A program made the position numbers and the translations under genes. Positions 1-64,000 of a DNA stretch of 64,000 bases are shown piece after piece. Where the stretch lies: assembly GCF_037042905.1 (NCBI RefSeq), contig NC_087251.1:20276001-20340000 (forward strand), read 5' to 3'. This DNA is from Lytechinus pictus (taxonomy: Eukaryota). How positions within the stretch are numbered: position 1 is the stretch's first letter; each line of letters opens with the position of its first letter. The notes beneath the pieces are model-generated. The model had not been told where the DNA came from. It saw only the letters and a program-made list of their open reading frames with translations, and searched no databases.

Positions 1-837
1 ATTTGACCTTGATCATGCCACCTAAGACTTGTTAGTGATACTTGATTACCCCTATATCCACATTTTATAAACTATATCTATAAACTGTGAAAGTTATGAC
101 AGCAATCTAATAATTACCTCCAAAATGGCCAAAATTTAATGACCTTAAATGACCTTTGACTTTGGTCATGTAACCTGAAACTCACATGAGAGGTTTAGTT
201 ACACTTGATTACTCTCATGTCCAAGTTTTATGAACTAGACCAACACACTTACAGAATTATGATGGTAATTCAACATATACCCCAAACATGGCCAAAGTTC
301 ATTGACCTATGACCTTGGTCATGTGACCTGAAAATCACACAGGATGTTCAGTAATACTTTATTACTCTTATGTCCAAGTTTCATTTATCGGATCCATGAA
401 GTTTGAATGTTATGATGGTAATTCACCAGATACCCCCAACTTGGCCAAAGTTCATTGACCCTAAATGACCTTTGACCTTGATCATGTGACCTGAAACTCG
501 CACAGGATGTTCAGTGATACTTGATCACTCTTATGTCCAAGTTTCATTTATCGGATCCATTAAGTTTGAATGTTATGATGGTAATTCACCAGATACCCCC
601 AACTTGGCCAAAGTTCATTGACCCTAAATGACCTTTGACCTTGATCATGTGACATGAAACTCAGGCGGGATGTTCAGTTATACCTTACGTCCAAATTTTC
701 ATGAACTAGGTCCATATATTCTAAGTTATGCTGTCATTTCAAAAACTTAACTTCCGGTTAAGATTTGGTGTTGACGCCGCCGCCGTCGGAAAAGCGGCGC
801 CTATAGTCTCACTCTGCTTCGCAGGTGAGACAAAAAC
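1..837 (+). mobile_element. HINE/DINE-like (non-autonomous Helentron-type) element, family A, 3' part with 163-bp tandem repeats
   Basis: 163-bp units containing tgacctttgacc; ends in gacgccgccgccgtcggaaaagcggcgcc plus hairpin gtctcactctgc..gcaggtgagac and an A-run; same end as copies at 2265, 6775, 7050 and 23617. Confidence 0.7.
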
Positions 838-2266
838 TTATCATTGGTTAAGATTTAAATGTTCATACACAAAACATGGTCAAAGTTCATTGAGCCTAAT
901 TGACCTTTGACCTTGATCATGTACAGTGGCGTACCGTGGGTCACGGCATTGGGGGGGGGGGCACCAGCAAAAATTTGAGTCACTTAGTGAGCGTGCGAAG
1001 CGCGAGCTGAAATTTTTTTTATATTCAGACCTAAAAAGGGACATTATGATATTTTTTTTGTAATCATGATATTTACCTGTCTCGCTAAACAATGTGAGCG
1101 CGAAGCGCGAGCTGAAATTTTTGTATGATATATTGACCCCAAACAGGGAGATTTTAAGGACTATATTTTAGGAATCCATGAAGAGTATACAACATATCTC
1201 ACCATAGTCATCTAATGCGAGTACCAAGAGCTTGCTGATTTTGTTATAATTACATCTAAACTCATGAAGCACTTGTATTCATTGTAATCATAAATAACAT
1301 ACGCACCTCACTAATCAAATATTGCGAGCGCGAAGCGCGAGCCAAAAATTTAGAAAATTCAGTCCTAAAGAGGGGCATTTTAAGGCTTGTTTGTAGGAAT
1401 TCATGAATTCACTATCCAAATGATGCGAGCGCGAAGCGCGAGCTAAAATTTTTGTATATATTGACCCCCAACAGGAATATTTTAAGCACAAATTTTTAAG
1501 GAATCCATTAAGTGTATACATATCCCACCATAGTCATGTAATGCGAGTGCCAAGCGCTTGCTGATTTTTTTAAATTACATTTGAACACATGAAGCACTTT
1601 TTGTTAGTAGTCATTGTAATCATGATTATCATACGCATCTCACTAATCAAATATTGCGAGCGCGAAGCGCGAGCTGAAAATTTAAATGATTCAGACCTGA
1701 AATGGGGCATTCTAAGGCTTGTTTGTAGGAATTCACTATATAAGACCATACGTATTTCACTAACCAAAAGATGCGAGCAACAGGATTATATATCTCATTA
1801 AATAGACAATGCGAGCACCAGGAACAATGAAGACATAGGCCCTGAGCAAATTATGTTTCATAAAGTTATGATAAAAATGTTTCTAAAGAATATAACATAA
1901 CATAATTATGATCTAATATAACATTATAATGAATAATAATTTCTTCTTTCCCACTACGTTTCTCTTCCTTTCTCCCTCTTTTTCTCCTTTCCCCGTTTTT
2001 TTTGGTCAGCCGATTTGGGGGGGGGGGGGGGACGTGCCCCCCCATGCCCCCCGTAGTTACGCCACTGATCATGTGATCTGCAACCCGTGCAAGATGATAT
2101 TATGGTAAGTGATACTTGATTACCCTAAACCCTAAAGTTTCATGAACTAAGTGCTGATGACAGTTCAATAACTTGGTTAAGATTTAAATGTGGACGCCGC
2201 CGTCGCGACGCGTCGTCGGAAAAGCGGCTCCTGTATAATCTCGCTCTACTATGCAGGCGAGACAGA
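838..2266 (+). mobile_element. Second family-A 3' end in tandem, interrupted by a hAT-like insertion
   Basis: Partial 163-bp unit at 845-923 resumes at 2068 and ends atgcaggcgagac at about 2263. Confidence 0.6.
924..2067. mobile_element. Non-autonomous TIR element (hAT-like) with internal gcgcgaagcgcgagc repeats
   Basis: Termini cagtggcgta..tacgccactg; 8-bp TSD atcatgta/atcatgtg; internal repeats of roughly 110-120 bp. Confidence 0.75.
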
Positions 2267-3104
2267 AATGAGAAGCAAAAGAAAAGTTTCACTGCAAGAA
2301 GAAGGGGGCTTGGCAGGAAAAAAAATGACAAGCAAAAAGAGAGAAAAAAGGTAACGTTCATTAATCTCCGTTATTTTTAGTTTCTTTCTTTCCTTGTCTT
2401 TCTTTCTTTCTTTCTTTCTTTCTTCCTTCCTCTCTCTTTTTTTCTTCTTTCTTTTTTTCCTCCTTCCTTCCTTCGTTCCTTCCTTCCTTCTTTTTTTTTG
2501 CTTATCAACCTGATTTTCAGGGGGTGGTACCTATGTTAAATAATATACGCAGCACCTCCTTTTCCCCCAAGTCCATGGGCAGATGGGGGTGGCTTTGAAT
2601 TCTGCCCCTAATTTTTTTTAATAAACGGGTACAAACACGTAAAAAATGCCATCTGTTTAAGCCTTTTTTCTAGCAAGATTAGCCCCCTCCCTCCCCCACT
2701 TTAAAAACCATTTCGTTGTCTATGGAGGACTAGGATGATTTTGGTAGGCCTATATAATTCTTGCACAATATGACTTTGGTACCGGTTTTGAATAAATTAC
2801 ACAAATTATGGTCATGTGCATATTATTTTACATGGATCTTTGAAGTTCACCAATTTGAGAGTCTGGTAAAATGGCAGAATCGAGAGATTTTGGCCTCCAT
2901 TAAAGAAATAACAACTAAAGTTTAAATCCCCTTTCATCGTCAAAACTTGTTTTAAAAACACCTGGCACCAAATGGAAAACCTCAAGCTTCTACTTCGGAA
3001 AGAAACTGGAATCAAATTAAGAGAAATAATGGGACAAATCCAAGCAGTGCATGGCGTGGCTGGATTAAGATCCAAATCCACCTGCGTGCGAGTTGTGGAT
3101 ATAT

Positions 3105-3514
3105 TAAATTCAGCCATTTACTTTTTAAATGTCATCTTACTATAATTTGACAGTCCCTGTCAAAGTTTATATTTTAATCTTTAATTATCTGCACCTGAGT
3201 TTAATCAAAGTAAATCCATTATAGGCCCATCTGTAAACGCGTTCGTCACTGTCATCACAAAAATAATTAAGATACATTACTTTTTCTCCTTCGTAATCTT
3301 GTAAGTAAATTCAGCCATTTACTTTTTAAATGTCATCTTACTATAATGACTATAATTTGACAGTCCCTGTCAAAGTTTATATTTTTAATCTATAATTATC
3401 TGCACCTGAGTTTAATCAAAGTAAATCCATTATAAGCCCATCTGTAAACGCGTTCGTCACTATCATCACAAAAATAATGAATTTACATTACTTTTTCTCC
3501 TTCGTAATCTTGTG
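3105..3514. repeat. Tandem duplication of about 200 bp
   Basis: taaattcagccatttac...cttcgtaatcttgt occurs at about 3105-3303 and 3307-3513 with few differences. Confidence 0.85.
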
Positions 3515-5208
3515 AGTCCTGAACTGGTATACCCTAAATGAATAGAGATTAAATAAATCCTTTATCTGCTATTCCCATTCTTGAATATCGCAAAGGTTAA
3601 TGGCATTATTCGTGTTACTTAATATTCCCTTAGTAGAATAACCAACTAATCGCAGATTATTTCCAGGATAAGCATATCACATGCACCTAATCTATTAATA
3701 ATTATTGACACACATAAAAAACCGGCAGCCTTTATTACTTCGGGATATGATATGAATGAGTAAATTGCACACCCGCCACCTGAGACACTTCTCATGAATA
3801 TTGTAGTTTCTAGAAATTACCATTAAATGAAATGAAAAGTTCTTATTTCGGATATTTCGTCAATTAAATTGAATAAAAATCAATTTCTTTCTTTTTTCAT
3901 TCCTTTCTTTATTTCTTTCTTTCTTCCTTCCTTCCTTTTTTCTTTCTTTCTTTCTTTCTTTCTTTCTTTCCATCTTTCACGATTTACAAAATATATGAAT
4001 GTATATAGCAGATGACATTCAACACTTAGAAAAATCAATATGAATGAAGGGCTTAAAAGATTTTTTTTTCTTTCATACTTTTTACTTAATTATTCATCTT
4101 CTTCGCCTTCTACCTTTTCTAAATATCCTTTCTTCGTTCTTTCTTTCTTTGCTTCTTTCTTTCATTCATTCATTCATCCATTCATTCATTTTCTTCGTCT
4201 TTCGTCTTTTCCCTATCCTCTTCGTTTTTTTCTTGTTCTTATGAATTTCCTTTTTTTTCCTTTCTTTCTTTCTTTCTTCGTTTTTTACTAAACTACTACT
4301 ACTACTAGTAGTCTACTACTACTACTACTACTACTTCTACCCCTTCTCTTTTTTCTTCTTGTTTTTCTTCTTCTTCTTTACCCTCTAACATTCTTGACTG
4401 TTAATCACAGGAGATGTCTATACGAATCTATAAACGTTGTGTAAAGTGGTCCAGAATATTTAGGGTGGTTGGTCTTGGGGAAACACTCATGAACTTTTGG
4501 CTCGTCAATGTCGACAGTGTGACTACATGTTCACAGCGTGTTCACGTAGACTACTTGAAATGTGATTCACACTGTTGAAATGTTCATTTCACAACGTGTT
4601 CCACACTGAACACAGAGTGGGACACCAGGCAATCCTTACTGAGTGAGAACTAATGAATACACGGAAGAATTTGATTTCTTGGCATTATTGTTCTCTAAAC
4701 AGAGGATGGAAATATTATTGTTCTCGTATAGGTAGGAATGAGTTATTGTCAATTAGGATCTATGAAGAACTACGTACGGGTGGTATTCTGATCATCAAAT
4801 CTATGGGGTAAAACCTAAAATAAAATTTCAGATCACGCTTCTTTGGAATGCTGGATATCATACTTCTTCCGCATTCCTGGCAAATATTATGATAGATCAG
4901 TTTTTGTTGCAGGATTAGAATAGTTTTTATTTGGTGAATGATTTGGCAAGGCGGCACCCCATGAAAGTGTGGTCTTCGGTTACGCCAGTGTTAAACAAAC
5001 CTCCATTAACTATCAGATAGGCCCCATATATGATTTGGATCTTGGACTGTGCATGCTGTTCAAAGTGGCCTTGCATGGTATCCGCTTGGTATAAGGGTTT
5101 TAAATATATCCAACTTAAAAGTTAATCGAAACAAGTGGAACCCCTCTGACAGACTCGCCTGCATTATGCAATTCGATATAGCTGACTTTGAATACAAGAA
5201 CATTTCAA

Positions 5209-5247
<39 letters not shown>

Positions 5248-5409
5248 GATGGGAATTCATTTGATAATAAATCCTAAGTTCGCTGACCTCGATTGACCTT
5301 GAATTTTTTCTTTTCTTTTCACAACATTTGTATAGGCTTCAAGGAGTAAGGGAATAATTAGATGTGAATTTTGAAATCACTAGCTGGCGTAATTCCTTGG
5401 TTACACCTA

Positions 5410-5807
5410 TGACGGTTTCCGATTCGTCGAATGCCAATTCATTCAATTGCCAACTCGTCTACTATCATTTGGTCTACCATCAGTTCGTCCACTCATCACA
5501 TGGTCTACTTTCATTTAGTCTAATGCCATTCCGTCTAATAACCAGTTGGTCCAATAGCCATTTAGTCAATTTACCATTCGGTCTAAGTGGACTAAGTGTT
5601 AAATTTTGAAAAATTAATGAAAAGAAGATGGGTATTAGACCAATTGGTTATTAGACGAAATGGTCATAGACGAACAGGTGTTTAGACGAAGTGATTATTG
5701 GACCAAATGGTTGATAGACGAAATGTTGATGGACGGAATGGCATTAGACTAAATGAAGGTAGACCATGTGGTACGAGTTGGCAGTAGACGAATTGGCAAT
5801 TTACCAT
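5410..5807. mobile_element. Foldback MITE built of ~20-bp modules
   Basis: Left half repeats (t)cgtcta/ggtcta; right half repeats tagacg/tagacc; aattgccaactcgtctact pairs with agtagacgaattggcaatt. Confidence 0.7.
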
Positions 5808-5997
5808 TGCAATGTGCAGGGGTGGGTGGAACAATAGATCACCGCCCTGAACAATAGGTGTGACGCAATGATTTACGCCAGTGTTTGAAATTGACCTTGT
5901 CCTAGTGGCCTGAAATTATATCCACCTGTTTGCCAATAAACGATGTACGTTTCAGTGACCCAGGGCTTATACTTTCAAAAAAATATCTTGAAAATTA

Positions 5998-7050
5998 ACA
6001 AGTGGAGCGCCTCTGGCAGTCTCGCCTGCATTACGCGAAGCAACAGTGCTGACTTTGAAAACGACTATAATCATTCACGAAAATCACCATTCATATGATG
6101 AATAAAATACTATGTTCATTGACCCTTAATGACATTTAACCTTGATCGTGTGACCGAACTTCCAAAGTTATGATGGCAATTCAACAAATACCCCCAAACA
6201 CGGCCAAAGTTTATTGACCTTGGTCATGTGACCTGATACTCGCGCAAGATGTTCAATGATGCTTAATTACTCTTATATAGAAGTTTTATGAACTAGATCC
6301 ATATACTTTCAGTTATTATATTTGAAAAACTTAACCTTGGTTAAGATTTGGTTTTGATTCCCCCAAATAATCTAACTTCGTTGACCCTAATTGACCTTGG
6401 TCATGTGACCTGACACTCACAAAGGATGTTCAGTGATACTTGGATTACTTTAATGTCCAAGTTTCATGAACCAGATCCATAAACTTTCAACGTTATGATG
6501 GAAATCAACAAATACCCCCAACATGGCCAAAGTTAATTTACCCTAAATGACCTTTGACCTTGATCATGTGACTTGAAACTCAGGCAGGATATTAAGTAAT
6601 ACTTGATTACCCTTATGTTTAAGTTTTATGAACTAGGTCCATATACTTTTTAAATTATGATGACATTTCAAAAACTTGATCTTTGGTTAAGATTTAATGT
6701 TGACGACGCCGCCGCCGCTGTCGTTGGAAAAGCGGCACTTACAGTCTCGCTCTGCTATGCAGGCCAGACAAAAAGCGAAATCTTGGTAAAGTTTTTGATG
6801 TTGATGTCATAACATGGTCAAAGTTTGTTGACCTGACCTTTGGCCTTGTGATCTGGAAATCACAGCAAATGATCAGTAATACTTGAATACCCTTATGTAC
6901 AAATTTCCCGAAATAAATCCTTATACTTATCAGGACATTAAAAAAAGTTAAGATTTCAATGTTGACGACAGAACAATCGCCACCGTCGTCGGAAAAGGAG
7001 CGCCTGTATGTCTTGCTCCGCTTTTGCCAATATGCAGGCGAGAGAAAAAA
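5998..7050 (+). mobile_element. HINE-like family A, full copy (5998-6775) followed by an extra 3' end (to ~7050)
   Basis: 5' aacaagtggagcgcctctggcagtctcgcctgcat; subterminal inverted partner atgcaggc(c/g)aga at 6757 and 7032; internal ~160-bp repeats. Confidence 0.72.
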
Positions 7051-8129
7051 AAATCACTTAAGATTGTTTAAAATGTCAGTTTATATGAAATACATATATA
7101 GATCTATTTCCCCCTATAATCCCATAAGACTCCGAGCGATTTATTTCAGATGTATATAACGATGAAATACATATAGATCTATTTCCTCCTATAATCCTAC
7201 AAGACACAGAGCGATTAAGCATATTCACCTTTCCAATTTCCCTTCTGGAATTGATTTAAAACGACTTCAAATCTCATTTCTTCTTAAATCGTCACAATTG
7301 GTTCAAGATTGATTGCTTGTTTTCCTATACAAATCCATAGATAACTACTTCAAGACAGTCTTGTATTTAAACAATATCAAAAGATAATTGTTTGAAAAAT
7401 GAAGATGAATTTTACTGGACTTTTTTTTCAAGCAACCGCAAGTCGCTGTTGTGTTTCTCCTTTTTTTTTTAACTAGCATTTTGAATGACTGCTGGATTTA
7501 TCAGGTTATTCAGTTTTTTCCAGACATACAAAAGGGAAGAAGAAAAATGACTTTATCACTCGGTTTCAACAAAACCGAGTGAAAACTCTTATTTCCCAAT
7601 CTATCGCGAATATCGTTTTACGGTACACCATGTGTAAAGTCCTGGAAAGGACAAAAAAAAAGTGGAGAGAGTGGAAGTAGAGTATCTTTCGGAAATAAGT
7701 GTAGTTCTTAATAGGAGTGTAAACCAGAAGAGCGAAAAACCTTGAGAAATGTGCAGGAAGAGAGGCTTGAGTAGAATGCGGGTATGACTTGAAGAGGTGG
7801 GAAAAGTGAGAGCTGAGAGAAGCTGGCTCGAGTCGGCGAGTGGAGTTGCAGAGCAAGAGAAGACTCCACGTTCTCGGCAGGTTCACTTTCCGTCCAACTC
7901 AAGACAGCTTCTCTTAATTTACTCAAACCTATCTCGCCTCTCCAACTCATACCAGCCTTCTACTCAAGCCTCTCATCCTGCCTACTTCTCAAGGTTCTCC
8001 ACTCTTTTCTGGTTTCTTCCGAAAGGGCCCCCTCACACCTAACCGAATTGCCTTAAATATGCCTTGCGATGGCTGGCGAAAGGCATTTTTTTGTAAAAAA
8101 TCGCTTTCAATGAAACTGAGAGTAATACC

Positions 8130-11100
8130 ACGGTCACATTTGTTCTACGGCGGCCGTACGGCGAGTCGAAAACAGCCGTCTTATTCATTTTTGCTAAAAC
8201 CACCTACATGTAGCTGGTACAAACAAATGTTAAAACGGCTGTTTTCTATGAGGCGCCGAATGTACCAATATTATATAGAACAATTATTTGTTATATAATC
8301 ATTATTTATTAAATAATAACTATTATTTATATATAATTTACATTTTATTTGTAAATAACTACTATTATATAAAATATCATTTCTAATTATTTATATATAA
8401 TTCCAAGTAATACTTCATTATTTGTAAATAATAATAGTTCGACATTCCATTATTTATAAATAATGATTATTTGTTTTTCATTATTTATAAATAATGATTA
8501 TTTGTTCTCATTATTTATAAATAATGATTATTTGTTTTTCATTATTTACAAATAATGATTATTTGTTTTTCATTATTTATAAATAATGATTATTTGTTTT
8601 TCATTATTTATAAATAATGATTATTTGTTTTTCATTATTTACAAATAATGATTATTTGTTTTTCATTATTTATAAATAATGATTATTTGTTTTTCATTAT
8701 TTATAAATAATGATAATTGGTTTTTCATTATTTATAAATAATGATTATTTGTTTTTCATTATTTACAAATAATGATTATTTGTTTTTCATTATTTATAAA
8801 TAATGATTATTTGTTTTTCATTATTTATAAATAATTTGTTGAGTTTTCCATTATTTATAAATAATGATTATTTGTTAAATAATGAAAACGTCTACTTCAT
8901 TATTTATAAATAATTTTTTCGAGTGCACCATTATTCTCATTATTTATAAATAATCATTATTTAATGTTCGAGTTTTCCATTATTTATAAATAAAGATTAT
9001 TTGTTAAATAATGAAATATCTACTTCATTATCTATAAATAATAATTTTGTTTCAATATCCCATTAATCATTATTTATAAACAATTGTTACAGTTTGCCAT
9101 TATATACAAATAATCATTATTTATATACAAATAACCATTATTTATTAAATAATGCCATTATTTATTAAATAATGCCATTATTTATTAAATAATGCCATTA
9201 TTTATTAAATAATGGAAAACTCGCTATAACATGCAAATGTGGGACCGCCCATGATATGAATATTCATGATGCGATTTCCTTTTTCGTGATTTTTCTTCAC
9301 AAATTTTTGTCCATTTCCTCTTCATAATGACATTTCTTGAAGCAATTTTCTAGGGATATGGTCTGATTGTAATATTCTTCATTTTCTATATAACTTCGTC
9401 TTCGTAGAAATATCAAAAAGTGTAATTTTATACGATTTTTCCTACAGTTCACAATCCCCATAGGCGCGCGTGTACGGTAGGGACAACCGGTGAATCGACG
9501 GAGTGCTCTTCATCGAAATACTACGTTGGTTGGTCCCCGGAAGTGGCGGGCGGAATTTAGCCCGAATCCTCGATGGAAGTCGATCAAGTGCATATGAGCT
9601 GAGAGAGTGAAATATCAGTGTACTTGTACAGGCCCTTCTACTTTTTATAAATATTTCTTGTTGCTTTTTTTGTTAAGTTAATTTTTCCTGGTGTAGAGAT
9701 AAGTTTCAGTTCTAATAATGCACTTCAAATAAATTTTGGAGTGTCTGTTTGAGGCGTTTGGGGCGATTTCACCCTGGCCCCAAAATGCTCGCAACGACAA
9801 TACGGGGGCATGATGACCCCTAAATTTTTAAAAACTTATTTTTCTATTGAAAATTATCTCAAAATTCACCAAAAGTGTGCACGAAAGCCTTCGTATTTCA
9901 CTTTTAAAACTCCAAAAAGTGCCCAAATGACAAGCTTGGTCGCTTCGCTGTGTCACATTCAACTTGAGAACGTTTACGCGTCTGCTTCGATATATCCCCC
10001 CCCCCCTCCTCCGAAAGAAATTCTGTATACGGCCATGCTCTAAAGAGCCTGGCACATTGATTTATGTATACTTTCATTTTCATTATTTTTATCTCATTAT
10101 CAACATGGCCTTACGCAGAATTTTTTCCAGGGGGGCCGGGGCCGGAGCATGACGCGCGTAAACTTTCTCAAAAAAATCTTGAAAGCGAGACAGCCACGGG
10201 ACCAAGCCCAAATGACAAGCTTGGTCGCTTCGCTGTCTCGCTTTCAACTTGAGAACGTTTACGCGCGTCTGCCCCCACCCCCCGAAAGAAATTCTGTGAA
10301 CGGCCATGCTCAAAAGAGCATATGGCACATTGATTTATATGTACTTTTCATTTTCATTATTTTTTATCATCATGGCCTTACACAGAATTTTTACCGGGGG
10401 GGGGGGGGAGCAGCTAGGACGCGCGTAAAGTTTCTCAAAAAAATCTTGAAAGCGAGACAGCGACGCGACCAAGCTCAAATGACAAGCTTGGTCGCTTCGC
10501 TTTTTCAAGATTTTTATGAGAAAGTTTACGCGCGTCCTGCTCCCCCCACCCCCCCCCCCGGAAAAAATTCTGCGTAAGGCCATGATGATAATGAGATAAA
10601 AATAATGAAAATGAAGTATACATAAATCAATGTACCAGGCTCTTTAGAGCATGGCCGTATACATAATTTCTTTCGGAGGAGGGGGGCCCGCGCCGGGGGG
10701 GAAGCAGACGCGTAAACGTTCTCAAGTTGAAAGCGACACAGCCAAGCGACCAAGCTTGTCATTTGGGCACTTTTTGGAGTTTTAAAAGTGAAATACGAAG
10801 GCTTTCGTGCACACTTTTGGTGAATTTTGTGATAATTTTATAGAAAAATAAGTTTTTAAAAATTTAGGGGTCATCATGCCCCCGTATTGTCGTTGCGAGC
10901 ATTTTGGGGCCAGGGTGAAATCGCCCCAAACGCCTCAAACAGACACTCCAAAATGTATTTGAAGTGCATTATTAGAACTGAAACTTATCTCTACACCAGG
11001 AAAAATTAACTTAACAAAAAAAGCAACAAGAAATATTTATAAAAAGTAGAAGGGCCTGTACAAGTACACTGATATTTCACTCTCTCAGCTCATATGCACT

Positions 11101-12391
11101 TGATCGACTTCCATCGAGGATTCGGGCTAAATTCCGCCCGCCACTTCCGGGGACCAACCAACGTAGTATTTCGATGAAGAGCACTCCGTCGATTCACCGG
11201 TTGTCCCTACCGTACACGCGCGCCTATGGGGATTGTGAACTGTAGGAAAAATCGTATAAAATTACACTTTTTGATATTTCTACGAAGACGAAGTTATATA
11301 GAAAATGAAGAATATTACAATCAGACCATATCCCTAGAAAATTGCTTCAAGAAATGTCATTATGAAGAGGAAATGGACAAAAATTTGTGAAGAAAAATCA
11401 CGAAAAAGGAAATCGCATCATGAATATTCATATCATGGGCGGTCCCACATTTGCATGTTATAGCGAGTTTTCCATTATTTAATAAATAATGGCATTATTT
11501 AATAAATAATGGCATTATTTAATAAATAATGGCATTATTTAATAAATAATGGTTATTTGTATATAAATAATGATTATTTGTATATAATGGCAAACTGTAA
11601 CAATTGTTTATAAATAATGATTAATGGGATATTGAAACAAAATTATTATTTATAAATAATGAAGTAGATATTTCATTATTTAACAAATAATCTTTATTTA
11701 TAAATAATGGAAAACTCGAACATTAAATAATGATTATTTATAAATAATGAGAATAATGGTGCACTCGAAAAAATTATTTATAAATAATGAAGTAGACGTT
11801 TTCATTATTTAACAAATAATCATTATTTATAAATAATGGAAAACTCAACAAATTATTTATAAATAATGAAAAACAAATAATCATTATTTATAAATAATGA
11901 AAAACAAATAATCATTATTTGTAAATAATGAAAAACAAATAATCATTATTTATAAATAATGAAAAACCAATTATCATTATTTATAAATAATGAAAAACAA
12001 ATAATCATTATTTATAAATAATGAAAAACAAATAATCATTATTTGTAAATAATGAAAAACAAATAATCATTATTTATAAATAATGAAAAACAAATAATCA
12101 TTATTTATAAATAATGAAAAACAAATAATCATTATTTATAAATAATGGAATGTCGAACTATTATTATTTACAAATAATGAAGTATTACTTGGAATTATAT
12201 ATAAATAATTAGAAATGATATTTTATATAATAGTAGTTATTTACAAATAAAATGTAAATTATATATAAATAATAGTTATTATTTAATAAATAATGATTAT
12301 ATAACAAATAATTGTTCTATATAATATTGGTACATTCGGCGCCTCATAGTTTTCGACTCGCCGTACTGCCGCCGTAGAGCAAATATGACCA
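8130..12391. mobile_element. Small palindromic MITE split by the 4.1-kb foldback
   Basis: ggtcacatttgttctacggcggccgtacggcgagtcgaaaac (8132-8173) is the inverse of gttttcgactcgccgtactgccgccgtagagcaaatatgacc (12349-12390). Confidence 0.75.
8247..12348. mobile_element. 4.1-kb non-coding foldback transposon with ~1.9-kb TIRs
   Basis: Termini tatgaggcgccgaatg..cattcggcgcctcata; 6-bp TSD gttttc; arms about 8247-10185 and 10500-12348 are near-identical inverted copies. Confidence 0.9.
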
Positions 12392-15300
12392 ATGTATTTA
12401 TCCTTCGTGTTTGGGTTCGTACACCTTATTCAAATTCACGCGGAAATTTTGAACATGTTTAAAATGTGTTGATGACATAGGAAGGGCAAAATAACACACA
12501 CACAAAAATAGAATAACAGGAAGATTAAGCGACTCTTTTTTAATTTTATTATTTTTTGTGTGTGGAATCAGCAAACAATTGGGTGAACTCAATTCATGAT
12601 TCTTGGTGGATACGCTCTTTGCATAATACCTTGCCTCATTTGGATTCCACTGCAAAATGCACTGGCAAACTACACAGGTTGGTGCAAATGAAAAGGATGC
12701 TCAAGTTCAATAAAAAAAATCCAAGAGCATAAGCGTCTTACTCTTAATCCAATGTTTATTTTCATAAAATGTGCTTCTAAGGAAAAATCCTTATAACTGA
12801 CTAGACACCAAAATACGTGAATATGGTTTTAAAATTGTGTGTGAAACCAATGTAAGAACGTCAAATTTCTGTATTCTTTACAGTACAAATTCTAAGTTAT
12901 GGGATGAATATTTGTTTCATTTTAATGAAATGTGTAGACAGACATCAATAATTCTCAGAACAGTAAATGAATAGTTATACCCAGGGGTATTTCTTGCAAT
13001 TTGTCTGGAAATTTATGCATGACTTCACTACAACTGGAAATGATGTTTAAAATCTGTTTCAATAAGCCCCTAAAGCTTTTCTAGATGTTTTAAAACAGAG
13101 TACACATGATTTCATTTATATTTTGACAGGAAATAAGATTGCCATGACAAAAGAGACTTGACTTCACTATGGGCAAGGATCTGGGTGGGGGGGGGGGGGT
13201 ACTCATTCGTCAAATTTTGAATTTGTACCGCAGACAGCAGCCTGTAAGATAGGATCATCTCACCTCCCCCTATCCCCCAGCCCAAACAGACAAAAAATCT
13301 CACTGAATCAGCAAGGCTTCTAATCATTCATAAAGGTATGCACAATGTTACAAACAGCTATATGAAACCCTTCTCAGATTCTTATCAACAGACCAGGGTG
13401 ATGAAGAGTGACAAAACAGGGCCACAAGAAGAGGCAAACCCCTTATGATTTATCAAGAAGTGAAAAAGGAGGGAGTGAGAAAAGATAAGAAAGAAAAAAG
13501 AATGTAAAGAATAAAGAGGTCTGATTAGTGTAAACCTATCATACCTCTTATTTCATCAAACTACCCTGAAACTGCCCCTGGTGATGTAGTTCCATATGTT
13601 AGTTTTACAACAGAACTCAGAACTGAATCCTTGTTGGGAGATTTATCTTGACATGCCACAAATTGAGTCTGTAGAGAGTGGGGCAAGACTGATTGCGTCT
13701 GATTGGGGATTTAAACTTCAGTGTTGGTGTTGGAAGCGCAATTTGGATTGCCGTCTCTAACTCCAAAACTTACTCAAATCATAATATGACTCAATATCCA
13801 GTGCAGTTCATTCCACAACCAAATGATGTACTGATGTAAAAACTGGCCCAATACCATCACCAAAAGGTTAACACTGCTCTTGAAATCCTTCTATAAGAGG
13901 ATATGTAATAGTTTATATCCGATGCTCTTATTCCATGATTTACAGCACTTAAAAATAGCAAATTATCATCACTGTTCTTTGGAATTAATCTACCATGTAC
14001 AACAATAAAGGTATCATCACAAGTACTTTGTTTCATTTCAATTTGTTCATATTTTCCTTCCAAAAAAGGGGAAGACAATGATCATTCATTATTTCAGATA
14101 CATGTACATGACTGACAAAATGTTGATAACATATTACTTAAAACTTCTACAGAGCACACAACAGTGCATGTGCATGAGAAAATATGTAAAGACAATTGTA
14201 GAATGGTATTGACAACTTGGAAACAGATGAGCGAACACGTGGTGAGTCCTACCCAGGGAACGAACGGGCATGGGGATGCAATCATTCTTTCCTCAAATTG
14301 GATGAATTCTTCAAGAGAACATTGTGAATTTTAAAAGGTAGCTAGACTTATTTACCATTAGCTCTTTGCATGATTTTACCACATGTGAAGGTAGAATACT
14401 GAACACACACTCTCTCACACAGACACATCCACCCACATCCTAATATACACATTAGTAATTTGTCTCCTGCTTTCTCTCCATTCCAAAAGTCTTTTTCTGG
14501 ACTTACCAAATAACAAACATAATCCCTTTCCCATTTAGAAGCATTATCCAAATTTATATGCATGATATTGAATTAAATTCATTATGAATGATGAACTAAG
14601 AACTGGAATGAAAATAAATGACCTAATCTAGTGCTACAATTTTCTTAAAACAGAAATACACATAAAAACTACACAATTCCTTTTAACAGGAATAACATTT
14701 GCATACTTATATAACATGTAACCCATCCAAACAATCAATAAATTGCACATATGATGTAAATGAGGGCAACTGAAATAGGCAATATAGGTAAACTTGCTCA
14801 AGTTGACCTTCCCTAAGTCGAATATGCATCAAAATGATTATTTTAGATCCGATTATGCAAAGCATGTGCAATAATAATACAGCAATATAATTCTTTTATG
14901 TAAAATTTTTCCCCAGTCAAACAAATTTCTGCTGTCCCAAAATATTAGTACAGTAAGTGCCCACTGCTTATGTGTAGGTGTAGGTGCATGATTTTTGAGA
15001 ATTGCTTATCACAATACGGAAGAAGCAATACTCGTGAAAATTGGCAACAGCAGGGGTGGTGCCGTGGGGGGGGGGGCGGCAGGAGTGACATTTAGCCTAT
15101 GACTTTCAAAAGTACGTGTAGTTAAAGAAACAAGAAAAGAACTAGATGGGGGGTAGAAAAAAAAAAGGAGAAAGGAGGGTAAAAAAAGACAGGTTTGAGT
15201 GAACTATAACATGCCTATTATTCAATTGAAGAAAGTCTGATGTCACTTTTGGTCTTTCTACCCCCCCCCCCCACTCAAAATGACATGGTGCTGCCCCTGG

Positions 15301-15816
15301 GCTACAATGTATTTCACAGCATTTCTGTTATTAATATGTTATTAATGTTCTTGCTCTTCATTTTTGCTTCATGAAAATTTTAAGAACCTCTAACCAATCT
15401 GAGCAAAAAAATTCTAAGTATTCCATGAAGGAAAGTTAATCAAACTCTATTAACTTATTGATAAGCAAATGATTAAAGTGATAAGCCATACCAAAAAGCT
15501 ATTGTGCAGAATATCATTGTTCAAGGTAACTTTAATTAAAATAAACGATTCACTCAAGTTTCTAATTATTGTATGTAATCAACAAGAAGCTGCTATAGTT
15601 ATATATAACATATTACTGATATTGAGTTGATATAAAGCTTTTAAAGCACAGGAAAAGAACAACAAACATTTAAGGCTACAAAGCAAAAAAAAGGTCTACT
15701 TAGTTAAAAGAAAAGAAGAAAAAAATTACCGCTTCTGGGCAACAATACCTCCCATCGTAAAAAAAGTTAAATGTTCTAGGGCCCTTAACACAAATCTTAG
15801 CGATTGATCAGACATA

Positions 15817-16874
15817 CACTCGGCAAAAAAAGTTCTTGGACACTTATAAAAGTTAAAATATTCCATATAGATATTTGATTAAAGGTAAATTATTGTATGT
15901 CATCATGACCAGACAATATTCCTCTTCCAGTATGACATGACATTTTCATGTGAACAGTCATGCATGGGTGGTTATATGCTTTAAACAATAGCAATGTCAG
16001 TAAAAGAAAATTGCAAGAAATGGAACAGTCAGTGCATGGCTGGTTACAGGCATTAAACAATAGCAATGTCAGTAACAGGAAATTGCAAGAAAATGATCAG
16101 TCATTCTTTCAGTTGTGAAAGTTTATGTGGCATAAATATCCATTAAACGATAAAAGCAAACTTAAAGTCAAATACCACTCTAAGAGAGAAGAGAAAATTA
16201 TCCACCTTGGACGCATCACTCGGGGCATCACTATTCCACTGGAATTTAAAGTCAAAGTTAGTCGATGAATTTCAGATCCGATAGTTGGTGCAGTGACACA
16301 TCGCCTTCTCAACACAAGCATCCTTATCCTCCTATCTTCTGCAGGGGTGGTGGCCCTAGGTCGACCACTCTTAGGGGGGTCTCTAACTTCATCAGTAGCC
16401 AAATACCGCTGGTTCAAATTTGAAATTGTTGTTGGTGAAACTTGGAAATATCGAACCACTCGTCTAAATGACTGCCCAGAATGCATTCTTATTGCTCTTG
16501 CACGCTCTTGGTTGGAAAGCTTCATCTTGAAAGTGAGTCTCCAAATGATCCATCTCATTATGCATCTCATGATGCATCCCTAAGCATTCAATTCAAATGA
16601 TAACCCCCTGTTGAAATTGTTGAATGTATGCCTACAGGGTGGCCATGATCATTAGCATTTGAATGGTCCATTTCTTGCAATTTTCTTTTACTGACATTGC
16701 TATTGTTTAAAGCATTTAACAACCCATGCATGACTGTTCACATGAAAATGTCATGTCATACTGGAAGAGGAATATTGTCTGGTCATGTTGACATACAATA
16801 ATTTGCCTTTAATCAAATATCTATATGGAATATTTTAACTTTTATAAGTGTCCAAGAACTTTTTTTGCCAAGTG
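15817..16874 (-). mobile_element. Internally deleted Tc1/mariner element with residual N-terminal transposase (HTH, GRPR)
   Basis: TA TSD; ~200-bp TIRs cactcggcaaaaaaagttcttggacac..gtgtccaagaactttttttgccaagtg; ORF 16109-16570 has MKLSNQERARAIRM..TISNL..SGRPRATTPAEDRRI but no DDE domain. Inserted in a gggccc-ended MITE (about 15779-16960). Confidence 0.88.
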
Positions 16875-17254
16875 TATATGATTGTACATCATAATCAATA
16901 AAATCTATCTTTAAAATCAGCTCTTATGATCACATGCTAACCTTTGTGTTACCAGGCCCTGGAAAGTGAAAATCAAAGCTATAAAAACTGTCTCAAATGG
17001 GAGAGATTCCCTTTCAAAATGGAAAAGTGTCTTTTATAGATCAAATTCTCAGTAAAAATCCATAGCTGAGATCAAATGCAAATGTCTACAATTAATGGGC
17101 AATGCATCAGAGCTGTTCTTCCCTTTTTACGTGTCATCAGGAAACCCATTATTACAAATATAGTTCAGAAATGGATATAAAATACTGTATTTCAAATGAC
17201 ACATACATGTTCATGTACCTTGGGGAAAAAAATAAAAGTAGAAAAAAAAAAGAC

Positions 17255-17494
17255 TTATGATGTTGTTTCTGACTGTGTATTGTCCTTGTCTGATTTCCTT
17301 TTCCGAACCGTCTGATCACCACTTCTCCCTTCATCCTTAACTTCTTCATTATCCTCTTCTTCTTCATTATCCTCTTCCTCTTCTTCTTTTTTCCTTTCCT
17401 CTGAAATGTCTTCGTGCTGCGATAGTGGGGTGTCTGGAGTTTCTCGCTTTGGGGGTTTCACAGGGCAAAAGAAGTCTGCTATCACCACTAGGAT
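17255..17494 (-). CDS. TMX1: TMX1-like exon 6 (end of TM helix, acidic cytosolic tail, stop)
   Basis: tttAG acceptor; ILVVIADFFCPVKPPKRE...EEEEDNEEEEDNEE...TVRKRKSDKDNTQSETTS*. Juxtamembrane Cys, acidic tract and basic RKR motif as in TMX1 tails. The six exons total 819 nt = 272 aa plus stop. Confidence 0.92.
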   Translation of the reverse strand: MLVVIADFFCPVKPPKRETPDTPLSQHEDISEERKKEEEEEDNEEEEDNEEVKDEGRSGDQTVRKRKSDKDNTQSETTS

Positions 17495-18647
17495 CTAAAT
17501 ATTACATAAAAAATGAGAATATTTGAATCTTTCTATATTTATTTATTTTTTATCTATTTATTTTATTTCTGGCAAAAGGAATACAAGAAATTACAAATTC
17601 AAGAAAATCAAAAGACCCATCGACCGAAGGCCAAGGATAGCCAAAAGGACACTAGTTCCTATAAAAGGTTCTCCCATCACCAGTCGATAGTTTACAAACA
17701 TAAACATGAACATGAATTAAAAGACATAGATTTAAATCTCATCAAAACACATTTAGTTATGAAACAAACATTGAAGCAATGGAAGCAATGAGGAGCATGT
17801 ACATGTAGTAGACCGGCCAAAACAATTTTTTATACTTTGGACGGCTAAATTTGTTAATGCTTGCTAATGCTTGGCATCCCAGCTAAAAGTCTTGCAAAAA
17901 TACCTAAGAAGTGCGTACGGGCGGATGCCAAGCGCAATTTTGCGTGAAAGTGTCATTTTTAGCGTAAAATCTGAAAGAATGTCGAAAATCACGCATTTTG
18001 ATATTTTGACGGAATATGTTAAAATGTTCATCTTTGATATGCAATTGTTTTATTTGAAGTTTCAAATTATAAGTCTCATAAATATGCATTTCAAATTTGA
18101 ATATTACACACACATACATGGCACAGTGAAACATAAAATCGCGATTTCCTCAAAATAAAAGTTTGTGAAATCTATCAATAGTTTGAAGTTTTTTACGCAA
18201 CTTAAATTCTTCGATTTAAATTTGTTTATCCATCGAATGTATAGTAAATGTCCTAATGCCACAAATATTAAAAGAATTTTCAAGTAAGATGGAAGATATC
18301 TCATTTTATGTTATCCGAAAGGAGACAATGTGTATTTTACCAGGTGCGCATTTTGAAAGAAAAATTGAAAATACCATACATTATGTACATAATTACATGC
18401 ATAAGTACATACTAAAACAAATTTTTATACTTTGGATAGCAAAATTTGTCAATTCTTAGCATCCCAGCTTTAATCCCAGCTTAAAGTCTTGATGAGTGTG
18501 TCATGATGAGTGTGTCATGTATGATACATGTACATTTGAGGACAAATTTATTGCATATAAGTGTAAAACTAATAGTTGGTGTCATAACAAAAACCACAAT
18601 TATATTTCTAAATATGAGGCATCAGAAATTTATGGACTATTGTATTA

Positions 18648-21600
18648 GGGTCAATCCATATCAAATCAACCGATGCTTGTCACCCGACCCCCTCCGATTT
18701 TCTTTAAACTCGCACCAAATGTGCCCCCAAGTGTCTGACGGAAAATTCTGGAATATTTTGCCCCAAGGTCAAACGGTTGCTAAGTTACGGCCTCCCTTAG
18801 CAACCAATGTCTGGCCAAACAATAAAGTTTAAATAAAATTAGCTATTTTTGATTGACTGCTGGAGCCAAGTTTGATGACGCAGTGTTCTAATTTTCTGTA
18901 AATTGGAAGAACTTTATAGTCTTAACACACACAATATAATTTGACATGGATCTGACCAGCCATTATTGCGCACAAGGTCACCGAACATGGTGTTAAGCGT
19001 CCAAGTCAATGTTTTTGGGTGCATGTTTGGAGGCACATAACTTCTAAATTCAATTAGCTTAGAACCCAATATTATGCATATTTGAAGACTATGACTTGCT
19101 CAACAGACCTACAAAAAATTGGCCCTACCATGCGTGTCAATTTCTTGTAGGGCGCCCTCAAAGTTGGATTTTTTCTAAAAGTTGCCAAGTTCAAGGTCAC
19201 AAAGCACCCCTCGTCCCATCCAAGTGCGACCCCAATTTCTGTATACTGATAGACATTTACCTATATTTTCATGGGATACTTAACATTTTTTGTGACCGAA
19301 ATGTTTAATAGCTGGTTTACGCATTCGAAAATGGTCGTAAACACCCCAAAATCGATGTAAAACGACACATACAAGTTTTCAGCACATTTCAAATTAGGAT
19401 AAATCCAAAATGAAAAGGGAGCAATCACTGGTATTGTCTGTAATGGTAGTCTGTAATGAGTACTAAAAGGATATGCATCACAAATAGTTTGTCTTATTTG
19501 CAATGCCCTTGAAAAACACAGCTGAAAATCATAAAAAACAATAAATCGGGTCAATTTTCCGTAATGATAGGGCGTTAAAATGTGTTTACACCCACTTTCA
19601 CTTGTTGGTCATTTCAATACTAATGGTGACTTTAAGCTGATAATTGCAAATCATGTTCCTTTCTGGTTCTATTTTAAGCTCCAAATAATATATAAAGTCA
19701 TATCTTTATCTTTTGACCTTGACATTGATCTAAAAATAGCTATAAATGCCCTAACATTAGCATATTCACAACATGTGAGCTTTACAACACATTTCAAAAT
19801 TGATTTTCTCACAGACTAAATGCCTGATCATATGGATATTTGCAGTATTGGTAGTCCATAATGAGTACTTGGAAGATATAGTATTAATTAATTGTTCTTA
19901 CATGACAATGACCTTGAAAATACAGGTGAAATCCACACAAAAATTCAATAATCCGCCGATATCCCATTATTATAGGTTGTTTACACCCACTTTCACTTGT
20001 GTGTCATTTCAATACTAATGGTGACTTTAAGCTGATAATTGCAAATCGTGTTCCTTTCTGGTTCTATTTTAGGCTCCAAATAATACATAAAGTCATATCT
20101 TTATCTTCTGACCTTGACATTGATCTAAAAATAGCTGTAAATGCCTTAATATGGGCATATTCACATTTTAAGGCATTTACAGCTATTTTTAGATCAATGT
20201 CAATGTCAAAATATACATATATTACTTTATGTATTATTTGTAGCTTAAAACAAGAAAGGAGCATGATTTGCAATTATCAGCTAAAAGTCACAATTAGTAT
20301 TGAAATGAGACAAAAGTGAAAGTGGGTGTAAACAACCTATAATGGGATATTGGTAGATTATTGATTTTTTGTATAAATTTCAGCTGTATTTTCAAGGTCA
20401 TTGTCATGTAAGAACAATTAATTAATACTATATCTTGAAAGTACTCATTATGGACTACCAATACTGCACATATCCATATGATCAGGCATTCAGTCTGTGA
20501 GAAAATCAATTTTGAAATGTGTTGTAAAACTCACGGGTGTTGTGAATATGCCAATTTTTAAGGCATTTACAGCTATTTTTAGATCAATGTCAAGGTCAAA
20601 AGATAAAGATATGACTTTATGTATTATTTGGAGCTTAAAATAGAACCAGAAAGGAACATGATTTGCAATTATCAGCTTAAAGTCACCATTAGTATTGAAA
20701 TGACCAACAAGTGAAAGTGGGTGTAAACAACCTATAATAATGGGATATCGGCGGATTATTGAATTTTTGTGCGGATTTCAGCTGTATTTTCAAGGTCATT
20801 GTCATGTAAGAACAATTAATTAATACTATATCTTCAAAGTACTCATTATGGACTACCAATACTGCAAATATCCATTCGATCAGGCATTCAGTCTGTGAGA
20901 AAATCAATTTTGAAATGTGTTGTAAAGCTCACGTGTTGTGAATATGCTAATGTTAGGGCATTTATAGCTATTTTTAGATCAATGTCAAGGTCAAAAGATA
21001 AAGATATGACTTTATGTATTATTTGGAGCCTAAAATAGAACCAGAAAGGAACATGATTTGCAATTATCAGCTTAAAGTCACCATTAGTATTGAAATGACA
21101 CACAAGTGAAAGTGGGTGTAAACAACCTATAATAATGGGATATCGGCGGATTATTGAATTTTTGTGTGGATTTCACCTGTATTTTCAAGGTCATTGTCAT
21201 GTAAGAACAATTAATTAATACTATATCTTCAAAGTACTCATTATGGACTACCAATACTGCAAATATCCATATGATCAAGCATTCAGTCTGTGAGAAAATC
21301 AATTTTGAAATGTGTTGTAAAGCTCACGTGTTGTGAATATGCTAATGTTAGGGCATTTATAGCTATTTTTAGATCAATGTCAAGGTCAAAAGATAAAGAT
21401 ATGACTTTATATATTATTTGGAGCTTAAAATAGAACCAGAAAGGAACATGATTTGCAATTATCAGCTTAAAGTCACCATTAGTATTGAAATGACCAACAA
21501 GTGAAAGTGGGTGTAAACACATTTTAACGCCCTATCATTACGGAAAATTGACCCGATTTATTGTTTTGGATGATTTTCAGCTGTGTTTTTCAAGGTCATT

Positions 21601-23643
21601 GCAAATAAGACAAACTATTTGTGATGCATATCCTTTTAGTACTCATTACAGACTACCATTACAGACAATACCAGTGATTTCTCCCTTTTCATTTTGGATT
21701 TATCCTAATTTGAAATGTGCTGAAAACTTGTACGTGTCGTTTTACATCGATTTTGGGGTGTTTACGACCATTTTCGAATGCGTAAACCAGCTATTAAACA
21801 TTTCGGTCACAAAAAATTTTAAGTATCCCATGAAAATATAGGTAAATGTCTATCAGTATACAGAAATTGGGGTCGCACTTGGATGGGACGAGGGGTGATT
21901 TGTGACCTTGAACTTGGCAACTTTTAGAAAAAATCCAACTCTGAGGGCGCCCTACAAGAAATTGACACGCATGGTAGGGCCAATTTTTTGTAGGTCTGTT
22001 GAGCAAGTCATAGTCTTCAAATATGCATAATATTGGGTTCTAAGCTAATTGAATTTGGAAGTTATGAGCCTCCAAACATGCACCCAAAAACATTGACTTG
22101 GATGCTTAACACCATGTTCGGCGACCTTGTGCGCAATAACGGCTGGTCAGATCCACGTCTAATTATATTGTGTGTGTTAAGACTATAAAGTTCTTCCAAT
22201 TTACAGAAAATTAGAACACTGCGTCATCAAACTTGGCTCCAGCAGTCAATCAAAAATAGCTAATTTTATTTAAACTTTATTGTTTGACAAGACATTGGTT
22301 GCTAAGGGAGGCCATAACTTAGCAACCGTTTGACCTTGGGGCAAAATATTTCATTTTTTTCCGTCAGACACTTGGGGGAACATTTGGTGCGAGTTTAAAG
22401 AAAATCGAAGGGGGTCGGGTGACAAATTGTCTAACAAGTGGAACGCCTCTGGCAGTCTCGCCTGCATTACGCAATTTAACATAGCAGCAGTGCTAACTTT
22501 GAAAACTACTATAAAATAATCATTCACAAAAACACCATTCATATAATGATATAATACCACGTTCATTGACCATAGATGACATTTGAACGGTGACTTAAGA
22601 CTTGTCAACTACACCCATGTCCACATTTCATTCACTCTATCCATAAACTTTCAAAGTTATGATGGCACTTCAACAATTACCCCCAACATGGCCTAAGTTT
22701 ATTGACCTTAACTGACCTTTGACTTGGTTTTGTGACCTGAAACTCACAGGGGATGTTCAGTGATGCTTGATTACTCTTATATCCCAATTTTTATGAACTA
22801 GATCCATAAACTTTCAGAGTTAGGATGGTAATTCAACAAATACCCCCAACACGGCCAAAGTTCATTGACCTTAAATGACCATTGACCAAGGTCATGTGAC
22901 CTGAAACTCACACAGGATATTCAGTGGTTCTTGATTAACCTAATGTCCAAGTTTCATGAACTAAATCCATAAATTTTCAAAGTTATGATGGTAATTCAAC
23001 AAATACCCCGAACTTGGCCAAAGTTCATTGACCCTAAATGACCTTTGACCTTGGTCATGTGACCTGAAACTCAGGCAGGGTGTTCACTAATACTTGATTA
23101 ACCTTATGTCCAAGTTTCATGGACTAGATCCATAAATTTTCAAACTTATGATAGTAATTCAACAAATACCCCCAACTTGACCAAAGTTCATTGACCCTAA
23201 ATGACCTTTGACCTTGGTCACGTGACCTGAAACTCGAGCAGGATGTTCACTAATACTTGATTAACCTTATGCCCAAGTTTCATGAACTAGGTTCATATAC
23301 TTTCTAAGTTATGATGTCATTTCAAAAACTTAACCTTCGGTTAAGATTTTGAAAATAATTTTCCCAACATGGTCTAAGTTCATTGACCCTAAATGACCTT
23401 TGACCTTGGTCATGTGACCTGAAACTCAGGCAGGATGTTCAGTAATACTTTATTAACCTTATGTCCAAGTTTCATGAACTAGGTCCATATACTTTCTAAG
23501 TTATGATGTCATTTCAAAAACTTAACCTTAGGTTAAGATTTGATGTTGACGCCGCCGCCGCCGCCGTCGGAAAAGCGGCGCCTATAGTCTCGCTCTGCTA
23601 TGCAGGCGAGACAAAAATTGGTTGATTTGACGTGGATTGACCC
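18648..23643. mobile_element. Large foldback element (Sola2-like termini) with 395-bp internal tandem repeats
   Basis: Termini gggtcaatcc..ggattgaccc, 4-bp TSD atta. Left arm 18648-~20160 mirrors the right arm (the ORF track is mirrored, e.g. 19096+ vs 21794-). The right terminus is displaced by an insertion at 22433-23617. Confidence 0.82.
22433..23617 (+). mobile_element. HINE-like family A, full copy with 163-bp tandem array
   Basis: aacaagtgg..gtctcgcctgcat at the 5' end, atgcaggcgagacaaaaa at the 3' end; inserted between two Ts with no TSD; period 163 (22838, 23001, 23164). Confidence 0.78.
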
Positions 23644-23663
23644 ATTAAACAAAGGAAAATCAG

Positions 23664-23832
23664 GGGTCTGTTTCATGAAAGTTGTCAGCACTAACAAGTT
23701 GTCCTTCTCTGACAGTTACCATAGTAACAGTCAGAGGCCAGTGTTTCTCAGCCAATCAAAAGCAAGGATTTCACAAAAAATAGTAAGCACTGACAATTTA
23801 GTCAGTGCTGACAACTTTCATGAAACACCCAC
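23664..23832. mobile_element. PIF/Harbinger-like MITE
   Basis: TIRs tgtttcatgaaagttgtcagcact..agtgctgacaactttcatgaaaca; 3-bp TSD cag. Confidence 0.72.
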
Positions 23833-24052
23833 CAGGTTGCATTGAGGGAGAAAAAAGATGTGACACTGGGTAGCTTTGAAGGACACCATTATAAACATTA
23901 AAATGAATAAAAATACAAAGATTTCAATGTCATCAAAACACATTTAGATATATCTAAAAAAAAAACATTGAAGCAAGGAGGAGCATGTAGGAACATGTAA
24001 AACAAATTAGATTTTAGTAAGAGCTATTTACAATATAAAATACATAATTATA

Positions 24053-26874
24053 ACTAGACATGCTCGGTGGGTCGCGCAGCCGAGCATATGTATCCCCCGA
24101 ACCCACCGCATCATCCGTCATTGCGATATATAGAGCTCTCACAGATATTTGACAAATAAATACAATTGTCATGGCGACAATGACCCTGCCCACATTTTGC
24201 CTGTGGGTACCAAATATGATGACAATAATATGACGTAGCAGCATGACTCTGCAGAACCTAAAATATGTCCAGTATCACCTGTTGGGGAATACAATTATAG
24301 AGTAATCTGGATATATTTTATAAACCTAACCCTAAGACCCCCCACCAAAAATGATAGGCACCTTCGCTTCACCTTCTAATATTGCTTCTGTGTGCCAACT
24401 GTTATGACAAACTGGAAAAAAAGCAGACGTTACAGGTTTTACCAAATTTTCCACAAAAATATGGTTTCCATGGCAAACAAGTCTCCACCCACTCCAAAAT
24501 CATTAGGCGGCTTTGATTTACCATAATGGAGCATCATGACAAATCAGAAGATAATTGGAGAAGAAATGCAGCCAGTAGAGCACTCACAAGGAAATCTCTG
24601 CTATTTCCACAAAAAATCCTGTTACCATGGCAACGATGTCTCCGCCCACACCAAAATCAATAGGCGGCTTTGCTTTACCATAATGGACCTTCATGCCACA
24701 TTTGAAGATGATCGGAGAAGCAATGCAGCTGGTAGAGCGCTCACAAGGAAATCTCTGCTATTTCCACAAAACTCTTTTTACCATGGCAACGATGTCTCCA
24801 CCCACGCCGAAATTGATAGGCGGCTTCGATATACCACACGCAACCTTCATGCCACATTTGAAGATGATCGGAGAACTAGAGAAGAAATGCAGCTGGTAGA
24901 GTGCTCACAAGGACATCTCTGCTATTTCCACAAAAACTTGTTACCATGGCAACGATGTCTCCACCCACACCAAAATCGATAGGCAACATCGCTATACCAC
25001 ACTCAACCTTCATGCCACATTTGAAGATGATCGGAGAAGAAATGCAGCTGGTAGAGTGCTCACAAGGACATCTCTGCTATTTCCACAAAAACTTGTTACC
25101 ATGGCAACGATGTCTCCGCCCACACCAAAATCGATAGGCAACATCGCTATACCACACTCAACCTTCATGCCACATTTGAAGATGATCGGAGAAGAAATGC
25201 AGCTGGTAGAGTGCTCACAAGGACATCTCTGCTATTTCCACAAAAACTCTTGTTACCATGGCAACGATGTCTCCACCCACGCCAAAATTGATAGGCGGCT
25301 TCGATATACCACACGCAACCTTCATGCCACATTTGAAGATGATCGGAGAACTAGAGAAGAAATGCAGCTGGTAGAGTGCTCACAAGGACATCTCTGCTAT
25401 TTCCACAAAAACTTGTTACCATGGCAACGATGTCTCCGCCCACACCAAAATCGATAGGCAACATCGCTATACCACACTCAACCTTCATGCCACATTTGAA
25501 GATGATCGGAGAAGAAATGCAGCTGGTAGAGTGCTCACAAGGACATCTCTGCTATTTCCACAAAAACTCTTGTTACCATGGCAACGATGTCTCCACCCAC
25601 GCCAAAATTGATAGGCGGCTTCGATATACCACACGCAACCTTCATGCCACATTTGAAGATGATCGGAGAACTAGAGAAGAAATGCAGCTGGTAGAGTGCT
25701 CACAAGGACATCTCTGCTATTTCCACAAAAACTCGTTACTATGGCAACGATGTCTTCGCCCACACCAAAATCGATAGGCAACATCGCTATACCACACTCA
25801 ACCTTCATGCTACATTTGAAGATGATCGGAGAAAAAATGCAGCTGGTAGAGCGCTCACAAGGACATCTCTGCTATTTCCACAAAAACTCTTGTTACCATG
25901 GCAACGATGTCTCCACCCACACCAAAATCAAAAGGCGGCTTTGCTTTACCATAATGGACCTTCATGCCACATTTGAAGATGATCGGAGAAGCAATGCAGC
26001 TGGTAGAGCGCTCACAAGGAAATCTCTGCTATTTCCACAAAACTCTTGTTACCATGGCAATGATGTCTCCGCCCACACCAAAATCAATAGGGGGCTTTGC
26101 TTTACCACACTCAATCTTCATGCCACATTTGAAGATGATCGGAGAAGAAATGCAGCTGGTAGAGTGCTCACAAGGACATCTCATCTATTTCCACAAAAAC
26201 TCGTTACCATGGCAACGATGTATCCACCCACACCAAAATTGATAGGCGGCTTCAATATACCACACTCATTCTTCATGCCACATTTGAAGATGATCGGAGA
26301 AGAAATGCAGCTGGTAGAGTGCTCACAAGGACATCTCTGCTATTTCCACAAAAACTTGTTACCATGGCAACGATGTCTCCGCTCACACCGAAATCGATAG
26401 GCAACATCGCTATACCACACTTAACCTTCATGCCACATTTGAAAATGATCGAAGAAAAAATGCAGCTAGTAGAGCGCTCACAAGGACATCTGCTATTTCC
26501 ACAAAAACTCTTGTTACCATGGCAACGATGTATCCACCCACACCAAAATCGATAGGCGGCTTCGCTATACCACAGTCAACCTTCATGCCACATTTGAAGA
26601 TGATTGGAGAAGAAATGCAGCTGGTAGAGTGCCCACAAGGACATCTCTGCTATTTTTCACAAAAACTCTTGTTACCATTGCAACGATGTCTCTGCCCACA
26701 CCAAGATCGATAGGCTTCTTCGCTATACCATACTTAACCTTCATGCCAAATTTGAAGATGATCGGAGAAGAAATGCAGCTGATAGAGCGCTCACAAGGAA
26801 ATCTCTGCGGCGGACGTGGCGGCGCGACGAGGCCAAATCCACAGTATCCTCCGAACTCTATTCGGGGGATACAA
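24053..26874 (+). mobile_element. HINE-like family B carrying a ~2.4-kb satellite (155-164-bp monomers)
   Basis: 5' actag plus hairpin atgctcgg..ccgagcat and subTIR gtatcccccgaa; 3' hairpin gtatcctccgaa-ctcta-ttcgggggatac; about 15 tandem units between ~24400 and 26810. Confidence 0.78.
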
Positions 26875-27164
26875 TTATCCTTATCTTTTAATTTGATATA
26901 ACAATGTGAATAAAAAAGAAAGAAATAGAGTTGAGTGGAAAAGGGGGATAATTATAAATTTAATCAGTAAGGTGAGTGTTCATCATGTACATTTGAGGAC
27001 AAATTCACTGCATATAAGTATAAAACTAATAGTTGTACCATCACAAAGTTGTTATCATAAATTTTTAAGGATTATTATTACTGTAAAATCAGGTTGCATT
27101 CTCAATGGGGGGAAACAAAGCTTCGAGGATAGGGTTTATGGATTCTAGGCAAAGATCTCTAATG

Positions 27165-27620
27165 TCAGATGGTATTGAATCCCATATTCTTGGGAAAGCA
27201 TGAAACAAGAAACTTCAGAACATTACTTCTTGAAAATTTGTGAACAAAAAGGAGATTATTCATTTTGCAAACTCTTGGACTTGGCAAGAGGTAGGCAGGT
27301 ATATCCTTCAAGCGGAGACATTTTATAACGAGACTAATAGACAAATAAGTAAGCTGGTTGTAAAGTGGAGAAAGATCAAGTTTTTGTAATCTTTCAGAGT
27401 AGGAAAACAAAATCGTATGAAGCGTCTTTGAATGGATTCCAGAGATGGTTTGTGATTTTCTTGGAATCCATTCAAAGACACTTCACACGATTTTGTTTTC
27501 CTTATGAACAGGCAAATGCACTTTCCTACTCTATGTGATAGACATTTATTTATGCCTAGTCTAAGATCTATCTGTAACACATTACTTAAAGGAATATGAA
27601 ACCCAATATCTAATAACACA
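27165..27620 (-). mobile_element. Degraded CR1-type LINE ORF2 3' fragment
   Basis: Frameshifted LESIQRRFIRF..SYSERLQKLDLSPL motif typical of CR1-clade RT C-termini. Confidence 0.65.
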
Positions 27621-27660
27621 TAATATCATTGATAAAGGACAATCAAAATGAATCCACTTA

Positions 27661-28145
27661 TACTCCAATTGGATTTCCCAGTATGGAGTACTACCTCTTC
27701 AAAGTGGGGCATCTTTGGGTTCGAAGTGTCCGGATGGAGGTCGCCATTTTCGCAGGGTTTAGATCAAAATTGTGACAGCGACGAACCACATCTGTAAGTA
27801 GATATCTACATTTGCCTGTTATATATTCTATTTTACTAATAACAAATCAAATATACATATAAAACTCATTAATATGTTATTCAAAATTTGTTAAAGGTTA
27901 TATCATAGTAAAAAAAACAACTATTTAATGAGTTTTAATGATAAATTTTACACCCTCATCTACCATTTTAAAATTGACAAATTAGCTAGCATTAATCAAT
28001 CGGAAAAAAAGCGCTTAAGTCTTGCTGATGTCATAATTTTCTATTATCCCTGCGAAAATGGCAACCTCCTTCCAGAGACTTCGAACCTGTAGAAATTTCA
28101 ACTTTGAAGAGGTGGTACTCCATACTGGGAAATAAGACTGGGGTA
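27661..28145. mobile_element. MITE with ~95-bp imperfect TIRs
   Basis: cccagtatggagtactacctcttcaaagt..ccattttcgcaggg is mirrored by ccctgcgaaaatgg..actttgaagaggtggtactccatactggg. Confidence 0.7.
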
Positions 28146-28462
28146 TGGGATATTAGTGGATTCATTATAATTTTCCTGCATTCATCAATGATATTATGTG
28201 GCATTACTTTGAAAATTATCGAACAGCCCAATGTAAGATTTGAGCGTTGTTTGGCATCATGATACAGTCTCAAGACCATAGTTGTGTCTTGTGTCTTATC
28301 TCAGTTTTGCTTATTCTGGACATGAGTGTTACACTCACTCTGTCTTGGGTATCATTCTCTAGGTCGTGGTCTCTCTCTGACCCAACAATAAATTTTAGTG
28401 CTGCACTGTACATTCCCTTATACAGTACAGAGAGAAAAAGAGAGAGAGAGTGCTTTACTTAC

Positions 28463-28564
28463 CATTCCTAGTACTAAACCAAGCATAACTGTCATCACTG
28501 CAAAAAACCCATAAGAGCTCCAAGAGGGAAAGCCATACTCTTCTGTTAGTATTGTATGGGTAAC
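28463..28564 (-). CDS. TMX1: TMX1-like exon 5 (transmembrane helix)
   Basis: cctAG acceptor, GTAAGT donor; VTHTILTEEYGFPSWSSYGFFAVMTVMLGLVLGM. Confidence 0.93.
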
Positions 28565-28728
28565 CTAGGATGAACAAATGAGCAAATATTATATCAAAGT
28601 TTGGAAAAATGGAAAAATTCTAAAATATTTGGTGCTTTGAAATTATTTTTGTATCAAGGGAGAATATCCTAGAAAACTAATAACAATATGCAAAATTTTT
28701 ATATAGCGCTTAATACAATGTTTACTAA

Positions 28729-29040
28729 AAGACAAAAATAAGGAAAAGAACATAACACTTTAATAAACAGAACATGTTTCGAGGTTCACGCCTCATCATC
28801 AGCCTAAAATCATAAACAGACGGAGTCACTGGTATTTATACATTTAGGATATCAAGGTAATTTCAAGAATGCAGGTACATTGAAATTTCCAGGATATCCA
28901 AAATGTATAAATACCAGTGCTTTTAGATTTTAGACTGATGATGAGGTGTGATCCTCCAAACATGTTCCGCTTTATATTAAAATGTTATGTTCTTTTCCTT
29001 ATTTTCATCTTTAATTTGATATTGTGTTGTTCTTTTGGAA
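28729..29040. mobile_element. Penelope-like inverted terminal fragment with minimal hammerhead-like motifs, inserted in a SINE-like tail
   Basis: 14-bp TSD acaatgtttactaa (28715-28728 and 29041-29054); palindromic body; minus strand reads CTGATGA-t-GAGG..CCTC-GAAACATGTT. Confidence 0.65.
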
Positions 29041-29329
29041 ACAATGTTTACTAAGCGCTGCATACAATTACCCTGGCTTCAGCATGGCTACTCTTATCGG
29101 GTGCTCAAGCATTGAAGGGATTTCTTTCTACCGACTACCCATTTACTACACCTGGGTAGTGAGTGGCAAAAGCAAATAAACACCTTGCCAAATACCTTAT
29201 TAGCACTGTGAAAATATGTCCGAAAAGTATAGGGTCATGCTGATAATTTTTTAGTAGTCTCTTACATACATGCTGTTATACAATACAAAGTCAAGAAATT
29301 GATATCATTTTATGGTTCACAGTGATAGA

Positions 29330-30200
29330 ATAATAATAGAAATAAATAATAATGTGAACGTTTGTAATACATCGGTATCCATGATAAAAAGATGCTCATG
29401 GCGCAATAAAGAAAAGAAAGGAAGAAGAAAATAGAAACCTATTAAACAAGGGGAAGAATAATAAGCTTGTGAGAATAACCAGGTTTTCAGATAACTTTTG
29501 AAAGTTGTGAGACAAGAAATATTGCGGATGTCTTATGGAAGTTTATATTCCATAGAAATGGCCCAGCATGTTGAAATGATCGATCCCCATGAATTATGAG
29601 ATTGTGGTACAGCAAGTAAGGATGAACTAGCAGACCTAAGGTTGCGAGAGGGATTGTATTGTGGTGCAGTTCCGTGTAATGAATGAAAAACAAGTAAGAG
29701 CAATTCAAAAATTATGCTATGTACAACAGGTAACCAGTGAAGAGATATGAGTATAGGGGTTATGTGATTCCTCTTAGGGGACATGGTAACTATACTGGCA
29801 GCATGATGTTGTAATTTCCTAAGGTGATCTAACGATGATTGTTATATAGTAGAGCATTACAGAAATCAAGAAGGGAACTAGTATTTGCATGTACAATCTT
29901 CTCTGTGCAAGACTTAGTGACATACTCCCTAATGAACCCTAAATTCTGTAGTTGATACTGTACAGATCAACATATACTTGAGACCTGGGGAGCGTTTCAT
30001 AAAAGGACTTGTGAGATTATTTATCCGACAATTCCTGCTTTATCCAACAGTTACCATAGTTTAACAGTGCCTCTCGACCAATCAGAATCAGGGAAAATTG
30101 TCAGCTCTGACAAGTTGTCGGACATAAATGTTTATGGAACGCTCCCCTGATTTGACAGACATATTAGAATCAAACATAACACCAAGATTTCTACACATAT
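29330..30200 (-). mobile_element. L2-clade LINE 3' fragment, interrupted by a Harbinger-like MITE (29988-30146, TSD ctg)
   Basis: RNLGVMFDSNMS, HITPILISLHWLPV and GDRSFQHAGPFLWN motifs; (ATT)n-like tail. Confidence 0.8.
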
Positions 30201-30749
30201 ATGTTTTTCATTGGGAGGAATGAGATGTCTCATAATACCTCGTTCCCACGTGCGATCCTTTACGAACGCTTCAATTTAACATATTGTTAACTCATCGCAA
30301 AAATTTTGGAACCATTCAAAAGTTTTCTCAGATGAATACGATTGTTACGATTGATCTGATCAGATACGATCTGATTCAATAAGTACCATTACTCCACAAC
30401 AAAGACCACCGTTTCAATCATGGCGTAAATCGTGACAGTGTGAACTACGTAATACCAAATCAAATGCATTTCAATCATTTTCAATTTTATGAGGGAAGGG
30501 GCACTTGAAGAAATTTGTATGACAGGACATATGGGGGGAGGCTGTTCACACGCGAAATCAGTCAAATCACAAATCTGAACCTTCAAAAAAAATCCTCAAC
30601 TCTTGACTTTATTTGATGAATTTCAGTCAACCCTATATCAATTATTTCTCTAAGTTTTCTGCTTTCAACAACATGACATTAGGGTGAACTTCCACTTTAG
30701 AATTGCTTTATTAACATTAACATAACTTGATCTTCACTTATTGACTTAC

Positions 30750-30795
30750 CCTTACAAGCATTGACATCTTAAAGACCCAAGATAGAATTGACATA
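30750..30795 (-). CDS. TMX1: TMX1-like exon 4
   Basis: ttttgcAG acceptor, GTAAGT donor; 46 nt encoding (S)MSILSWVFKMSMLVR; restores phase 0. Confidence 0.9.
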
Positions 30796-31333
30796 CTGCA
30801 AAACAAAAGCAATGTAAAAGAATGATATTTTAAACAAATACATTTCAAAGCTATGGAATGAGGAAGGAGTACTTTATGAGTTAATCAGGTGTAACTTTAA
30901 ATCATAATCAAATGCCAATGCAAATACAGGTAGAACTTGCATAAGTTAACCTCCCATTAATCATTAAAAAAAAACAGATTATGCAAAACATGTGTTATAC
31001 ATATCTGGTTCTTGTTTTTAATAATAGTCAAACAATCTGCGGTGCGACAACAAGTAAATACTACTTAACAATTTATCTTACTGATAACTACACAGAAGCC
31101 CACAATGCAATGTAGTATTATAACTTTTGTATCTCAATTTTTTTTCTCTGCATTCTCTCTATCTAGCATGGGATTGAATTCACTTTATTTTTTTCTCTCC
31201 TTTTTTCTAGATGATTTTTTTGGAACATTTAGATTTCTGACCTGAAACTTAGCTTTTATTGTATCTATTTTGACCACAAAATATCTGTTTAACCTAACAG
31301 AATTTTTACTTCGAAAAAGTTTTGCATGATCAG

Positions 31334-31824
31334 GGGTCCGTTGTAGAAAGAGTTGCGTTTAAACGCAAGTAAAAAAATCAATCGCAAGTCCCAAATGCGC
31401 GCTGTTGCTTGGTAGAAAATCAAGTTACGCATGATTTTTAGAGTTGCGATTGATTGCAGATTGATTGCAACTCTTTCTGCAACGGGCCCCTGGGCCCGTA
31501 ACACAAAGGTTAGCAATCAATCACAAAATGAATTGGCCTATCAGGATCATCGTTGCATGCACACTTTGCTCAGTAGACTCGACTAGGAACCAATCAGAAT
31601 TGCTCTTTAAATTAGCGATTAATTGCTAACCTTTGTTTTATAGGGCCCAGGGGGCCATTTCATAAAGCTGTTTCTAAGTTAACTTAAGAGAAACTTTAAG
31701 AACGACTGGTGATCCTTTCTTGTGGTATATGGTACACATATACATTAAAATGTTCATTGTTGATTTTTAGCGCGTAAGAAAGGTTCACCAGTCGTTCTTA
31801 AAGTCAGCTTTATGAAACACCTAC
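31334..31824. mobile_element. Three Harbinger-like MITEs end to end
   Basis: 31334-31489, 31493-31647 and 31651-31824, each with its own TIRs, separated by CAG/CTG triplets. Confidence 0.72.
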
Positions 31825-32148
31825 CTGGTCTAAAAAAATTGCTCCAACTTGGGCAAACATTTGACTAAATGGAAGGTTGATTCTAAAATATGCAAGTTTA
31901 ATTGTATTACAATCCTGACAGATATTTGATGGTTTATTTGATTTCATTTTGTATGACCCACACAAACTAGACATCAATCCCCGTTGAATATGTTGTCTGG
32001 TCTGTTAGCGTAAAAAAATACCCTACTTCTGGACATGGACAAAAGCATGATATACAAAGGTCTGGAGAAAAATTCATGCTTTTGTCCACATAATTTCGCT
32101 AACAGACCAGACTAATGTCAGTAAGTAGGATAACAGTTGAATTCTTAC

Positions 32149-32277
32149 GAAATAGAGTTTGGAGACTGCCATCCAGCTACAGGTTCAATTTCCTCATATT
32201 TTTTCTCTTCCACAAGACTAATGAGATCATCTTTGGTGCGCGGTCCAAGATATCTTCTGAAAATTCCATCTTTGGAA
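32149..32277 (-). CDS. TMX1: TMX1-like exon 3
   Basis: tacAG acceptor, GTAAG donor; (H)SKDGIFRRYLGPRTKDDLISLVEEKKYEEIEPVAGWQSPNSI(S); phases match both neighbours. Confidence 0.95.
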
Positions 32278-33249
32278 CTGTAATACATCATTAAAATGAA
32301 AAAGAGAGTGAAATAGTCATTATGTGTTTTAATAAATAAATTTTTGATATAGGCTAAAACAATCACTCGGTTAAATTATACTTCAACATATCAATAATTA
32401 CATGAGGATTTGACAGCACCAGCTCACTCATAGGCATTTATGCAAATCAATGTTCCACAAAACACTTTAAACTTCCACAGCTTTGTTAGCATCACTTATC
32501 CAATATTCAATCAATTTTAAACTGTAGAGAGGATATCACGCGTTTAATATGACTCTAGATATTATACTAGAATAACTTTTACTTGGGTTGGAATAATCTC
32601 AAGAGTAAGACATATTCTCATTGCTCCTTTTTTGTTGATGCAACAGTGGATTCATCAATTAAAAACAGTGAAATCGTGAATAAAATAGTGTGCATAACCA
32701 TGGCAGCAGGTGTCAATTTAGCTGTGAAAAAGAGGTGCATCGGCATTGGACATTATTGAAGAAATACAGTAAATGAAGCGTAATTTGTACAGGAAATCTC
32801 CATAAACCATGGGTTCAACCGATAGTTTTCAAAACCACCTTTGTGATTTTCGAGCCTTAGAGTTTTGTTGCAGGCTTTTACATGTACCTCAATGGCTTCA
32901 AATTACATGACTACTGTAAAGGAAAACAGTTCCTGTAGATGTGTAATCCCCATGTTGAAAGGGACAGGAAATGAATTAATCCTATTGAACAGGAAATAAA
33001 AGAATTAATTTTGAGAAGACTTCCAGGAAACAGTATATTTTCTTCAGGTAAGTATTTATTCTTAATGGGATCATATTCACAAAACTGCACGAATACCCTC
33101 TACATGAACAGCCTCCTCTGATTTTTCTCAATTCTTCTCTTTTTGACTTGATCTACTTCTTTATAATAGGCTACTCTTCCCCTCTCATTCTATGTTCTTG
33201 CTTTTTGCTCTTCGCTCCTTCACCCTCCCCCCAAGAAATATGCACTTAC

Positions 33250-33411
33250 TGGAAGATTGTTGGCAAGGATGTAACTGCAAAACGTCCACTCAATCCTGGT
33301 TCCTCTGTAACATCAACCTCAGCAATGTTAGCGTTAAGTTCTTGACTCCAATCAGACAGCTCCTTCCAAACAGGCATAATGGACTTGCATGCCGGACACC
33401 ATGGAGCATAA
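33250..33411 (-). CDS. TMX1: TMX1-like exon 2 (active site WCPAC)
   Basis: ttttccAG acceptor and GTAAGT donor; encodes (F)YAPWCPACKSIMPVWKELSDWSQELNANIAEVDVTEEPGLSGRFAVTSLPTIF(H). CPAC is the TMX1-type motif. Confidence 0.96.
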
Positions 33412-35030
33412 CTGGAAAAAAAGAAAGAAGAAATTTAAGCATATTTAGATTAGAAAATCAGTTTGGACTAAGAATTTTCTTGCTCTTTATGTAAGACAGC
33501 TTAACAAAGTCTGAGCAACAACTTTTATCAGGAATCCTGGATGTTCATTCTAACACAAATGAAAAGAAAACTGTTATTGTACAAAAAAAGGGTATTATAT
33601 TACCGATGAAAACCACATTGTAGCAGCTCTTTGTACTTCGATGGGACTCTATTCAACTTAAATATGCATGTTTTGCACAATCTGGTCTGGAAAATTACTT
33701 CAATCTCCACAAAGGCATTTGAAAATATATATATAATTTGCAATCCACGCAGACTCAGGTATAGTAGAGTGCAAAATGTATTAGCAAGCCCAGAAGATGT
33801 TTACTCTTCAATGTGATGATCTTAACCTGTTACCTTCTTAATCTTGGTTTAAAATACCTCTGGTGATATTCTATCTAACTTTGCTTGGGAGTCGGTTCCA
33901 CTCTGTCATACTTACAAAAGAAAATTGCTCCATCAATCTGTATGTGTGCTACTTTCAATGGCATTACGTCTTCAGTCTCGAGGTCTAATTTTATTTCGAG
34001 AAGATATATCACAATTTACATTTATGCTAGTCCCTGGCCTAAGCCACTCCTAGTATGAGGTCAAAACATAACATTAATGACCTCATAGGCGTCATTCATG
34101 CATATACAGTACAGGGTGGTGCATTTGAAGAAAATCAGCACCCGTGGTAAATGCACACATAGATGGCATCAAGGCTTGTCGGCGTGGTGAATTGTCAAGT
34201 GTTTTTATTTCTATTTTGTTGTAGTTATTCAATTTATTAAGAATTCATAAAATGCAAAGCAGATATACAATAAAATCATGAAAATGTCTATGGGAATTAC
34301 AACAAAAGCCTATAGATGGCTTGCTAGACAGTGATCCCCTTAGAGTCTACATACAAAATACGCTAGATGATCTTTGTAGGTTTGCATGGTGGAGTTCATA
34401 ACGTGGAGTAGGTTTATGGTTCACCATGTGTAATGTGAAGAAGGGAAGGAAATACAGGCAGAAAGATTGAAACTGAAAGAGATAGGATGAAAAGAGGAAA
34501 TTAGAAGTATTCTTTCTTGAAAGTGAGTGAAGTCCTGAAAAGGACTGTAAACCAGATGAGATGAGCTGAATATGGCTTGAGTAGCAATGGTTTGAGTACT
34601 AGTAGAAGGATGAAGTGAAGAGAGGTTACTCAACCTGATAATTATATTTTTGATAATCCATTTTTAGACTCGGGATAATTGCAGAGCACTGACTTGACCA
34701 AAATAAATACAAATGTCTCAAATTGAGCTCTAAATTCATATGAATGATTATTGGATGTAAATTATTGTTAAATTATTACGATTGTATGGCCATACTAAAA
34801 ATATTGGTAATGTCAGCAAAGTTATGTTATCATTTATGTTGGAATATGGAAGTACTCCGGACGTCTCCGAGATAAAGAAGCACAAAAAAAGAGGGCGCTA
34901 TGGAATAGAAACAATCTATTTCAATGTTCGTCTCAAATCGTCATTATTTTTTTCTTATTTTGGGACTTCATAATCATCAAGCTTAAGTTATTTCATCAGC
35001 ATCGTGACATTTGTGACTTTAAGATCAGAT

Positions 35031-36170
35031 ATGGATCCACCAGAGGGTAAAAGGCCTCAAAGACAAGCTGCTACAAAGCCAAAAACGTATGTACAATCTA
35101 CTCGTAAGGGCCAATCAGTCCCAGTTTCTACACGTAACAGCCCGCCAATATCAAATACACGGCCTACAAGCCCGGTGAGAAGTGCAGCCTCGACGCCAGA
35201 CAACAGCGATGGAGAATCACAGGACGATGACGTCATCACCATGGCGCGTGGCGCCATTTCTGGGACTGATCAGCCTTCTACATTGCACTCTCCCCATGCC
35301 GACACTAGATCATCTTTTACGTTGGACGACTATTTTACGAAAACAACGGCAAGATTTGAGCATACATGGTGGTGGTGGTGTGGTGGTTTTTTACCCGATT
35401 GCTAAGAAAGCATGAATGCTTGTAAGCAAGCAACCAGAGGACCGACGGCTTAAGGTCCTCTCCGAAGGACCTGGTACTGAGGATTAATGCCTTACCAAAG
35501 AGCACTAGCGCACCAAGTGGGAATCGAACCCGGGTCACCAGAATACGAATCCCCCGCTCTACCGACTGAATGCAGTGGAAAGCTTCGTTGGAAAATTACA
35601 GCAATTGGAAGTAAAAGATGGAAGCATCGTTTGAATTTGAGCGTAAGCGTGTGGATGACCTGACGGAAAATCAAAATAGAATGAAGAGCAAAATAGAATC
35701 CATGGAAAAGGAAATCACTGAGCTCTGCTCAGAAGTCCAGATCAATAAAGCAGCAGTAAATAAAAGTGAAAGGTTCTCTAGAAGAAATCATGTTAGATTA
35801 GTTGGCATCCCGGAAGCACCTCAAGGAGATCGCAAAGATCCCGTCACCATGGTCGAGGAAATTCTTCACTCCAAATTCAAGGTGAAAACGAAAGTCAAAA
35901 GAGCTCATCGCGATGGCAAAAAGGATGATGGTCGTCCAATGCACATCCTTCTGAAGTTCCTGTCGTACAGAGAGAAAGTAGATATCATGCAAGACCCTGA
36001 AAGATGAAAGATACTTCATCACAGATGACCTCATGCCAACAGATCTAGAAGAAAAAAAGAAATGGATCAAGCAAGTCCAAGAAATGTACAACAAAGGAAC
36101 AAAATTAAGATTCTACTCCGGGAAGTGGCGACAGGCCGGAGGAATTTACTCATACCGATTATCTTGAAGT
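35031..36170 (+). pseudogene. LINE ORF1 (coiled-coil plus RRM, L1/CR1 type), disrupted
   Basis: MDPPEGKRPQR..; coiled coil then SRRNHVRLVGIPE, RAHR.G, RP.HILLKFLSY and YFITDDL; frameshifts and a SINE insertion. Confidence 0.82.
35367..35568 (-). mobile_element. tRNA-derived SINE with (CAC)n tail
   Basis: Minus strand: A-box remnant cagtcggtagagc, B-box ggttcgattccc, hairpin aggtccttcggagaggacct, CAC-repeat tail; interrupts ORF1. Confidence 0.82.
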
Positions 36171-38850
36171 GACATGTTTAACGTGCTCTTACACAGTCTT
36201 CTGTTGAAAAAGTCTAGATGCTATCAAGAGGAGAATATTCATACCTAACCTCTAACTTCGGAATTAATAATACTTTCGAGTACCTGTCTTCTCTATAACA
36301 ATCATTTAGAACAACGACTTATTTTCTATAACTTCATAAATCCTTAATATACATCATAGCAAAATATACATTTAAAAAAATGTATTTCCAACACGAAAAT
36401 GATATACAGGACCTTGTCCGTTGGATCAATGTATGCATTACTCGACCAGTAGTTCTGTAAACAGAGATCAGCGAAAATGATATGAAAATATTAAGATACT
36501 GATATTAAAAAGAATACAGAAATTAACATACCGACAGTTACGTCAAAAAATCGTACCTTTCTTCTAAATTTTGAAGGAAAATATTCCATGATCGGAGTAA
36601 TAATACTCTAGTGATCAGTCAACAATCTTTCTAGCAATTTTAAGCTGATATAGCAACGTTTATCGTATGCGCTGTATACTCCGTAGATTATCATCTACAT
36701 GTACATCATGTACAGTAGTGATACATATATTTTTGAATCTCTCTCTTTGTTTGATATTATCTTCGAAATGAACTGGACTGTTTACAGGTCTGCGACAGTC
36801 ATGAAGATATCATGTCGATATTGTTCATTCATGAAACAAGTGTTATAACCATTATTACGTATTGACAAACAATAGATGTTTGTGATGATACACACATTGT
36901 AATCAGCCTAAAGTCTTAGTTGTTTCAGTTTTCTTTATCAATTTCCTAATCAATCTGTGAAGGACCAATGCACTGAAATCTATATTATTGCAAGAATGTC
37001 TATAAAACTCCGCCTTTTCCAGTCAACTAAAGTATAAAATTGGATAAAAGAGTGAGAAGCTCATAATCCATATCCTCTGGTTTGAGTAAATGCATACTGA
37101 AGCATCTGATATAAAAGTATAAAGTACTATCATGAACAATGTGTGTATACCATTTTTTGAAATTACCATATTATATACGCCAGCGAATATATAAGATGTG
37201 GTAACTACTGATACTGAAAACAAATCACTAAAACTACCATAATGTTTAAAAAGTTGTACAATTTTCTCCCAAAAGTCGTGGTAGATATCACAGAATATCA
37301 CATAATCTAGATAAATGGCATTACTGAGTATAACGTCGATATCTCTATTACTAATACGACTCTTTTACAGAAGAGGTTAGATTCACTTGAAAATTCAATC
37401 ATTGATAAGAACGTTATTCAACTGCCACTCTTTTTTTTTTCTTCATGGAAATGGTACAGCGCTCGATTTTCAAAGGTATATGTGAAACTATGCACCTTGT
37501 AATATCATTCTCCACAAAAGCATGTATAAAACCAGGTAAACACTATTTCAAATAAATCGTTTTCCGAAGTGAATAAGACATCCTTTTGCAGGAGAGCTCT
37601 AATATGTGTGCATGATAATACGGCTGTTCTTACTATATACTGTAAACACATTCTTTCATGTTTGGTCGTTGTGTAAGTTAAATCTAATCATTGACCGATG
37701 AACTGTGTCCTTAAATGCATGTTATGAGTATCGATGGTGACTGTCACTATAGAGACGATGTTAACACGGTCAAGTGATTCCCTCTGAATTGTACTATTTC
37801 GTGCTTAATCTCTTACCCGATTCTTTTTCTTATGGAATGTTGATTTTTACTAATTTCAATAGTCTATTTAAACAATCCACAAATCAATTAAATTACATAT
37901 CAACTGAATTCAGGTGTATGGAACTTGCAGATTACATTATACAGTTATAGAGCAGCTGCCAAGTAACTAAATTGTCTCACAATTCGATGAAACATGTAGT
38001 TACTATTGAGCTTTAAGTTTTGTTGCCTCCTTTTAAACTAAATTGCGTAACTTAATTGTTTGACTTTTTTCGCTGGCTCGATATAGTGTTCTTGTGTTCG
38101 CAAGCTCAAAGCAAATTCTTATTAATTTAGTCTCATTATTTTCAATAGTGGAAAATCTTTACCACCTTCAAATTGTATACTGCACTTACGGTTTACTAGA
38201 GCGTCTTCTTTATTTTTTTATGTTTGACTGTATGACGTTCTGCTCAATAATTGCCATAGAATGTAATTCAGCTGTTCTTCCTAAGCTCCTTTATATTTTT
38301 CCAATTTTTTGTCTTTAATAATTAAGGCATCTGCAAAATGGACTATTACTTACGACTTCTCGAGCAAAATCCATTTATCTTTTTTTCACATGGATCATCT
38401 ACCATTAATGCTTTGAACTTGTTGAATATGATATCAGATAATGTGTACTTTAAAAAATAAAAGATTGGATCTTAATGAGTTTTGGATTGGAAACGGATCC
38501 ATTGTTCGGCCCCTCAGTGCTGGAATTGTTTTTATCCTTGATACATTAGGCGTACTTGATATATTTAATTCATGTTATTTTGTATCTTGCTCAATTTATT
38601 TTGTTAAATGTTTGAGCATGAAAAGAACATTATTGATGTACTATCATATATAATATGTATATTCGTGTGTAGATACGATTTAGACACCCGAAGTCCCACA
38701 CATACAAAACAAAACATTTTTGAGACCACATTGTAACTGTTATGTTCCCTTCAATATTAGAATTGTTCAAACATGTCTACATGCACTCTGCACAACACCC
38801 CGACACCTTCCCTCACGCTTGGTCCTTACAGGTGTCACCTACCTTTTTAA

Positions 38851-39302
38851 ATGACCTCTAATTTTGATGAAATAGACCAAATAAATAACAGAAATGATAT
38901 TCGAAATTGTAGTTATTATACCTCCCAAGAATTTGTATCAGCTTTTGAATCAAATGATAAGTTATTTCAGAATGATGATATACATTTTGTACTGTGCAAT
39001 AATCTCAGTCTTGTACATTTTAATTCAAGAAGTATTAGTAGAAATTTTGACTCTGTAGAAACATTTTTAAATTCCCTAAACACGTTTTCATTTTTAATTA
39101 TTGGTGTTTCTGAAACTTGGCTGTTCCCACTTCCCAGACATATACAATATACCTAATTATCGCATGTTACAATACTTACATGTTGAAAGAAGAGGCAGAG
39201 GAGGTGTGGCAATGTATATCAACTCAAAACTAGTAAAATACAAAGTAAGATCAGACATTTACATTAATGACAATTGACAAAGAAACTCTCTTTATTGAAG
39301 TA
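38851..39302 (+). pseudogene. LINE ORF2 N-terminus (APE endonuclease, CR1-like), truncated
   Basis: NCSYY.., LSLVHFNSRSISRNFD, IIGVSETWL, then in shifted frames RGRGGVAMYIN and ETLFIEV. Confidence 0.8.
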
Positions 39303-39504
39303 GCTGCACGCTGTAAGCAATTTTTTATCGAATAATGTACATACACTTGCACGCTGCACTTCACCAGTACGACAATACACCAGACGGTGGACTGTACTGT
39401 TTCCAGAAGAAGAAGAAAACAGATCCTTTTTCACAAAAGTTTATGTTCTAGAAGCCCGTTTGGCGACTGCTTGCAACTGTTGCGATTATGTGCAACATAT
39501 ATTA

Positions 39505-39679
39505 CAGGGGCCGCGGAACCGGGGGGGAGGGGGGGCTGGGGGGCTTCAGCCCCCCCACTTTTTTCCAAAACCGTGTACAAAAACTTAAAAATGACCATAT
39601 GATTGTGATTTTTAGCATGGTCAGCCCCCCCCACTTTTGGCTCAGCCCCCCCACTTTGAAAACCGTTCCGCGGCCCCTG
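39505..39679. mobile_element. G/C-rich MITE (second copy at 42300-42412)
   Basis: TIRs caggggccgcggaa..ttccgcggcccctg; 5-bp TSDs tatta here and cttga at the second copy. Confidence 0.8.
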
Positions 39680-40038
39680 TATTATGACGACTGGGCCTAG
39701 GCCTAGATCTAATTCTAAGTAAAAAAATGCTCGCAAACGATCTGCACTCAAATTGCACGGGCAATTGTGGGCGCTAGTGTAGTTTAGCACCTCCCCGTTT
39801 AATGGTTTTCAAACATGTACAATCTCACCCTAAATAATTCACAACCTAAAATACTTGCATCTGAGCCTCCAAAGTCCAGTAGAACTAGAAGTTGAATATT
39901 TGCCGTTTTGACACTTTTTTACAAAGTTTTACACCTATTTCGGAATCACTCGGTCGCTTGATCAAGCTCAGCGCTGCACATAAGCAGTCGGTACGCGTAC
40001 AGTACGTACCACCTACAGTAGTGAAGTGCAAGAAGAGC

Positions 40039-41151
40039 TCTTCTCTTCTTCTTATGTTGGTTTGAGTGGCAATTAGTCATATTTGACTATTGTCGCCATT
40101 GACTTTATCTATAAAATCTCACTTCTCATATTATTACCAATATGATGTATACATGCATATATGAAATATTTTTCTTGTGCATCCTTCTATTATAAAAATG
40201 ATGAATATAGTATACCGGTCTACAAAAGTTTGTCTTAACTATTGTCAAAATGGCATATAAACAAATCTTCACCAAAAACAAACCGCTATCTTCAGCCCAG
40301 TTCCAACTAGTTGCGCTTGCCCTGCCCTTTCTAAGATGCAATCATACCGGTCAGCACGGTACATTGTGCCGATTTTTCGGACATAAAATGCCTAGGTCAC
40401 CCATGCATAGACAAGGGGGCGCTAGTGTACCTGTGCTTACAGATGGGTTAAACATTAATATTTTTTTTAATACTTTTTTACAATAACAACAACAACAACA
40501 AGGCGAAAACACTTGTGGGCTCGGTTAGTTAAAAGTGCAGAACATATTATATATACATATTATGTATGTATATATATATATATATTTTTTTTTTTCACAT
40601 AGAACTTTATATACGAGCATATCCTTTCATATTTCTTATAAACAATACAATATAATAATAGCACATATCACTCCTTACTAAAACGTTTCGTTCTTGAAAC
40701 GAAACGTACAAATGCTTTCTGTATCCCTGGATCATCTTTTTTTAAATACTCCATTATTTGTCGAGGCTGTGATTCATTCAATTCTGCAAGGAGCATTGAT
40801 CGTTCAATTGTATATTTTGGACAATGTAAAAGATAATGTCTGACAGTTTCTACCTCAGGACATCTATCACAAAGCCCTGTTTGATGGATCCCTAATCTTA
40901 GTAGATCTTGGTTAAGACCAGCGACTCCAAAACGGAGACGATGGAGTACAGTTTCCTGTCTCCCTAGATTACATTCATATGTGGATAGCACTGATGGTTG
41001 CAGTTCTTTCAGTGCTGAGTTAGTTTTATTCCATCTTTCTTGCCAAATTATCTTACAACTTTTTGAAATAAGTTTCATAATTTCTGATAATGTTATTTGA
41101 TTATGAATTTCTATTTTGTTTGATAAAGCATTTTTTGCGCAGGAGTCTGCT
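40039..41151 (-). mobile_element. I/Nimb-like LINE 3' end (end of RNase H, CCHC finger, 3' UTR, AAG-type tail)
   Basis: ADSCAKNAL..WQERW..LHRLRFG..CDRCPEVETVRHYLLHCPKY; minus-strand tail aagaagaagagaaga; splits the left arm of the host MITE. Confidence 0.78.
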
Positions 41152-41954
41152 AGTTTTTCTATGGTATCTTCAAAAAGATTTTTTCCCCTCTTTCAGCTTG
41201 CACTAAGTATTACGGTAGTGGTTGTGCAGAGTGGTTTTTTTAAGGATGAAATGTACATTGCATGTCCCAGGTGGTATGGATGGAGATGGTACGGCGTGTG
41301 AAAAATTGAAAAATGTAATCTACTAGCATGAAATCAACATAGCATACAATTGTAAACTGAAGGAAAGTTCTCTGACCTAGAGTTCAAAACAAGGCTCTAC
41401 ATTATTATTTCTTACTTCATCGCTAAATCTACGTGTATTCACATTTTTCACATTTCTTATTTCATTCAAACAAGCACACACACGCACACCCCACACACAC
41501 CTTCACACAACAAACATCAACCACTCTGCACAACCACTACCGTAATACTTGGTGCAAGCTGAAAGAGGGGAAAAAATCTTTTTGAAGATACCATAGAAAA
41601 ACTCGCTCTTCTTGCACTTCACTAGGTGGTACCACTGTCAGTGGGTGGTACGTACTGTACGCGTACCATAGAGATGTATACTAATTACGCTAGAGTGCGG
41701 AGTCGCCATAGGCGCGCGTACATAACGTCTGTGATTGCGCGGAAGATGGTCGGCCATTGCTCGATAGGTCTAGATTCGCAAAAGCACCCGGATGTACCCA
41801 TAGCTCCTCGTACGTTGTAACGCTGTTGAAAAGGGATGCTGTCTCCGGCTTTTATCTTGAAGAAAGGAATCAAACCTAATTACAATTGAAAATATGAATG
41901 ACAAATTGCATCTCAATAAACTATTAGTGTGATTACATGGGGATTCTGCTATTC

Positions 41955-42943
41955 CAGGGGTTCTCAAACTACGGCCCGCGGGCCGGATCCGGCCCGTTGA
42001 GCTTCTCAATCCGGCCCGCGAGACTCTGCTGGGTTTTTTAAAATAACTTTTAAGTCACAATATGAAACATAGCTCAATATGATTACATTGTGTATCCATG
42101 TAGACCTAACCGTAATAAAAGTAATGGCAGTCAAATTAATTTGACTTTTAAACAAAGTTTAGTGGAGTCTTTTCTGTCTGTTCGATCTATATTAGATGAC
42201 CAGCGCTGTTCTCACCATGTTTGGATCTACATACAGGTGCGAAAGTGTATTTTCCACTCTGAACATTTTAAAGAACTAACTCATACCGAAGTACCTTGAC
42301 AGGGGCCGCGGAACGGTTTTCAATGTGGGGGGGGGAGGTGGCTGCACCTTGCAAAAAATTGTAAAAGTGTGGGGGCTGAACAAACCCCCCCCCCCCGCTT
42401 CCGCGGCCCCTGCTTGACCAGTGAACATTTGCACCAGTGCCTTCGTCTGGCAATTAGGCCTACACCTTTTGTGCCAAGGTGCAAGCAACTTGCTGTTACG
42501 TTTCCCATATTGAAAGTGACTCTATAGGAGACTGACATCCTTGTTATAGTCTACAACAGACATGCTCTATTATTCATTCTACTTTGAATCCAAAAAAATA
42601 TTGATACTTCAAGACATTATCTGTCTTCCCAATACCAGGTATGTATAGGTACAATCTATATTCCTTTTAACAAAGTACTACAAGTTTGTTATCATATTGA
42701 CTCTCGATGTTTTTTTAAATCTTTTCTAATTTTGCCTGCGTTCCATATGAATCTGTTAAAAATTTGTTGGATTAAATGCTCCCAAAATAAGGACCAGATT
42801 GAACAAGAGAGCATCTCGGACCCGACCGCAAGTGTCTTTGCGCTTCGCGCACATTTTTTTCTAAGTTTTCACTTCACCCTGGCCCTTTCAGGTTTACTTG
42901 GAGTCTCATCTGGCCCTTCAAAGAAAAAGTTTGAGAACCCCTG
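41955..42943. mobile_element. hAT (Charlie-like) non-autonomous element
   Basis: caggggttctcaaact..agtttgagaacccctg; 8-bp TSD tgctattc; subterminal ggccc repeats. Confidence 0.85.
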
Positions 42944-45900
42944 TGCTATTCATTTGTCTTTTTATCTGGATTCTCGGGATGAAATTCTCTATACAGCGGC
43001 ATTTACGATTACCTGCCACATGCCTAATAATATAGATAACAATATTGATAATATGACATAAATAAGTAGAAAAAAATAAAACATACAACATTAAAAGTAA
43101 ATTTTGACAATTATTTCAAAAGACAGTGAATTAGCCCATCTTCTCTGAACTTCCCTATCTTTGGCTTTAATGATACATCATCCTTTGGCACATTCCTTCG
43201 TCCACATTATTCCGTGTTCTCATGACCAAGTGATGGATATAATTTTGTAATTTTGATTCATTTCAACTCTATTCGTTTCATTTCATTTCACTTCACTTCA
43301 TTTTTTTTTTTCATTTTCATTCAAACATAATACAAAGTAATATAAATCGGATAGGCCCTACAAGTTTACAGATGAACATTCTTATCTCGTAAAAACCCAG
43401 TAGGCCTAGTAAAATTGAGCATAAATGGCCAAGTACATGTAACTTGCATTAATTTGTATGAAGTATATACTATTTTTTTTTTTAATGTACAATAATTTAT
43501 ATAAGTGTTTTGATCTTTGACTACTATTTTATTAGCAAGTATAGAGTATTTAAAGGGCATCGTATTAATTTTACATCATGGTGAGCCTTCCGTTACACCA
43601 TCAATGGTAAAACTATATTGGGTTTTCAGTGCACTTGTTTTTTTTTTCTCATAGGAACATGATAAATTCCCTAAATCTGCGGGGCCTATATCGCACCGAA
43701 AATGAAATATTGAAATATTGTCAAGTCTAGATTTTCCAGAAAATCAAAGAGAAACTCTTTTACATTGCTTTAAACACGCATTGTAATTTGTTTATCATGT
43801 TATTTGCAAGGCAATACTGTAAACATAATTTCCCCCATTAGGCCTCCTGTACATTACAAAATTGTACAACTGCATGCGCGTTTTTGATATGCAAATTTTG
43901 CTGTCAACAAACTTTTCTACATTGATTTGCACGTAAGAAAGTAATTAAAATGATCGGATGGTTGCCAATATTGGAAATCTAAATCATATAACTCATAGAT
44001 TCATCAATTAACTGGACCAATGCGTAAATCATTTTCAAATATTATCAATAAAATGTCATTTTTATGACTCACGATTTATTGTGATGACGGTTCGACGTTT
44101 AAACCCATGGGGAAAAGGAGTTATGGCCTATTCTGATGTCTATGTGTCGATCTAGTACATGGAAAAAAATAAGACAATTATTAAAAAAAAACAGAAGAAA
44201 TAAATTATCAGCATCATGGATATGCCTAGGCCTACATGTTATTTTTAATATTCTTTCCAAATCATTAGAAAATAAAAGTCATAGAAATAAATGTAGCGAC
44301 CTATCGAAATGTTTAATATGACCAAAGCAAAAGCAACTCTGGATGCATCATTGGCCTGTATATGCGCTATTGATATTCCTATATATATATAGGCATTTTT
44401 GTTCTCGTTTTGTTAGATTTTTTGTTAATTTAAACTTTAATTCAGTATATTCAAAACTATTTAACTTTTCCATTTGCTTTCGAGCTCATATGCCATCATT
44501 TTGTTCCGTTTCTGTGCTATCACTGTACATGCCCCATAGGTACTGTACGCGCATGGCCACCCAAGGGTTCATTACATGCCGCCGCGCACAGAAAATTCAA
44601 GCCATAGAAGTCGTGTGTTGTGGACCCAAGAAGTGAGATCCCAGCATGCGCGACCCACTAGTTAGAAATCCACTGCCAAACGCGGTTCGTGGTGCGAGGT
44701 TAGTATACTAATACTAACCTCGCAATACGTGTGAGTGGCGCATGGCAGGCTTCAAAGACCTATCGAGTAATGGCGGCCGGTCTCCGCGTAATCACAGCGA
44801 TTTGACGAAGTACGCCCTCTAGCGTTATTAGTATACATCTCTATGGACTCACTCACACAACATGCGAGGTTAGTATACTAACCTCGCACAACACATGTGA
44901 TTTCATAGTGCATTTTGACGTTTTCTTTCATCACACGAATGTGAGGGACTAAACTACGCCAAACCTTTCAATATTTGTCCACTATGTTAATCTTGATCGT
45001 ATGGTCTAAGTTTATTTGAAAAAAAATTATAAATTATTTATTAAAGTGTTTTTATCGCTTACCTCCAAATCTCAACCAGGATACTTCGCTCGGTCCCTCC
45101 TTAGTCATCCTTCGTACTGCGGTGGAAATTACGCAAACAACAATCGAAATGCGAAATTTTCCTATCGAACATTCTCGATTCAAGTCGTCGGCGCATAATA
45201 GGAAATTGTACCAAAAATCAACATAGTTCTCTATTTATTCAAACAATTTTTTCTGGGGTGCACTTGACCTTTAAGAGATTTTCCAATGAAAATATTACAT
45301 GGAACTTGGAAATACAAATCATAATTTGGTTGAACAAAATGTTTTCTGTTAAAGTATAAAACAGAAGAGGAACATATCCTTCACGTATTATTATATCCAA
45401 AATATGTTGCCTTAGTATGGAATAATCACAATGACATAAAATGAAAATGGGTAAAGTACCTTCCTAATGATCATTGAGATTTCGCCTATGGAATCATTGT
45501 TTAATAATTTTCAAAGCTTTAAATAGATGAAAATGTTCATTGAGAAAATATACATATATATATATGAACAAAATGATAATGTCCCGATTGTTTCGCATTA
45601 CGTGTGTTAGATTGCGGGCGTTTGTGTGTGTGTGTAGGAAGCAAGATATTCGTGTTAATGTTTGCACAAAAAAGGAGAGGGAAAGGGAAAGGAAAAGGGG
45701 AGGGGGAAAGGTAGAGGAGAGAGAGGGAAAAGGAGACCATAAAATAGAAAGAAAACAAAGGAAAGGAAGAGGGGAAGGGAGAGAGAAAGAAAAATGGAAA
45801 GAGCGAGAAAAGAGTAGGGGAGGGAGAAAGGAAAGAAAAGAAGGGAAAGGAAAAAGGGAGAAAGGGAATGGAGGGGGCGGGAAAGGAAAGGAGAGACAAT

Positions 45901-46541
45901 AAAAGACAGATCAGGGGAGGGGGAAAAGTAGAGGAGAGAGAGGGAAAAGGAGGCCATAAAATATATATAGGTCTCCTCATCATGGTTATAAAAAGTGCTC
46001 AGAATGTTTTATTTTCAAGTCCTTGTATCAGAATTTTCAGCTCGGGCAGCTCTATCGCATTTTGATTACTATCCTGTTGATTTATTTACTTGAACAAAAT
46101 ATTTAAAATGTCCAGCTTTTAGAGCAGATATCAAAAAAAGGTATTCACCTTTGATCATAGATGAGGAAGAAGAAAAAAGTGCAAAAAAATAGGAAACAAA
46201 CTAACGAATTAATGTGACATAATTTTTTTTCATTTCAAGGCGACTCTTTACATTTCATCATCGCTGATGGCGCTACAATAGAAAATACCGCTTGACAGCA
46301 AAAAAAAAAACAGAAAGAGGAAAATAATGCTGAGCGTCTAAAATGCAGCTAGCAGTACAAGCTGCAGAACCGTAAACAAACATCTTGTGAATAATATCGC
46401 GCGCCCTCTTTAAGCAAAAGTTTACAACCACAATGACCCTGCGGTATCTACGTGAAGATCACGAGAAAATGCTTTTTTTTTCTTAAAAACACACCAAAGA
46501 GAAGACAAGAAACGATCCATATGATTCGGTAAGTGTCATAG

Positions 46542-47223
46542 TAGGGTGTCTGAAGCCACACTGAAAAGTGTCAGCATAAAACAGGCTAATTTAGGGGAAA
46601 ATATGGCACATTTTTTCAGGGAAGTTCAGGCTACTAGAAAAATGTGATCTGAATTGATTATTAACTTGTGTTTGGCATGTATGGAAAGAGAAAATTCAGG
46701 GGCATCTTTTGACAGTAAGGACAAGTTTATATGATCATTTTAAATAAGGGTTTAGAGATAAATTGCAAACCCTTATTTTTGTGTGTGTTGAGATTGCCAT
46801 TTCTCCATGCGTTTTCTATGGGAAAATGAAATTTCTGTTTTGCACAATTTTTTTCACTTTGTCGCAATTTTTCATTGTGATCTGGTTTCCAAATCTTTAT
46901 GAAAATCATACCATCAGATAGAGCATAAAAAATCCTATTGGACTCTTTATGGACAAGTTTTTGGCATTAATAATAAATTTATAACAGCTCTCGGAAGCTA
47001 AAAATTTGGATTTGTGTGTGTCCATTTCTTAACTACACAGTCTATGGCAGAGAAATGCTGAAAATTTACCTAATTTCATTCTTCTTTTTTGCAGCCAATA
47101 ATTGGATTTTTTTCAAAATTTTTACATTTCTGTCAGTCTGAAGGTCATTTCTCTTCAAATTCACAAAGAAAATGTGATGTTTTCTTGAAATAAGAAAAAT
47201 AATTTTTTTCTCCAGACACCCTA
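46542..47223. mobile_element. TIR element with 7-bp TSD
   Basis: tagggtgtctg..cagacacccta flanked by gtcatag on both sides. Confidence 0.78.
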
Positions 47224-47708
47224 GTCATAGCACAATTAGAAACATTATTTTAAGAGGAATGGCATAGTTATTTTAGTAAAAAGGGTGTGAAAAATTCGCG
47301 TGCACCATGTGCATATGAATCCTTCGCACGCGAGATGCATTGATCCCATGAGATAGCACTATGACGCGTACCGACTGCTTACTTATGTGCAGCGCTGAGC
47401 TTCAAGCGACCGAGTGATTCCGAAATAGGTGTAGGGCCTAAAACTTTGTAAAAAAAAGTGTCAAAACGGCAAATATTCAACTTCTACTGGACTTTGGAGG
47501 CTCAGATGCAAGTATTTTAGGTTGTGAATTATTTAGGGTGAGATTGTACATGTTTGAAAACCATTAAACGGGGAGGTGCGAAACTACACTAGCGCCCAAT
47601 TGTGAAAGCCCCTTCACACTGACATGACTTTACATGGTTGGGACTGAAGTGAAAATAAATAATTTTTTAACCATCTCTAACGTTAGAGACTACGGTACCG
47701 GTACGTAC

Positions 47709-47848
47709 AATTTGATAAGCCATTCCCCTTCCAGCGTCCTTGACCAATTCTTGTCTGTAATCTTCACAACATGTGTCTTTCCTGATTCTCCAAATCGAAA
47801 TACAAATATGAGGAATAATATGATCAAAACTTCGCGTTTTGGATACAT
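47709..47848 (-). CDS. TMX1: TMX1-like thioredoxin-related transmembrane protein, coding exon 1 (signal peptide and start of Trx fold)
   Basis: ATG at 47848 gives MYPKREVLIILFLIFVFRFGESGKTHVVKITDKNWSRTLEGEWLIK(F), matching the TMX1-type N-terminus (ITDxNWxxxLEGxWxIxF). Donor GTACGT, phase 2, joins exon 2 in frame. Confidence 0.9.
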
Positions 47849-48333
47849 TTTCTCCAGTGTTGTAATATGGTACTTCGATGATCGCAATAAAATGATAAAG
47901 GGCGGCCTACCGGTATATAGTCTATCAGTTCATGCTTAACGCACGCTTAATTGTGTTTCCTGCATGCTGTGCATGTGAGCGCAAGATTGCTGACAAACTC
48001 ATTGCTACTCTCTGTGTCAATAACGACTGGTTCAAGAGTCAAACACATTTGGGCCATTGCACTTCCTCATTGACGTACACGTGTAAATCGCTGGCAACCT
48101 GATAAAATTGATAGTAAAAGTAAACCATGGAGCTATTAATTATGGTAAAACCATGCACACGATGATTTTCACAAAAACTCGGGAAGCCAGGGAATTTATA
48201 TCCTGGATAGGTAAACCATCACTGACATGGATCCGGACATATATTATATTTTGGGTTAATTGGCATTGTGAAAGGGGGGGGGGGGGGGGCACAGCTAGCC
48301 AAAATACTGTAGGGCCCTGGACAGGCGAAATTT

Positions 48334-48935
48334 CAGTCCGCAAGCCCCTGTGTTAATGAGCAATTAAATGAGCAAAAATTATCCAAGTCCTCTCGTGGCT
48401 GATTTCATGTCCCTGCAAAATCTCGTGAATTGTGAGACTTTCTTTCTCAAAGAATATTTAACCACTTTCTCCTCGAGTAATATTGATTATTTTTGTACCA
48501 TGGGCAAGAGTGAATGTTACTCTTTTATATTGGTCATTTCTTTTGAATGAAATATTTTGATAAATAAGTGAATTTTTTACCTGAAAAGATGCATCAAACA
48601 TAATTTTCTTCCTCTGTTTTCACTTGCAAATTGTGCAACATTTTGTGTTTTAGGCACCAACATTATTTAAAAAAATATTTTGTTTCATGTTTTAGATCAA
48701 AAGTTTTTCCTATATTACAACATTCTTTTAAAAATCCAAACACATGACCTGAAAGAATGATTCTTATTCTTTACAAAGATACCAAAAACATGAAATTTGG
48801 TCAATATTTAGAGCAGCAATGGCCGAATAAAAAGAGGTGTTTTGGTTCGCACCAAGCTCATTAACTATGCAAAAACCCTCTAGTCATGAATATCACTTGG
48901 ATAAAAGAAGCTACTTTTTCAGGGCTTGCGGACTG
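48334..48935. mobile_element. MITE upstream of TMX1
   Basis: TIRs cagtccgcaagccc..gggcttgcggactg; no clear TSD. Confidence 0.6.
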
Positions 48936-49208
48936 ACTGTACGAGATCATAAAATTTAACCTTTGGACCTGCTGTCCATATTCTCAAGTGATACAAGATT
49001 TAACATTTGGGGGCTGCTGTCCATATTCTAAAGTGATACAAGATTGAAATAAATGGTACTATTTTAAAGATATGAACAGTTGTCATAATTGTTTAATCGA
49101 TCACTTTATTCGTAATCATAAATTTACTTGTTATAACAGGGGCTGATCCAGCCTTCTCCAATAGGGTGGGAGATTTTTTCAGCCACATTTTCCCCGATCG
49201 GCCGCTCG

Positions 49209-51358
49209 CAGGCGCGTAGCTAGCAGGGAGGGTGGGGGCAAAAAAAAAACGCCCCCAAAAAGAAAAAAAATAGGAAAAGGAGAAAAAAGAAAAAGCGAAA
49301 GTAGAAAAGGGAAGAAAGGTACAGCTTTTTTTTGTCAAAATAATTAAAAACTAAACGAAACGTTGATCTTCTCTCTTCACACAAAATTTTGCTTCTGCGC
49401 TCCGCGCGGGAAAATTTTAAAATCGCCTTTCCCTTTTGTTTCCCACACCTTTTTTTGTACTCCGTTTTCCCCTTCCCGGCTTTGGGAATCGTATATTCTT
49501 GTCAGAAATAATAAATTATACATGGGTGTAAAGAGTATGATAAGTATTTTAAATTGCATTGACACAAAATGTCGGCTCTTCTGTTCGAAGCGGGTAAACA
49601 TTACCGTCACTTCCCGACTCCCCAATGGATATTTCTTTCGCTTTTCGGCAAGTAATTTTTGGCAAAGTATCCCGGGGGGGGGGGGGGCCACTTACATTGA
49701 CGAGTGGATACCATGCGCGACCAAAAAAACACGTAAAAGGGATGTCTTTTTCAAGATAGGGCACGTTACGTACGTAACGTGATAAGGGTGTCAAAAACAC
49801 AAAAATAATGAAAAATATCTATTTCGCTAGGAAAGTTACGTGTTTAGGGTCAAACTTGCGGGGATGATAAAGCAAAATTAAAATGTTTTATAATGGATGT
49901 CCTTTTTGCCCCAACACTACGTGTTTAGAGTCCGATTTGCGCGAGGTGTGGAAGGTGGGGTCGTACACTCGTACTAAACCAAATGATGTGTAAAGGTAAA
50001 ACCGACGACCGAAGGACCCGTGACATAACAATAAAATATTCCTGTACTTGTTTAGGGGTTCATTTCAGGGAATACTTGTCAACAGTATCGTTTTGTTTCC
50101 AATACTTGTTAAGGGTAGGGTTTCACACGCCAATACTTGTTAAGGGATGCATTTTCAGAATACGGAAAATACGTGTTTAGGGTGCTTTTCGAGACCCCAT
50201 GGTCGCGCATGGTATCCACTCGTCAATGGAAGTGGCCCCCCCCCCCCGGGCAAAGTATATCAAAAGGGGAGGCACTAAATTCGTGCCGTGCTATATATGC
50301 AGACGTATGTATGAAACGTACGTATATCTGTGCACATCCATCTCCTGTCTTGTTTTGTGCAATTGATTTAAAAATTTTAATCTCACTGAAGTTTCTTATA
50401 AAGGAAGCGCTTAATATGAGCGAAATTACACAATCTTTTTTCTTCCAAAACAAAATCACTGAGGTTTCAGTGCTTCGCGAGCATGGAAAAGGAAAATTAA
50501 GTCCCTCTTCGAGTTTGTATCATCCCTTTCACATTTTGGGCTCGTATTTCTTCTTAATCGAGTTATAGTCTAAGAAATGTCAAAATTTCTCAAATTCAGA
50601 GCTTCAACGACATTCGCGGGAAGGAAAGGGTCTATTTCCTTCCTGCATATACCCGTCTTCTAATCTGTTTTGGGACTTGAGTATTAATTTGAGTTAGCGA
50701 AATTTAAATCAAATCTGATGTAACCAAGGTGGGCATTTTATACCACTTCTGTTCTCAATTTTTATAAAACGTTTTAGCTTCGAGGAATTATTTCGAATTC
50801 CTCAATCTTTTCCCACTTTTGGGGCGCCAATAAAAAAAACTTTCGAAAACAGTTTTGTTTTGATTACAGCAAGTCAATTGAATTCGAGTTAATAAGGGTA
50901 CTAGACACAGGAAACGTCGTCTTCTTTTGATTTGAAGTTGATGAGAAATCAAAATCTTCGCGCTTTGCGGGAATAAATATTTCCTCCGTGTATATATACC
51001 CGTCTTATACTCTGTTTTGCGATCAGTGAGTTAAATTGAGTTAATGGGATTCAAATCAAATTTGATGTGACCAAGGTAGGCATTTTATACCACTTCTGTC
51101 CTCAATTTTTATAAAACGTTTTAGCTTCTGCGTTTCGCGCGGTAAGAGGAGTTATTTCAAATTCTCCAATCTTATTTCAAATCTTCAAGCTCATGATTTA
51201 TTTTGAAAACAGGTTATTTTTTCATTACAGCAATTTAATTGAATTCGAGTTGATAAGGGTACTGAAGACGCAAGATACGCCTTCTTTTGATTTGCATTTG
51301 ATGAGATATCAAAACCTGACCCCCCTCCCTGCACCCCCCCCCCCTGGCTACGCGGTTG
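49209..51358. mobile_element. hAT-like non-autonomous element containing a second MITE
   Basis: caggcgcgtagc..gctacgcggttg with 8-bp TSD gccgctcg; internal tandem duplication at about 50600-51320. Confidence 0.75.
49671..50250. mobile_element. MITE with cccggg(G)n termini
   Basis: ~50-bp TIRs ggccacttacattgacgagtggataccatgcgcgacc; 8-bp TSD caaagtat. Confidence 0.85.
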
Positions 51359-51477
51359 GCCGCTCGAAGTTGACTTTTGCTTGTTTATTTGAAGGGGTAG
51401 TCCTAGTAGTCACTTCGAAGCTTTATTCTTGTAAATCAACATAAATATATAAAAATCTCATAGGCCTTATTTATATA

Positions 51478-52844
51478 CAGTGCGTATCAAAAAACAAGAC
51501 AGTTTTGAAAAGTCTATACAAAATTTTTATTTCAAATCATTATATCCATATTTTGATGTTAATAGATGCTCTTAAATCTAATCTTTAAAACGCAATTTAA
51601 AAAAATAAATTTTGTTCATGCTTGAGCGAACACGGGACGTTTTTGTCGGGGGTTCAAAAAGAGGCTTGCGCCAGAATGGCAGAATATGAGTAATAAATGA
51701 TTAGACTTCTTGCTAATCAGCAGACTTCCTCTTAACCTTTTCATTATCTGTGCCATAATTTTCGAATTATGCTCTCTAATTTTATTTACAAATTTATTTA
51801 TTCATTTACTTGAATGATTTTGTTCTTTTTTCAATTACTCTCTTTAACCTTTGAATTTTCCCTCATAAGGAAGAAAAGAAGACTTTTTGTCAACCCAAGC
51901 AAGAAGATTTGCATTATTAATTGGGAAAACTTGTAATTATTCAAATCATTTTATTATGTAGAACAAATTATGTTGTGGTACCTTTAAAAGACATGAATCC
52001 ATTTTTCAACGGGTTATTGATTCCTTGACCAAGTTTAATTATATGCTTGACAGGACAAACAGGAAGGGATTCATGTCTCTGAATGGCAATGGTGTATTGA
52101 GTCAATTTTGAAGGAGCTAGATATGGCGGATCGGGAAAAATGTAATAAAAAGTTGTGAGAAAGCGAAGCGAGCACACAAAAATTCCCACTTTTTTATTAC
52201 AATATCAAATTTTGTGATAGATTTTGACATAATACTGAAAAAATAATATCATATTTTACTTTCTATCTTTCCTTTTATTTCCTTTCCACTTTTTTTCTTG
52301 GTCATGATTTTTTTTTTATTGAGGGGGGGGGGGCATCCCCGAACCCCCGCCCATTTGTATGACACTGTTCAAAAGGCACCATAACCTTTGTAGCACAAAA
52401 TGAAAGGATTTGAAAAAAATACAAGCTCTCCCATACTTCGGTTGAAAAAAAAGAAGTTTTTGCTTGAAGAAGGAATATTCAAAGCTAAAAGAGAACACAT
52501 TAAAAAGAAACAACAACAGAACAATTCAAGCAAACAAATTGATTTGAAAGAAAAATTTGAAAATTGTGGCAAAGATAATGAAAAGGTTAAAAGGAAGTCT
52601 GCTGATTAGCCAAAATTCCGATCATCATATTTATCGTTTCATGCCATTCTGGCGCAAGCCTCCTTTTTAATCCCATACAAAAACATTCCGTGTTCGCTCA
52701 AGCATGAACGAAACTAAACTTTTTTAATGGCATTTGAAAGATAAGATTTCAGAGCACCCATAAACACCAAAATATAGACATCATAATTTGAAAGAAAATT
52801 TTTATAGACTTTTCAAATCTGTCCCGTTTTTTTTATACGCACTG
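51478..52844. mobile_element. Tc1/mariner-type non-autonomous element with long imperfect TIRs
   Basis: cagtgcgtat..atacgcactg, TA TSD; TIR similarity runs about 300 bp (e.g. gaggcttgcgccagaatggca). Confidence 0.8.
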
Positions 52845-55800
52845 TAGTGCGAGCGCGAGCTATCTTTTTTTTATTATTCATTTTACGTATTTTGTCCTAA
52901 AATTTAAACATTGTGGGCAATGTTTGTGAACCTGAACGAGATTTTCCGAAGACGAAAATCATGAATATTCATATTGGGGTCTGGAACTGAGGTGGGAAAA
53001 ATAATTTCGCTCCCGGGCAGAGTCGTAAGGGACGCGGGGCAAATTTGTAAAATACTTGCTGTCCTTTGAAATCCGGGACGTCCAGTCACCCTGCTGGGAA
53101 CGATCTTTTTGCAGGGGTGCTGATGTAAATTTCACAAGCAAAACAAAAAATCACAACAAACTGAAGATCTTTTTGGTTCCGAGAAATTTGTAAAGTAAAA
53201 AAAAAGGATTTCAATACAAAATATAGCTCATTTTGGTTACATTTCTCCATTTTTTAATACAGCCTTTTTCAAAATGAAATAGGGCGCAGCCGCCAATAAG
53301 GTTTCAAGCTATAACAAAGTCAAAAATAACAAGTAGGCATACTTTAAGGAAACGGCACTATGAACAAGTTAATATTGTTGAGTGAAGCTCAAGGAGACGT
53401 AAAGGTCGTGTATTAACCCCATACACTACCCCTGGAATTCTGAGAAAAACTATGCATATATATCAGGGGCAGCGCGGAACGAACCAGGGGGCATTTCCCT
53501 GGGAATTTAACATTTGCGAATTAAGATTTAAAATTTATTCATATCTGCGTATTTTCTTCCCTGAAGTCGATTCTCTTTTATTTGGTAGGCCGGGTCTATA
53601 TTACGGTATTTTAAGTCATGTCCTTCTTTTATTTTTGCCCCCCCCCCCATGGGGCACGTATCCTCTACAGTACAGAGTAGACATGATTGAGAGGCAGCAT
53701 TTGTCTCTCTCACACGCGAAATGCTGTTTGACCTTTAACCTTTCAGAAGCTCTTCAGAGACGGGGAAGTTTTCATACATCTCCCACGAAACATTGACCAT
53801 TAGAGAGTTCGGACTTCGTCAGACGATGCAGGGAGGGGGAATTTATTCACGAAGCGTGAATGCTTTTGAACTCAATGCATTTTTTAGAAGAAAAAAAAAT
53901 CTCATTGTAGGTTTACAGTACTTTTGTCAAATCTTCATATTGTATTTTTGACCAATTCTCAGATCATAATTGATCAGATCAAACAATCCAATTATAAGAA
54001 ATTTGTTTTCCATACACGCGCAGTGATCGCAAAGCACTACGGGTGGGGGGTGATGACTTTCCTTACTTCCCACGGGAAGAGCGGAGGATTTTATGATGTT
54101 GAGAAAAGAAGAAAAATACCATCAACTGCGACTTTTATAAGATAACCCCAAAAAATGTATGCAAGAGGAAGATGCAGTATATGAAAGATCATGCTTGTTG
54201 ACAGATAAAGACAGATGTTGAAATATAATCATCGTATGGCAAAAAAAAATGATCATTTGAATTTATTATGTAATAGATGGTATATCTTTCTCACAATAAA
54301 CAAGAACAACACCATTTAAAGTTTATTCCGTTGTACATCGAATATAATACACATATTATATACACTTTTCAATAAGATACATTTTTAAAATCATGTTTAT
54401 AATACACCTATATGATTTTAATACACAACAAGTGGAGTAATGAGAACACTAGTTTGAAGTGTCAAAATGTGGCAGATGAAGCAAAAGTTCTAAACATGCG
54501 AGCAAGCGAAGCAAAAAAAATTACCTTTTCAATACAATAATTTAAATTTCGGACAGATTGTGACATAGTATTCAGAAAATTATACGATTATTCCTTTCTT
54601 TCCCGTTCTGTCTGGGACGTGGGACATTTTTGGAGGGGGCATGATTCAAGCCCCTTCATCTGTTAGCCAGATTACACCTTAGGCAAAATTTACAAAATGT
54701 CTAATGTACAATTTTTATGGAAAAGAAATAAACGCTCAGGTGCACGTTTTACATATTCCAATTATCCAAGTTTTAATAAAACGGTTGAAGTAAATGGAAA
54801 ATATCAGTCAGCTAGGGTAGTATAGGTTTCACGGTACGTACACCATGTATCTTTCTTGGGCAAGTGTTGGTCCGGAAATGACCACCCAATCTCGACGTTT
54901 CGCAATTACAAATCAGTAGGTTATAAATTGATGCCTTGCCAAAGAACGCCAGTGCGTCGGTGGGAGCTTGCCATATTAACCTACTGATTTCTAATTGCGA
55001 AAACTGTGTAATCCCTGCTAAACAGCCGATCAAAATAAGATGTTCAAATGAAGTTATAATATTAGGTGTAAAATACCAATACTGCAATTGGGTTAGTCTA
55101 ATAGAACTCTGAGCTTGACAAGGAAAGATATTGCGGAATGGCCAAAGTAATACGAATCATATCAATACAACAACCCCGGGACCACAACCACTCCAACCAG
55201 GGTGAGAATCTACAGTCGGACTTTTACGGGGTGCGAATTTGTCCTAAAAAAATTACAAGCAAAAAAAAAGAATAAAATTCATTGCTCAATAAGAGGTGCG
55301 CATTGGAGTGCACCAAACACATTTCCAAATTTTACATTCCCTTCCCTGGTTCCACGTCTGATTACCACTTCTTTCTATGAAAATAACAGTTAAACAAAAC
55401 TAATACAAAACACCAAAACAGAAATACAACAAAAATACCTGATCGGTCATGACAACCTGATTGCTCGCCAGATCAGCGACGTAATGAGCCAAACATTTTG
55501 ACGGGGGAAATGTGGCTTATCGGGCAAAATTTATAAAAAGTTGCAAGCGAACGAAGCGAGCGAGCAAATTTTGACATTTTTATTAGAAATATCCAAAGTT
55601 GTGATAGATTTTGAAATAATATTTAGAAAATAGTAATCATATTTCACCTTCTCTCTTTCCTCTTCTTTTTTTTTTCCTTGGTCGTGAAAAATAAGGTAAG
55701 GCAGGTGACCCCGAGCTCCCCATCTGAACGCTAAGTGTCAGATGCTTGCTATACACAGAAACAAGAACTGTGTAATATTTTGTTCACCAACAAGTATTAA

Positions 55801-55943
55801 ATATGTTTTTACCAGGGCATGGTGAAAGAAACATGAAATCAGTATAGGTCAAGGTCTGATCCAATCCATTTACAAGATAACATTAATGGCGTCATATAAT
55901 ACAGGCGTATAAGAGGACCGGAGCTACACAAGCAATGAAAGAC

Positions 55944-57125
55944 CTAAGACGGGTCCATCATTCGACCCATGAAGATGACTGACTTAGTCAACCTGTGACG
56001 AATGATAAACAGGAACGGGTGGTCTGCACGGAACAAGATTGGATTCTCTGGCTTGGCTGGCCTAGACTTGTCATACAGCATCACAACGGCTGTTGCAGCA
56101 GCTGCCTCACTCCCTTCTTCATTGACATCGACAAACGCCTTGTGGATGATTGCAGATATATACAAATCTTTATCACCTGTGATGCCTTCGAAGTTGGCCC
56201 TGTCTTCATCGAAAGCGTCAGGCATTCCAATTACTTTGAGGGTATCTGCAAGTTGGAATTCTGCCTCTAGCTTGAATTTTGGCAGCATCACGTTTACTAG
56301 TGTTGATTGAAGCCCTTTGTCCCAAGATTGGAATGTTTCCGTAGATAGATTCGACTCAAGTTTATCTAGGCCATCGTCTTTGTTTGGAAGAGCAATCAGT
56401 AGACTCAGGCACTGGCCTCTATAAGGCAACTCTAAGACAAGACAGTCATTGGATTTATCTATGGCCAAATTGAATTTCTTTCTTTGAAACATACGGTTCA
56501 TCTGTACAATCCTTCTTTCATCTAAAACCTTGAAAGAATCCTGAGTAGTATTGCTTGGAAGAAATTTTGATTCCCATACACCATTGAAATAAATGGCATT
56601 TACAAGAACAAGTCTAGTGAGAGCGTGAAGAACTCCCGGAGCTATCAAGTCTTTAATCTTTCCTTCTGTTTGCTTTGAAACCCAATCGTTAATAGATTTA
56701 GTGGTAGTGGGATCTGCAAAGTCATCAACTGCCTCAATGGCTGCTCCATAGTATGAAGCAGTACCTTCGAGAAACGACCGAACAAAGTTGTAGCCAGATT
56801 TTCCATATAGCTTATTGGCTGCATGAAGCTTGTAACCAGAATCTGGTTTATAGAGCAAACTGTTCAGTTCTTTAAATGTTCCATGAAGTTGCCTGAGGTC
56901 TGCCTGGTTGACACGAAAGACATTTGCGATCTGACTGGCTGTATCACCTCTGGCTCCTAGCTGCGTCATTGCCAGAGCTGTGGATATGCTGAGGGGAGAG
57001 AAGAATACGTTTCTACCACCCCGTCCATCTCGAAGAGTTTGATAGAGGTAGATGGCGAATGCATTATTTGCCCCGGAAAGCTGCAAAAGCCGTTCAGATG
57101 CAGGTGGCTTTCTAAAATACTCCAT
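55944..57125 (-). CDS. Serpin (intracellular, clade-B/leukocyte elastase inhibitor-like), single coding exon, 393 aa
   Basis: Motifs NVFFSPLSIS, LVLVNAIYFNGVW, LPKFKLE, hinge VNEEGSEAAAATA, signature FRADHPFLFII; no signal peptide. A splice acceptor (ttattatcAG) ends 17 nt before the ATG, implying a 5'-UTR intron. Confidence 0.96.
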   Translation of the reverse strand: MEYFRKPPASERLLQLSGANNAFAIYLYQTLRDGRGGRNVFFSPLSISTALAMTQLGARGDTASQIANVFRVNQADLRQLHGTFKELNSLLYKPDSGYKLHAANKLYGKSGYNFVRSFLEGTASYYGAAIEAVDDFADPTTTKSINDWVSKQTEGKIKDLIAPGVLHALTRLVLVNAIYFNGVWESKFLPSNTTQDSFKVLDERRIVQMNRMFQRKKFNLAIDKSNDCLVLELPYRGQCLSLLIALPNKDDGLDKLESNLSTETFQSWDKGLQSTLVNVMLPKFKLEAEFQLADTLKVIGMPDAFDEDRANFEGITGDKDLYISAIIHKAFVDVNEEGSEAAAATAVVMLYDKSRPAKPENPILFRADHPFLFIIRHRLTKSVIFMGRMMDPS

Positions 57126-57184
57126 CTCTCTGATTTTGAGACCTGATAATAAAAAAAGAAAAATATATCGGTAATCAACTTTTA

Positions 57185-57644
57185 TATATCCCTCATTCTT
57201 CCTATTGCATTATTATGGTGCAGTAACATGGTCCCTGCGGAAAGTGGATCAAGACAGGCTTGCAGTCTTTGAAATGAGATGCCTTCGCACCATGTTAGGT
57301 GTACATTTAATGGACAAAGTCAGGAATGCGGACATCAGGATGAAATTACATATCAAAAACACAATATGCGAGGAAGCTTCAAAAAGACGCCTGAGGTGGT
57401 TTGGGCATGTATGCCGTTTGTCACAAAACCGCCTTCCAGTTCAGGCATACCGAAATTACTTTGACAAGGGGAGACCACCAGGACGTCCCCCTTCCAGATG
57501 GAGGGACCAAGTCAGACGAGATGTGGGTCTCCCTCTATACTGGATGCTGAAGACCTAGCCCAGGGTAGAACTGAATGGAAAAGGATCATCCGTAGGAGAG
57601 CGAAGGGACACACCGTCCTATGCACATAAGTCAGTCAGTAAGTC
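57185..57644 (+). mobile_element. RTE-clade LINE, 5'-truncated 3' end
   Basis: YGAVTW..RLAVFEMRCLR..RRLRWFGHV..RPPGRPPSRWRD; (AGTC)n tail; imperfect 12-bp TSD aat(c/t)aactttta. Confidence 0.85.
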
Positions 57645-58789
57645 AATTAACTTTTAGAATATTGTGCCGTGATTTGGATATTCAAAGTTGAAAAAATGAC
57701 TACTTCTACATTGATATTCTAAAGCTTCAATATTGTTGTAGCCTATATGTTCGCTGAATTTCACTTCTTGAAGGCATGGTAGGCGAGGCCTATAGATTAC
57801 TGTCACAGATGTTAATCACCAACTAAAAACTCGTTATACCAAGTTTAAAGCTATGTCATAACCATATTTATCCATTATACATTATGAACAAATGGTTCCG
57901 CAGGGTATTTGCAACTAAGGCCACCATATTTCATCTGACCCATTTTAATGCTTATTTGGAAGAAAAGGGTTCATTATCAGGGATGTTTATTGTTTATTCT
58001 TTATAAATCATATACATTGTATAATGGCAGGAGCCATTGTGAATCACCTTCTTCATTATAGCACTCGAATTATATTCCATAATTGTTACTTTTTTTGGTT
58101 GAAAGTCTGTTATTTATCATGTTTATGTGAATGATAATTATATTCATCTAAAGTTTACAGAATTGAAAATCTAACAAAATATCCTGCACAGCGACCTGAT
58201 TTTTTTTTTTAGTTTCATACACTGTCATGGACCTGGGAAGCGGGGATGCTGCGTGTATTATTTTCCATAGGCAGCACCCCACGAAGTCAGGTCCCCCTGT
58301 ATTTGTTTGAATATGTTATAATGTACATAATTATCACATCCGACAATCACAAATTGTTTACTACTGTCTTTCACATATTCCAATAACATATATCCCTCCT
58401 AACGCGACTCAATCAAGCTCCGGCACTCCGATACAGACGTGGTCGCGCGCGATACATGATAACCATACACACTACTCGATATGGGTGTGGTTGGACTCGA
58501 AATTCCAGGTTTTATGTCGTGTTTTGTATAAACAATTACAAGTCAGACAATAGAAATCAAATTTCACATTCTTTTTCGCCCTGCCCCATGGCCCTGGGAA
58601 GCGGGGGTGCTGGGGGTGAAGCACCCCCAAAATTTGAGGGTGCTGCGTGTGTTATTTTCCATAGGCAGCACCTCCTGGAAATCTGGTAGGTATGGTAAAT
58701 GACAGAAATGTTATGAAAATGAACGACGTTTTGTAGAAACCTCCTTCCCCCCCCCCCCCACTTCAGAATTTTCCGATACAGTCCTTGAA

Positions 58790-60203
58790 ATAGTGTTTAA
58801 ATTCACCCTTTTTCAGATCGGAATATCAAATATTTCCTGCTCGCACTTCGCGCTCGCATTATTGATTTTTTATAATAAAAAGATGTATTTAGAATGCCCA
58901 GATACTAGGTCTAAATCTAAACATGCGCACGCATGTTTATTTAGATACGTAGCTTTTTTTTTTTTGAGGGGGGGGGGGGTACTCCGGGCTGAAAATATTT
59001 ATATCAAATACATTTTATAGAAATAAACATATTTTATCAAAATCTGATAACAAATAGTTAAGTTATTTAATTTCAAAGTTTAACAATATTTTGTGAAAAT
59101 GGTGATATGCATGTCGTCATCAATATTTAATAGGTGGGTTGATTATGTCACATCCCCACTATCTTTTTTCTTATGTTATTACATGGAATCAAAATTGTTT
59201 CATTTTTTTCATACCAGTGTGAATGATATGCCTCCCTTATAATGAAATAAGTTGCAGCAAATAATATCTAATGGACTAAATCAGTTGTCAATTCAACTGT
59301 TTTGGTTCTTGAAGAGAAAATATTGAATAAACTATAATTTTATATAATAAAATACAAAAGAACAAGTTGGGATATGATATCAGTTTGCTCATTGAATATT
59401 AATGAAGACATGTCTAAAACTGTTTAACCGGAATAATGCTAATTAATCTTTAAAATGCAATAACTTTGATATTTCTTGTTTGATTTTGATCAAGTCTTTA
59501 TTCTTTTGTTCGTCTGATTTGTCTTAAACCTATTCAAACCATATTACATTCAGTATGGAGTACCCCTTTAAACGTGCTTAAATTATTAAGTTTCAGATCA
59601 GAATATAAACAAATTTCTGCTCGCGCTACGCATTATCAATGCAGGAAGATATCCAATTACCCATCATTTTCTTGATTTACAAAACATGAATAGAATGTCC
59701 CGTTTTTAGGTCTGAAATCTCAATTTTGTTTCCGCTCGCGCATTACGCTCGCAATTATTGTATACTTACATACCTATTCTGTTCATGATTAGAAAAGTGC
59801 TTGGGATGTCCCGTTTTTAGGTCTGAAATCTCATTTTTATTTTCGCTCGCGCTTCGCGCTCGCACCAACTATATAGTTATATACCTATCCTGTTCATGAT
59901 TGTAAAAAGTGCTTAGAATGTCTAGTATTTAGGTCGGAATGTCAAAATTTTCAGCTCGCGCTAGCATTATTTGATTGTTGATATATGTATAGTCTTCATG
60001 GGTAACTGCAAACAGTCCTTATAACATGTCCCTTTCGATCAGGCCAGACCGTTATTAAAAATATCTGCTAGCGCTGGTCGCACTCGCAATTATTATTTTT
60101 TACATAGCATCTTCTTCAGGACCACAAATTTTGCCCAAAATGTTCAATTTTCAGGACAAAATACACAAAATTTGCCAAAAAAATTAGCTCGCGCTTCGCG
60201 CTT
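58790..60203. repeat. Degraded gctcgcgcttcgcgc-repeat element with a nested TTAA-type MITE (about 58966-59571)
   Basis: Reverse-complement of the repeat motif in 924-2067; nested ggggtactcc..ggagtacccctttaa ends. Confidence 0.55.
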
Positions 60204-60222
60204 AAATGATCTAATTATAATT

Positions 60223-60272
<50 letters not shown>

Positions 60273-60273
60273 T

Positions 60274-60311
<38 letters not shown>

Positions 60312-60351
60312 AGGGGGTGTGTGTATGTGTGAGGGTGGGTGTGTCAGTTTA

Positions 60352-60844
60352 TTTAAGGGAATTTCAGTTTATGCTTTTACATGGAGCAATATATACAAAA
60401 GAACATTTAATGAGATTTGGTTTCGTGGGAGATAATTACTGCTCGTTTTGTTGTACAAAAACTGAATCGTACTTTCATATACTCATGGATTGCATAAAAG
60501 TTAAACCTCTGTGGCAATTTTGTATTGATCATTTTTGTTTAGCTGAATTAAGAACTTTGAATTGGAGGGAAATATTTTTAGGATTACCTGGAAATTCTTG
60601 TAGAATTTGTGTCAATTCTGTTATTCTTTTTATTAAATATGCAATTTTTTATTCCAGAGCTGAAGGCCGGGTACCTTCATTCATTAAAATACACAAATAT
60701 ATTACGGGTTGTATAGAAGAAGAAAGTCGCCTGGCAACGAAGTCAGGCAAGTTAAGTTTACATTTACAGAAATGGGATGAACTGAAAGTGAAAAGAGATT
60801 TGAATGTGAACAGGTGGGATGTGTCTAGTGTGGTGCGAGTGTGA
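60352..60844 (+). mobile_element. L1/Tx1-like LINE ORF2 C-terminal zinc-binding fragment
   Basis: LREFQFMLLH..CSFC..ESYFHILMDC..VKPLW..KYAIF motif; the upstream part of the ORF is (TG)n microsatellite. Confidence 0.8.
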
Positions 60845-61235
60845 ATCCTGGTGTGAATGTTGATGATTTTCTTTTTTCTTTTTTTTTTCTTTTTACTAAT
60901 TCCTTTCAATTTCCCCTTCTCTTGTATCAATATGATCTGCAGGTTCTTTTCTTTCTGTATCCTATTTCGCCAAAATGTTAAGCGTTCATATGCACATTTG
61001 TATATATTATGTTTGTTTACGTATGCATGGTATGTGCATGTGTGTAAAACTATGGGTGTTAGGGTGTGTATAAGTATTTAAAGTTATGTTGAAGCTTGAT
61101 GTAAAATGGGATGCAATGATAATACATGTAGGTTGATTTCTGTTCTGCAAATCATTTAGTCATTTAATATTAATTAGGTGGTCTGTCTATGACAGATCAC
61201 CTTTTATGTTTGTCCGAATTTTCTTTCTTTATTTA

Positions 61236-63930
61236 TTAGGTGGTCTGTCTATGACAGATCACCTCTTATGTTTGTCCGAATTTTCTTTCTTTATTTATTT
61301 ATTTTTATTTATTATTTTTATTTCCTCCATTTCTTGTGGACAGCAAATCTCAGAAAGTTCATATTCAATAATCATCAAAATATCACCACATATCAACATC
61401 AATAAGACCTCAATTCTGCAAGAATCTTAATGTCATGACGTCATCATGACGTCATCTAGACGCCATTTTGTAAAATCACATTATCAATCATATCTCCATT
61501 ATCAATTATCAAAAATAAATCAAATTCACATGACATAAACTTCAGATCAAGGGTCATCAGGTCATGTCATCAAAGGTCACCTGAAGGTCACGACGCGCGC
61601 GTACGCGCGCGTCAAAATTTTAAAATGCTAAAAATCACTTTTTGACCAAAACAGAGTACGTTTTAGGTCATTTTAAGCATTTCAAAAAATTGCGCGCGCA
61701 AACGTATGCGCGCGCGTTTCCGCGCGTAACGCCTTGAATGCAACTCAGAAACACCGTTTTTTTTATTTCATTGCATTGATCATATAATTTTGAGCAATTT
61801 GATACCTTGATCAACCTTCTACGACCATTAATAAGGAAATTAACACCCGTTAAAGTTTGCAGCACGTGTGCGCGCGAGCTCTCACTATAGGCCATATATG
61901 GGCAAAAACATGCCTATAGAAAATCCGCTGTAGCTCTTCAGAACGCGTGGGGACCCCCAATTTTTTTTTCATATTTTGATAGAGTATGAACTAGAAATAT
62001 AATTTCATGTCTCATTTGACCCTCAATTATATTATGACGTCATCAAAATGGCGTCGGAAGTCAAAAAATCCATTTTGCCTATTATGACGTCATTATAATT
62101 ATGCAAATCTTGCTCTAACTCCGTGAATATCGGTCTATTTTCACCCAATTTTTGATATGTTGTAGCTTAGTTCTTACTCTTTCTGAGTTATTGCCTTTAT
62201 TTTTCATTTTGATAAACAGATCATCCTCAAAAATTGCAAATAATAATGGCATGTCATTTTTACTCATTTTGCGTGTAATCTCTATGGGACATGACTTTTT
62301 CTCAAAACTAGATTCTACATTCTTCTATTTCGTAAGCCATATCTCCAATTTTTGTTGCTAGTTATCCCTGAGCTTTTAGTATGTTGTAGCTGAGATTCTA
62401 AGCTTTCGGTTGCGTTCCTTCATTTTCCGATCAGATGTCGGGATCATGCCCGTAATTCACTTGCAAGATTGGATTTGAGATTCTGGTGTTTTGCTTACGT
62501 GTTAAGTCTATGGGAAATATTCTAGCTCAATCGGTTAGGCGTCAGACTTACTTCTCATTCCATCATGCAGGCAGGGGTTCGAGTCCGCGGGTGAACATGA
62601 TTTTTTTTTTTTTATTTTTTTTTTTAGCTATCTTGCCCACGATCAATTATAAGAATTCTAACAAATAATAGCTAAAATATTGCAAAATAAAACAGATTAT
62701 AATTACTTTTTTATATCATATCTATTTATCTGTCTGTCTATCTACCTATACATGACATATCTATCTCTCTGTCTAATATATATCTTTCTGTTTGAATACG
62801 TCCCTCTCTCTCTATCTATCCATATGTCTGTCTGTCTATCTACCTACATTGTATATCTATCTGTCTGTTTATCTCTCTCTCTCTCTCTCTGTCTAATATA
62901 TATGTATCTATCTGTTTAGATATGTCTATCTATCTATCCATCCATCTGCCTGTCTCTATCTATCTATCTATCTATCTATATATCTATCTATCTATCTGTC
63001 TGTCTGTCTCTCTATCTATCTATCTATCTATCTGTCTATCTATCTATCTATCTATCTATATGTCTGTCTCTCTATTCATCTATATGTCTGTCTCTCTATC
63101 TATCTCTGTCTCGATCTCTATCAATCTATATGTCTGTCTCTGTATCTATCTATATGTCTATCTATCTATCTATCTATCTATCTATATATCTATCTATATG
63201 TCTGTCTCTCTATCTATCTATATTTCTGTCTCTCTGTCTATCTATATGTTTGTCTATCTATATGTGTGTCTATCTATCCATGAAGCTATCACGAGAAGGA
63301 GAACCATCTTCCAATTTCTCTCTTAATCCTTTGTTATCGCTTCCTTCGGGCGAAGGAACGATATCTAACATCAATTGGCGAGCCGCCAGGCGAAAGTTAG
63401 AGCCCGCTTACATAACGCGATAGGACCACGCAGCATGAAGCTATTACGAGATAGCTCGTAATAGCTTCATGATATGTCTGTCTCTCTATCTATATATATG
63501 TCTGTCTATCTATCTGTCTATCTATCTATCTGTCTGTCTCTCTTTCTATCTATATGTTTATATATGTTTTATTAATATAACCACCAATCATCTCTCTATC
63601 TATCTATATATCTATATATCTATCAATCTATCTCTATATCTATAAGTCTGTCTCTCTATCTATCTATATGTCTGTCTCTCTATCTATATGTCTGTGTCTC
63701 TATCTATCTATATGTCTATGTTTTATTAATATAACCACCTATAATTGATCTCTCCATCCATCACTCCATCCATCTACTATAATTATCTTTCTTGTATGTA
63801 TCTGTTTGATTATGTAAATCTGTTTGTCTATCTATTTTTCAATCTAATATCTGTTTAAATATTTTTTTCCTGTTTATCTATCTATACGACAGACCACCTA
63901 ATTCGTCCGCATGACGAATTAAAATCTAGT
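61236..63930 (-). mobile_element. HINE-like family C with (GATA/GACA)n microsatellite; extra 3' ends at 61174 and 63946
   Basis: Minus strand starts actag, hairpin aattcgtc..gacgaatt and subTIR ttaggtggtctgtc; ends in hairpin aggtgatctgtc-ata-gacagaccacctaa; microsatellite at about 62720-63890. Confidence 0.72.
63279..63471 (+). mobile_element. 193-bp mini-element with terminal hairpin inside the microsatellite
   Basis: Starts catgaagctatcacgag; ends in a perfect 17-bp stem catgaagctattacgag-atag-ctcgtaatagcttcatg. Confidence 0.6.
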
Positions 63931-64000
63931 TTTTATTTATTTTTATTAGGTGGTCTGTCTATGACAGATCACCTCTTATATTTGTCCGAATTTTCTTTCT

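Follow-up and report, generated by a model that had tools for sequence, protein, structure and literature searches.

How did a 5.7-kb insertion with a perfect target duplication come to have ends that do not match? In the window, a stretch of 64,000 nucleotides from Lytechinus pictus that was analysed as a whole, the block at 41667-47363 is flanked by direct copies of the 8-mer ACGCGTAC, identical over exactly 8 bases. This 8-mer occurs three times on the plus strand of the window, in the two flanking copies and in the intact other arm of the host element; that arm, read on the minus strand, carries a single copy at the same place, so that the host arm is interrupted at a single point. The ninth base beside each copy is also identical, being part of the terminal CATAG. 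The block lies within intron 1 of a TMX1-like gene, 345 bases from exon 1 (which ends at 47709); exon 2 carries a thioredoxin domain, its best PDB match being 1x5e, thioredoxin domain containing protein 1. Duplication, single break and position near exon 1 of TMX1 all agree with the original prediction, which further held that a P-like element had skipped its own right end and carried 2.5 kb of its old genomic flank along. The block is indeed composite and not one ordinary family, and its cargo proves to be a second transposon and not donor flank. We observe here two different non-coding, non-autonomous cut-and-paste transposons side by side (A and Y), other elements nested in them, an 8-bp duplication around the pair and, in public data, an empty form of the site (Table 1). 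The gene shows no sign of being affected by the block, a non-coding nest within one of its introns.

Table 1. Coordinates of the block, its parts and its surroundings in the window.
Feature	Position	Strand	Remarks
TMX1-like gene, exon 2	33249..33410	-	Pfam Thioredoxin, 8.9e-13
Host element	39769..47597		arms ~270 bp; duplication AATTGT (6 bp), or CAATTGTG (8 bp) with ends one base further in
Palindromic scar, 11 bp (5+1+5)	41633..41643		between two GGTGGTAC copies; 7 bases left of the block's duplication
Target duplication ACGCGTAC, left copy	41659..41666	+	8 bp; seen in sequence
Element A	41667..44845		non-coding transposon with CATAG...CTATG ends; 3179 bp (~2.0 kb minus nested elements); arms at 41667-41771 and 44756-44845
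MITE, which we take to be hAT-like	41955..42943		nested in A; CAGGGGTTCTCAAACT ends; 8-bp duplication TGCTATTC; joints across it in run X15
MITE, 113 bp	42300..42412		inside the MITE at 41955-42943; 5-bp duplication CTTGA
Element X	44558..44737		nested in A; 180 bp; unlike CAC...GTG ends; 9-bp duplication GCGCATGGC
CTATGGACT	44841..44849	+	A's last five bases followed by a spacer of 4 bases (44846-44849); interpreted as Y's 9-bp target, left copy
Element Y	44850..47352		second multi-copy non-coding transposon, of X type; from public contigs and end comparison with X
Segment in long form of Y only	45224..46259		1036 bp; truncated TTAA-type end (45225-45274) and purine tract
MITE, 682 bp	46542..47223		nested in Y; TAGGGTGTCTG ends; 7-bp duplication GTCATAG
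Patch ATAGCA	47353..47358	+	6 bases; reverse complement of predicted junction (Y's native end + CTAT)
Outer CTATG	47359..47363	+	read as A's duplicated tip, not a transposon end
Target duplication ACGCGTAC, right copy	47364..47371	+	8 bp; seen in sequence
TMX1-like gene, coding part of exon 1	47709..47848	-	spliced X15 contig stops at 47709

Four public runs (X1, X2, X13 and X15, from 18 listed) were examined as contigs placed on the window, and the figures given for these placements refer to the best 15 of 131 joints, 24 of 1425 loose ends, 32 of 9835 pieces and 40 of 475 rows of differences. Run X15 is spliced RNA and X13 probably is as well, and depths in them are not copy numbers; the source individual is apparently not among the runs. 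Joints that skip the whole block, from 41632 to 47364 (X1, X13) and from 41666 to 47382 (X15), give the empty form that the original prediction had suggested looking for, in three runs. These joints may come from other copies of the host element, and it would go too far to call the block-skipping X1 contig an empty allele of this locus. The broken host arm also has 19 additional bases (41633-41651) just left of the block's site, among them the palindromic scar, which is missing from the joints in X1 and X13.

Element A forms the left part of the block. Its two ends align at 73.6%, and agree at 19 of the first 20 and 28 of the first 30 bases, so that the real inverted partner of the block's left end is internal, as had been foreseen. 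The expectation that this 3.2-kb unit exists as a repeat family of its own is likewise borne out by relatives, mostly diverged, in all four runs examined. An 8-bp target duplication is a feature of the P superfamily (PMC7776569), and is present around the whole block and not around A alone, where the exact match is 0. A's terminal inverted repeats (TIRs) begin with CA, a P-type feature that is not specific to P. Elements of the hAT superfamily have similar TIRs and also make 8-bp duplications. P elements have internal transposase sites with unequal spacing and a 17-nt staggered cut, and their transposase requires these sites at fixed spacing (PMC7776569). None of the block's 47 reading frames of at least 45 aa reaches the Pfam cut-off, for a THAP/P-type transposase or anything else, and there is no coding trace; two weak matches in these frames, MASE6 and ART, fell under the cut-off and were rejected. 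An Rfam search of the 64 kb gave 0 matches. Searches with A's TIR gave no match in viral contigs and one in metagenome contigs (L001). That match covers 20 bases, lacks an inverted partner, shows no likeness elsewhere and was rejected as chance; no autonomous partner of A with a transposase was found among the viral and metagenome contigs. A is at most a candidate member of the P superfamily.

The 2.5 kb beyond A, taken at first for flank of the donor locus, does not answer to that description: all of 44846-47363 save the spacer and the last 11 bases is multi-copy transposon Y, repeated in runs X1, X2, X13 and X15. In X1 the inner pieces of Y reach 12-18x with 1/269 and 5/574 differences, and the exon-1 and promoter bins are without cover, a zero that is a hole and serves as a weak contrast only. 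In X2 the bins with Y's ends reach 20,000-53,000x, against about 17-45x for most single contigs among those listed. An orphan TTAA-type end (45255-45274, partnerless in the window), a purine tract (about 45660-45960) and splice-donor-like sites (about 45060 on the minus strand, 46529 on the plus strand) had all been reported from this part and are all present; the first two are fixed parts of Y's longer form. The border of that form is defined by a joint from 45223 to 46260 and crossed by contigs at 45194-45665, both in X13 and X15. The 1036-bp segment is probably captured DNA. Nine X15 contigs diverge behind 45275. A short reading frame ahead of the donor-like site at 46529 was rejected for its early stop (read by hand). 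The 682-bp MITE is missing from X2 (joint from 46541 to 47263) and, by piece coordinates, from X1 record 5.

Where Y ends can be judged from element X, whose 9-bp target duplication is exact and whose empty-site joint (44548/9 to 44738/9) is found in X1, X13 and X2 with 9, 9 and 8 letters shared. Y's left end has 22 of 26 bases in common with X's duplication-verified end. Aligned in register to Y's right region, X's other end has 16 identical bases out of 27. The next-best offset gives 12, and of 127,946 places in the window 6 others score 16 or higher; the alignment predicts a native end just beyond 47352. Depth arithmetic on the X1 bin 47256-47486 has the match of the Y contig end at 47351-47353: the expected mean depth is 15.38 for an end at 47352 and 16.07 for one at 47363, and 15.4 was observed. 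This arithmetic uses rounded depths of one contig, and reproduced three control bins. X2's version of Y departs after 47337. We infer that Y's native right end reads ...CCCATGAG plus two bases beyond 47352.

As X makes a 9-bp duplication, Y presumably does so too, and CTATGGACT can be read as the left copy of its target. Y begins exactly 9 bases after the start of A's CTATG; a 9-bp duplication would therefore put CTATG outside Y's far end, and the perfect match of the outer end is exactly 5 bases. Counted over longer stretches that include these five, the outer end agrees with A's TIR at 9 of 13 and 10 of 20 bases; beyond CATAG the likeness is probably at chance level, since 21 of the 93 CATAG sites in the window reach 9/13 or more. 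That it shares little beyond the terminal CATAG and is not the left end's partner had been recognised from the start. It is nevertheless the best TIR mimic of the 5 CTATG sites beyond the inner end, four of which lie between the two; the TIR motif GTATACTAA, sought near it, was absent. As a mimic of the TIR it is poor (9/13), which, like the missing motif and the fixed spacing of internal sites that P transposase requires, speaks against end bypass. The bases ATAGCA before it are read as a repair patch, and a hairpin-opening model gives the observed junction exactly in 1 of 28 settings. Taken together, these comparisons make the proposed native end of Y, and a duplicated-tip origin of the outer CTATG, probable.

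Three other arrangements were considered and rejected: a 13-bp duplication made by Y and followed by the loss of 9 bases, which takes two ad hoc steps; simple stacking of elements next to each other at one 8-mer, where the middle copy would have to be ACGCGTAC and is GACT; and a P-like element with a hidden left end inside the block, which holds no second CATAG-type end with at most 3 mismatches in 18.

The account we tentatively favour, as a whole still short of an even chance, has four steps. A copy of A would have sat at an earlier locus where its flank began GACT. Y, of a 9-bp-duplicating family, would then have landed across A's right tip, its duplication copying A's last five bases, CTATG, to Y's far side. 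Y's far end would have been cut and resealed once, a 6-base palindromic patch replacing its last two bases. Finally, A's transposase may have passed over the inner end and brought A's left end together with the duplicated tip, moving 5.7 kb into the host element's arm with a new 8-bp duplication. If the spacer is old flank, it should differ from the 4 bases that follow the outer CTATG, and it does. Among the contigs listed there is no donor locus and none that lies over the A-Y junction, though in listings of this length the absence of a junction contig carries no weight. The last step, in which Y's landing made a new working end 2.5 kb further out and an A-family transposase moved both elements, we consider somewhat unlikely when taken by itself as a claim. 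Its nearest parallel is end bypass by P elements in Drosophila (Tsubota and Huong 1991, PNAS 88:693, as described in PMC8277862), where a TIR element moves with downstream sequence serving as terminal repeat and the duplication surrounds the whole. The block shares the complete element at one end and the duplication around everything. It differs in that end bypass carries single-copy DNA, whereas the block carries transposon Y and at most 4 bases of plain flank; moreover its false end seems to be made by Y's own target duplication, and its movement is a proposal. End bypass in animals is described as anecdotal (PMC8277862).

A real possibility, also short of an even chance, is that the block was assembled in place, with no block movement and no use of a false end. 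A would have inserted into ACGCGTAC with its 8-bp duplication, and Y would then have entered at CTATGACGC, straddling the right tip of A. Both junctions of Y would have been altered afterwards by an abortive cut that was resealed, ACGC becoming GACT on the left and the last two bases becoming the patch on the right. Two ordinary insertions then suffice, and the sequence is accounted for about as well as by block movement, including why the block ends exactly at Y's end. In favour of assembly in place, CTATGACGC, the 9-mer after Y, is a perfect target, and 7 of its bases, GTAC|GCG, are in register with the target of X at the same end type; on the other strand the two sites share a 12-mer. A repair event is already evident at the right junction, and the host itself has a GACT 9 bases past the point where the duplication starts. 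That nearby GACT is weak, as 38 of the 256 possible 4-mers are present in the host flanks, and the reading requires exactly four bases to be swapped for four others with both adjoining ends intact. The hairpin model that fits the right junction gives no GACT (worked by hand), and three other X flanks among the loose ends listed, one of them a mixed consensus, lack GTAC|GCG.

Gap repair is a distinctly unlikely source of the block. An A-family copy at this site would have been cut, and its left side would have invaded an A-GACT-Y locus, copied through both elements and been joined to a tip on the right flank; the 8-bp duplication would be inherited and the patch a joining scar. Recognition of a 5-base end is then unnecessary, and there are precedents: P excision leaves TIR overhangs on the flanks, and P-gap repair products show mostly incomplete synthesis with end joining, often with templated insertions (PMC2895639), while single-copy Pack-TIRs arise mainly by gap filling in which the template is switched (PMC8277862). 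The scar 7 bases away, of 5+1+5 form, and the outer 11 bases, which resemble a 5+2+5 scar minus its first base, would fit such a history. Synthesis would however have to run through the inner TIR, which is perfect, and past 2 to 4 CTATG sites that lie nearer. A left-over tip folding back also fails to account for the two loop bases of the patch, which agree with the last two bases predicted for Y (a 1 in 16 coincidence). Pack-TIRs and P-induced gap filling resemble the block in having foreign DNA at a transposon insertion site (PMC8277862, PMC2895639), and the long-form segment of Y looks like such cargo. A Pack-TIR has its cargo between the two TIRs of a single element (PMC8277862); A's right TIR is internal, and the block as a whole is not captured DNA enclosed by two TIRs of one element.

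It is very unlikely that the Y family truly ends in ...GCACTATG and that two CATAG-type neighbours moved by their outer ends. CATAG does start both outer ends, and Y's end in other copies is known indirectly; against this, the match in X1 stops and the version in X2 departs before such an end, homology with X places Y's end further inside, and on its left Y has an end of CACTCAC type. The block is matched by Ac/Ds macrotransposons and composite insertions of maize in having two adjoining elements within one 8-bp duplication (PMC9910405). Ac macrotransposons use true 5' and 3' Ac ends, whereas the block consists of two families and its outer right end is probably false, sharing 10/20 bases with A's TIR and appearing not to be Y's native end.

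One ordinary 5.7-kb family with unlike ends is highly improbable. Such families exist here (X) and in maize Mutator (PMC10401008), and one A piece in X15 differs from the window by only 1 base and an 18-base gap. Most A pieces listed, however, are 3-12% different in patchy alignment and the Y pieces listed about 1% or less (one 2%); none of the 18 runs holds half of the sequence words (best 0.42); and the relatives of A and Y are separate in their short forms (41685 to 44820 for A; 46541 to 47263 and 45223 to 46260 for Y). An assembly artefact joining two repeats can hardly be entertained, for although none of the three filled junctions is spanned by the contigs listed and the source sample is apparently outside the runs, a mis-join would create neither an exact 8-bp duplication relative to the intact arm nor an empty form in three runs.

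Outside eukaryotes, ISEcp1 transposition units resemble the block: the left repeat is their own, an imperfect right repeat is deduced from the flanking DNA, and the whole unit lies within a duplication (PMC6061673). They are bacterial, routine and repeated, with a 5-bp duplication, and the block is one eukaryotic instance. For X and Y, Mutator-like elements such as Muta1 (PMC5499845) are a candidate parallel: Mu makes a 9-bp duplication, and a flank hairpin would explain the palindromic patch. In contrast to those elements, the inverted repeats of X and Y are imperfect and extend over only about 6 bases, and the patch requires nicking at 2 bases within the element where Muta1's 43+43 hairpin implies a cut at the boundary (PMC5499845). 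By comparison with MULEs in general, the 9-bp duplication is seen exactly for X and presumed for Y, long TIRs are missing from X and Y, and the 47 frames of the block hold no trace of a MULE transposase in Pfam. MULEs without long TIRs exist, and the short ends lower the MULE reading and do not exclude it. The X/Y palindrome gave 0 matches in metagenome contigs.

If the block did move by its duplicated tip, false ends and cross-family composite transposons would arise directly from target duplication, which would give animals a simple and general way of building such composites, and as few as five terminal bases could serve as an end. Its junction would then report the cleavage chemistry of an abundant, unclassified 9-bp-duplication family (X and Y). 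As a worked case, the locus illustrates a trap of repeat annotation, mismatched ends with genomic cargo resolving into two families and a duplicated tip. Among minor observations, a comparison asking whether Y is older than its host copy (6/843 vs 1/555) was not significant (p = 0.25), and many diverging loose ends gather at 42299-42300, the left border of the 113-bp MITE, in X2, X13 and X15.

The 5.7-kb insertion (the block) is real: a well-formed nest of DNA transposons, all non-coding. As the original prediction had it, it lies within the first intron of a TMX1-like gene, at a distance of 345 bases from exon 1. The limits proposed for it, 41667-47363, are correct: ACGCGTAC is present on either side, and is single copy at the equivalent place in the other arm of the host element. 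The inverted partner of the left end does lie inside the block (44756-44845; 73.6% over ~106 columns, with 19 of the first 20 bases matching) and bounds element A, a CATAG...CTATG transposon whose sequence is compatible with the P superfamily. The outer right end was rightly seen as a poor counterpart, being identical to A's left end in the terminal five bases but matching it at 9 of 13 and only 10 of 20 bases; 21 of the 93 CATAG sites in the window equal its likeness over 13 bases. No coding trace was found in the block among 47 frames searched, nor any autonomous partner of A in viral or metagenome contigs.

Public run data come from four runs (X1, X2, X13 and X15, at least X15 being RNA) of 18, compared over 41250-48150 at 85% likeness; they are contigs throughout, and joints (a contig skipping an interval), pieces (aligned contig parts) and loose ends are those among the matches listed. 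The host arm appears without the block in joints 41632->47364 (X1, X13) and 41666->47382 (X15), though these contigs may stem from host-element copies elsewhere.

What, then, is the extra 2.5 kb, originally taken for genomic cargo? That claim is not borne out, as the run contigs identify the region as a repeated transposon, element Y. X1 has pieces at 45194-45462 (12.4x, 1 difference) and 45961-46534 (14.5x, 5 differences), the latter from a different Y copy, since its contig misses the MITE at 46542-47223. Over the same region X13 and X15 show a depth of 80-480x, with 1-2 differences per 190-470 bases. For X2, depth rises to 20,000-53,000x in bins 44715-45407, 46332-46562 and 47256-47486, against ~17-45x for most single contigs among the matches listed. 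The depth of the last bin is apparently owed to the block's end and not to the host arm, because the next bin has 64x and there is a loose end at 47337. Joints 45223->46260 and 46541->47263 connect the left, middle and right parts, which therefore constitute one family. Segment 45224-46259, missing from short Y and present in many copies in long Y, contains the TTAA-type end along with the purine tract; if any genomic DNA was captured here, it would be this 1 kb, taken up earlier by Y. Donor-like sites in the Y core at 45060 (-) and 46529 (+) face apart, are brought near each other when Y is short (joint 45223->46260), and might be relics of an autonomous parent's divergent two-gene promoter.

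The ends of Y can be located by comparison with element X, a small transposon nested in A. X's right end has 22 of 26 bases in common with the sequence from 44850, so Y starts there, four bases past A. X's other end matches Y's right region at 16 of 27 bases in register (6 other places among 127,946 are as good), an alignment that puts the predicted native right end of Y two bases past 47352, in symmetry with the left one. Independently of this alignment, the depth of X1 bin 47256-47486 requires the Y contig's match to stop at 47351-47353, not 47363, in a calculation that reproduced three control bins and is made on the assumption that the bin contains no third contig. The block's last 11 bases are probably other than Y's own end. 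X resembles MULEs in duplication length (9 bp, predicted also for Y), but long TIRs are missing in both X and Y. Both are at most MULE candidates. The sequence GTATACTAA, at 41676, 44700-44711, 44828 and 44870-44881, is common to A's TIR and a palindrome close to the ends of X and Y. Each of its six matches in the window falls within these ends, and it could be a shared protein-binding motif.

Features of the block, its host arm and the rest of the window
Feature	Position	Form	Remarks
Element X	44558-44737	180 bp, inside A	exact 9-bp duplication; empty-site joints in three runs
Palindrome in host arm	41625-41651	11 bp, flanked by two GGTGGTAC copies	missing in X1 and X13 contigs
Extra bases, broken vs intact host arm	47378-47381	4 bases
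Extra bases, broken vs intact host arm	47431-47437	7 bases	form short palindrome
Foldback	8246-12349	~4 kb, near-perfect	91.9% over 4017 columns (self-BLAST); made of short internal repeats
Inverted-arm element	15814-16877	arms of 218 bp, 96.8%	frame 16109-16579, presumably Tc1-like helix-turn-helix
Foldback	18677-22425	~1.5-kb arms, 97.6%	repeated unit inside
Tandem array	24448-26808	period ~155-160 bp
Open frame	55944-57209 (-)	421 codons	reads like what we take to be an intronless serpin

Directly before Y stand nine bases made up of A's terminal CTATG and GACT. If Y duplicated 9 bp, CTATG would come to lie directly after Y's far end; the perfect match to A's tip is in fact exactly five bases long, and we consider it likely that the outer CTATG is A's tip duplicated in this way. 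Between Y and the outer CTATG stand six bases, ATAGCA, whose reverse complement is the predicted junction. They would result from a nick placed two bases within Y, a flank hairpin and its opening four bases into the stem. Exact ATAGCA arises from 1 of 28 settings of this model, and just 2 of the 6 patch bases specifically support Y's predicted tip. Flank hairpins are documented for MULE, hAT and Transib in PMC5499845, where Muta1, in contrast to the nick modelled here, cuts at the element boundary. No false end created by a second element's target duplication is described in the listed titles and abstract openings of open-licence papers, in a search not built to exclude one.

Three histories are compatible with the sequence, and we rank them by judgement, not computed values. 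The first, favoured tentatively, is that A and Y were paired elsewhere and then moved as a block, A's transposase pairing A's left end with the duplicated tip; GACT would be four bases of former flank, which explains this spacer free of extra steps, and PMC8277862 describes a Drosophila precedent. Against this, the outer tip mimics A's end no better than chance and lacks the internal motif of A, and P transposase requires internal sites (PMC7776569). Second, and a serious possibility, A inserted and Y then landed on CTATGACGC, cut-and-reseal altering both Y junctions; this accounts for the block stopping at Y's end and for seven in-register bases common to this target and X's, at the cost of a four-for-four base replacement. 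Gap repair copying from another locus has good precedent in PMC2895639 but must pass the inner TIR, and is doubtful. Among the matches listed, most A pieces are 3-12% diverged (one excepted) against ~1% for Y pieces, which makes two native ends improbable, one ordinary family more so and an assembly mis-join least credible of all. The composite idea survives in altered form, as a nest of transposons, while the genomic cargo does not.

That the duplication-made tip moved two families together is rather unlikely; only if A's transposase moved the block through that tip would its working resemble an end-bypass product or macrotransposon. The block differs from the Ac macrotransposon in that its outer ends are not from one family, and from Pack-TIR elements in that A's right TIR is internal.

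The host arm itself may be a hotspot of repeated transposon visits: set against the intact arm, the broken one has the extra bases at 47378-47381 and 47431-47437 but almost no substitutions. The 11-bp palindrome, which lies 7 bases away from the block's site, resembles a scar left by excision of another element with an 8-bp duplication. The 12-mer GTACTGTACGCG, with just 3 occurrences of its first 9 bases across the 64 kb, is found at the block's site (41652-41663) and at X's site within A (44540-44551), and is possibly a target motif common to both.
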